DNA from: Candidatus Velamenicoccus archaeovorus
GTDB lineage: Bacteria > Omnitrophota > Gorgyraeia > Velamenicoccales > Velamenicoccaceae
Direction: 5' to 3'
NCBI RefSeq assembly: GCF_004102945.1
Contig: NZ_CP019384.1
Location: forward strand, 1 to 32,000
Length of the DNA: 32,000 bases
Shown: piece by piece, positions 1 through 32,000 of the stretch
Position numbering within the stretch: the first letter of the stretch is position 1
How the letters are laid out: each line of letters starts with the position of its first letter
Made by a program: the position numbers and the translations under genes
Notes under the pieces: model-generated
What the model saw: only the letters and a program-made list of their open reading frames with translations
Databases searched by the model: none
Told to the model about the DNA's origin: nothing

Positions 1-1326
1 ATGACTGAAAGCAACCTGTGGTTTCAGGCCGCTCAGGCCGTCCGATCCAAAGTAGGGGAGAATGCCTATGAGGCCTGGATCAAGCCCATCCGGCCGAGAT
101 CGGATTCGGGCAAACAAACCATCAGCCTCGAAGTCCCCAATGAATTTTTCAGGGAGTGGCTCATCCAGCATTACGATCTGGTGATCCGCGACGCCCTGAA
201 AAACGCAGGATGCGCTTTCGACGTGTGCTACCGGATCAACCCTGCGCTGGCAGCAGAGGAAAAGCCGGCATTCAAAGCCGCAGCGCCCATGCGGGAACCC
301 GCAGCGCCTTTCGTCCTGAATCCCAAGTATACCTTCGACAACTTCATCGTTGGGCCATCCAACCGCTTTGCGCACGCAGCCTGCCTTTCCATCGCAGACT
401 CTCCGGCCAAGGCATATAACCCTCTGTTCATCTACAGCAGGGTGGGGTTGGGCAAAACTCACCTCATGCAGGCCATCTGCCACCGGATCCGCCACAACAA
501 TCCATCGACGCGGTTTTACTACACATCGTCGGAAAAATTCACAACGGAGTTGATCGGCGCCATCCAGCACCGTTCCACAGCCACATTCCGGGAGAAATTC
601 AGGAATGTCGACGTGCTTCTGATCGACGACATCCATTTCATCGCCAACAAAGAAGCCACCCAGGAAGAGTTCTTCCACACCTTTAACGCCCTTTACGACA
701 ACCATAAACAGATCATCATTTCGTCCGACAGGCCTCCCAAGGAAATCCAAAAGCTCGAGGAACGCCTTGTCTCGCGGTTCAGCTGGGGCTTGGTCACCGA
801 CATCCAGCCACCAGACCTGGAGACCCGCATCGCGATCCTCAAGAAAAAAATCGAGAACGAAAGCGTCGATATTCCCGACGATGTCGTTCATCTGATCGCC
901 GAGATCATCAAGAGCAATATCCGAGAGTTGGAGGGGGCCCTGGTCAAGGTGATCGCCTATTCGCTCCTGGAAGAAAAACACATCACCCTGGAAATGGCCA
1001 AAAACGTCCTCAAGGACCTGCTCAAAGAGGCGTCCAAACAGATCACGGTGGAAGACATCCAGAAGGCCGTGGCCGATTACTTCAAAATCAACCCGGATGA
1101 ATTAAAAACCAAAAGACGGGTCAAAAATGTCGTGGTGCCGCGCCAGGTCGCAATGTATCTGTCGCGGGAACTCACAAGCATGTCTTTGCCGGAGATTGGA
1201 AGCGCTTTTGGCGGCAAAGACCACACAACTGTGCTGCACGCATTTAAGAAAATCCAGGCCGAGATCTCCAAAAACCACGACATCAAAAACGCGGTGGAAC
1301 AGCTTAAAAGCGATTTCCAAAGATAA
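1..1326 (+). CDS. dnaA: Chromosomal replication initiator protein DnaA
   Basis: 441-aa ORF starting at window base 1. AAA+ Walker A (SRVGLGKTHL) and Walker B (VLLIDDIHF). C-terminal DnaA-box-binding HTH region (VVPRQVAMYLSRELT...GGKDHTTVLHA). Followed by dnaN, the usual order. Confidence 0.97.
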   Translation: MTESNLWFQAAQAVRSKVGENAYEAWIKPIRPRSDSGKQTISLEVPNEFFREWLIQHYDLVIRDALKNAGCAFDVCYRINPALAAEEKPAFKAAAPMREPAAPFVLNPKYTFDNFIVGPSNRFAHAACLSIADSPAKAYNPLFIYSRVGLGKTHLMQAICHRIRHNNPSTRFYYTSSEKFTTELIGAIQHRSTATFREKFRNVDVLLIDDIHFIANKEATQEEFFHTFNALYDNHKQIIISSDRPPKEIQKLEERLVSRFSWGLVTDIQPPDLETRIAILKKKIENESVDIPDDVVHLIAEIIKSNIRELEGALVKVIAYSLLEEKHITLEMAKNVLKDLLKEASKQITVEDIQKAVADYFKINPDELKTKRRVKNVVVPRQVAMYLSRELTSMSLPEIGSAFGGKDHTTVLHAFKKIQAEISKNHDIKNAVEQLKSDFQR

Positions 1327-1333
1327 TCCTTCT

Positions 1334-1485
1334 TTGTCCACCGGTTATCCAGAATATTTTTTGTTTTTAGTCGCTTGTTTTTCTGGGGTTAGGTGGTTTT
1401 CAACAGAACTAAAAGTTATTACTACAACTACTTTTATATTAAATTTCTAGTATTAGGAGGTGTGGATGAAGATCCGTGTGGATAA
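1334..1485. promoter_or_regulatory. DnaA-box cluster flanking an AT-rich tract (candidate oriC segment or DnaA-regulated dnaN leader)
   Basis: Four boxes against the TTATCCACA consensus: TTGTCCACC 1334-1342 (7/9), TTATCCAGA 1345-1353 (8/9), TGTGGATGA 1461-1469 (8/9, reverse orientation) and TGTGGATAA 1477-1485 (9/9 reverse complement). They bracket an AT-rich stretch at ~1385-1455. Confidence 0.55.
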
Positions 1486-2572
1486 AACAGAATTGCAAAA
1501 AGGCATTCAAGCCGTTGGCAACGTCATTACACCCAAAAATGTTTTACCAATCCTATCCAATATTCTTTTTGAGACACAAAAAAACAAAATCAGACTAACC
1601 ACCACCGATCTAGATATGGGGGTTTCTATTATTCTTGATGCGGAAATCCTTGAACCCGGGGCCATCACCATACCCACCAAGCGCTTAAACGATATCATCA
1701 AGGAATTGCCTTCAGGCGCAGTTGTGATCAATACACGGAAAAACAATGTTGTGGATATCCAGTTGGAGAATTGTGAATTCAAGTTGATGGGGCTGCCCAA
1801 AGAGGAATTTCCAAAACTTCCCGAGATCAAAGAAAAAGAAAGCCTTGTGTTGACCCAAGATACCTTGAAGAACATGCTTCAATTGACGGCTTTTGCCGTT
1901 TCGCACGAAGAAACACGTTACGTCCTTAACGGCCTTCTTTTTGAGGTCAAAAAGAATGGGGAGGGGGAATCGCTTGTCCGTTTTGTCGGGACTGACGGCA
2001 GAAGGTTGGCTGTCGTCGAGAAAAAAATACCTCTCAAGGCACACAAAGAAACCAAGGTTATAATTCCTTACAAGACGATCCAGGAGCTTCTGAGGAACTT
2101 GAAGGAAGAGGGGGATGTCTCTTTGATCATTTCGCAGAACCAGGTCTTCTTTGAAATGGATGGGGCCGTGATTATTTCCAGGTTGATCGAGGGGGATTTT
2201 CCGGATTATCAGCGCGTCATCCCTCAGCCTTCCGCCCTGAAGGTCAGGCTTAATAAGGACGATTTTGTCCTGGTGCTGCGGCGGGCCAACCTTTTAACGA
2301 CGCCGGATTTTCAGGCGGTCAAGTTTGAGCTGTTCAAGAACAAGTTGGTGGTTTCCAAGTCTACCCCGGATGTCGGGGAATTCAAGGAAGACATCCCGCT
2401 GGAGTACGCCGGCAAGGAGTTTGTTATCGGGTTCAACCCGAATTATTTCCTGGATGTCCTGCGGTATTGGCGCGAGCCGGAATTTTCCCTGGAGTTTTAC
2501 GACGGGGAGAAACCCGGCGTGGTCCGGTCGCCCGAATATGTGTATATCGTGCAACCGATGAGACTGAGCTAA
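1466..2572 (+). CDS. dnaN: DNA polymerase III beta sliding clamp
   Basis: ORF 1460-2572. I prefer the ATG at 1466 because AGGAGG lies at 1455-1460 with a 5-nt spacer. About 368 aa, the three-domain clamp length. Sits immediately after dnaA. C-terminus ...EYVYIVQPMRLS is typical of DnaN. Confidence 0.96.
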   Translation: MKIRVDKTELQKGIQAVGNVITPKNVLPILSNILFETQKNKIRLTTTDLDMGVSIILDAEILEPGAITIPTKRLNDIIKELPSGAVVINTRKNNVVDIQLENCEFKLMGLPKEEFPKLPEIKEKESLVLTQDTLKNMLQLTAFAVSHEETRYVLNGLLFEVKKNGEGESLVRFVGTDGRRLAVVEKKIPLKAHKETKVIIPYKTIQELLRNLKEEGDVSLIISQNQVFFEMDGAVIISRLIEGDFPDYQRVIPQPSALKVRLNKDDFVLVLRRANLLTTPDFQAVKFELFKNKLVVSKSTPDVGEFKEDIPLEYAGKEFVIGFNPNYFLDVLRYWREPEFSLEFYDGEKPGVVRSPEYVYIVQPMRLS

Positions 2573-2585
2573 CAAAGGCCGGTGA

Positions 2586-5295
<2,710 letters not shown>

Positions 5296-5314
5296 AAACG
5301 GCTCTTCGCTCAAG

Positions 5315-5341
5315 CATCCGCCACTAATGCTTTGGCGGATG
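5315..5341 (+). terminator. 9-bp stem-loop 20 nt downstream of the gyrB stop (possible terminator or mRNA-stabilising hairpin)
   Basis: CATCCGCCA-ctaatgctt-TGGCGGATG forms a perfect 9-bp stem. No U-tract follows, so intrinsic-terminator function is uncertain. Confidence 0.35.
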
Positions 5342-5439
5342 TCCCTGCCTACCGGCAGACAGGCGCCGAAGTTCCAGCGGCGGGTTCCGCAGAACGCGGC
5401 ATACTGGCTTATCCAATGGAGCCAGGTAATACCAAATAA

Positions 5440-5668
5440 GCGAAGGGCCTAATTCCGCCAGAGGCGGAAGGATTAAGGAAATAAACGTTACTCCCCGTGA
5501 AAGCATCTTGACAATTTATGTCTGCACCCAGCCTTCGCAGAGCTCAGGCGGGCAGCCATAAATTCTCAAGATACACGTGGAGTTAACCCAGAAAGGGTAG
5601 ACCTCCGCATTCCACATAGCGGAGGGTCTAATTCCGCCAGAGGCGGAATTAAGGACTAAGCGTTACCC
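5440..5668. repeat. Two copies of a ~50-56 nt repeat built around a CCGCC-AGA-GGCGG hairpin
   Basis: Copy A, 5440-5495: gcgaagggcctaattccgccagaggcggaaggattaaggaaataaacgttactcc. Copy B, 5619-5668: gcggagggtctaattccgccagaggcggaattaaggactaagcgttaccc. The arms extend to an 11-12 bp stem with one bulge. Confidence 0.8.
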
Positions 5669-5684
5669 TTGCGTCTAATCACTT

Positions 5685-5755
5685 GGAAATTTCCGCCAGG
5701 GTTAGGCCGTCGGCCTGGCGCAGCCGGCCAGGACGGCCATCCGGCGAAAATTTCC
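5685..5755. repeat. Composite nested hairpin with GGAAATTTCC-type arms (unit 1 of 3)
   Basis: Outer arms are GGAAATTTCCGCC (5685-5697) and GGCGAAAATTTCC (5743-5755). Inner stems are GGCCGTC/GACGGCC and CCTGGC/GCCAGG. Related units lie at 6820-6868 and 6959-7001. Confidence 0.75.
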
Positions 5756-5823
5756 TGCGTAGACGCAGGGTTGATTTTGTAAGGAAAATTACCCCGATAT
5801 AAAACAAAATCAAGGAGGATGTT

Positions 5824-6645
5824 ATGACGAATGAGACCCCTGTTGTCTTTCATCCTATAGGCGCGTTTGGCGCGTCGCTCGGGCTTTGGACGAAGAACTT
5901 TATCCCCATCTTCGCCATTCATGGCGTGAATGTGTTCGCTGCGCGCATTCTGAAGCTATCCGTACGTTGTGTCACCCCCTTGCCGCCGGGCCGGCCGGGG
6001 ATGCTGTTGACCGTTTTTTTGGGCGTTGAGGCCGTAGCCGTTATCGTCCTGAGCGCCTTTGTTTCGCTTTTCATCCTCGGTTATCTCAGGGATGCCCAGG
6101 GCCGCCGGCCCCTGTTTGCCGATATTTTCCGTCAGACATGCACCAGGTTCTCAGGCTATATCTCCGGTGTTTTTATGCTTTTTGTGTTTTTTGTCGTCGG
6201 GATATCGCTCGCCGGCGCTTTTCTGGTCGGGGGACACGTTTTGTATGCGCAACACCCCGCAACGTCCCTGGCGCTGGGCATGCTTTTAGCCACAAGCACG
6301 GTTGCCGTGGCCCTTGCCATCGCCGTGGTCTGGTACGGATTTTATTTTACGCTGGCCCCGCTCATCGCCGGGTTTGAAAACAAGCCTGTGATCCAGGCGT
6401 TCAGGGAGAGCCGCTCGCGGATCCGGGGGCAGGCCTTGCGGTACGCAAGCACCTTTCTTATTTTCGTCGTGCTCTATCTGGCGCTTGGGCTGACGGCTTA
6501 TTTTGTCCTGCGCATGGCGGCTGCGGCGCCCCGTGTTCTTTATACGATCGACCCGGCCATGGGGGCGCTCTTCGGGCCGCTGTGGCTGGCTTTGTGGCTG
6601 GTTTGTTATGAACAAATCAAGGGTTTAAAACGCAGCATTCATTAA
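5824..6645 (+). CDS. Polytopic membrane protein of unknown function
   Basis: 273-aa ORF. AAGGAGG at 5812-5818 lies 5 nt before the ATG at 5824. There are several long hydrophobic segments (e.g. GMLLTVFLGVEAVAVIVLSAFVSLFILGYL, FMLFVFFVVGISLAGAFLVGG). No family recognised. Confidence 0.7.
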   Translation: MTNETPVVFHPIGAFGASLGLWTKNFIPIFAIHGVNVFAARILKLSVRCVTPLPPGRPGMLLTVFLGVEAVAVIVLSAFVSLFILGYLRDAQGRRPLFADIFRQTCTRFSGYISGVFMLFVFFVVGISLAGAFLVGGHVLYAQHPATSLALGMLLATSTVAVALAIAVVWYGFYFTLAPLIAGFENKPVIQAFRESRSRIRGQALRYASTFLIFVVLYLALGLTAYFVLRMAAAAPRVLYTIDPAMGALFGPLWLALWLVCYEQIKGLKRSIH

Positions 6646-6819
6646 TCCCGTTTGCCAGGATTCCTTGTCCGCCGTAAGCGGCGGGCGAGGCTATGCCCGC
6701 GGGGCTCCAGAGGAGCATGAGGGAGAAAAATTAATTAAGGATTGAGCACGACTCCTCGCTTGAACGCTCGAAAATTTAAGCAAGGAAACCAAGGTTTCAT
6801 CCCTCGCCTATACGCTTGT

Positions 6820-6868
6820 AAATTTTCCCACGGCTCGTCCGGGCGGAGCCCGGCCAGCCGGAAAATTT
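6820..6868. repeat. Nested hairpin with AAATTTTCC / GGAAAATTT arms (unit 2 of 3)
   Basis: AAATTTTCC (6820-6828) pairs with GGAAAATTT (6860-6868). The inner stem is CCGGGC-gga-GCCCGG. It is followed by cctgcgcaggcttcggg, as in units 1 and 3. Confidence 0.7.
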
Positions 6869-6958
6869 CCTGCGCAGGCTTCGGGATAATTTGCTTAGAA
6901 AAAGATTCAGGGGGCAAATTAAGGAATTAACTTTTAACCCCTTGTCAATTCGCTTGTC

Positions 6959-7001
6959 CATTTCCACCAGGATTCGGCCTGGCGGCCGGTCGGTGGAAAT
7001 G
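6959..7001. repeat. Hairpin with CATTTCCACC / GGTGGAAATG arms (unit 3 of 3), directly upstream of gyrA
   Basis: A 10-bp perfect stem spans 6959-6968 and 6992-7001, with an inner CCAGG/CCTGG stem. The unit tail ...cagaggggaaattaATG supplies the gyrA RBS-like GAGGGG and its start codon. Confidence 0.7.
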
Positions 7002-7054
7002 AACGGCGCAGACTTCGGGGTAATTTCCACACAAAAGGTGCAGAGGGGAAATTA

Positions 7055-9502
<2,448 letters not shown>

Positions 9503-9745
9503 AATCAGTATCAACGCGTCAGAGTATCAGAGTAAAACAAAAAAGTTTGGCCACAAAACTCAGAAAGAACAGCTAAGAAAAAGACCCAAAGAAGGCCGTC
9601 CATGCTAAAATGTTTTCACGGCAAAATTATGACGCGGCCTTTTGCTTCGATACCGCCATACTCTAACGCTGTATTTGCGGCCCCCTCCTGTAAAGCGTCT
9701 TCGACGCCACGGGATTAGGGGCGTGATGAACAAAGTGAATTTTAC

Positions 9746-9823
9746 GGCCCCATCGTCTAGCCTGGTCCAGGACGTGTGGTTCTCAGCCATAAGACACCGG
9801 TTCAAATCCGGTTGGGGCTACCA
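9746..9823 (+). tRNA. tRNA-Glu (anticodon CUC) with encoded CCA
   Basis: Hand-folded cloverleaf. Acceptor GGCCCCA/TGGGGCT. D-arm GTCT..AGGAC, typical of tRNA-Glu. Anticodon stem TGTGG/CCATA with loop TTCTCAG (anticodon CTC). T-arm ACCGG-TTCAAAT-CCGGT. Discriminator A followed by CCA. Confidence 0.85.
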
Positions 9824-9922
9824 GATTTAGCACCGGTTTCCCCGAACCAGACCAAGCGCTTCACAAAAAGCGTTTCGCGCTCGGTTCGGGGCCCATTCGG
9901 CCAGACGATTTGCGTCGCCCGC

Positions 9923-9967
9923 GGCCCCATAAGTTGTGGCCTTATGGGAATCCGGTTGGGGTTGCCA
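9923..9967 (+). other. 45-nt tRNA-Glu-derived mini-copy (possible att-site scar or tRNA-like minihelix)
   Basis: GGCCCCAT matches the tRNA 5' end (8/8). AATCCGGTTGGGGtTgCCAGtTTT (9949-9972) matches tRNA positions 9805-9828 at 21/24. The interior is replaced by the hairpin CCATAAG-ttgtggc-CTTATGG. Confidence 0.6.
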
Positions 9968-10072
9968 GTTTTCATCTGGTAACCATTTCTCCTCACAGTG
10001 CCTAGCCTATCCGCAGCTATTTTTTACTTGTTTCCCAAGATGAGGCGTGTTAGACTAATATAGTTTACATAC

Positions 10073-10135
10073 GTTAACAACGGAACATTAGTTAACTTTT
10101 GTTAACCAAGGTTAATTTAGTTAACATGTGTTAAT
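10073..10135. promoter_or_regulatory. Array of six GTTAAC/GTTAAT palindromic half-sites upstream of the HTH gene (candidate operator)
   Basis: GTTAAC at 10073, 10091, 10101 and 10120. GTTAAT at 10111 and 10130. The last five are spaced 9-10 bp apart, about one helical turn. The array ends ~30 nt before the ATG at 10168. Confidence 0.55.
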
Positions 10136-10167
10136 GTTGTCTTCATAACTTATTTAAGGGGTGAAAG

Positions 10168-10437
10168 ATGGAGGAGAAAGAATACTTTAGCATAGCTCAG
10201 GCGGCAAAGATATTAAAAATAAGCAGGATAGCTGTTTACAAAAAAGTAAAAAAGGGACAACTGCCAGCCATAAGAATCGGTAAGATTTATGCGGTTCCGA
10301 AAGAGGACATTATACGGAAGGTAAGAGGAATTAAGGGGCGTTCTTTGAAACCAGAAGAAAAAGCCAAAATAAAAATGGCCGTAAATAAAACGTTAAGAGA
10401 ATATGGGGATGTGTTAAAGAGGCTGGGAGAAGAGTAG
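10168..10437 (+). CDS. Excisionase/MerR-type helix-turn-helix DNA-binding protein (putative antitoxin/regulator)
   Basis: 89 aa. FSIAQAAKILKISRIAVYKKVKKGQLPAIRIGKIYAVPKEDI matches the HTH_17 excisionase-family pattern. Its stop overlaps the downstream GTG start (TAGTG), suggesting translational coupling. GGGGTGAAAG RBS. Confidence 0.8.
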   Translation: MEEKEYFSIAQAAKILKISRIAVYKKVKKGQLPAIRIGKIYAVPKEDIIRKVRGIKGRSLKPEEKAKIKMAVNKTLREYGDVLKRLGEE

Positions 10438-10859
10438 TGCATAGAATTACAATCAAAGAAGTTGAGGAGATAGCATTTCTTATCGCTCAAGAGAAGTTTT
10501 CTTTTAATGAGTCAATACCTGCTTTTACGACGAGGTTCCCTAGCGTTTTGGAAAGTTGCCTCGAAACCCCTTTTCAGACCTTCGACGGAAAGGAGCTTTA
10601 TCCTACCTTTGCTGCAAAACTTAGTATGCTGTTTTATTTAATGAACAAAAATCATCCCTTTCAAAATGGCAATAAAAGAATAGCTATGACGACGCTGTTT
10701 TTTGCTTTGTATGAAGCGAAAAAATGGATAAAGGTGGATACGCAAACCCTCTATAATTTTGCAGTATGGGTAGCTGAAAGTCCGCCAAACGCAAAAGAGG
10801 AAGTGACGGAGTACATAGAGAAATTTATAAAAACTCACATGGCTCCTCTTCAAGAGTAA
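10437..10859 (+). CDS. doc: Doc / Fic-family death-on-curing toxin
   Basis: 140 aa. Contains the Fic/Doc active-site motif HPFQNGNKRIAM (H-x-F-x-[DN]-[AG]-N-K-R). Size and position behind a small DNA-binding protein fit a type II TA module. Confidence 0.85.
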   Translation: MHRITIKEVEEIAFLIAQEKFSFNESIPAFTTRFPSVLESCLETPFQTFDGKELYPTFAAKLSMLFYLMNKNHPFQNGNKRIAMTTLFFALYEAKKWIKVDTQTLYNFAVWVAESPPNAKEEVTEYIEKFIKTHMAPLQE

Positions 10860-11238
10860 ATTGGGGTATTATATAGAAACGCTGATGATTTTGGCTGGGG
10901 TTGGATTTTTATTGATTTGCGCAGAGACTTGTGTTATAAAATATCTAAATAACATCAGGTATTTTATAACTTCTTATTCATGAAGGTGTTTTAAAAACCA
11001 TGTGGCGTCTGTCTTGGCCTGCCCCGCCTTCGGCAGGGCAAGGCCGGACAGGCAGGTCCGACTGTTTGGCCCGTCGCCAGAGGCGACGAGGTCTCACTTT
11101 CAGCGGACGCGGCCGCGAGGTCGCCGTTGCGGCGAATAAGCCGCAACACGTTTAGCGACGCCCGCCGAGAGGGTGAGGCGGGCCGAGGTCGAAGCGTTTC
11201 CTTGCTTTTTTATTGAGGTTAAGCGAGACGGAACGTGT

Positions 11239-11292
11239 CGGCCCGGTGGCACGGAAGTGCCGAAGACAAAGTTTAGGTGTCGAGAAAAAAGG
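11239..11292 (+). repeat. 54-bp perfect direct repeat, copy 1
   Basis: cggcccggtggcacggaagtgccgaagacaaagtttaggtgtcgagaaaaaagg is identical to 11346-11399. It contains the hairpin GGCAC-ggaa-GTGCC. Confidence 0.95.
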
Positions 11293-11345
11293 GCGCCGGT
11301 CGGACGAATAAGTCCGACTGTTTGGCGCGGCCGCGAGAAGGTGAG

Positions 11346-11399
11346 CGGCCCGGTGGCACGGAAGTGCCGAAGACAAAGTTTAGGTGTCGAGAAAAAAGG
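11346..11399 (+). repeat. 54-bp perfect direct repeat, copy 2 (forms the leader and RBS of the parvulin gene)
   Basis: Identical to 11239-11292. It runs into AAGGAG, 6 nt upstream of the ATG at 11408. Confidence 0.95.
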
Positions 11400-11407
11400 A
11401 GAAAGCT

Positions 11408-12352
11408 ATGCTGAGAAAACCGGGGGTTCTTCTGCTGGTTTTGGCAACGGCGTTTATGTTCGCCGGTTGCGACCAGTTGAAGGGAATGTTCCAGACTTCG
11501 CTTGGATCAACAGGATCAACAAAAACGGCCGCGCCCGCGGAGACCGGCCAGCATGCGGCCCAGCCCGTTTATGGAACGGTTCTTGCCAAAGTGAACGGCG
11601 ATACCATCACCCTGGAGAGCTTTGACGAAAAGGTCAAAAATCTTCAGGCGCTTTCTCCTGAAATCAAGATCAATACGCCCGAGGCGAAGAAGAGCTATCT
11701 TAACGACCTCATCACCCAGGAATTGATTTATCAAGAGGCCAAAGCGAGGGGCATCGAAAAACAAAAGGACGTTAAGGACGCCGTCGAGGAATTCAAGAAG
11801 GGGGTTATGGCCCGGCAGCTGATCATGGATGAGACGAAGGGCATTACCGTCGAGCCATCCGAGATCGAGGCGTTCTACAACCAGTACAAGCAGGCGTTTG
11901 CTTCAGCCAGGCAGGTTCGCGCCAGGGAGATTGTCGTGCCGACGGAGCAGGCGGCCAAGGATATCCTGATTCAGCTTTTGCAGGGCGGCGATTTTGCAGC
12001 GCTCGCCAAGGAACGCTCGATCGATGCGTCCGCATCGAAGGGCGGAGACATGGGGATCATCAATCCCGCCGAGCAGTTCGATAAGTTTAATGAGGTGATC
12101 GCTACGCTTGATGCCGGCGCGGTGAGCCCGATCTTCAAGGGGCCGAAAGGGTATTATATCGTCAAGGTGGAAGAAGTCAAAGGCGGTCAGATCCCGCAAT
12201 TGACGGATACGCTTCCCGACACAAACATGACGGTCTATGATCAGATCAAGAACGGCCTCTTGCAGCAGAAGCAGGCTCAACGCATCCAGGATCTGACGGA
12301 CAGGTTGAGGCGCGAAGGCAAGATAGAGATCAAGGAAGAGCTCCTGCGTTAA
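11408..12352 (+). CDS. Parvulin-type (PpiC/SurA/PrsA-like) peptidyl-prolyl isomerase lipoprotein
   Basis: ORF 11384-12352. I prefer the ATG at 11408 (AAGGAG upstream). Lipoprotein signal MLRKPGVLLLVLATAFMFAGC. Parvulin domain VRAREIVVPTEQAAKDILIQLLQGGDFAALAKERSID...GGDMG...GPKGYYIVKVE. Confidence 0.85.
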   Translation: MLRKPGVLLLVLATAFMFAGCDQLKGMFQTSLGSTGSTKTAAPAETGQHAAQPVYGTVLAKVNGDTITLESFDEKVKNLQALSPEIKINTPEAKKSYLNDLITQELIYQEAKARGIEKQKDVKDAVEEFKKGVMARQLIMDETKGITVEPSEIEAFYNQYKQAFASARQVRAREIVVPTEQAAKDILIQLLQGGDFAALAKERSIDASASKGGDMGIINPAEQFDKFNEVIATLDAGAVSPIFKGPKGYYIVKVEEVKGGQIPQLTDTLPDTNMTVYDQIKNGLLQQKQAQRIQDLTDRLRREGKIEIKEELLR

Positions 12353-12441
12353 TCGAGACGCAGAAATCCCCGGGACCGGAAATGCGGGCGGAGGGCTTGC
12401 TCGTGTTGACGGCCGCAGGGTTTCATGAGGAGATATTCCGC

Positions 12442-13326
12442 GTGGACAAAAGAAAACTGAGCATTATTCTTGCGGTCGTTCTGGCGCTTGTGGCCGTGGT
12501 GATGGTGAGGAACTATATCTCCCAGACCGAAAAGAAATACATTAAAGAGGAAAAGAAGGCGTATGTGCTGGTCGCCACCCAACCCATCGCCGCGGGCGCC
12601 ACGATCGACGAATCCATGATGAAGATGGAGGCGATCCCCGAAAAGTACGTCCAGCCCAATGCGGTCAATTCGCCCAGCCTTGCCGCCGGGCGGCGCGCAG
12701 CCGCAGCCATCGCTCCCGGCGAGCAGATCATGACGACAAAATTGACCTTGGCCGTCAAAGACACGAGCCTGGCCATGCGCACGCCGCAGGGCAAGCGCGC
12801 CATCACGATTACGGTGCCGTTTTTGTCGGCCGTCGGCGGCAAGATCCGCCCCGGCGATTACGTGGACGTGATCGGCACGTTCCCGTATAACGCGCAGGTC
12901 GACGGACGCACAGTCACCGAGATGGTGAGCGTCACTTTGTTTCAGAACGTGCTTGTGTTGGGCGTAGAGGGTGGTATGGGCATCCCGGCACAGAGAGGAC
13001 AGGCCGCCACCGCTCCCACAGACTTGATCATTATGCTGGCATTGTCGCCGCGGGAAGCGGCGCTCTTATCGTTTGCGCTCGAACAAAAGGCTTCTCTGAG
13101 GATGGTTTTGAGGCCGCCTTTGGAGACGGCGATCGAACCTGTGCCGCCCGTTGAGGTCAACGCGCTGTGGCAATATGTTTTCAGTAATCTCGGCCAGGAG
13201 TTCATGGCGACCAAAGAAGAGTCGTCGTCCATGAAGCCCCAAGAGAAGAAGCAGGAACCGCCGGCGCCCCCGACCGTCGAGATCTACCGGGGGACTGAAA
13301 AATCGAACATGATCATGAACAAGTAG
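12442..13326 (+). CDS. cpaB: Flp pilus assembly protein CpaB/RcpC
   Basis: ORF 12382-13326. Likely GTG start at 12442 (GAGGAG at 12427-12432). N-terminal TM helix LSIILAVVLALVAVVMV. SAF-like segment YVLVATQPIAAGATIDESMM. RcpC/CpaB segment RAITITVPFLSAVGGKIRPGDYVDVIGTF. Confidence 0.85.
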   Translation: MDKRKLSIILAVVLALVAVVMVRNYISQTEKKYIKEEKKAYVLVATQPIAAGATIDESMMKMEAIPEKYVQPNAVNSPSLAAGRRAAAAIAPGEQIMTTKLTLAVKDTSLAMRTPQGKRAITITVPFLSAVGGKIRPGDYVDVIGTFPYNAQVDGRTVTEMVSVTLFQNVLVLGVEGGMGIPAQRGQAATAPTDLIIMLALSPREAALLSFALEQKASLRMVLRPPLETAIEPVPPVEVNALWQYVFSNLGQEFMATKEESSSMKPQEKKQEPPAPPTVEIYRGTEKSNMIMNK

Positions 13327-13332
13327 CCTTTG

Positions 13333-14925
13333 ATGAAAAGAGCCAAAAGCGTCGCACTTCTTTTATCGGCGGCTGTTGCGTTTCTGGCAGGGATGCTGTG
13401 CGTTCCTCGCCAAGTGCGCAGTGAATTTTTGTTCAACGATTACGATATGGCCAGACAGCTGGATATCGTGATCGGGGAATCCAAGGTCGTGGAAGTCGCC
13501 AACCCCAAGAGGATCGCGATCGGTGATCCGAAGATCGCCGATGTCGTCGGCGCCAGCCGGACGGAAATCCTCGTCTCCGCCAAGGCGGCAGGAGAAACGA
13601 ACCTCCAGATATGGGACGATTACGGCCAGCGTGAAGTGCTCGTGCGGGTTTTTGAGGAAGACCTTGGCAGGCTCAAGAAGCGGCTGGAAGACCTCTTCGC
13701 GACGGCAGGGCTGCGCAGCGTCTATTTCCAGGTGGGAGAGCAGGAGAGGAAGGTTTTTGTGCTGGGAGAAGTCCCCTTGCGGAAAAAAGATGTCGTGACC
13801 CAGCTCCTTGAGAGTTTCCGCAACCGGATCATCGACCTCGTGACATTCAAAGAGGACAATCCTTTGGTTGAGATCGATGTTCAGGTTATGGAGATCGCCA
13901 AGACCGCCATTGATAAGCTCGGCATCAACTGGTCGCAGTCCCTGGTGTTCAATGAGCAACCGACGCCGGCGCCACACACGCTGATCCGTCAAGCAGCAGA
14001 CCTCATTAAGGCGGTTGGTCAGTCGCAGTTCGACCGCACGGCCCTCACCGCGACCCTCAATATTCTTGAACAGGACAATCTGGCGCGGACCCTGGCGCGG
14101 CCCAAGCTTGTGGCCCTGAGCGGCAAGGAGGCCAAAATCCTCGTCGGAGGTTCTGTCCCGATCTTGTCGAGCGTCAGCGTCTCCAGCGGTACGACAACGA
14201 CGGCCGTGGACTATGTCGAGTACGGCATCAAGCTCAATATCAAACCCGAAGTGAAGGAGACCGGCGACATCCAGTGCAGCCTGGAGGTCGAGATCAAGAC
14301 GATCGACTCATCCACTCAGCTGACGGTCCAGACAGGGCAGTCCATTTCGACGACGACGCCGGGATTCAAGACGCGCAATGTCACCTCCGAATTGTATCTG
14401 AAGAACAACGAGACGATCTTTTTGGCCGGCCTCATCGACAATGAGCAGACGAACAATCTCCAGCAGGTCCCCGGCTTGGGGAACCTGCCGATCTTCGGGG
14501 CGCTCTTCCGCTCCAAAAACTTCCAGGTGGGCGATACGGAACTCGTGGTTTCCCTGACACCCAAGGTTGTCCGTTACGGTGACATGCTGCAGGATGTCGA
14601 GTCGGCCAGCAAGGGAAAGGCGGCTCCGGAAGAAGAGCCCGCCGATGCCTACGTGCGCACCATCCAGGAGACGATCCTTAAAAATGTTTCTTATCCTGTC
14701 GAGGCGCAGCGTGCGAACCTTTCGGGCGAGGTGGTGTTGAGCCTTCACTTGCTTTCCAGCGGCCAGCTCGTTGGCGTCATGGTGAGCCAGTCGTCGGGCC
14801 ACAAGCTTCTGGATAAGGCCGCTGTTTATACGGTCAAGAGGCTGGCGCCCTATCCGGCGTTTCCCAAAGGGCTTCTTCTCAAGGAGATATGGGTTGAAGT
14901 GCCTATCGCCTATCAAATGAATTAG
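13333..14925 (+). CDS. cpaC: Tad secretin CpaC/RcpA with a C-terminal TonB_C-like domain
   Basis: 530 aa. Signal peptide. Pilus-formation N-domain (IVIGESKVVEVANPKRIAIGDPKIADV...TNLQIWDD). Secretin core (LARPKLVALSGKEAKILVGG...VPGLGNLPIFGALFRS...ELVVSLTPKVV). The last ~90 aa read VSYPVEAQRANLSGEVVLSLHLLSSGQLVGVMVSQSSGHKLLDKAAVYTVKRLAPYPAFP, a TonB C-terminal pattern. Confidence 0.88.
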   Translation: MKRAKSVALLLSAAVAFLAGMLCVPRQVRSEFLFNDYDMARQLDIVIGESKVVEVANPKRIAIGDPKIADVVGASRTEILVSAKAAGETNLQIWDDYGQREVLVRVFEEDLGRLKKRLEDLFATAGLRSVYFQVGEQERKVFVLGEVPLRKKDVVTQLLESFRNRIIDLVTFKEDNPLVEIDVQVMEIAKTAIDKLGINWSQSLVFNEQPTPAPHTLIRQAADLIKAVGQSQFDRTALTATLNILEQDNLARTLARPKLVALSGKEAKILVGGSVPILSSVSVSSGTTTTAVDYVEYGIKLNIKPEVKETGDIQCSLEVEIKTIDSSTQLTVQTGQSISTTTPGFKTRNVTSELYLKNNETIFLAGLIDNEQTNNLQQVPGLGNLPIFGALFRSKNFQVGDTELVVSLTPKVVRYGDMLQDVESASKGKAAPEEEPADAYVRTIQETILKNVSYPVEAQRANLSGEVVLSLHLLSSGQLVGVMVSQSSGHKLLDKAAVYTVKRLAPYPAFPKGLLLKEIWVEVPIAYQMN

Positions 14926-14946
14926 GGAATATATCCGAACCAAGCC

Positions 14947-17169
14947 ATGGCAGACAATACTCCTACTCCTGCTCCCGCTGCTCCTGCGCCCAACCTGGGC
15001 AACATCATCACCATCTTCAGCACCAAGGGGGGTGTCGGCAAGACGCTTTTGGCGGTCAACCTCGCGATCGCCCTCGCCCAGGAAGGCAAGCGCGTGGCCC
15101 TGTTGGATATGGACCTCCAGGCGGTCCAGGACATGGCGCGCATGATCGACGCCACCCCCCAGTATTCCATATTCGACATTGTCTCCATCCTTGAGAAGAT
15201 CGAGCAGGCGGGCAACATCAAGAATTATATGACCCTCGTCAGCTCCGCCGGCATTGATTTTCTTCCGGCCATCACCCGGCCCAAACAGTCGCCGCACATC
15301 ACCGGCGAGCGCATCGGCAAGATTGTTTCGATGCTGACGCCGTTCTATGATTTTATCATCGTGGACGGCGGCCGCGCCTTTACGGACAGCCTCATCCATA
15401 TCTTCAACCGTTCGAACCTGATCCTTTTTATCGTGACGCCGGACATCCTCTCGGTGTACGAGACGCGCTGGGGGCTGGATGTGTTGCAGTCCCTGCACTT
15501 CCCGCTCAAGATGATCAAGCTCCTTTTGAATCGTGCGGAGAGCAAGTCCGGTCTCTCATGGCAGGAAGTCAAGCTTGCGCTCCCCTGCGAGATCATCGCC
15601 AGCGTTCCGTCGGACGGACGCGTCGTCGGCCTGGCCTTGAACCGCGGCGTCCCGGTCGTCATTGACAGTCCCGCCAGCCGCGTCAGCGTCGGAATCAAAA
15701 AATTCGCCCAGGAGCTGATCGCCAACCAGTCCCTTTATATTGCTCACAAGGAGGTCCAGGACCTGCGTTCCATCAAAAAAGAAGAGGTGCCCGTCGCCGG
15801 CACCTTCTGGGATATGATGGGGCTTTCGGACAAGGTCAAGTGGGTCAAGCCCATCGAACAGGAAGACGAGATCCTCCGTCTCAAAAGACGCATCCATGCG
15901 CGCCTGATCGAAGAACTTGACTTGAAGCGCCTGGACATGGAATTGATCAATAATCCTAAGAAGGCCAAGGAGCTGAGGGAAAAAGCGGAAAAGATCATCA
16001 CCAATCTTCTGGCGGACGAGACAGGCGCTTTTCTTTCGAGCCTCGAGGTCAGGGAAAAGCTGGTCAAAGAGCTCGCCGATGAAGCCCTCGGCTTGGGGCC
16101 TCTGGAGGAACTTCTGCGGGACGGGGATATTTCCGACATCATGGTGAACAACAAGGACCAGGTGTATATCGAAAAACACGGGCGTGTCGAGTTGACGAGC
16201 AAGAAGTTTATTTCCGACGACCAGGTGAAGGTCGTCATCGAGCGCATCATCGCGCCCCTGGGCCGGCGCATCGACGAATCCGTGCCTATGGTGGATGCGC
16301 GTCTTCCCGACGGCTCGCGTGTCAACGCGATCATCCCGCCGTTGTCTTTGACGGGTCCGACCCTGACGATCAGAAAGTTCGCGCGCGAACATTTCACGAT
16401 CGAAGATCTCATCGCGCGTTTCGGGAGCCTGGACCGCGACATCGCGGATTTCCTGGCTGCCTGTGTTCTTTCCAGAAAGAACATCATCGTTTCGGGCGGA
16501 ACAGGTTCCGGGAAAACGACATTTCTCAACATCCTCTCCGATTTTATTCCCTCGAACGAGCGCATCGTCACTATCGAAGACGCAGCGGAATTGAAGCTGA
16601 ACCAGGAGCATTGGGTGCGCCTGGAATCCAGGCCTCCCAACATCGAAGGCAAGGGCGCTATCTCGATCCGCGACCTTTTCCGTAACTGCCTGCGTATGCG
16701 GCCCGACCGGATCGTCATCGGCGAGTGCCGCGGCGGCGAGGCGCTAGACATGCTCCAGGCCATGAATACGGGCCATGACGGTTCCTTGACGACCATCCAC
16801 GCCAATTCCACCCGCGATGTGCTGACCCGTCTGGATTCCATGATCCTGATGAGCGGCGTGGAGCTTCCCATCCGCGCCATCCGCGAGATGACGGCCTCCG
16901 CCATCGATATCGTCATCCAGACAGCCAGGTTGTCCGACGGGACCAGAAAGATCACGCAGGTGACGGAGGTTGCCGGCATGGACGATGAGCTCCATATCAG
17001 GTTTGCCGACATTTTCCAGTTCAAACAGTTGTCGATCGACCGGGACACGGGAAAGGTCATCGGCGAATTCACGGCCACGGGGAACCTCCCCAGTTTTTAC
17101 GAAGAGCTCATCACCCGCGGCATCCATCTCTCCTCAGATATCTTCCAGGTGAAGAATATTCAGAAATGA
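14947..17169 (+). CDS. cpaF: Fused CpaE/TadZ-like ParA/MinD ATPase and CpaF/TadA secretion ATPase
   Basis: 740 aa in one frame. The N-terminal ~270 aa carry the deviant Walker A IFSTKGGVGKTLLAVNLA of MinD/ParA/CpaE. The C-terminal ~450 aa carry LGPLEELLRDGDISDIMVN, Walker A VSGGTGSGKTTFLN, IVTIEDAAEL and RPDRIVIGECRGGEA, as in CpaF/TadA (T2SSE family). Confidence 0.9.
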   Translation: MADNTPTPAPAAPAPNLGNIITIFSTKGGVGKTLLAVNLAIALAQEGKRVALLDMDLQAVQDMARMIDATPQYSIFDIVSILEKIEQAGNIKNYMTLVSSAGIDFLPAITRPKQSPHITGERIGKIVSMLTPFYDFIIVDGGRAFTDSLIHIFNRSNLILFIVTPDILSVYETRWGLDVLQSLHFPLKMIKLLLNRAESKSGLSWQEVKLALPCEIIASVPSDGRVVGLALNRGVPVVIDSPASRVSVGIKKFAQELIANQSLYIAHKEVQDLRSIKKEEVPVAGTFWDMMGLSDKVKWVKPIEQEDEILRLKRRIHARLIEELDLKRLDMELINNPKKAKELREKAEKIITNLLADETGAFLSSLEVREKLVKELADEALGLGPLEELLRDGDISDIMVNNKDQVYIEKHGRVELTSKKFISDDQVKVVIERIIAPLGRRIDESVPMVDARLPDGSRVNAIIPPLSLTGPTLTIRKFAREHFTIEDLIARFGSLDRDIADFLAACVLSRKNIIVSGGTGSGKTTFLNILSDFIPSNERIVTIEDAAELKLNQEHWVRLESRPPNIEGKGAISIRDLFRNCLRMRPDRIVIGECRGGEALDMLQAMNTGHDGSLTTIHANSTRDVLTRLDSMILMSGVELPIRAIREMTASAIDIVIQTARLSDGTRKITQVTEVAGMDDELHIRFADIFQFKQLSIDRDTGKVIGEFTATGNLPSFYEELITRGIHLSSDIFQVKNIQK

Positions 17170-17495
17170 AGCTTGGGAGATCCGCCGTCAAACCTTGCGC
17201 GTCGCGGTCTCTTGAAGCGCCCCCAGAATCCGTTGTTTATCCCGGCTCGTTCCTGCCTTCCGAGCGAGAAAACTCCCCCTCTCGCGTCTTTCCATGCAGC
17301 CCCTGTCTTTCTATTTGTTGCGCCTCCGTGTCCGGGGTATCTTTCCGGACATAGCCGCCCCGTGGCGACCAATCCGCAGAGAAGGGTTGACGGGGATGGC
17401 AAAAGATCTCTGTCTGCGCAACATTTTCTTACCTCCTTTTGTTTGAACAAGTCCTCGCGCCAGCCGCTTGTTTTCCAGTAGATACCAATAACGGC

Positions 17496-17525
17496 TTGCC
17501 TGACCAAGTCGTCATTTGATATAAT
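17496..17525 (+). promoter_or_regulatory. Candidate sigma70-type promoter with extended -10 inside the non-coding spacer
   Basis: TTGCCT (17496-17501), an 18-nt spacer, then TG-a-TATAAT (TG 17517-17518, TATAAT 17520-17525). Confidence 0.4.
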
Positions 17526-17740
17526 GCTGCGAGCTTCTGTCCGGATGAGGCCAGGATTTTTCTTGGTCGGTTTGGATATCAAAAAGACCAAAAACTCTCA
17601 GGTTCTGCTGGAATGAGCGCCGGGTTTGGCAGATGGTCGCCACAACCCGGCCAAGCCAGGTTTTCAAGGAGGCAGGGCCGGTTGTACCAAAAATGGGCCT
17701 GGTGTTAAGGAGTCACCCCGCCAGAGGCACTCGTGGAGCC

Positions 17741-18166
17741 CCACGGCTTTACAGCCGTGGCCCCTTTTCCTGCCGGGCTTCCGCCGTGGGGCGGAATCCC
17801 GCCCGAATGCCATTCATCCTCACCTTGACAGGTGGGGCATTCTGGGTGCGGGGTAAAATTAACCTGGCCTGCCCAAGGCAGGCCGAGCAAGCTGCCGCAG
17901 AAAGCGGCACACCGCCACAGAAGGTGGCGCACTTGCCGTCCGAATGAGGCAAGGTGCGGCCCATCTGCCTCAGAAAGGTGGCATACCCGCCATTCCGGTT
18001 TGGCGGGGTGCGATGAGGCCGGGTGATCGGAGCCATCCCGCCAGAGGCGGAAAGCCACTAAAAACAGACTCCTTGCTTAAACGCTTGTTAATTTTACTCG
18101 TATACGCCAGAGGCACTCGTAAAATTAATGTCGCAAGCTTCGGAGTCATCCCGCCAGAGGCGGGAT
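17741..18166. repeat. Dense array of at least nine short GC-rich hairpins (candidate structured RNA or REP-like array)
   Basis: Perfect stems: 17741-17760 (8 bp), 17779-17796 (7 bp), 17866-17884 (8 bp), 17893-17909 (6 bp, loop AGAAA), 17913-17929 (6 bp, loop AGAAG), 17932-17953 (6 bp), 17986-18007 (7 bp), 18038-18050 (5 bp, loop AGA) and 18148-18166 (8 bp, loop AGA). No convincing ORF on either strand. Confidence 0.75.
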
Positions 18167-18178
18167 GAGGAGGGACAA

Positions 18179-18544
18179 ATGGCCGCAGAGGCCTTGTACA
18201 AGGCAATCGTTCAAGAATCCGGGAAGATGCTGGCAGACAAGATTACTATCGCCGATTCATTTGGCGCCAGGGCCAAAGGGCTTCTTGGAAAAATTGGGCT
18301 GGAGGATGGTCGGGGCCTTCTGATCAGGCCGTGTAGCTCTATACACATGTTTTTCATGAAATTCCCAATAGATGTCCTATTTCTGGCAAAAGATGGTAGA
18401 ATTATCAAGATAGTTAAAGGATTGAAGCCGTGGAGACTAAGCGGATGTTGGTTTGGGTGTCATATGGTTTTAGAGCTTAAAGAAGGAGTTTTAGATATTA
18501 ACGAAGATTTTGATAAAAAACACATAAAATTCGTCAAAATATAA
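18179..18544 (+). CDS. DUF192 (COG1430-like) domain protein
   Basis: ORF 18128-18544. I prefer the ATG at 18179 (GAGGAGGG at 18167-18174). The pattern ADSFGARAKGLLG...GLLIRPCSSIHMFFMKFPIDVLFLAKDGRIIKI...MVLELKEG matches DUF192. Confidence 0.72.
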   Translation: MAAEALYKAIVQESGKMLADKITIADSFGARAKGLLGKIGLEDGRGLLIRPCSSIHMFFMKFPIDVLFLAKDGRIIKIVKGLKPWRLSGCWFGCHMVLELKEGVLDINEDFDKKHIKFVKI

Positions 18545-18605
18545 TGTCCAATATATAAAATCATTTTCTATAACACAATGCAAAACATTAAATAACAGAA
18601 AATAA

Positions 18606-20177
18606 ATGTCCAAATTAGCTAAATTCAACCAAAATATCAAACGATTTATATTGGAGACTCGAAAGAGAAACTCTGATTATGGAGTTCGAAAGCTCGCTGA
18701 TCTTGCTTTTGGAAAGTTTGGAGTGAAAATCAGCAAATCAACTGTTAATAATATTGTCAAAAATGCCAAATTGAGCAAGCCGGTCGGCCGCAGTATATTG
18801 AAAACTTATAGATACTCCGGGGATTTGTACGGCGCAGGGTATGTTTTTTTTGTAGGCGCCATGCGTCTTTTGGGCATAGGGGACAAAGTTGCGGCCATTA
18901 CGTCGGAAATGGGGCTCTGTAAAGAGATCAGGCCGGAAACAATCCCGTCTCTTGTCGAAGGCTGGCTTCTGTCCAAGGCGGTTTATAATGTGCCTCTTGA
19001 AAAAATTGCAGGGTATTCAAAAAAAGAGCTATGGGATATCATAGGCTACAAAATTTCAAAGGCAAATTTTGAGACTTTTCTTGCCCATTTTGAATTCTCG
19101 CAAGATATTGGAAATAAATTAGTTATGTATTTTTTAAATTCCATAAAGGACGTCAGTTTTATTAAATTTACCCTTTCGGATGGAGGCGTTTTTCATGTTG
19201 ACGCAAAAGGTTGCTATGTCTGGACCGCCAAAAAGACCCCAGTTAATTTTTCTTCAAATCTTTTATTTTTAGATAGTTATATAAATTCTTTCGTGGAAGG
19301 AAATGAACCCTTCTTTGTCCTAAACGCTAATCCGGAGGGTAGTACTCAAGCTAAAGAGCTCCAGGATTTTATTCTGGCCATGGAAGGTTCTGTTGCTGAA
19401 AAGAGGATCCGCAGAATTGATCTTTTTGGTCCCGATGGACGGCCTTGCCGTGAAATTTCGTTCGTCCTGCCCCTCCGCAGAAGGTTTGTGATTGGTGCTT
19501 CTCCGGCTTCAGATACGGAGAAAATAACGGCCCCCGCCCCTAAAAGTTTCGAGTCCAATTTTATCTGTGAGCCTTTGGGCAAGCTGTTTTTTGTCTCAGA
19601 GGAAAGTCATAAAGTATCACAACATATTGGAAATAAAGATGTTATGATAAGAAAAATCCATCTTAAATCGTCAGATCCTTCTTTGAGGATTTCGCTTTTG
19701 ACGAATCTTGATCCCAAGGATTGGACCGCGGTTGAAATAGCCGAGGGTTATCTGCGGAGATTCGGAAATTTCCAAGAATACTTATTGCGGGCTTCTGAGT
19801 GGGCAAAAAATCCTGGGTATGCAGATGAATTTGTGTCTGCCGATCGCTTTTTGGCGCATTCTTTGAGGCTGAAAGAGTCGAAAGATGCCGAGCATTTATT
19901 CGCCTGTCTCGTCGAGGTTTGCGATCTTTTCGCTAAAATGAGCTTCCTGCCCCCTTTGTGCAGACAGTGGAGTTTGTTGAAAACCAGGGAGTTGATTTAT
20001 AAGCAACCCGGTGCTGTGCAGAGGGACACGGCCTGCGATGTTTTATTTAACATATTGAAAACAAAAGAGTTAGAGAAAATACGTGTTTTAGAGCACGCTT
20101 CGCTCATATTTAACAGCCTCCCTGTGAATGAACGATCCGGCCGCAAGTTGTGGATTTTTCTGACAGCCGCAGTTTGA
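18606..20177 (+). CDS. Hypothetical 523-aa protein with N-terminal HTH; possibly transposase-derived
   Basis: Long uninterrupted ORF in a low-GC segment. The N-terminus RKRNSDYGVRKLADLAFGKFGVKISKSTVNNIVKNAKL looks like a transposase-type HTH. The C-terminal WTAVEIAEGYLRRFGNFQEYLL resembles the Y-x2-R-x3-E region of IS4-like DDE transposases, but the E is out of register. No terminal inverted repeats seen. Confidence 0.6.
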   Translation: MSKLAKFNQNIKRFILETRKRNSDYGVRKLADLAFGKFGVKISKSTVNNIVKNAKLSKPVGRSILKTYRYSGDLYGAGYVFFVGAMRLLGIGDKVAAITSEMGLCKEIRPETIPSLVEGWLLSKAVYNVPLEKIAGYSKKELWDIIGYKISKANFETFLAHFEFSQDIGNKLVMYFLNSIKDVSFIKFTLSDGGVFHVDAKGCYVWTAKKTPVNFSSNLLFLDSYINSFVEGNEPFFVLNANPEGSTQAKELQDFILAMEGSVAEKRIRRIDLFGPDGRPCREISFVLPLRRRFVIGASPASDTEKITAPAPKSFESNFICEPLGKLFFVSEESHKVSQHIGNKDVMIRKIHLKSSDPSLRISLLTNLDPKDWTAVEIAEGYLRRFGNFQEYLLRASEWAKNPGYADEFVSADRFLAHSLRLKESKDAEHLFACLVEVCDLFAKMSFLPPLCRQWSLLKTRELIYKQPGAVQRDTACDVLFNILKTKELEKIRVLEHASLIFNSLPVNERSGRKLWIFLTAAV

Positions 20178-20281
20178 ATCCCCTGGAAGTCCCCAGAAAT
20201 TCTCACAGAACTTTTTATGTTACCCCATGTAAAAAACCCAGTTACGTAAGAAAACGCTTTCTTTTTTGGGGTAAAAATTTG

Positions 20282-20311
20282 TTGACATCATTATAATATA
20301 TATGATATAGT
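20282..20311 (+). promoter_or_regulatory. Candidate sigma70-type promoter for the flp gene array
   Basis: TTGACA (20282-20287), an 18-nt spacer, then TG-a-TATAGT (TATAGT 20306-20311), in a very AT-rich stretch ~190 nt upstream of the first flp start. Confidence 0.5.
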
Positions 20312-20429
20312 TTTGGTGCAAGATCGGTATCGAATCGACCACGGAAAAAAGATGAAAAACGCCACGGAAACAAAAAACATTTTTGGGATTTTTTGTCCCT
20401 ATTGGGTCGTTCGGCAGATTTTTCCGGCA

Positions 20430-20489
20430 GCCGAATCGTTCAATGCTGATTTTTTGAAAGAAAAGCATGAGCGATTCGGCAATTTTTTT
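20430..20489 (+). terminator. Leader stem-loop plus T7 tract upstream of flp1 (candidate attenuator)
   Basis: GCCGAATCG (20430-20438) pairs perfectly with CGATTCGGC (20472-20480), with an inner ATGCT/AGCAT stem. It is followed by aaTTTTTTTc (T-run 20483-20489). An upstream TTCGGC (20410-20415) could alternatively pair with GCCGAA (20430-20435). Confidence 0.45.
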
Positions 20490-20501
20490 CTAGGGTTCGT
20501 A

Positions 20502-20750
20502 ATGAGTTTAAAAAAGTTCTTAAAAAGATCCGTTTGGACAATAAGCGGCCAGTCGATCATTGAATATTTCGTCCTGCTGGTTGCGATAGCCGCGTTGACG
20601 ATTGTGGGGAGCTCGGCTTTTTATGCCAAGATGCAGCGCTCATCGGGGTACGTGTTGAATTATTCCGTAGGCCAGATGAAGCAGAGCAATCTCAACACCT
20701 TTTCACTGGGGGGAGTGACTCCCGGCGGATGGACAAACACAACGATTTGA
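20502..20750 (+). CDS. flp: Flp/Fap-type prepilin-like protein, paralog 1
   Basis: 82 aa from the ATG at 20502. Basic leader MSLKKFLKRSVWTIS, then G-QSII-EY and the hydrophobic helix FVLLVAIAALTIVG (the G/x4-EY Flp motif). Confidence 0.8.
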   Translation: MSLKKFLKRSVWTISGQSIIEYFVLLVAIAALTIVGSSAFYAKMQRSSGYVLNYSVGQMKQSNLNTFSLGGVTPGGWTNTTI

Positions 20751-20760
20751 GGGGCGGGAC

Positions 20761-20913
20761 ATGCGTAAACATTGCGGACAATCTGTTCTGGAATATGCCA
20801 TCCTCATCTCGGTGATCTGTGCCGTTTTTGCGACGATGTTTGTTTATACCAAAAATGCGGTCCGCGCCAGATTGTTGATCACCCAGGACCGCCTGAACGA
20901 GGCGGATAAATAG
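20761..20913 (+). CDS. flp: Flp/Fap-type prepilin-like protein, paralog 2
   Basis: 50-aa ORF, too short for the supplied track, translated by hand: MRKHCGQSVLEYAILISVICAVFATMFVYTKNAVRARLLITQDRLNEADK. GAGGGG RBS 6 nt upstream. Carries the Flp motif G-QSVL-EY. Confidence 0.75.
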   Translation: MRKHCGQSVLEYAILISVICAVFATMFVYTKNAVRARLLITQDRLNEADK

Positions 20914-20915
20914 CC

Positions 20916-20932
20916 TGCCGCCTGCGGCGGCA
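20916..20932 (+). terminator. Short GC hairpin after flp2
   Basis: TGCCGCC-tgc-GGCGGCA (7-bp stem), followed by aaggggTTTcc. The U-tract is weak. Confidence 0.3.
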
Positions 20933-20943
20933 AGGGGTTTCCA

Positions 20944-21150
20944 ATGGCCCGTTTATTGAGAGAAGTTTGGAGAGGGAACAAGGCGCAAAGCCTCCTGGAG
21001 TATTCTATCCTGATCGCCGTTGTCGCTGCGGCCTTTGTGACCATGGCCATGTATGTCCGTCAGGCGGTGCAGGGCAAGATCTATCGCATGGAGGACTCTG
21101 TGACGGCAAAATCGAATAAGGGGGCCACGACCTGGAGCGTCCCCGTGTAA
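20944..21150 (+). CDS. flp: Flp/Fap-type prepilin-like protein, paralog 3
   Basis: 68 aa. Leader MARLLREVWRGNK, then A-QSLL-EY and SILIAVVAAAFVTMAMYVRQAVQGK. Ala replaces the usual Gly at the predicted cleavage site. Confidence 0.75.
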   Translation: MARLLREVWRGNKAQSLLEYSILIAVVAAAFVTMAMYVRQAVQGKIYRMEDSVTAKSNKGATTWSVPV

Positions 21151-21166
21151 GGATGATGAGGAGAGG

Positions 21167-21370
21167 ATGATCATGGAGACACGCAGTTGCAAACGACAGA
21201 AAGAACAGGGGCAGATGACCATCGAATACGCCGTGATGTTCGTGGCCATCGTCGCGGTCATCATTTATGCAGCGACGAATTTTATCCAGCCGTCGATGAA
21301 CAGGTTTTTTAACAGCACGTCGCTCATCATCAATAAATCGGTCGAGGAGATCGAGAATAGATTCAGTTGA
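21167..21370 (+). CDS. flp: Flp/Fap-type prepilin-like protein, paralog 4
   Basis: 67 aa. An alternative ATG at 21173 has better spacing from GAGGAG at 21158-21163. Motif KEQG-QMTI-EY followed by AVMFVAIVAVIIYAATNFIQP. Confidence 0.78.
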   Translation: MIMETRSCKRQKEQGQMTIEYAVMFVAIVAVIIYAATNFIQPSMNRFFNSTSLIINKSVEEIENRFS

Positions 21371-21463
21371 TCCCCGTGTCAACAGGGGGTCTCGCCCCGC
21401 AGGGTGGACCAGAGAGGGCCCGCGGGGATCGAAATCCGAAGGAAGGAAGGGGGTGAAAGAGAC

Positions 21464-21715
21464 ATGAGGAAGGTGTTGAGCAAAGTAGGCCAGAGCACGT
21501 TGGAATATGTTATCGTCTTGACAGCGATCGTGGCAGCGATTCTTTTTGCGGCGACACAGTTCATCAAGCCGGGCGTCAACCGTATCTATGACGAGACGGG
21601 CACGAAGTTGAACGATACAGCCAGTGTCTTCGCCAATAAGATCGGGATCAGCCTGAACGCCGTGGGCGGAACGACGGGCGGCACGACGGGCGGCACGACA
21701 GGGGTCGGCGTATAA
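21464..21715 (+). CDS. flp: Flp/Fap-type prepilin-like protein, paralog 5, with (GGTT)3 C-terminal tail
   Basis: 83 aa from the ATG at 21464 (GGAAGGGGGTG upstream). MRKVLSKVG-QSTL-EY followed by VIVLTAIVAAILFAATQFIKP. C-terminus GGTTGGTTGGTTGVGV. Confidence 0.8.
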   Translation: MRKVLSKVGQSTLEYVIVLTAIVAAILFAATQFIKPGVNRIYDETGTKLNDTASVFANKIGISLNAVGGTTGGTTGGTTGVGV

Positions 21716-21757
21716 TCGCGGTCCAACAGATCGCCGCGTTGAAGGAGGTGAAAAAGG

Positions 21758-22114
21758 ATGTTCAGATGGTTGAATTCGAAGAGGGGTCAGAATACGGCTG
21801 AGTACGCGATCCTCATCGGCGTTATCGTGGCGGCTGCTATCGCGATGCAGATCTATATCCGCCGCGGGATGCAGGCCAGGATCAAGGACGCTGTTGATTT
21901 CACGCAAACAGCGGACGACGATGCCGGCAACGGGTTCTTCAGCAACATGACGCAGTACGAACCGTATTATTATCAGACGAACTTTGAGACGAGCCAGAGC
22001 GGAACGCAGTCAGAAGAGCTGCAGTCCGGCGGCGGCGTCATCAGGACGTCTATCACGGACACAACGCAAAGAACCGGGAACCAGACCTATGGCAACTACA
22101 TGGAAGCCAATTAG
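21758..22114 (+). CDS. Long Flp-like prepilin/minor-pilin-like protein, paralog 6
   Basis: 118 aa. AAGGAGGTG RBS. MFRWLNSKRG-QNTA-EY followed by AILIGVIVAAAIAMQIYIRRGMQARIKD, then a polar ~75-aa tail. Confidence 0.8.
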   Translation: MFRWLNSKRGQNTAEYAILIGVIVAAAIAMQIYIRRGMQARIKDAVDFTQTADDDAGNGFFSNMTQYEPYYYQTNFETSQSGTQSEELQSGGGVIRTSITDTTQRTGNQTYGNYMEAN

Positions 22115-22153
22115 GGGTTTCATGTTTTGCGCGCGAAAAGGAGGTGACGTTAC

Positions 22154-22471
22154 ATGCGCAGGTGGTTGAAAGAAAATGGTCAAAGCACCCTCGAGTACGC
22201 GGTTTTAATAGTGGTCATAATTGCCGCCCTTATCGCGATGCAGGTGTACCTGAAGCGCGGTATCCAGGGCAGGATGAGAGAGTCAACTGACCAGATCGGC
22301 GAGCAGTTTTCGCCGGGTTACACCGTTTCAAACAGAACCACCCAGACATACTCCAACAGCCGAGAAGAGAACACCGGTTGGTCGACATCGACGGAAATCT
22401 ACAACCAGTGGCAGAACAGAGCGGGCTGGGAGAATGTGATGAACGCCGAACAGGAATACTGGGGCGTGTAG
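22154..22471 (+). CDS. Long Flp-like prepilin/minor-pilin-like protein, paralog 7
   Basis: 105 aa. AAAGGAGGTG RBS. MRRWLKENG-QSTL-EY followed by AVLIVVIIAALIAMQVYLKRGIQGRMRE. Confidence 0.82.
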   Translation: MRRWLKENGQSTLEYAVLIVVIIAALIAMQVYLKRGIQGRMRESTDQIGEQFSPGYTVSNRTTQTYSNSREENTGWSTSTEIYNQWQNRAGWENVMNAEQEYWGV

Positions 22472-22490
22472 AGAGGATCGGCGGGCATGG

Positions 22491-22518
22491 CCCGTTAGAG
22501 AGATCATTCTCTAACGGG
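22491..22518 (+). terminator. Perfect 11-bp stem-loop between flp7 and flp8
   Basis: CCCGTTAGAGA (22491-22501), loop gatcat, TCTCTAACGGG (22508-22518), followed by cTTTg. Begins 20 nt after the flp7 stop. Confidence 0.5.
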
Positions 22519-22544
22519 CTTTGCCCCGCGAAAGGCAGGATGCG

Positions 22545-22934
22545 ATGGGCGCGAAAAGATCGAACACAACAGCGGGTTTGACGGGCGGGCAAAGGTCTTG
22601 CGCTTTTCCGGCGCTGTCGCGCAGGGGCCAGCAGATTGCAGAGTATGCCCTGGTCATGGCGGCGCTCGCCTCGGCGCTGTTGATGATGTATGTCTATACC
22701 AAGCGTGGGATCCAGTCGACCATCAAGGACCTGACGGACCATGAGATCGGCTGGCAGAACGACAGCGTGCCGATCCTGGCCGCCGGCGTTCATCAGAATA
22801 CGACAGCGGCGATGACGACGAAGGCGCAGGATGCGGTGCGCGTCAGGAAAGACTCCGGGCTCGGGGCCCAGTATGATTTTGCGAGCGCTTCGAGATCGAC
22901 CGGGGAAAGCAACGTGACGTTCAACGAGCTTTAG
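22545..22934 (+). CDS. Long Flp-like prepilin/minor-pilin-like protein, paralog 8
   Basis: ORF opens at TTG 22521; the ATG at 22545 is more plausible. The long leader ends in SRRG-QQIA-EY, followed by ALVMAALASALLMMYVYTKRGIQSTIKD. Confidence 0.75.
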   Translation: MGAKRSNTTAGLTGGQRSCAFPALSRRGQQIAEYALVMAALASALLMMYVYTKRGIQSTIKDLTDHEIGWQNDSVPILAAGVHQNTTAAMTTKAQDAVRVRKDSGLGAQYDFASASRSTGESNVTFNEL

Positions 22935-22936
22935 GG

Positions 22937-23338
22937 ATGGCTGCGATGAGAGACAGACGGCATTTTATTTTATGTTTTTCCGGAGATCCGCTGGGCGCCC
23001 GGCGCGGCCAGACCGTTATCGAGACGGCTGTTTTGGTGACCATCATCATTTTTGCTTTTATCGCGATGCAGGTGTACCTGAAGCGCGGGATCCAGGGCCG
23101 CCTGAGAGGGACGATTGACGGCATCGGCGAACAATATGATCCCGACCAGACGACGTCGGATTACAACCTGGTCCACGAGAGCGACGTGACGACGACCAGC
23201 GAGTCCAGCGAAGAGATGTATGTCGATCCGATGTCGTATTCGGGCCAGTACCAGAACAGGCTCATCACGATGGTGCACGTCGAGACGCACTACGATAATT
23301 CGTTCAAGAACGGCTTTGAATATGTGGGGGCGCCGTAA
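22937..23338 (+). CDS. Long Flp-like prepilin/minor-pilin-like protein, paralog 9 (E-T variant)
   Basis: 133 aa. ARRG-QTVI-ET followed by AVLVTIIIFAFIAMQVYLKRGIQGRLRG. Thr replaces the Tyr of the EY pair. Shares a 38/39-nt tract with paralog 7. Confidence 0.75.
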   Translation: MAAMRDRRHFILCFSGDPLGARRGQTVIETAVLVTIIIFAFIAMQVYLKRGIQGRLRGTIDGIGEQYDPDQTTSDYNLVHESDVTTTSESSEEMYVDPMSYSGQYQNRLITMVHVETHYDNSFKNGFEYVGAP

Positions 23339-23384
23339 TAAAGATAGCGTCGAAGAGTCAAAGTATCAGAGTGTCAAAGATGAG

Positions 23385-24566
23385 ATGGCAGAGGGCAGAA
23401 AACTGAAGGCAGCCATGAAGAGCATGCGGGCATCGGAAAATCGGGGGATCGGGATTTGGGGATCGGGGAACCGGGAATCCGGGCGAAGATCTTGCCGGAC
23501 CCCTCATGCTTTCAAGAAGGGGCAGGCCCTTCTGGAACTCGCGGTCTTCAGCACGATCTTTTTGACGATCCTGACGGCGATCGTGGCCTATGGCCTGCGT
23601 TACAGCTATAACCAGAGGGCGCAGATGCTGGCGTTCCGCCGTGCCATGAAGATCGCCTCGGACAGGAATTACGGCTCAGGCAGTTATATGCTGATCCAGG
23701 ACCGTCATATCCCGGATCCGGCGGAGACCTTTGGCATCGGTTCGACTGCGCCGTTCGTCGGCGTCGCGTCCGTGACCAGGGATCCTGAGATGGATGCACA
23801 GGCTGCGGATGCCTCGTCTTTGCCGGCGACGGTGATCGACATGGAGACGACGGGCGTGGACGGCGCCATGGAGCCTTTGGCCCGCATCGTCGCCAAAAAT
23901 GCCGGCTTCAGGCGCGAGACAGGCGTTTCCGAGGAGATGCTGAAAAAATACGAGCTGATATACAGCGATGTCGTGGATGAAGAGGGCGGCAACGTCCGCA
24001 TCATCGATTCGTGCGTCGGCGAAATGATCAATTTCGATTCCTGTTATTCGCAGGCCGTCAAGATCGTGGACGTGGACACCTGTTACAACTATTGCCTGAT
24101 CACCGTGACACAGGATGAAGACACGAATTGCTCGACGATTTGCAATCAGGCCATGAATCCGCCCAATCAGAACAATACGAGCTATAACTCTGCGGTGGGC
24201 GGGGCGTGGTATGCGGCGAACTGGCGCGTTGAGGACGGCAAGTATGTCTTCCCCGTCTTGAATGAGATCAGTTCGCGCGTCAGCGAACATGCCAAATCTA
24301 TGGGCATACAGCAGGATACCGTGACGCACAGCAAGCGTTCCACGAAGATCCGTAAGATCGAGACGACGTCGAACCTTGTGACCGATGAAAACGCGACGTG
24401 GGAGGATAACAACGTCAGGCAGTTTGTAACGATGAATGCGTTGCAGCCGAACGGCTACCAGGTGACGCATGACAATCCGATGGATTACGCGGACGACGTC
24501 GATAGCCAGGAGATCAACAGCCGCTCCACGGGTACGATCCGCCAGACGATGACGACGCCGAAATGA
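23385..24566 (+). CDS. Large TadE-like pseudopilin-like protein with Cys-rich C-terminal region
   Basis: ORF 23220-24566. The start is uncertain (ATG at 23385, 23415 or 23424). TadE-type N-terminus KKGQALLELAVFSTIFLTILTAIVAYGLRY. The ~330-aa extracellular part contains DSCVGEMINFDSCYSQAVKIVDVDTCYNYCLITVTQDEDTNCSTIC. Confidence 0.7.
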   Translation: MAEGRKLKAAMKSMRASENRGIGIWGSGNRESGRRSCRTPHAFKKGQALLELAVFSTIFLTILTAIVAYGLRYSYNQRAQMLAFRRAMKIASDRNYGSGSYMLIQDRHIPDPAETFGIGSTAPFVGVASVTRDPEMDAQAADASSLPATVIDMETTGVDGAMEPLARIVAKNAGFRRETGVSEEMLKKYELIYSDVVDEEGGNVRIIDSCVGEMINFDSCYSQAVKIVDVDTCYNYCLITVTQDEDTNCSTICNQAMNPPNQNNTSYNSAVGGAWYAANWRVEDGKYVFPVLNEISSRVSEHAKSMGIQQDTVTHSKRSTKIRKIETTSNLVTDENATWEDNNVRQFVTMNALQPNGYQVTHDNPMDYADDVDSQEINSRSTGTIRQTMTTPK

Positions 24567-24572
24567 GCGCAG

Positions 24573-24899
24573 ATGACGCAGATAACAGAGAACACAGAAG
24601 AGAAAACAGTCATGAGGAAAATGTGGAGATCAGGGGGCTGGAGGATGAGCGAAGCAGGGCAGTCGACGCTGGAGATGACGGCGGCGCTGGTCGTTCTGAT
24701 GATCCTGCTTGTGGGCGCCGCGAGGATATTTGTGTGGCTCAACGAACGCATGGCCTGGAGGCAAACGGAATACGAAAATACACGCGTGACTGCTGGGAGC
24801 ACCGCGTTTACCAGTTATGTGGATCTAAACAATGCGGAACACACAAGGGGGGTTGAGATCAATGAGTCGTCTAATCCGCCGCTTAACATCTTTAAATAA
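24573..24899 (+). CDS. Small TadE/TadF-like pseudopilin-like protein
   Basis: ORF 24573-24899, with alternative starts at 24612 and 24645. N-terminal EAGQSTLEMTAALVVLMILLVGAARIFVWL matches the TadE-like pattern. Confidence 0.65.
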   Translation: MTQITENTEEKTVMRKMWRSGGWRMSEAGQSTLEMTAALVVLMILLVGAARIFVWLNERMAWRQTEYENTRVTAGSTAFTSYVDLNNAEHTRGVEINESSNPPLNIFK

Positions 24900-27087
24900 C
24901 CTGGCGCCTCTGGGGAACAAACGGGGGCAGATCGCCACCTTGTTGATCCTGGCGACTGTGGTTCTGCTCATGTTTGCCATGGTGACGCTGAATCTCGGGA
25001 ACGTGGCCATTAATTCCACGGGCGTCTCAAACGCCGCTGATTCGGGCGGCCTCTATCTGGCGTCCCAGCTGGCCACGAAGTCGCGTCAGCTTTATGAATC
25101 TCTCGGAAATACGACGGAAAAATGCCAGAAGACCGGCTGGGCGAGTTTCGTTCTGGCGATCGTTATCGCCATTATCGCCATCGTCGCGGTTGTGATCACG
25201 TGCGGCGCGGCTGCCCCGGGTCTTACCGGCCTTGCAGCGGTTGCCTCGCAGGTGGCAAGTGTCGGCACGACGACGTTGGTGGCCGCAGGAGCCATCGGCG
25301 GCGCTGTCGGGGGCGCCATTGGAGGCGCCATTGCCGGAACAGGAGTTTTGCAGGGGGCGTTGACAGGCGCGGCTGTGGGCGCGGCCCTCGGGTTTGCCGC
25401 GGCCGGCGCCGCAGGGGCTTTAGGCGGGGCAACATCGAGTTCGGGCCTTGGCGCGACGGCTACTAGCGGAAGCGTTGCAGGAGAGGGCGGTGCTGTGATG
25501 ACAGGCCAGGGTATTGCGACAGCGTCCGGGACCATGGCTTTTGAAGCAGGGGCGGCCCTGCCGGCAGGTTCTCAGCTTTTGGCCGGCTCCATTCTTATTC
25601 CTTCTACCGCCGGCCTGGGCACTTTGGCCTTGGGCGCGCTTTCCCTTGCCGCAGCCGGATATAACCAATCGGTACAACAGAGCATGCCGGGGGCCGTGGC
25701 TGAACAATTCACGAAAATGCTCAACAAGATGTCCGAGCCGAACAGGATCCGCGAGTCTGTCTTTATGCAGGCCCTCGAGCTGGTTGTGGACGACCCGACC
25801 AAGTCTTATGATTCGCCGGATTCCAACCTGAACGGCGACACGCTGGAATACGTGCCTGATTTCCAGATATGGCTTTTCAACAGATTCAGGATCATCAACA
25901 GCGTGACCGATTTGATCGATCCGGAACCCGTTGTTTACGATTTCCTTAATAACTATGCCTGGCAGTTCGAAAATGTCTGCAAGCTGGCCAACGAAGGCGG
26001 AATTTATTGGCAGTATGTGACGGGCACGGTCTACGCCGAGGATGTGCCGGGTCCCCTGGAACGCGCGGATTACAAATGGGTCTTGACCCCAGATCCGACG
26101 CCGGAAGACCCGGGCAACATGAAATATGTCGCCGCGGCGGGCCGCGACGGGCATGTGGTCGAGCTCTTGCGCGCCTTGCGCAATGCCGGCTACAGCGTAC
26201 CCTTCTGGAATCCGGGTCCCGACCCCGCGGCCATGAATGAATGGGGCAATCAGTGCAACGGCGACGTCTGCATCGACCCGCCGATCTCCCTGGGATATGA
26301 CGAACTCGACGACATGGCCGATAACCTGATGGAGATGGGCGATTTCATCGGGGCCCTGAGGTCGATGCCGCAGAACGATACGATCGAAGCCTGGAGGGGA
26401 TGGGCCTTTTTCTTCTATGACGAATATGATACCACTAATCCGGCGACATATCTGATGAGAAGTGCGAAATATGAAGAGGAATTGGGGCAATGGATCACGG
26501 CGATCGAGAGCATCAGGACGACCCTGCCGGCCTGCCTTTTCGGAGGTCCGTCGGGAGATACGGTCCTGAATCCTCCCTGTCAGTTCGGCGCCGGCGGCAG
26601 CGTCGATAGCGACATCGATGACGAATTCTATAATGCTTTTTATGACCTGGGCGGCATGCAGTATGAGATGAACTCGTTCCACGGCGCCATCCAGGGATTT
26701 TTCAGCGCCCTCTTCCCTGATGTCGAAGAGGAAGCGTATGACCAGACCTGTGTTCCTCCGGACGAGCTGAATCCCGCGGGAAAACCCTGCGGCGGCAAAA
26801 ATCCGGTGCGGTATGAATGGAAGGATTCGCGCGGCGACCACGAGGTAACGGTCAAGGCGGTGTTCAATGTGCCGCGACTCAGGACTTACAAGACAGGCAA
26901 CTGGTTCAGCGGCAAGGTCTGCGTGCAGCTGCTTTACGGCGCCGAGAATACGCAGGTGATCGTATCGCGCTGGGACAGCTCGAAAGGCATGGGGGCGCTC
27001 GGGACATGGAACCCGTTCGGCGGCCGCGTGACAAAGGCCGCGCGCGCTTATTATAGCTACAACAAAGAAGTGAGATTGGTGAATTAA
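24862..27087 (+). CDS. TadG-like (Tad_N) pilus-associated protein with a long Gly/Ala-rich tract
   Basis: ORF 24832-27087. I prefer the ATG at 24862 (AAGGGGGG at 24845-24852). KRGQIATLLILATVVLLMFAMVTLNLGNVAINSTGVSNAADSGGLYLASQL fits the TadG N-terminal domain. It is followed by a ~180-aa G/A/S/T-rich region and a ~470-aa acidic, aromatic-rich C-terminal domain. Confidence 0.8.
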   Translation: MSRLIRRLTSLNNLAPLGNKRGQIATLLILATVVLLMFAMVTLNLGNVAINSTGVSNAADSGGLYLASQLATKSRQLYESLGNTTEKCQKTGWASFVLAIVIAIIAIVAVVITCGAAAPGLTGLAAVASQVASVGTTTLVAAGAIGGAVGGAIGGAIAGTGVLQGALTGAAVGAALGFAAAGAAGALGGATSSSGLGATATSGSVAGEGGAVMTGQGIATASGTMAFEAGAALPAGSQLLAGSILIPSTAGLGTLALGALSLAAAGYNQSVQQSMPGAVAEQFTKMLNKMSEPNRIRESVFMQALELVVDDPTKSYDSPDSNLNGDTLEYVPDFQIWLFNRFRIINSVTDLIDPEPVVYDFLNNYAWQFENVCKLANEGGIYWQYVTGTVYAEDVPGPLERADYKWVLTPDPTPEDPGNMKYVAAAGRDGHVVELLRALRNAGYSVPFWNPGPDPAAMNEWGNQCNGDVCIDPPISLGYDELDDMADNLMEMGDFIGALRSMPQNDTIEAWRGWAFFFYDEYDTTNPATYLMRSAKYEEELGQWITAIESIRTTLPACLFGGPSGDTVLNPPCQFGAGGSVDSDIDDEFYNAFYDLGGMQYEMNSFHGAIQGFFSALFPDVEEEAYDQTCVPPDELNPAGKPCGGKNPVRYEWKDSRGDHEVTVKAVFNVPRLRTYKTGNWFSGKVCVQLLYGAENTQVIVSRWDSSKGMGALGTWNPFGGRVTKAARAYYSYNKEVRLVN

Positions 27088-27107
27088 TCCAACACGAGGT
27101 GCTGTTT

Positions 27108-27596
27108 ATGATAAGGACTGCGGCGAAGCTAATGATAATGGGGGTGGCGGCCATCCTGGTGCTGACCGGATGCGCCAGGCAGGATGATGTGACTTTTGCG
27201 CGCCAGGTCGTCACGGACATGACGAGAGGGCGTTATGCCGTGCGCAAGCTGATCGATTGGCCGAACTTTGTGGCTTTTGAAAAAAGCGTCGGCAGTGAAT
27301 ACAATGCGCTGCCGAATGCCGAAGAGAAACAGAACTATGAACGGTCGTTCATCGACAGCTTCAAAAAGGGGTTCCGGGAGCAGAAGGGGAGCATGAAGGC
27401 GTTCACCGGCTGGAGGCTGTTCAGCCGCAAAGACCCGGACCTCAGGATCGTGGCTGCAGACCTGGCCGGCGGCAAAATCATCTTTTTTGTTGCCGTCAAG
27501 TCCGAACGGGGCAAGCGCAAGATCGTAGAATTGAAACTGATGCAAGTGCTGGATGCGGAGAAGTTCAAGGCCTATGAAGAGGAGATGAAGAAATGA
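27108..27596 (+). CDS. Lipoprotein of unknown function
   Basis: ORF 27099-27596. I prefer the ATG at 27108 (GAGG 8 nt upstream). Signal plus lipobox MIRTAAKLMIMGVAAILVLTGC. Its stop overlaps the next start (ATGA). Confidence 0.7.
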   Translation: MIRTAAKLMIMGVAAILVLTGCARQDDVTFARQVVTDMTRGRYAVRKLIDWPNFVAFEKSVGSEYNALPNAEEKQNYERSFIDSFKKGFREQKGSMKAFTGWRLFSRKDPDLRIVAADLAGGKIIFFVAVKSERGKRKIVELKLMQVLDAEKFKAYEEEMKK

Positions 27597-27817
27597 GCGG
27601 GGTCTTCGCGATTTTTAACGACAGAAGGAACAGGGCCGGGATGGGGATCCTGGAGTACGCCCTGTTGATCTCGGCCCTGCTGGCCGCCCTTTTGTCGTTG
27701 CAGGTGTATCTGAGGCGGGCGATCTCGTATAAATGGCGCGATGCGGCGGATTCTCTCGGGTTGGGCCGTCAGTATGAAACGGACGGCAGCAAGGCCACAG
27801 CCGTTGTGAGGTATTAA
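27593..27817 (+). CDS. flp: Flp/Fap-type prepilin-like protein, paralog 10
   Basis: 74 aa. Leader MSGVFAIFNDRRNRA, then G-MGIL-EY and ALLISALLAALLSLQVYLRRAISYK. Confidence 0.75.
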   Translation: MSGVFAIFNDRRNRAGMGILEYALLISALLAALLSLQVYLRRAISYKWRDAADSLGLGRQYETDGSKATAVVRY

Positions 27818-27819
27818 TT

Positions 27820-28671
27820 ATGATCATGAAAGGGTTGATCTTCATAGCGCTGTTTGCGTCGGTGACGCTCCTGGGATATCAACTCGTCCCCGTGGCCTGG
27901 GACAAGTTTTATACTTGGCGCGTTCACGGTGTCGAGGTGCAGAGGGTGCGTCTCAAAGAGATGTTCCTGGACATGGACCCGCAGAAGCTCTTTTTGCTCA
28001 ATGTGATTTCGCCGACGATCTTCTGCGTCGTCGGCCTGGCGGTTTTTAAGAGCCTCACGGGTGCCCTCATCGGCTTGGCGGTCGGTTTTGCGATACCGGC
28101 GTTGATCGTCAAGAACCTGATCTTTGCCAGAAAGACCAGGTTTGCCGTCCAGATCACCGACGGCTTGATGATCCTCTCGAGCTGCTTGAAGGGCGGCTTG
28201 AGCCTGTTGCAGTCCATCGAAGCGCTCGTGGAGGAACTTCCGGCCCCCATCAGCCAGGAGTTCGGGCTGATCTTGAGAGAGAACAAGATGGGTATTCCGC
28301 TGGAAGAGTCTTTTGAGAATTTAAATAAGAGGATGCCGTCCGAAGAGTTGAACCTGTTGACGACGGCGATCCTGGTTGCGCGCGAGACCGGCGGCGACAT
28401 CACGCTTTTGTTCGGCCGCCTGATCGACACGATCCGCGCGAAGTCCAAGCTGGGCGAGAACATCAGGACCTTGAGCATGCAGGGAAAGATCCAGGGCATC
28501 GTCATGTCGATGCTGCCGATCGCGTTTGCGATCCTGGTCGTCTCGTTCAACCCGAATTATTTCGACATCATGCTGTCGAGCCCCGTGGGCCGGGGCCTGA
28601 TGGTGTATGCGGTGATTTCCGAGTGCGTCGGGATGTACATGATCCGGATATTTTCCCGGATCAACTTTTAG
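27820..28671 (+). CDS. tadB: Tad pilus inner-membrane platform protein TadB (T2SSF family)
   Basis: 283 aa. N-terminal TM helix. Cytoplasmic T2SSF-type domain (LPAPISQEFGLILRENKMGIPLEESFENLNKRMPSEELNLLTTAILVARETGGD). C-terminal TM helices. Confidence 0.9.
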   Translation: MIMKGLIFIALFASVTLLGYQLVPVAWDKFYTWRVHGVEVQRVRLKEMFLDMDPQKLFLLNVISPTIFCVVGLAVFKSLTGALIGLAVGFAIPALIVKNLIFARKTRFAVQITDGLMILSSCLKGGLSLLQSIEALVEELPAPISQEFGLILRENKMGIPLEESFENLNKRMPSEELNLLTTAILVARETGGDITLLFGRLIDTIRAKSKLGENIRTLSMQGKIQGIVMSMLPIAFAILVVSFNPNYFDIMLSSPVGRGLMVYAVISECVGMYMIRIFSRINF

Positions 28672-28679
28672 AGGTCGCC

Positions 28680-29582
28680 ATGGTTGTTTATTTATCACAA
28701 ATATTCTTGTTCGCGGGGATCTTCCTGATCTTCATGAATTTCTTTTTGTGGTTCTTTGCGGCCCATGAGCTCAGGAAGGTCATCAAGAGACGTTTGCGTT
28801 ACGAGGTCAACCCGACCGACAGGAAGTCCATTTTTGTGCGGGTCTTTGACTTGTTCGCGCCGCTGAACTACTTTGTCGTGCGCCGGCTGGTCAAGCGCGA
28901 GAACCTGGAAAACAAACTTTTCGGCGCGCGCGTGGGCATGACGCCCGAGCAGTTCTTCGGCGCCAAGGAATTTATGGCGATCTTCGCGTTGTTGCTGGCG
29001 ATCGGGTTTTTGCCGGCCGAAGACGTCGTCAAGGTCGTGGTCGCCGGCATCGCTGGCTTCTTCCTGCCGGATCTGTGGCTGGACATGAAGCTCAAACAGC
29101 GCCGCTCCGCCGTCGTGCGCACGTTGCCGGATACGGTGGACCTCTTGAGTTTGTGCGTGGACGCCGGACTCGATTTTATCGCGGCCTCGCGCTGGATCGT
29201 TGAAAAGTCAAGGTCGACCGCGTTCATCGAAGAATTGTCGCTCATGCTTCACGAGATCAAAGTCGGCAAGCCGCGCCGCGAAGCGCTCAAAGACCTGTCG
29301 CGCCGGATCAATGCGCCGGACGTCACGGCGTTCGCGCGCACGCTGATCCAGGCCGATAGGATGGGCACGCCGATTGCCGAAGCCTTGGCGATCCTCTCCG
29401 AGGACGTGCGCGAGAGGTTTTTCAGGCGCGCCGAACGCACGGCCCTGCAGGCGCCGATGAAGATGCTGATCCCGCTGATCTTCTTCATCCTGCCTGTGGT
29501 CGGCGTGATCGTGGGCGGGCCTATTGCGATTCAGTTCATGAACGGAAGCCTCCTGGGAGGCATGGGTGCGGGGGTCAAATAA
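28680..29582 (+). CDS. tadC: Tad pilus inner-membrane platform protein TadC (T2SSF family)
   Basis: ORF 28623-29582. I prefer the ATG at 28680, just after the tadB stop. T2SSF domain (LPDTVDLLSLCVDAGLDFIAA...LSRRINAPDVTAFARTLIQADRMGTPIAEAL). Flanking TM helices. Confidence 0.9.
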   Translation: MVVYLSQIFLFAGIFLIFMNFFLWFFAAHELRKVIKRRLRYEVNPTDRKSIFVRVFDLFAPLNYFVVRRLVKRENLENKLFGARVGMTPEQFFGAKEFMAIFALLLAIGFLPAEDVVKVVVAGIAGFFLPDLWLDMKLKQRRSAVVRTLPDTVDLLSLCVDAGLDFIAASRWIVEKSRSTAFIEELSLMLHEIKVGKPRREALKDLSRRINAPDVTAFARTLIQADRMGTPIAEALAILSEDVRERFFRRAERTALQAPMKMLIPLIFFILPVVGVIVGGPIAIQFMNGSLLGGMGAGVK

Positions 29583-29822
29583 TATGTTGAACCGCCATGA
29601 GATCCTGAAGACCGGTTGGCAGGCGCTGAGAAACGGAAGGCTCGGCATCGCCGACTTTTGCCTTGTGGTCCTTGGGATCGAGGCGGGATTAAAAAAATTG
29701 ATTGAACCGTGTTCTGTGGCGGGACACGATTCGATACCGAGCCGGATCCGCACGGCAGATACACGCGGAAATCTTCGAGGAAAGGAGGACGTAGGTTTAG
29801 GCGACCTAAAAACCGAACGTAA

Positions 29823-32000
<2,178 letters not shown>

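Follow-up and report, generated by a model that had tools for sequence, protein, structure and literature searches.

Organization of the tad locus

The window, which is the whole 32,000-nucleotide stretch of DNA analyzed from the archaea-killing bacterium Candidatus Velamenicoccus archaeovorus, carries at positions 12382-29832 a Tad locus reported to be complete and expressed (PMC10066038). The Tad system of this organism is tied to its predatory lifestyle, and Tad is considered a key element of predation or parasitism in the Omnitrophota (PMC10066038). The gene cluster contains the following features.

11384..12352, + strand: lipoprotein peptidyl-prolyl isomerase (PPIase; SurA_N plus parvulin), first gene of the cluster (Pfam Rotamase_2/3 and SurA_N)
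12382..13326, + strand: RcpC/CpaB, the periplasmic alignment-ring protein, directly upstream of the secretin (PF16976, E = 1.4e-18; TIGR03177, E = 1.8e-45)
13330..14925, + strand: Tad (Flp) pilus secretin with a C-terminal TonB_C domain, 531 aa, TTG start
14947..17169, + strand: TadZ/CpaE-like ParA domain (PF01656/PF13614, residues 18-166) fused to the TadA/CpaF ATPase (PF00437, residues 381-659), directly downstream of the secretin
21404..23338, + strand: five Flp-type pilin or pseudopilin paralogs (N-terminal G/xxxEY-type motifs; weak Class_IIIsignal/DUF4244 matches)
27820..29582, + strand: TadB and TadC platform proteins (PF00482 T2SSF, E = 3.7e-17 and 3.1e-15)

RcpC/CpaB is present in 76 of 80 related loci and the TadZ-TadA fusion gene in 79 of 80. 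The lipoprotein PPIase, a candidate assembly factor or chaperone, occurs in all 69 loci with sufficient upstream DNA and has a lipobox cysteine in nearly all of them. The same Omnitrophota loci thus combine the secretin described below with a fusion of TadZ to TadA and an added lipoprotein PPIase. The 960-nt gap 3' of tadZ::tadA has no Rfam match. A small lipoprotein is encoded at 27099-27596. Neither the TadD (TPR) nor the RcpB/CpaD family is found in the tad locus of the window or in three distant related loci (L081-L083), which bears out an earlier sequence-only reading of this DNA that had noted RcpB and TadD as not seen.

Architecture of the secretin

The gene at 13330-14925 is best explained as the outer-membrane secretin of an Omnitrophota-type Tad (Flp) pilus machine that is an ordinary RcpA/CpaC secretin up to residue ~416. 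The database copy (P0001) is 100% identical and 530 aa long, which fits an ATG start one codon downstream at 13333; its record is titled 'MAG: TonB family protein [Candidatus Velamenicoccus archaeovorus]'. Codon 440 of the open reading frame lies at nt 14647, the C-terminal domain begins with YVRTIQ at residue 441 (nt 14650), and the stop codon occupies 14923-14925. The protein is divided as follows.

13330..13449, + strand: signal peptide and poorly conserved mature N terminus, residues 1-40 (mean pairwise identity 0.20)
13450..13638, + strand: T2SS-T3SS_pil_N domain, residues 41-103 (PF13629, E = 9.8e-16; beta-rich, pLDDT ~90)
13660..13920, + strand: second periplasmic alpha/beta domain, residues ~111-197 (AlphaFold2 secondary structure, pLDDT 85-89; conserved among homologs)
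14065..14574, + strand: secretin beta-barrel core, residues 246-415 (PF00263, E = 3.7e-41)
14578..14649, + strand: flexible acidic linker, residues 417-440 (identity 0.17; low pLDDT at 428-432)
14650..14922, + strand: TonB_C/TolA-III-fold domain, residues 441-531, 91 residues (profile matches and AlphaFold model)

A basic-hydrophobic leader was seen by inspection at the N terminus of all 46 homologs. Cys24 is found in the closest relatives only and its G-M-L-C context is not a canonical lipobox, so the protein is not a lipoprotein and a liposecretin is rejected. The domain equivalent to T2SS-T3SS_pil_N is contacted by RcpC in Pseudomonas aeruginosa (PMC12307814), and we infer that the second periplasmic domain is N1-like. 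Searches of the PDB with the secretin sequence return 8jvb (E = 1.1e-40) and RcpA (8odn, E = 3.1e-32), and Foldseek also returns secretins. By homology to 8ODN the protein probably assembles in the outer membrane as a channel of 13-14 subunits. The linker, YGDMLQDVESASKGKAAPEEEPADA, is about 25 aa long, acidic, and contains two prolines. AMIN, LysM, OmpA, or other peptidoglycan-binding domains are not detected in the secretin (Pfam, NCBIfam) or in the window ORFs scanned.

The C-terminal domain belongs to the TonB_C family

The sequence-only reading had assigned the last ~90 residues to a TonB_C domain, quoting a C-terminal peptide that is found letter for letter in the 531-aa translation. Profile searches for both parts of the fusion bear this assignment out, with PF00263 matching the core and PF03544 (TonB_C) matching residues 452-529 at E = 1.8e-16 (60.8 bits against a gathering cut-off of 24.6). 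TonB_2 matches residues 439-518 (Pfam, E = 1.9e-07), and the 92-aa C-terminal piece searched alone matches TonB_C at E = 3.1e-17. The NCBIfam model TIGR01352 (tonB_Cterm), whose cut-off is 27.1, reaches 61.7 bits, and a likeness to TolA shows in a weak TIGR02794 match. [quoted passage not shown]

The fold was examined with an AlphaFold2 model of the domain alone, which is predicted with confidence (pLDDT 93.8, pTM 0.81) and has the topology helix-helix-strand-strand-helix-strand. The top 23 Foldseek neighbors of the model in the PDB are all C-terminal domains of TonB, HasB, FusB, or TolA-III, with no others among them; they include 6sly (query TM-score, TMq, 0.77), 9dc4_T (rmsd 1.8 Å), 2gsk, 2grx, and 6i97. 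The neighbor chains 2gsk, 2grx, 6i97, 9dc4, and 6s3w were solved with bound TonB-box or TolB-box peptides. Six positions of the domain (Y441, G478, S489, D495, F511, and P525) are invariant even in proteins that are only ~30% identical. The profile matches, which lie far beyond chance, and the predicted model together confirm residues 441-531 as a genuine TonB_C domain.

The fusion is conserved in Omnitrophota tad loci

The fusion is kept in more than 200 protein clusters and in all 80 species genomes inspected, and PF00263 and PF03544 occur together in 94/94 best clusters of one search and 120/120 of another. In 79 of 80 GTDB species loci the match ends within three residues of the C terminus, the exception (L020) being cut by the end of its contig. 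Informative organism names among the fusion carriers are Omnitrophota without exception. Records labeled 'uncultured Planctomycetia' or 'Deltaproteobacteria' show full Omnitrophota synteny at ~70% identity, and these labels are therefore tentatively read as placeholders or the result of mis-binning. A search of secretin families for the same fusion, as the sequence-only reading had proposed, thus finds it under informative names that all belong to one phylum. Its statement that canonical RcpA/CpaC secretins have no TonB_C domain also stands: search matches from P0095 on have PF13629 and PF00263 only, and the C terminus of the solved RcpA is a short coil tail (PMC10499894).

Sequence constraint differs between the parts of the protein. 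Mean identity is 0.52 in the secretin core and 0.48 in TonB_C, but 0.17 in the linker, and dN/dS is 0.05-0.10 in the TonB_C domain and 0.08-0.31 in the linker. Among 46 homologs the TonB_C domain has a constant length of 89-93 aa while the linker ranges from 23 to 64 aa and is unalignable; in some distant homologs it is longer and rich in Pro, Lys, and Glu. Some relatives with the same locus type have two tandem TonB_C domains; a cluster look-up of these double-domain variants returned uninformative names only, 'bacterium' and one partial 'Hydrothermarchaeota' contig. The fusion is a conserved, phylum-wide trait of Omnitrophota tad loci and its TonB_C domain is under purifying selection.

An odd architecture and a misleading database name are all that would suggest a frameshift or misassembly that joined a secretin to a small TonB-like gene, or a functionless, decaying remnant. 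A gene-fusion artefact is excluded by the purifying selection and by the recurrence of the fused ORF across hundreds of independent assemblies; the low dN/dS of the domain, its six invariant positions, and its confident model likewise leave the idea of an artefact or relic with a vanishingly small probability.

Proteins with multiple TonB_C repeats that score high against the domain have BlaR1-M56/TonB_C and FG-GAP/TonB_C architectures and were rejected; most of them owe their scores to carrying several repeats each. The PYPFPF motif of one five-repeat protein (P0121) resembles the secretin-borne TonB_C subtype. No published description of a secretin-TonB_C fusion was found, and the word 'TonB' is absent from PMC10066038, PMC10499894, PMC8460266, PMC13170226, and PMC6668835.

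Possible roles of the TonB_C domain

Secretins need help to reach the outer membrane, to assemble there, and to stay fixed in it. Separate proteins give this help in different systems, among them TadD, CpaD, PilF, TsaP, and the GspS-type pilotins. In the Omnitrophota secretin, TonB_C occupies the site of the pilotin-binding S-domain of other Tad secretins. The last four residues of the S-domain at the RcpA C terminus, which are essential for assembly, bind TadD (PMC10499894), and in Caulobacter a 12-mer of the lipoprotein CpaD forms a belt around the barrel (PMC13170226). The suggestion in the sequence-only reading that the domain replaces a pilotin or anchoring factor, or couples the channel to another envelope component, agrees with the anatomy of the protein. 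We give roughly even chances to a specific form of this suggestion, in which the domain is a docking and anchoring module built into the secretin and does the work of the absent pilotin or belt protein.

In the ring, each of the ~13-14 subunits would hang one TonB_C domain below the outer membrane on a tether of 23-64 aa. The domain would seize an extended peptide of an envelope partner through beta-strand addition, the mode in which TonB binds the TonB box and TolA the N terminus of TolB, and would target, stabilize, or brace the secretin in place of a pilotin or belt protein. A precedent from structure prediction is Myxococcus GltG/GltJ, in which TonB-CTD-like domains act as docking modules (PMC11761067). 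Candidate partners would be the lipoprotein PPIase of the same operon, a different lipoprotein or an outer-membrane protein, or peptidoglycan, which is also a rival target considered below. A TonB-box-like motif was not assignable. The PPIase has an Asp or Glu after the lipid-modified Cys (+2) in most genomes and a tether without a conserved box; the acidic +2 residue, which by the E. coli sorting rule would signal inner-membrane retention, makes it a less likely pilotin-like partner. A domain that bound peptidoglycan or itself would yield identical comparative signals.

Direct binding of the TonB_C domains to the cell wall would fix the ring to the sacculus and let it withstand the force of pilus retraction, much as proposed for the OmpA-like part of Caulobacter CpaD or for the AMIN domains of PilQ. 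The TonB literature contains the proposal that the TonB CTD has an affinity for peptidoglycan, and here the domain is carried on a flexible tether at the edge of the barrel. A protein and locus devoid of OmpA, AMIN, and LysM may need another anchor, and other Tad secretins recruit CpaD as a putative peptidoglycan-binding belt (PMC13170226). Against these points, the PDB neighbors are all TonB/TolA CTDs, none of them peptidoglycan-binding and several solved with a bound protein or peptide. The 25-aa linker of V. archaeovorus has limited reach, and no peptidoglycan-binding motif is known for this TonB_C subfamily. We regard such an anchor, and its likeness to CpaD or PilQ, as rather unlikely. 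An outer collar in which the 13-14 domains bind each other or a part of the secretin, such as the mature N terminus of a neighbor, could drive or stabilize oligomerization and make the secretin self-piloting. The tandem TonB_C variants in the same locus type would suit a collar-building module, the locus lacks a pilotin gene, and TonB CTD fragments crystallize as dimers, with 1u07 among the Foldseek neighbors. Such dimers are generally held to be construct-dependent, however, and a fixed collar needs no long, variable tether; the mature N terminus, with an identity of 0.20, offers no evident conserved intramolecular 'box'. Self-association is accordingly improbable, whether as a collar or as a means of self-piloting.

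The only system with an experimentally established mechanism for this domain family is linked to the proton-motive force, and the fold keeps the TonB-typical beta3 edge strand and the YP motif. An ExbD/TolR-type stator might grip TonB_C, or TonB_C might compete for the TonB boxes of transporters, so that channel gating or local transport would be coupled to the Tad machine. The cleavable-type signal peptide of the secretin, however, runs straight into the secretin domains. The secretin itself cannot act as an energy transducer because the TonB-type N-terminal membrane anchor is missing. Genes for exbB, exbD, tolQ, tolR, or a TonB-dependent receptor (TBDR) and a second TonB_C ORF are absent from the window and from the ±10 kb around 80 loci. 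A 2026 preprint also reports no canonical TBDR/sus architecture in the regions flanking the Omnitrophota giant-gene loci it examined, a finding that covers those flanking regions only (10.64898/2026.06.07.730766). A link of this kind is quite improbable, and we give the same slender chance to a TonB/Tol-like handshake in which an ExbD/TolR-type stator, or a partner with a TonB-box-like peptide, takes hold of the TonB_C ring. If the handshake were true, the Tad channel of an ultra-small predator would be opened or braced, or would pass its cargo, under mechanical control exerted from the periplasm or the inner membrane. Such a blend of the secretin and TonB mechanisms is not known from any type IV filament machine. 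The domain might instead bind a folded protein, such as an effector, a pilin, or a protein from the prey, where the channel opens to the periplasm, by analogy with the binding of ferredoxin by the TonB homologue FusB. The FusB CTD and its complex with ferredoxin (7zc8, 9hi3) are among the structural neighbors, and the Tad system here is tied to predation (PMC10066038). The secretin C terminus would lie outside the barrel rather than in the lumen, judging from the geometry of RcpA (PMC10499894), and no comparative signal supports a receptor; we hold such a role, and the analogy behind it, to be very unlikely.

Annotation and significance

Omnitrophota fusion secretins carry the NCBI-derived name 'TonB family protein' because the TonB_C model alone passes its cut-off. 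The name therefore hides a Tad secretin, and surveys of Omnitrophota genomes can misread 'TonB content'. The TonB C-terminal matches beside pilus genes in 10.64898/2026.06.07.730766 are a possible example of such misreading. Recognition of the fusion corrects this annotation problem and broadens the range of uses known for the TonB_C fold beyond energy transduction. It appears that a whole phylum, made up mostly of ultra-small bacteria that depend on hosts, has joined a TonB-type docking domain to its Tad secretin, and the fusion offers a natural, compact model for secretin anchoring.

Comparison with known secretins and TonB_C proteins

The Omnitrophota secretin shares the pilN domain and secretin core with the RcpA/CpaC Tad secretins (P. 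aeruginosa RcpA-TadD, 8ODN; C. crescentus CpaC-CpaD), and its locus shares the partners CpaB/RcpC, TadZ, TadA, TadB, TadC, and the Flp pilins. RcpA has an unstructured S-domain at its C terminus, with the binding site for the TPR lipoprotein TadD in the last four residues (PMC10499894), whereas the Omnitrophota protein ends in a linker and a folded TonB_C domain. The belt of CpaC is formed by the lipoprotein CpaD (PMC13170226); the V. archaeovorus locus has no cpaD or tadD gene.

The TonB CTD (H. pylori 6SLY/5LW8; E. coli 2GSK/2GRX; Neisseria 9DC4) has the same fold as the modeled secretin domain (TMq 0.77, rmsd 1.8-2.8 Å) and shares its YP and SSG..LD motifs and the PI.Y C-terminal strand. 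Unlike TonB, the V. archaeovorus secretin has no N-terminal transmembrane anchor, ExbBD neighborhood, or proline-rich rod. TonB is an inner-membrane energy transducer, whereas here TonB_C would hang from an outer-membrane channel. TolA domain III shares the superfold and uses strand addition to bind the N-terminal peptide of TolB (6s3w), but it scores below the TonB domains and TolA, too, is anchored in the inner membrane.

TonB_C is a portable periplasmic module without energy transduction in the BlaR1-type M56 peptidase-TonB_C repeat proteins, in the FG-GAP-TonB_C proteins, and in Myxococcus GltG/GltJ. The TonB-CTD-like domains of GltG/GltJ are predicted to dock onto GltD/GltF in the trans-envelope machine of a predator (PMC11761067). 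None of these carriers is a secretin, and in all of them TonB_C is attached to an inner-membrane protein. Among secretins, PilQ has N-terminal AMIN domains and liposecretins such as BfpB have an N-terminal lipid anchor, whereas the protein described here, with an unconserved Cys24 and no AMIN, LysM, or OmpA domain, has a C-terminal TonB_C. The logic is common to these proteins and to GspD with its S-domain and pilotin: an accessory element attached to the secretin would aid its anchoring to the wall or outer membrane or its assembly.

Domain organization and fold of the secretin

The ORF at 13330-14925 on the forward strand encodes a 531-residue protein that includes the peptide quoted in the sequence-only reading and is 100% identical to a protein record named for Candidatus Velamenicoccus archaeovorus. 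That reading proposed a TonB C-terminal-like domain appended to a Tad secretin, and Pfam analysis of the protein matched both PF00263 (Secretin) and PF03544 (TonB_C).

Pfam matches in the secretin
Residues 41-103, T2SS-T3SS_pil_N
Residues 246-415, Secretin (E = 3.7e-41)
Residues 439-518, TonB_2
Residues 452-529, TonB_C (E = 1.8e-16; 60.8 bits versus a cut-off of 24.6)

A family profile of the TonB_C domain also matches TonB, HasB, and TolA structures by sequence, down to E = 1e-13. The secretin is named 'TonB family protein' in NCBI-derived records because TIGR01352 (tonB_Cterm) is the sole NCBIfam model that exceeds its curated cut-off. The amino terminus is a plain signal peptide. Cys24 varies among homologs, and identification as a liposecretin was rejected because this residue is not conserved.

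An AlphaFold2 model of the full-length protein, calculated from an alignment of 46 homologs, had a mean pLDDT of 75.8 and recovered the secretin parts followed by a low-confidence stretch and a domain at residues 437-531 with a pLDDT of ~90. In the PDB it matched secretins, RcpA (8odn) among them, and TonB C-terminal domains. The TonB_C domain modeled alone reached a pLDDT of 93.8 and a pTM of 0.81 with a helix-helix-strand-strand-helix-strand topology. The best 23 PDB neighbors of this model are all TonB, HasB, FusB, or TolA-III C-terminal domains, led by H. pylori TonB 179-285 (TMq = 0.77), and Neisseria TonB superimposes with an rmsd of 1.5-1.8 Å. The agreement of profile, sequence, and fold confirms the identity of the C-terminal domain as TonB_C.

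Conservation and distribution of the fusion

PF00263 and PF03544 occur together in all 94 of the closest clusters, down to 29% identity. Matches past these clusters, across an E-value step from 1e-70 to 1e-41, are ordinary CpaC proteins without TonB_C, which bears out the expectation that canonical secretins do not carry the domain. A second search, started from a divergent member, returned 120 further clusters; both domains were present in 120/120, and all informative organism names were Omnitrophota or Omnitrophica. Scanning a single genome for each GTDB species gave 298 relatives, and among the best 80 of these the match reaches residues 528-531 (≤3 from the C-terminus) in 79, the exception being a locus cut by a contig end (L020). 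The best 80 are labeled Omnitrophota or have placeholder labels on contigs sharing synteny. The same C-terminal fusion is thus widespread; judged by sequence searches it is phylum-wide in Omnitrophota, and exclusive to the phylum by the informative record titles.

Across 46 homologs, the TonB_C module spans 89-93 residues and is joined by an unalignable linker of 23-64 residues. Pairwise identity averages 0.52 in the secretin core, 0.48 in TonB_C, 0.47 in pilN, and 0.17 in the linker. TonB_C has six invariant positions (Y441, G478, S489, D495, F511, and P525), and dN/dS among close relatives is 0.05-0.10 in TonB_C, 0.01-0.06 in the secretin core, and 0.08-0.31 in the linker. These sequence comparisons indicate that the fusion is real, conserved, and under selection; its explanation as an artefact or relic, with next to no probability, is refuted. 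Among the domain's 150 best matches in a library of representatives at 50% identity are 45 full secretins bearing a single TonB_C and 10 bearing two in tandem (P0122, P0125, P0129-P0131, P0134, P0135, P0137, P0138, and P0143). A double-TonB_C secretin gene also lies at 307-2238 of L081, a distant locus of the same tad type, and total lengths in this tandem subgroup run from 643 to 1091 residues.

Genomic setting

The window covers the origin-proximal 32 kb of the LiM chromosome and starts with dnaA, dnaN, gyrB, and gyrA. Seymour et al. place the Tad locus of CP019384.1 at 12382-29832 (PMC10066038), in coordinates identical to those of the window. The locus adjoins the replication-origin gene set (1-9820).

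Features of the window
1-1326, dnaA
1460-2572, dnaN
2875-5295, gyrB
5824-6645, 273-residue ORF of no known identity
7055-9502, gyrA
9746-9820, tRNA
10437-10859 (+), Fic/DOC-family ORF between the tRNA and PPIase genes, inside a 36% GC stretch (10001-11000)
11384-12352 (+), lipoprotein PPIase (SurA_N + parvulin)
14947-17169 (+), 740-residue TadZ::TadA fusion: TadZ/CpaE-like ParA/MinD ATPase (residues ~18-270) and TadA/CpaF secretion ATPase (381-659)
18128-18544 (+), DUF192 (COG1430) protein downstream of tadZ::tadA
18606-20177 (+), 523-residue ORF within a low-GC stretch (18001-21000)
21404-23338 (+), five tandem Flp-like pilin/pseudopilin paralogs with G/xxxEY-type N-termini
27099-27596 (+), predicted 165-residue lipoprotein (LTGC lipobox) just before tadB

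The order lipoprotein PPIase, RcpC/CpaB, secretin::TonB_C, TadZ::TadA, DUF192, large unknown protein, and Flp pilins is maintained from ~90% to ~33% identity, and closer relatives retain the gyrA-PPIase-tad arrangement. The Fic/DOC ORF occurs in just 2 of 80 related loci and so may be a small inserted element.

TadZ/CpaE and TadA/CpaF are usually encoded by two genes. The fused gene is present in 79/80 related loci, with tblastn matches across both halves in nearly all and also in the distant loci L081-L083. PPIases are not among the canonical Tad components. The PPIase gene is directly upstream of rcpC in all 69 related loci with enough upstream DNA, its lipobox Cys precedes an Asp or Glu in nearly all of these, and the protein may serve as a chaperone dedicated to the secretin. 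The 165-residue predicted lipoprotein has no family match and is another candidate outer-membrane accessory factor.

In 48 related loci DUF192 lies downstream of tadZ::tadA, and in most of them it is the immediate neighbor. The intervening ~960 nt gap (17170-18127) holds no conserved ORF, its two local ORFs having no tblastn match in the 80 loci, and no Rfam match. Its RNA is predicted to fold more stably than shuffled sequences (z = -4.6), and two sequences recur in the gap as short direct repeats, CGCCAGAGGCACTCGT in two copies and (TCGGAG)CATCCCGCCAGAGGCGG in two to three. Distant relatives lack the gap, with DUF192 directly after tadZ::tadA. The ORF at 18606-20177 is set in DNA of 41-46% GC that resembles an insertion. 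Its position is conserved in 38 related loci (20-82% identity) and is taken in L081-L083 by genes of 687-827 residues. This ORF has no Pfam or NCBIfam family and no signal peptide, just a weak N-terminal HTH-like match.

Proposed role of the TonB_C domain

In the TonB/Tol literature, the TonB_C/TolA-III fold is known above all for strand addition, by which it captures a short extended peptide. The PDB neighbors of the TonB_C model include several complexes of this kind, with TonB-box or TolB peptide complexes represented by 2gsk, 2grx, 6i97, 9dc4, and 6s3w. In P. aeruginosa, the last four residues of the unstructured RcpA C-terminal S-domain bind the pilotin TadD, an interaction essential for 13-14-mer assembly (PMC10499894). 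The CpaC barrel of Caulobacter is encircled by a spoke-like belt of the lipoprotein CpaD, which may connect the barrel to peptidoglycan (PMC13170226). The folded TonB_C, carried on a flexible tether, occupies the exact position of the S-domain, and the locus lacks the usual accessory genes, TadD and CpaD. The sequence-only reading had not seen RcpB or TadD, and Pfam calls likewise detected no TPR/TadD or CpaD/RcpB family in the window's locus or in L081-L083.

The identity and fold of the domain, its fusion to the secretin, the selection on it, and the local lack of TadD/CpaD are demonstrated directly, and its location, stoichiometry, binding mode, and role are inferred. Our preferred reading, held at even chances, is a built-in docking and anchoring module. 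The domain would fasten the secretin ring to a partner in the envelope and thereby take the place of a separate pilotin or belt protein. Direct anchoring of the secretin to peptidoglycan by TonB_C, a link CpaD may provide in Caulobacter, is unlikely though worth weighing; OmpA, AMIN, and LysM families were not detected in the window. A homotypic collar of TonB_C domains, making the secretin self-piloting, is improbable. A coupling with an ExbD/TolR-type motor or with TonB-box proteins is more doubtful still: the secretin cannot be an energy transducer because it is without the TonB membrane anchor, Pfam-scanned genes of the window and three related loci include no ExbB/ExbD or TonB-dependent receptor, and the ±10 kb flanks contain no further TonB_C ORF in any of the 80 loci. 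Binding of cargo or pilin, as FusB binds ferredoxin, has FusB among the fold neighbors and is very improbable.

Comparison with known systems

Secretins with appended anchoring elements are already known. Targeted literature searches found no description of TonB_C on any secretin, and the word 'TonB' is absent from the Omnitrophota Tad analysis (PMC10066038), the RcpA-TadD paper (PMC10499894), the Kil paper (PMC8460266), the Caulobacter cryo-ET paper (PMC13170226), and the TFF evolution paper (PMC6668835). A 2026 preprint reports 'TonB-domain content' beside Omnitrophota pilus genes with no secretin recognized (10.64898/2026.06.07.730766); these proteins may be members of the secretin::TonB_C family. 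Architecturally the fusion is cleanly novel and extends across the phylum, it belongs to a machine with a presumed central part in predation, and a testable hypothesis follows from it. The fusion would represent a new principle only if the motor-coupling reading were true.

The protein has each testable feature of the Tad secretin family except the C-terminal S-domain, and its C-terminal domain belongs to the TonB_C family; the protein as a whole is not a TonB. Other non-TonB proteins known to bear TonB_C modules include the BlaR1-M56/TonB_C repeat proteins, and GltG and GltJ of the Myxococcus gliding machine are non-TonB proteins with TonB-CTD-like domains (PMC11761067).

Follow-up and report, generated by a model that had tools for sequence, protein, structure and literature searches.

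The tight-adherence (Tad) pilus locus of an uncultivated, probably host-dependent nanobacterium of the Omnitrophota has an odd gap of 1 kb. It lies within the window, by which we mean the whole 32,000-nt stretch of DNA that was analysed, at positions 17170-18178. A gene for a CpaE-like/CpaF fusion protein (14947-17169) flanks this spacer upstream and a DUF192 gene (18179-18544) downstream. What occupies the spacer, and does it hold a gene, a regulatory RNA or something else? Our analysis suggests that it is probably a promoter followed by a 5' leader, which has been inflated by lineage-specific dispersed intergenic repeats at a boundary between Tad transcription units.

Coding status and promoter

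The first-pass annotation had seen no credible open reading frame (ORF) in the spacer, only ORFs that overlap each other and are rich in Arg, Pro and Gly, and we came to the same result. A Pfam search of five overlapping ORFs in 17170-18178 returned no match at E<=1. Six-frame spacer peptides were compared by tblastn with the syntenic spacers of three relatives, which gave only short matches of low significance (the best with an E-value of about 0.001 over 11-22 aa). In these searches no significant match to a protein or decayed gene appeared. Although ORFs of 102-143 aa are present on both strands, they run across the strain-specific block and the repeat modules described below, and together with the search results this makes a decayed protein-coding gene extremely improbable.

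The 5' part of the spacer comprises two features:

17170..17495, no strand assigned: upstream non-coding stretch after the CpaE-F stop codon; non-conserved, no Pfam match for its ORFs
17496..17525, + strand: sigma-70-type promoter-like element with extended -10, TTGCCT-18-TGaTATAAT; 10/12 positions match, conserved in four relatives

The upstream stretch cannot be aligned with the relatives, yet it is identical in strain L001, whose CpaE-F protein is identical as well. The promoter-like element is the sole sigma-70-like site in 16900-18700. It has a TG upstream of TATAAT and a spacing of 18 nt, within the 16-18 nt of sigma-70 promoters, and it faces DUF192 and the downstream Tad genes. That such an element points downstream had been noticed before, and the comparison strengthens the observation. 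Relative L002 carries TTTGATATAATG, including the extended -10, identical to the spacer element; L003 has TTGGCA-17-TATAAT upstream of DUF192 (11/12 match), and L004 has a promoter-like element there with a 10/12 match. As judged from the sequence, the element is a conserved predicted sigma-70 promoter that would serve DUF192 together with the pilin-like/Tad genes after it. If it fires, the hairpins described next lie in a 5' leader. No intrinsic terminator, defined as a G+C-rich stem-loop with a U-tract directly after it, was found on the + strand of the leader downstream of the promoter; the lone + strand terminator-like match near the leader (17491-17512) overlaps the -35 region.

Hairpins of the leader and their variation between strains

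The 653-nt leader (17526-18178) contains ten perfect hairpins, each with a stem of at least 5 bp including at least 4 G/C pairs. Dinucleotide shuffles of the leader have 2.3 +/- 1.5 (at most 9 among 500), and coding windows as long as the leader average 2.2. Hence, the earlier count of at least nine perfect GC hairpins after the promoter is confirmed, and so is the presence of AGA or A-G-A-A-[AG] loops on hairpins whose stems differ. The segment 17530-18185 folds with a z-score of -7.4 on the + strand and -6.6 on the - strand, and the upstream segment 17170-17529 with only -1.9. Four features mark the course of the leader:

17526..17706, + strand: first leader part, in common with strain L001; stable hairpin at 17538-17578 (fold, alignment with L001)
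17707..17728, + strand: truncated AGA hairpin AAGGAGTCACCCCGCCAGAGGC, at the junction where the window departs from L001
17866..17884, + strand: hairpin Y, ggcctgcc-CAA-ggcaggcc, 8 bp (perfect-hairpin scan)
18146..18168, + strand: H2 hairpin tcatcccgcc-AGA-ggcgggatga, 10 bp; fold -18.6 kcal/mol, z -6.3

The last hairpin had been described as abutting the ribosome-binding site (RBS) of DUF192, and it does: it ends 1 base before GGAGGG. This Shine-Dalgarno (SD) sequence at 18169-18174 is unpaired in the fold of the hairpin, and the DUF192 ATG follows at 18179. SD-like remnants are located in or at the edge of the first leader part (AAGGAGG near 17656-17662, TAAGGAG near 17706-17712). This part also contains GTCCGGATGAGGCCAGG at 17539-17555, a relic of the 3' part of the Z element (repeat D5), and gives no match to R1, the covariance model of the H1 repeat; both repeats are described below.

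The sharing of loops by hairpins with different stems had been read as a covariation-like sign of selected, locus-specific RNA structure. The comparison with relatives does not bear this out. Homologous spacers align at the promoter only and cannot be aligned beyond it, and the leader measures 653 nt in the window, about 359 nt in L001, 287 nt in L002, 142 nt in L003, and 39 nt in L004. L001 lacks a block of about 320 bp, into which eight of the ten perfect hairpins fall; its H1 and H2 also depart from those of the window through multiple compensatory changes, in contrast to flanks of 99.6% identity. Between the two strains the spacer shows an indel of 320 bp and exchanged variants of H1 and H2. 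This difference was read from metagenome assemblies, in which a mixture of strains could have affected it. The indel was placed by blastn and a custom gapped alignment, since the placement by MAFFT was wrong. Hairpins with a shared loop and different stems are instead paralogous copies of dispersed repeats, which also occur upstream of gyrA and of another gene.

Dispersed repeats H1, H2 and Z

H1 is a bulged hairpin of 65-105 nt with strong covariation among 28 copies. In the alignment of these copies 94% of cells are paired, as opposed to 28-51% in slid-register controls, and eight pairs have changes on both sides, in 36 cells where shuffles give 11.8. Across contigs with unrelated flanks, the basal stems and internal loops keep about 90% conservation, whereas the tips vary freely. 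R1 has four matches in the window and 38 in Omnitrophota-type metagenome loci, and none in 720 kb of unrelated genomes. Viral contigs gave no match, and a phage origin of H1 was dropped. A contig search with CCGCCAGAGGCGGA returned, among the matches listed, mostly unrelated genomes and none from the source organism. The copies in the window are all on the + strand:

5665..5771, + strand: diverged H1 copy; R1 28.6 bits, E 3e-6
6799..7021, + strand: two tandem H1 copies (6799-6887 and 6937-7021) upstream of gyrA; R1 67.9 and 61.5 bits
18068..18146, + strand: intact H1 module; bulged hairpin with a further CGCCAGAGGC at its tip; R1 66.8 bits, E 6e-18, fold matches the model

All H1 matches that were inspected are intergenic or beside tRNA/tmRNA genes. 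Among the metagenome loci, about 22 copies are oriented as the flanking genes and about 7 are inverted. Copies on both strands are found in L126 and in L157, which has four copies in 21.7 kb at other sites, among them an adjacent inverted pair (9276-9343 on the - strand and 9362-9427 on the + strand). No copy was detected by R1 in L156 and L158, nor in the DUF192 spacers of L002-L004. H1 lies between tRNA-Val and thrS in L141 and is missing from L156, which shares 93% ThrRS identity. In about 10 of 25 unique loci it begins 0-15 nt after a co-directional stop codon. Canonical copies are followed by the U-rich UAAUUUUG, while the copies of the window have no U-tract. In six loci the motif ACAGAA...GGCTTAT hinted at RNase P RNA upstream of H1, a reading that was dropped for lack of an Rfam match. 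The conservation of stems and loops and the sense orientation of about three quarters of the copies suggest selection for function rather than a purely selfish repeat, and count against the pile-up reading given below.

The H2/AGA core of this genome is CCGCC-AGA-GGCGG (CGCCAGAGGC), with seven exact copies in the 32-kb window, all on the + strand and against 0.12 expected; three of the seven lie outside the spacer. Aside from the two leader hairpins given above, the following belong to this type:

5453..5651, + strand: two AGA/H2 hairpins (5453-5469 and 5629-5651), outside the spacer, upstream of a 273-aa gene
11072..11088, + strand: AGA hairpin variant cgtcgcc-AGA-ggcgacg (hairpin scan)
18036..18052, + strand: AGA hairpin (H2 type), ccgcc-AGA-ggcgg (repeat and hairpin scans)

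H2 ends exactly at an SD or ATG, at tRNA or tmRNA 5' ends, or at tRNA 3' ends. Each of the H1 copies upstream of gyrA is followed by an H2 hairpin, the last of which ends at the gyrA ATG, and H2 at this site shows compensatory changes between the window and L002. In other species a different hairpin pair occupies the tRNA-Val/thrS position. H2 was also considered as a sigma-70 promoter, but in TTGTAA-12-TACAAT the hexamers are 12 nt apart, too close for such a promoter, and a match was found in 1 of 29 segments versus 1.3 in shuffles. Readings of the AGA/AGAAR loops as a CsrA/Rsm-type sponge, as ANTAR targets or as boxB-like elements were dropped, as the loops have no GGA, hexaloop or boxB signatures and the hairpins are repeat copies.

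The spacer holds one and a half tandem H1-H2 cassettes, with the half cassette interrupted by inserts:

17719..18050, + strand: 3' part of a second cassette, 5' end missing, equivalent to 18105-18163 and interrupted by inserts; strain-specific block of about 320 bp
17733..17852, + strand: insert X, 120 nt, in the tip stem of the half cassette; four perfect hairpins and one longer imperfect stem
17893..18025, + strand: Z block at the H1 internal-loop site; Z1 = 17893-17912 + 17957-17963 + 18010-18025

The half cassette matches the intact one in order (14/14, 10/10, 7/7, and 23/24 bases), with an alignment score of 86.6 versus 25.7 +/- 5.4 for shuffles, and it is joined at a shared CGCCAGAGGC(ACTCGT) repeat. 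Z is a 44-nt double hairpin that is nested three deep: Z2 (17913-17956) is inserted in an arm of Z1 and Z3 (17964-18010) in its loop, so that the half cassette carries Z inside Z inside H1. L002 has a Z at the same H1 site (3571-3614), a clean 44-nt indel relative to the window. Z was seen in this lineage only, that is, in the window and L002.

Alternative readings and known systems

The best reading of the spacer hairpins, taken from sequence comparison, is a REP/REPIN- or BOX-like pile-up of repeats rather than a conserved regulatory RNA. Copies of H1, H2 and Z sit at other gene boundaries and are present or absent at orthologous sites. The families may multiply through duplication and small site-specific insertions as well as recombination or gene conversion between copies, and the extra half cassette may have arisen where the short shared repeat recombined unequally. 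In transcripts, the repeats would fold into independent stable stem-loops, which should not terminate transcription because they lack U-tracts. The last hairpin lies immediately 5' of an unpaired SD, and so any influence of the repeats would concern mRNA stability or RBS insulation; it would differ between strains and not be a ligand- or signal-dependent regulation.

The roles proposed by the first-pass annotation fare differently against these data. A REP-like character comes closest. A long structured leader is right insofar as the region is non-coding and its hairpins would lie in a leader if the promoter fires, but not in its locus-specific conserved structure. For an independent non-coding RNA we found no support. 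Searches of Rfam 15 with the gathering score as well as permissive E-values, covering the spacer, the whole window and 40+ related loci, returned only tRNA, tmRNA and a group II intron. The spacer itself, for which such a scan had been suggested, has no match, and E<=10 or E<=1 gave nothing credible for it or for canonical H1-H2 loci. A small RNA gene might be expected to be conserved in sequence and structure, as the multicopy H1 is, but H1 has no dedicated flanking promoter or terminator, directly adjoins stop codons, H2 and SD sequences, and persists in truncated and interrupted copies, which together with the Rfam result makes this reading very unlikely. A cis-regulatory RNA specific to this locus, for instance an RNA thermometer, a riboswitch or a protein-titrating leader acting on the pilus genes, would fit a leader with a conserved promoter upstream, a hairpin next to the RBS and a much stronger fold than shuffles. 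This is improbable, and the comparative data largely refute it: sequence, length and structure are not kept among orthologous spacers, where the promoter alone is conserved, most hairpins are strain-specific, and gyrA, another gene, tRNAs and tmRNA have these modules upstream of them too. The SD is left free in the fold, Rfam is silent even at the loosest threshold, and the fold of the - strand is just as good, which is what DNA palindromes would give.

A more serious possibility, though still a tentative one, is that H1-H2 cassettes are functional RNA-level gene-boundary elements of the clade and that the Tad leader merely carries extra copies. They would stabilise or terminate the upstream transcript at its 3' end, mark processing sites, or form a 5' hairpin shielding the mRNA and presenting the SD, with recognition by a dedicated protein. 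The position of H1 just after co-directional stop codons, the termination of H2 at SD/ATG or tRNA/tmRNA ends, the conserved H1 core with free tips, the compensatory changes of H2 upstream of gyrA, the different hairpin pair at tRNA-Val/thrS in other species and the U-rich tract after canonical copies all point this way. Both orientations of H1 relative to its neighbours, its gain and loss between close relatives, the tandem and truncated copies with nested junk in the Tad leader, the missing U-tracts of the window copies and the failure of H2 as a promoter argue against it. This reading overlaps with the repeat-inflated leader, and both can hold. Somewhat more doubtful is an undescribed system comprising H1-H2, Z and a cross-phylum 30-nt element (TCCGCCAGAGGCGGA+TCCGCCTTCGGCGGA), in which minimal structured elements would be inserted as copies at specific sites, namely in hairpin loops, at gene boundaries and, in frame, even within coding sequence; Omnitrophota may have co-opted them for RNA stability, processing or SD presentation, and reshuffling between strains may tune pilus expression.

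The repeat-inflated leader explains the gap in the pilus locus by an internal predicted promoter and a strain-variable repeat leader. The three families, with their models and coordinates, can serve to annotate Omnitrophota genomes, type strains and control the quality of assemblies; they have no Rfam match, and no mention of them was found in a small sample of Omnitrophota literature. Should the cassettes turn out to act at the RNA level, they would reveal the organisation of gene boundaries in Omnitrophota. The locus is also a warning for RNA discovery, as paralogous repeats with shared loops and different stems mimic the covariation of selected RNA.

Among known systems, the structured leaders and riboswitches of Rfam resemble the spacer in lying between promoter and RBS with highly stable predicted structure; unlike them, the spacer is not conserved at orthologous loci, has no family match, and shares its modules with unrelated genes and tRNA/tmRNA flanks. 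Correia elements of Neisseria, which are MITEs of about 100-150 bp, lie near gene ends as transcribed, strain-polymorphic hairpins. H1-H2 is similarly placed near gene starts and ends, forms hairpins and is polymorphic between strains; Correia elements, however, have 26-bp terminal inverted repeats and a TA duplication, and neither terminal inverted repeats nor target-site duplications, the marks of a MITE, were found at filled versus empty sites of Z or H1-H2. The very small nested hairpin repeats of cyanobacteria (about 20-45 nt) resemble Z in that they insert into one another and into further repeats. Z differs from them in being a double hairpin, in its apparent site preference for the H1 internal loop and in having been seen in this lineage only. 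BOX elements of Streptococcus pneumoniae are modular intergenic repeats with a variable number of modules, stable RNA structure, co-transcription and strain-variable length. The H1-H2 leader is likewise modular, variable in number, stably structured and different in length between strains, but BOX has the fixed order boxA-boxB(n)-boxC where H1-H2 has nested Z inserts, and the two share neither sequence nor phylum.

REP/REPIN elements and BIME clusters are known from gamma-proteobacteria (PMC3116915, PMC3337134, PMC2817692; Bertels & Rainey; Nunvar et al.), with typically more than 100 REP copies per genome (PMC2817692); the local density here is four H1 copies and seven AGA hairpins in 32 kb. 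H1 differs from them in having no GTAG-type head and in arms that are not classical REP palindromes, though they contain AAGCGCTT and CTGCGCAG. The repeats here also have ends that adjoin an SD or tRNA ends, and they belong to another phylum with unrelated sequence. A REPIN-RAYT system also includes a cognate RAYT (Y1 transposase) gene flanked by the repeats; the likeness drawn here, from the repeats of the sampled contigs, concerns the architecture and behaviour of H1. Like REP/REPIN elements, H1 is extragenic and multicopy and forms a long imperfect hairpin from two conserved inverted arms around a variable spacer, with the pairing and the eight covarying pairs reported above. It is found in tandem or mosaic arrays in intergenic DNA whose transcription is predicted here from the promoter. 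Its occurrence in both orientations, with the adjacent inverted pair of L157 but with all copies of the window on the + strand, may be a further likeness. H1 is present or absent between close relatives, and compensatory changes keep its hairpin.

The Tad pilus locus and its spacer

The window carries a Candidatus Omnitrophota Tad (tight-adherence) pilus locus, whose CpaE-like/CpaF fusion protein has close homologues labelled Omnitrophota or Omnitrophica.

Gene order of the pilus locus
5' of CpaE-F, + strand: SurA-like protein, RcpC/CpaB and a secretin with a TonB_C domain, at the start of the order
14947-17169, + strand: CpaE-F fusion, followed by the spacer
18179-18544, + strand: DUF192 protein, directly 3' of the spacer
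After DUF192, + strand: 523-aa HTH protein and many small ORFs (lower-GC block)
3' of the lower-GC block, + strand: TadB and TadC

Besides the 523-aa HTH-like protein and some ten small ORFs, the lower-GC block (18606-27600, 27-45% GC) encodes a protein of 741-751 aa. As the block is syntenic in every relative compared, it belongs to the locus and is not an island. Several of the small ORFs are probably pilins or pseudopilins, to judge by weak matches below threshold to Flp_Fap, class III signal-peptide or DUF4244. TadC and an 88-aa ORF are directly followed by a giant gene, which runs from ~29.8 kb past the window end; it is also seen in L154 from 12007 onward and is called as 17,312 aa in GCA_041890195.1. 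The interval between gyrA and the SurA-like gene (9503-11383) holds a tRNA-Glu (9746-9823) and a Fic/DOC-family ORF (10437-10859), and is just 425-517 bp in the relatives L002 and L003. Just 5' of the SurA-like gene, the 54-nt direct repeat CGGCCCGGTGGCACGGAAGTGCCGAAGACAAAGTTTAGGTGTCGAGAAAAAAGG is present in two copies (11239-11292 and 11346-11399), and GTCCGACTGTTTGGC is likewise repeated (~11057 and ~11313).

The interval between CpaE-F and DUF192 (17170-18178) had been read in the first-pass annotation as a ~1-kb spacer that is non-coding, packed with hairpins and equipped with its own promoter-like element, and all three points hold. Its ORFs have no Pfam match, and tblastn against the relatives returned short low-significance matches only. 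The region has a single sigma-70-like site, TTGCCT-18-TGaTATAAT (17496-17525). The leader 3' of it (17526-18178) contains ten perfect GC hairpins, versus 2.3 ± 1.5 in dinucleotide shuffles and 2.2 in equal-length coding windows. Its fold has a z of -7.4 on the + strand and -6.6 on the - strand, an equality expected of DNA palindromes. The last hairpin (18146-18168, 10 bp) adjoins the DUF192 RBS as annotated, ending right next to an unpaired GGAGGG that precedes the ATG by 5 nt. The Rfam search proposed there found no family matching the spacer. The hairpins sharing loops but not stems, taken there for covariation, are present, but they are explained as paralogous copies of two repeats, Z and H2.

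The repeat families H1, H2 and Z

A copy of H1, a bulged hairpin repeat of 65-105 nt with the layout CCCYYGCCTAAR-CGCTTGTAAATTT-[variable tip]-AAATTTAC-TGCGCAGGCTTCGGG, makes up the 3' end of the spacer (18068-18146). The strict pattern has three copies in the window, one in L002, and occurs in 28 metagenome stretches. When 28 copies are aligned, 94% of the cells pair and 8 of the 21 pairs show two-sided changes (36 cells, versus 11.8 in shuffles); with the register slid, pairing falls to 28-51%. R1, a covariance model of H1, matches the window at 5665, 6799, 6937 and 18068 and has 38 matches in Omnitrophota-type loci, the spacer of the near-identical strain L001 among them. It has no match in 720 kb of unrelated genomes, and the H1 pattern has none in viral contigs. 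L141, a metagenome locus with H1, is Omnitrophota by its ThrRS.

H2 normally comes after H1 and takes the form RTTAATTTTG...CAAAATTAA. The 3' arm leads into AAGGAGG-ATG or stops exactly at the 5' end of a tRNA or tmRNA or, in inverted copies, at the 3' end of a tRNA. In the window's genome the H2 core is the AGA hairpin (CCGCC-AGA-GGCGG), whose core CGCCAGAGGC has seven exact copies in the window, all on the + strand, with 0.12 expected; four lie in the spacer and three in other intergenic regions (5456, 5635, 11075). A role of H2 as a sigma-70 promoter was tested and rejected. No Rfam family matches H1, H2 or the 44-nt double hairpin Z, and the portions of the Omnitrophota literature searched do not mention such elements. 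H1, H2 and Z are newly found dispersed structured intergenic repeats, an already known kind of element.

Other structured elements were seen in the same collection. In L130, L131, L137, L146, L148 and L149, a conserved non-coding stretch (…GCGCTAAAATTATGGAACAGAATTTTAGCGCGGCTTATGAGTCGGG…) lies ~100-130 nt 5' of H1; it is seemingly one orthologous locus and resembles the RNase P CR-V motif. RNase P RNA 5' of some H1 copies was rejected, Rfam giving no match. L137, whose contig carries two H1 copies, matches group II intron D1-D4-6 at 278-536 (- strand). A tandem double hairpin of ~30 nt, TCCGCCAGAGGCGGA plus NNNGCC-TNN-GGCNNN (second part often TCCGCCTTCGGCGGA), whose second stem covaries between copies, has no Rfam match and occurs in L012, L013, L022, L030, L058, L076, L105, L107, L114, L116, L120 and others (at least 24 pairs by regex among the 120 loci listed); window 5453-5469 and 5629-5651 may be compared. 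Its hosts, among the matches listed, are Patescibacteria/CPR, Omnitrophota, Kiritimatiellae, Verrucomicrobiota, Ignavibacteria, Gammaproteobacteria and Dehalococcoidia MAGs. L013 has two inverted copies with ~55 nt of additional GC hairpins between them. In L114 (Campbellbacteria MAG QIJB01000072, 6865-6893, - strand), it lies in frame within pheT (Pfam B3_4, B5 and FDX-ACB domains), the protein reading MKISYNWLQSYF-SARGGSAFGG-DKLPKPEKLAELL, and BLASTP against an Omnitrophota PheT leaves a 10-aa gap exactly at the insert.

Expansion of the leader

Five versions of the CpaE-F to DUF192 interval (all comparisons use metagenome assemblies)
Window: CpaE-F, reference; spacer, 1009 bp; -10 element to ATG, 653 nt
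L001 (GCA_041890195.1): protein identical to the window's; 715 bp; ~359 nt
L002: 96% identity to the window; 629 bp; 287 nt
L003: 91% identity; 314 bp; 142 nt
L004: 88% identity; 333 bp; 39 nt

Across these versions, conservation is limited to the promoter. L002 has TTTGATATAATG, identical to the window's, with a similar -35 hairpin; L003 has TTGGCA-17-TATAAT (11/12 positions) and L004 TTGAAT-17-TATAAT (10/12 positions). A conserved promoter at a varying distance from the ATG argues that the promoter is old and that the leader lengthened recently. Up to 17728, the window and L001 share 99.6% identity; beyond, the window has ~320 extra bp, a strain-specific block containing 8 of the 10 hairpins. 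The last 130 bp of the spacer have the same architecture in both but a different sequence. The two strains differ in H1 and H2 by several compensatory changes between nearly identical flanks, which speaks for substitution by another repeat copy rather than point mutation. In L004, long-range pairing ATAGGGGCCACCAACGATGTCG ... CGACATCGTTGGCGGGCCCCTTAT encloses several GC hairpins 5' of the DUF192 promoter (11000-11180), and this is another structured or mobile element, different from the window's.

In a gapped alignment, every segment of 18105-18163 is present, in order, in 17719-18050 (score 86.6 versus 25.7 ± 5.4 for shuffles), and hence the window has 1.5 tandem cassettes. The order is CGCCAGAGGCACTC, insert X (120 nt, 17733-17852), GTAAAATTAA, the 8-bp hairpin Y (17866-17884), GCAAGCT, a 133-nt insert and TCGGAGCCATCCCGCCAGAGGCGG. 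The extra half cassette meets the upstream AGA hairpin at a common CGCCAGAGGC, as would fit unequal recombination of short repeats. A Z with two more copies nested exactly inside makes up the 133-nt insert: Z2 splits the Z1 arm between CAC and CGGCC, and Z3 lies in the Z1 loop. The first Z stem has an AGAAR loop, and the second reads CACnnGCC...GGCnnGGTG. In L002, a different H1 copy, 5' of gyrA, holds a single Z at this internal-loop site, and the window's orthologous H1 is a clean empty site (44-nt indel, near-identical flanks). SD-like remnants at ~17656 and ~17706 would fit successive stacking of cassettes, each with its own SD.

Possible function and mobility of the cassettes

Judged from its consensus match and conservation, the promoter is where transcription would begin. 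The 650-nt leader is predicted to fold into independent stable stem-loops lacking U-tracts, so transcription is expected to continue into DUF192 and the pilin-like genes; the terminal H2 hairpin is predicted immediately 5' of an unpaired SD. The leader would be at most a stability or RBS-insulation element and probably not a ligand- or signal-sensing RNA, and its length and content may change by strain via repeat-copy recombination and small insertions.

Alternatively, the H1-H2 cassettes could be RNA-level gene-boundary structures serving 3'/5' stabilisation, processing or SD presentation, a less likely reading that overlaps with that of dispersed repeats. It draws on H1, whose basal helices and internal loops keep ~90% conservation among contigs that have unrelated flanks and whose tips are variable, and on compensatory changes in H2 at the orthologous gyrA site. 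About three quarters of H1 copies are oriented like the flanking genes; among the 25 unique loci, H1 starts 0-15 nt past a stop codon in ~10 and adjoins tRNA or tmRNA genes in 11. Moreover, in species where H1 is lacking between tRNA-Val and thrS (L156, L157 and L158), another hairpin pair takes this position, ATTAAATTTTTC..GAAAAATTTAAT and then GTACTCAAGCGAGCG...AGCGAGCGGAGTAC, a sign that Omnitrophota gene boundaries may carry additional repeat families.

At orthologous sites, the H1 repeat is variably present. R1 finds none in the DUF192 spacers of L002-L004. Upstream of gyrA, the window and L002 have two copies, and L003 has just a 64-bp intergenic region. H1 placement also varies among species in the tRNA-Cys/Leu/Val-thrS region.

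H1 in the tRNA-Cys/Leu/Val-thrS region
L141: inverted, between tRNA-Val and thrS
L145: between tRNA-Cys and tRNA-Leu
L157: inverted pair between tRNA-Cys and tRNA-Leu, with two more copies at other sites
L156 (93% ThrRS identity to L141) and L158: no H1

The gain and loss of H1, together with the probable copy replacement between strains, are the behaviour of REP/REPIN-, BOX- or Correia-type repeats, with reference definitions from PMC3337134 and PMC2817692.

Follow-up and report, generated by a model that had tools for sequence, protein, structure and literature searches.

Ten pilin-precursor genes in the published Tad locus of Candidatus Velamenicoccus archaeovorus and the Omnitrophota pilin family to which they appear to belong

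Tad/Flp systems, such as Aggregatibacter tad and the Caulobacter Cpa system with its pilin PilA, combine CpaB/RcpC, a CpaC/RcpA-type secretin, TadZ/CpaE, the ATPase TadA/CpaF and the proteins TadB and TadC. Their prepilins carry a G/xxxxEY-type site (the slash marks cleavage) followed by a short hydrophobic helix, and larger TadE/F/G proteins accompany them. In Myxococcus xanthus, the Tad-like predation pilus Kil serves killing on contact. It has a single major pilin and 14 minor ones, some of them short Flp-type "adapter" pilins and others grouped in TadEFG-like tip complexes (PMC8460266, PMC12075869). Several separate clusters hold the Kil pilin genes, and KilP, the major pilin, has been described as a fully helical, bona fide Flp. 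Archaeal class III signal peptide pilins (PF04021; UPF0333/DUF361; Epd pili) have the signal [KR]-G/Q-x-x-x-E, and Gln is also found at +1 in Methanococcus Epd pilins. Finally, the pseudopilins GspG-K of type II secretion are several different pilin-like subunits with a fixed gene order, a secretin and a large tip-type subunit lacking Glu5.

The window analysed here is the whole stretch of 32,000 nucleotides CP019384.1:1-32000 of Ca. Velamenicoccus archaeovorus LiM. This organism is an archaea-preying ultramicrobacterium living as a predatory epibiont. Although a preliminary description assumed an unknown system, positions 12382-29832 have been reported as a "complete Tad complex" expressed in co-culture, and the RcpA of Velamenicoccia groups with those of the predatory Stigmatella, Vulgatibacter and Lysobacter (Seymour 2023). 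The "many small class III signal peptide genes" of the Tad locus are also in print (Seymour 2023; West-Roberts 2023 preprint), and databases already name the genes of the pilin array as Flp-family or class III signal peptide proteins. Novelty is therefore confined to the pilin family itself. Ten small ORFs (p1-p10) are real, transcribed pilin-precursor genes within this published Tad (tight-adherence) pilus locus. They look like members of a large, unnamed and undescribed pilin family of Omnitrophota that is set apart by long tails and by a conserved motif in the helix.

Machine genes and the ten pilin genes

A Tad (type IVc) machine is present, with CpaB, a TadA-family ATPase and TadZ, TadB/TadC and a CpaC-type secretin (Table 1). 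CpaB matches the equivalog TIGR03177 (pilus_cpaB) at 155.2 bits for a cut-off of 71, and the secretin, of the CpaC/RcpA type, has Secretin and T2SS-T3SS_pil_N domains. The top NCBIfam match of the ATPase is the TadA family (329.5 bits, below the equivalog cut-off of 373); Pfam T2SSE scores 211.9 bits, and the protein also carries a fused CbiA/ParA domain at its N-terminus. This fusion of TadZ to TadA and the TonB_C domain of the secretin distinguish the locus from known Tad/Flp systems, as do the ten pilin paralogs in a single array. A further difference concerns the prepilin peptidase (TadV/CpaA, Peptidase_A24), for which no Pfam match was obtained among the window ORFs scanned, while a crude motif scan for GxGDxK ORFs came up empty both for the window and for 80 related loci. 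Prepilin cleavage is thus presumed here.

Table 1 Features of the window. TPM and riBAQ values (ppm, three figures) are from Lonsing 2025 Table S2.
Feature	Coordinates	Strand	TPM	riBAQ (ppm)	Remarks
CpaB/RcpC	12382-13326	+			Pfam and NCBIfam profiles
Secretin with TonB_C end	13330-14925	+			Pfam and NCBIfam profiles
Fused TadZ-TadA ATPase	14947-17169	+			Pfam and NCBIfam profiles
Sigma-70-like promoter	20282..20311	+			TTGACA-18-TG-TATAGT, 11/12; consensus match only; upstream of array
p1	20502..20750	+	236		Short pilin, 82 aa; dN/dS 0.10
p2	20761..20913	+	105		50-aa pilin; motif group; dN/dS 0.12
p3	20944..21150	+	229		68-aa pilin; motif group; Ala at -1; dN/dS 0.13
p4	21167..21370	+	54		65/67-aa short Flp-like pilin; FIQP..NR group
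p5	21464..21715	+	554		83-aa short Flp-like pilin; GGTT-repeat tail
p6	21758..22114	+	637	1906/469/1641	118-aa long pilin; motif group; dN/dS 0.06; top level among pilins in proteome
p7	22154..22471	+	1484		105-aa long pilin; motif group; highest mRNA; dN/dS 0.07
p8	22545..22934	+	595	53/15/64	Long pilin, about 104-129 aa
p9	22937..23338	+	216		130/133-aa long pilin; p7 paralog; Thr at +6
414-aa protein	23322..24566	+	378		KKGQALLELAVF; signal-bearing; TadE/F-like minor pilin candidate
95-aa protein	24612..24899	+	309		EAGQSTLEMTAAL; signal-bearing; minor pilin candidate
741-aa protein	24862..27087	+		1698/582/1675	KRGQIATLLILATV; pilin-like N-terminus without Glu5; TadG-like tip candidate
162-aa lipoprotein	27108..27596	+		3085/959/3401	LTGC lipobox; most abundant product of the locus
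p10	27593..27817	+	243	55/14/53	74-aa pilin; motif group; AGMGILEY
TadB-like platform protein	27820-28671	+	200		T2SSF domain
TadC-like platform protein	28680-29582	+	338		T2SSF domain (ORF 28623-29582)
Giant gene, start	29826..32000	+	169	21.6/1.5/1.3	Open to window end; 725 codons without stop

All ten pilin ORFs of the preliminary description, with the motifs quoted for them, were recovered at their positions on the + strand. Each encodes a basic leader, a [KR]-[GA]/Q-x-x-x-E-Y signal with variants and a hydrophobic helix. Hence, a G/xxxxEY motif with a helix of about 20 residues is found in 10/10, the variants being Ala at -1 in p3, Thr at +6 in p9 and Met at +1 in p10. A signal detector ([GAS][QMATSLFIV]xxxE, then 16 hydrophobic residues) gave 13 matches in the window, compared with 0.065 +/- 0.25 (maximum 1) across 200 shuffles used as a control. 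All but one of the 13 fall within 20502-27817 on the + strand. Over 84 loci, 681 matches were obtained on the + strand and 9 on the - strand.

The ten genes are all transcribed, at 54-1484 TPM compared with about 20-40 for most genes (Lonsing 2025 Table S2). The promoter listed in Table 1 coincides with a rise from about 20-27 TPM in the upstream genes to the level of p1. In the metaproteome, p6, p8 and p10 were detected, and p1-p5, p7 and p9 gave no protein (Lonsing 2025 Table S2). Purifying selection acts on all ten (dN/dS 0.06-0.55), p8 evolving fastest, and the gene order of the array is syntenic across 80 Omnitrophota loci. The p6-p7 pair occurs, adjacent, in 74/80 of these loci, and 60 adjacent p5-p6 pairs in the same order were counted across loci. 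Identity to UBA6210 reaches 97% for p6 and p7 and 56-88% for the other paralogs. Upstream of p6 lies a perfect ribosome-binding site, AAGGAGGTG. As to gene models, p1 starts at 20352 in GenBank (QAT16247.1, 132 aa) and encodes 82 aa in RefSeq; 20502 is the most likely start. The RefSeq entry WP_164908782.1 covers p2, and UniProt names p3 "Flp family type IVb pilin". The start of p8 is uncertain, 22545 being the annotated one.

Sub-families, helix motif and signal residues of the pilins

The sub-families proposed initially are borne out by alignment and hhalign. Paralogs p2, p3, p6, p7, p8, p9 and p10 cluster together (p6-p7, E 2e-31 over 96 columns; p7-p9, E 2.4e-35; p2-p3, E 1.4e-20; p7-p10, E 1.7e-25). 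Similarly, p4 and p5 group at E 4.6e-27 and contain the AAT[NQ]FI[QK]P..NR motif described for them; p1 is nearest to these two. The juxtamembrane motif of the larger group is also real: it is conserved in 119/120 p7 homologues and 119/119 p6 homologues. As claimed, classical Flp pilins lack such a motif, which none of 120 PF04964 members carries. In AF2 models, it falls within the C-terminal half of the first helix.

Residues around the processing site further separate the family from classical Flp pilins. Gln occupies +1 in 611/642 members, whereas Ala is found there in 116/120 classical Flp pilins. Ala at -1, also unlike classical Flp, occurs in about a third of the members (206/642), and Thr at +6 recurs in 7/33 p9 orthologues; both had been called non-canonical and are normal for the lineage. 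In their mature form, p6-p9 have about 96-110 aa compared with a median of 44 aa for classical Flp. Mature p1 and p5 have about 66-74 aa and p10 has 58 aa; p2, p3 and p4 are within the short Flp range (about 40-55 aa), and p10 nearly so.

The term "Flp-like" can be kept in part. The proteins are type-IV-pilin-like and belong to a Tad (type IVc) machine, but the expected Flp_Fap (PF04964) assignment failed, with 0/10 reaching the gathering score of 32.2 bits. The best paralog was p4 (18.0 bits), p7 scored 13.4 bits, six paralogs had no match, and the best of 10 orthologues reached 20.7 bits. No paralog attained the cut-off of a curated pilin family, and Gsp families gave no matches for the pilins. 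The signal is like that of archaeal class III pilins, and many orthologues are named "UPF0333 family" by JGI. Among ten orthologues of the short paralogs, taken from other Omnitrophota, three score above the PF04021 cut-off of 23.7 bits (30.4, 25.7 and 24.6 bits), but the window paralogs themselves stay below it (15.9-17.7 bits). Unlike the archaeal pilins, they go with a secretin-containing Tad machine of a diderm bacterium.

Homologues are numerous, with 1005 for p6 and 4237 cluster representatives for p7 at E<=1e-3. The AF2 model of p6 has a helix at residues 2-55 and a tail of poor confidence. For p7, a helix (10-45) and a beta-hairpin (58-94) are predicted at moderate confidence (pLDDT 71). 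A structural search of the PDB found no match. Unlike KilP, the p6/p7 family is not a member of Flp, and its tail is predicted to be a beta-hairpin or disordered.

Candidate minor pilins and the giant gene

All ten genes of the preliminary description are real, but it overlooked three more that follow the array, two of them bearing the signal and one TadG-like. The 414-aa gene is kept after the array (52 detector matches across loci), and its pairing with the 95-aa gene is conserved 35 times. From its N-terminal pattern, we infer that the 741-aa protein is TadG-like. As in Tad/Flp systems, larger proteins lie downstream. Their TadE/F/G likeness, read from N-terminal pattern and gene position, makes them candidates: TadE, TadF and Tad_N models gave no Pfam/NCBIfam match at E<=0.01 for ORFs 23220-24566, 24573-24899 and 24832-27087. 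The giant gene is reported to encode 39,678 aa (West-Roberts 2023 preprint); 17,312 aa are present on a truncated MAG contig.

A probable multi-pilin filament and alternative readings

In the best overall explanation, to which we give a probability of about 0.7, the ten ORFs are genuine prepilin genes, transcribed together, that serve a filament machine of the Tad/Cpa type (type IVc). Most likely, this machine builds a multi-pilin, Tad/Kil-like prey-contact filament with p6 and p7 as core subunits. A prepilin peptidase of the A24 family, with its gene beyond the window, would cut after Gly or Ala and leave Gln at +1, and the hydrophobic segment of about 22 residues would lie packed at the centre of the filament. 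In p7, the "juxtamembrane motif" reads Y+23-x-K-R-G-x-Q-G-R; it would mark the point where the same helix enters its amphipathic second half, probably serving as a subunit-subunit or subunit-machine contact, with its conserved Gly as a possible hinge. Roles would be divided among the paralogs. We take p6 and p7 as the main fibre subunits, their polar or beta-hairpin tails pointing outward, because they are adjacent in most loci, are the most conserved, and rank top in protein (p6) or mRNA (p7). For p7 this is uncertain, since its protein was not detected despite the highest mRNA and about four usable tryptic peptides estimated by in-silico digestion. The short pilins (p1-p5, p10) may be low-copy adapter or minor pilins, and the 414-aa, 95-aa and Glu5-less 741-aa proteins may form a TadE/F/G-like priming and tip complex. 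Like the Kil pilus, the fibre would mediate contact of a predator with its prey, possibly together with the giant protein encoded downstream; Kil pilins and p1-p10 are likened by description, not by sequence relatedness, and here the genes form one tandem array.

A more far-reaching combination of ideas is quite unlikely to hold as a whole. In it, p6/p7-type proteins would form a structural class of their own among type IV filament subunits, intermediate between the class III signal peptide pilins of archaea and the Flp pilins of bacteria. The class would be marked by Gln+1, a Y-x-K-R-G-x-Q hinge or contact motif in the helix and a tail that is either polar or a beta-hairpin. As constant neighbours, p6 and p7 would polymerise together into a fibre of two kinds of subunit, in which Glu5 of an adjacent subunit would be neutralised by the invariant Lys-Arg pair rather than by a free N-terminal amine. 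With this fibre and the giant protein encoded beside it, ultra-small Omnitrophota predators would breach archaeal and bacterial envelopes.

The machine could instead be primarily a piston like that of type II secretion, a short periplasmic pseudopilus of many pilin-like proteins pushing the 39,678-aa protein or its pieces through the secretin, with no external adhesive pilus. A link to export of the neighbouring large protein has been proposed (West-Roberts 2023 preprint), and the same flanks surround 13/14 giant genes (2026 preprint). The giant ORF also begins 244 nt past the end of tadC (29582 to 29826) and has a similar transcript level. Several distinct pilin-like proteins in fixed order are reminiscent of GspG-K, and the large Glu5-less 741-aa subunit recalls GspK. 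However, the ATPase, CpaB, paired TadB/C and CpaC-type secretin are of the Tad, not the Gsp, type, and the suggested export draws on the literature proposal and on gene position. Moreover, p6 reaches a riBAQ of 1906 ppm and the platform proteins only 4-14 ppm, a wide gap that fits a polymer better than a stub. We consider a pseudopilus of this kind unlikely; secretion and pilus functions can both hold.

Very unlikely, in our view, is that the paralogs are interchangeable major pilins, used one or a few at once for antigenic or prey-range variation. Tails vary among the tandem paralogs, p8 evolves fast (dN/dS 0.55), p6-p7 is duplicated in 6/80 loci, and the tip sets of Myxococcus are partly redundant. 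On the other hand, a dedicated orthologue of every paralog is found in distant genomes with the order unchanged, which argues that the set is old and its members are not redundant. In a single culture all ten are transcribed side by side, and dN/dS is low for most. That the smallest ORFs (p1-p4) are untranslated remnants or chance ORFs would agree with their absence from the metaproteome, shared with p5, p7 and p9, with the lack of a GenBank annotation for p2 and with the weak ribosome-binding sites of p1-p3. This is extremely unlikely given their dN/dS of 0.10-0.20, their ordered orthologues across loci and their transcripts (54-236 TPM). Furthermore, mature products of 40-60 aa, mostly hydrophobic helix, would yield few detectable tryptic peptides.

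The pilin gene array

The preliminary description placed ten Flp-like prepilin genes in the window, nine in tandem (p1 to p9) and one further downstream (p10). All ten + strand ORFs are present; in each, a basic leader precedes a [GA]-[QM]-x-x-x-E-[YT] site and a ~20-residue hydrophobic helix. A detector for this signature gave 13 matches in the window, compared with 0.065 +/- 0.25 in shuffles (n=200), and 12 of the 13 fall between 20502 and 27817 on the + strand. Three larger genes follow p9 and have pilin-like N-termini; they are listed with the rest of the locus in the table. Look-ups by exact sequence returned GenBank QAT16247-QAT16259, all on one Ca. V. archaeovorus contig of 1,974,201 bp.

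Features of the Tad locus and its surroundings (rows from the SurA-like PPIase to the giant ORF are in gene order)
Feature	Positions	Strand	Remarks
tRNA-Glu(CTC)	9746-9823		
HTH_17 protein	10168-10437		
Fic/DOC protein	10437-10859		
SurA-like PPIase			
CpaB/RcpC	from 12382		TIGR03177, 155 bits vs cut-off 71
Secretin	13330-14925		CpaC-type N-terminal region, TonB_C end
Fused TadZ-TadA ATPase	14947-17169		740 aa
ORF-poor stretch	17170-18127		~950 bp
DUF192 protein			
523-aa protein	18606-20177		no assigned function
sigma-70-like site	20282-20311		directly upstream of p1
p1 to p9	20502-23338	+	tandem pilin genes; p5 at 21464-21715
414-aa protein	23322-24566	+	signature detector; N-terminal sequence KKGQALLELAVF; absent from preliminary description
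95-aa protein	24612-24899	+	signature detector; N-terminal sequence EAGQSTLEMTAAL; absent from preliminary description
741-aa protein	24862-27087	+	N-terminus resembles detector-positive genes, without the conserved Glu5
Lipoprotein	27108-27596		162 aa; LTGC lipobox; last 4 nt overlap p10 start
p10	27593-27817	+	tenth pilin gene
TadB, TadC, 88-aa ORF			
Giant "archaeovorin" ORF	29826-32000		GTG start, 244 nt past tadC end; open at window end

Gene calls in the region 20352-23338 differ between annotations. GenBank and RefSeq, respectively, give 132 and 82 aa for p1, 67 and 65 aa for p4, and 133 and 130 aa for p9, while p2 is in RefSeq only and missing from the GenBank record. The JGI name of p6 orthologues, "gas vesicle protein", was rejected as unsupported by Pfam. 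The C-terminus of p5 is a GGTT-type repeat, GGTTGGTTGGTTG. In its orthologues (loci L005-L021), the tails are rich in Gly/Thr/Ala and differ in length, pointing to a surface tail that is variable or carries glycans.

Sub-families, helix motif and relation to known pilins

Profile-profile comparison agrees with the proposed sub-families. The paralogs p2, p3, p6, p7, p8, p9 and p10 form the motif-bearing group (p6-p7, E 2e-31 over 96 columns; p7-p9, E 2e-35; p7-p10, E 2e-25; p3-p7, E 1.5e-21). A second group contains p4 and p5 (E 5e-27); p1 is closest to this pair.

The motif that follows the hydrophobic segment is conserved throughout the Omnitrophota, with the consensus AMQvY.KRG.QGrL...D.iG.Q in p7-type and AMQtYv.Rg.QARikda in p6-type proteins. 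A loose form occurs in 119 of 120 p7 homologues, in all 119 p6 homologues and in 100 of 145 distant p7-type representatives. As had been proposed, the motif is not general in known Flp proteins: it was found in 0/120 classical PF04964-positive Flp pilins. This control set is mostly from Alphaproteobacteria and Pasteurellaceae, so that the absence holds for these lineages, not for every Flp lineage; it was collected with five Flp seeds, one of which is 100% identical to Caulobacter PilA. AlphaFold2 places the motif within one continuous helix, both in p7 (residues 10-45; pLDDT 65 at residues 31-40) and in p6 (residues 2-55; pLDDT 89 at residues 31-40). Hence, what was called a juxtamembrane motif is predicted to lie where the second, amphipathic half of the first pilin helix begins. 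In the p7 model, a beta-hairpin (58-94) is predicted with moderate confidence; in p6 the helix alone is reliable and the tail is not confidently folded.

Assignment to a Tad-type machine is supported; membership of Flp_Fap is not, all ten proteins remaining below its cut-off (best 18.0 vs 32.2 bits). None of the ten reaches the cut-off of an NCBIfam pilin model either. With Class_IIIsignal (PF04021), built on archaeal pilins, the window paralogs score 15.9-17.7 bits against a cut-off of 23.7, which is passed by 3 of 10 tested p4/p5-type orthologues from other Omnitrophota. Among 642 family members, the first residue after the predicted cleavage site is Gln in 611, the residue before it (-1) is Gly in 431 and Ala in 206, and position -2 is Lys or Arg in 440. 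These counts overturn the view that Ala at -1 in p3 and Thr at +6 in p9 are non-canonical: both are normal features of the lineage. Classical Flp pilins of the control set, unlike these proteins, have Ala at +1 (116 of 120); their median mature length is 44 aa.

The p7-type family comprises 4,237 representatives at 50% identity (E<=1e-3) and is without a Pfam model; no precomputed Pfam domain was found in the 120 listed p7 homologues. With a curated model, many metagenomes from groundwater and sediment would be better annotated. Searches of the PDB returned nothing under E 0.77 with the p7 profile and nothing under E 0.7 with its model in Foldseek. Stems of beta-barrel pore toxins were among the top Foldseek matches owing to the long hairpin of the model; being at chance level, they gave no reason to read p7 as a toxin, and this candidate was rejected.

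Conservation, selection and expression

Three independent lines, namely conservation, selection and expression, establish the ten ORFs as real genes, a point on which the preliminary description had depended. Scanning one genome per species yielded 185 p7 relatives. The best 80 loci, essentially all from Omnitrophota MAGs, were analysed; with four loci from a first look-up added, the detector gave 681 matches on the p7 strand versus 9 on the opposite one, with 3-13 matches per locus. Close relatives keep the order p1 to p9, 414-aa, 95-aa, p10. The phylum-wide core runs from a small pilin gene through p4/p5-like, p6, p7 and p7/p9-like genes to the 414-aa and 95-aa genes, and an adjacent p6-p7 pair is present in 74 of the best 80 loci. 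At least two such pairs occur in one array in 6 of the 80 (L026, L028, L032, L050, L072 and others). A few loci with full arrays are titled Deltaproteobacteria, Candidatus Saccharibacteria or Phycisphaerae (L019, L045, L060) and many more bear the title "uncultured Planctomycetia"; such labels probably stem from errors of naming or binning, not from a real presence beyond Omnitrophota.

Relative to the UBA6210 genome, dN/dS is 0.06-0.26 in nine paralogs and 0.55 in p8. The p6 and p7 proteins are 97% identical between the two genomes despite synonymous divergence (dS 0.26-0.33). Expression values were taken from Table S2 of Lonsing et al. 2025, with genes matched by accession. All ten paralogs are transcribed at 54-1484 TPM, most listed genes of the genome being at ~20-40 TPM. 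Transcript levels rise ~10-fold at p1, and a near-consensus sigma-70-like site (pattern match only) lies immediately before this gene. In the proteome (riBAQ), p6 reaches 1906 ppm, p8 53 ppm, p10 55 ppm and the 741-aa protein 1698 ppm. Despite having the highest mRNA level (1484 TPM), p7 is missing from the proteome; sheared fibres may have been lost, or the protein may be heavily modified.

The most abundant product of the locus is the 162-aa lipoprotein (3085 ppm). It has no family match and may be a pilotin or a TadD-like partner of the secretin.

A candidate multi-pilin Tad filament and its neighbours

The Tad locus of Ca. V. archaeovorus is no discovery. Seymour et al. 2023 published "CP019384.1, locus 12382-29832" as its complete Tad complex, starting exactly where the CpaB gene starts, and several of the ten proteins are already named Flp-family or class III signal peptide in databases. 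Multi-pilin Tad pili are likewise known in predators (PMC8460266, PMC12075869). In the searchable literature, we found no description of how orthologous sub-families keep their order, of the helix motif, of a signal with Gln at +1 and Ala at -1, or of the long-tailed p6/p7 pair.

Because the machine parts are Tad-type, a Tad filament of several different pilins is the best-supported reading. The Myxococcus Kil pilus offers a model, in which one major pilin is joined by 14 minor ones, by short "adapters" of the Flp kind and by tips resembling TadEFG (PMC8460266, PMC12075869). By analogy, p6 and p7 would be the main subunits, the short paralogs could act as adapters or minor pilins, and the 414-aa, 95-aa and 741-aa proteins may form a priming and tip complex. 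Prepilin cleavage is a step that we infer, as neither the window nor the related loci yielded a prepilin peptidase gene (crude motif scan; Pfam on the larger ORFs); this absence is weak negative evidence. The main alternative is that the system chiefly exports the giant protein encoded directly downstream of the Tad locus, as West-Roberts et al. propose on the basis of conserved adjacency. Such an export role is compatible with a filament. The literature gives the giant protein 39,678 aa; on a MAG contig that is truncated, the call has 17,312 aa. Its first 724 residues match Peptidase_C39 (25.8 bits vs cut-off 22), and it is more abundant in the 10kS than in the 100S cell fraction (riBAQ 21.6 vs 1.3 ppm).

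Ca. V. archaeovorus is among the very few cultured (enrichment) Omnitrophota and a contact killer of Methanothrix; the Tad locus and the archaeovorin gene together are the main candidates for its attack apparatus. With each of the 13 pilin-like proteins assigned to fibre or tip, the list of genes would become a set of parts open to testing: antibody or label targets, models for cryo-ET fitting and filament models.

The window opens at dnaA and covers the first 32 kb of the closed genome. In the Tad locus, TadZ (CbiA/ParA-type) and TadA (T2SSE) form a single protein, with tblastn matches in 56 of the best 80 related loci; in the six nearest relatives the match extends over roughly 716-724 of the protein's 740 residues. 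At its C-terminus the secretin has a TonB_C domain (60.8 bits), a fusion that is unusual among secretins of CpaC/RcpA type. The 523-aa ORF lies in a low-GC stretch (0.41-0.43), with weak expression (20.5 TPM) and no family match except a weak HTH match. We rejected an insertion element and regard this ORF as a component of the locus, since it has tblastn matches in 54 of the best 80 loci, which in the three nearest relatives are full-length and sit just ahead of the pilin genes; its product is possibly a regulator. Between tadZA and the DUF192 gene, a stretch without convincing ORF or Rfam match is 294 bp longer than in the same-species MAG GCA_041890195.1. After the tRNA-Glu gene, the sole Rfam match in the whole window, comes an island of low GC (0.36) with the HTH_17 and Fic/DOC genes; the island resembles a small module of toxin-antitoxin type that has integrated here.
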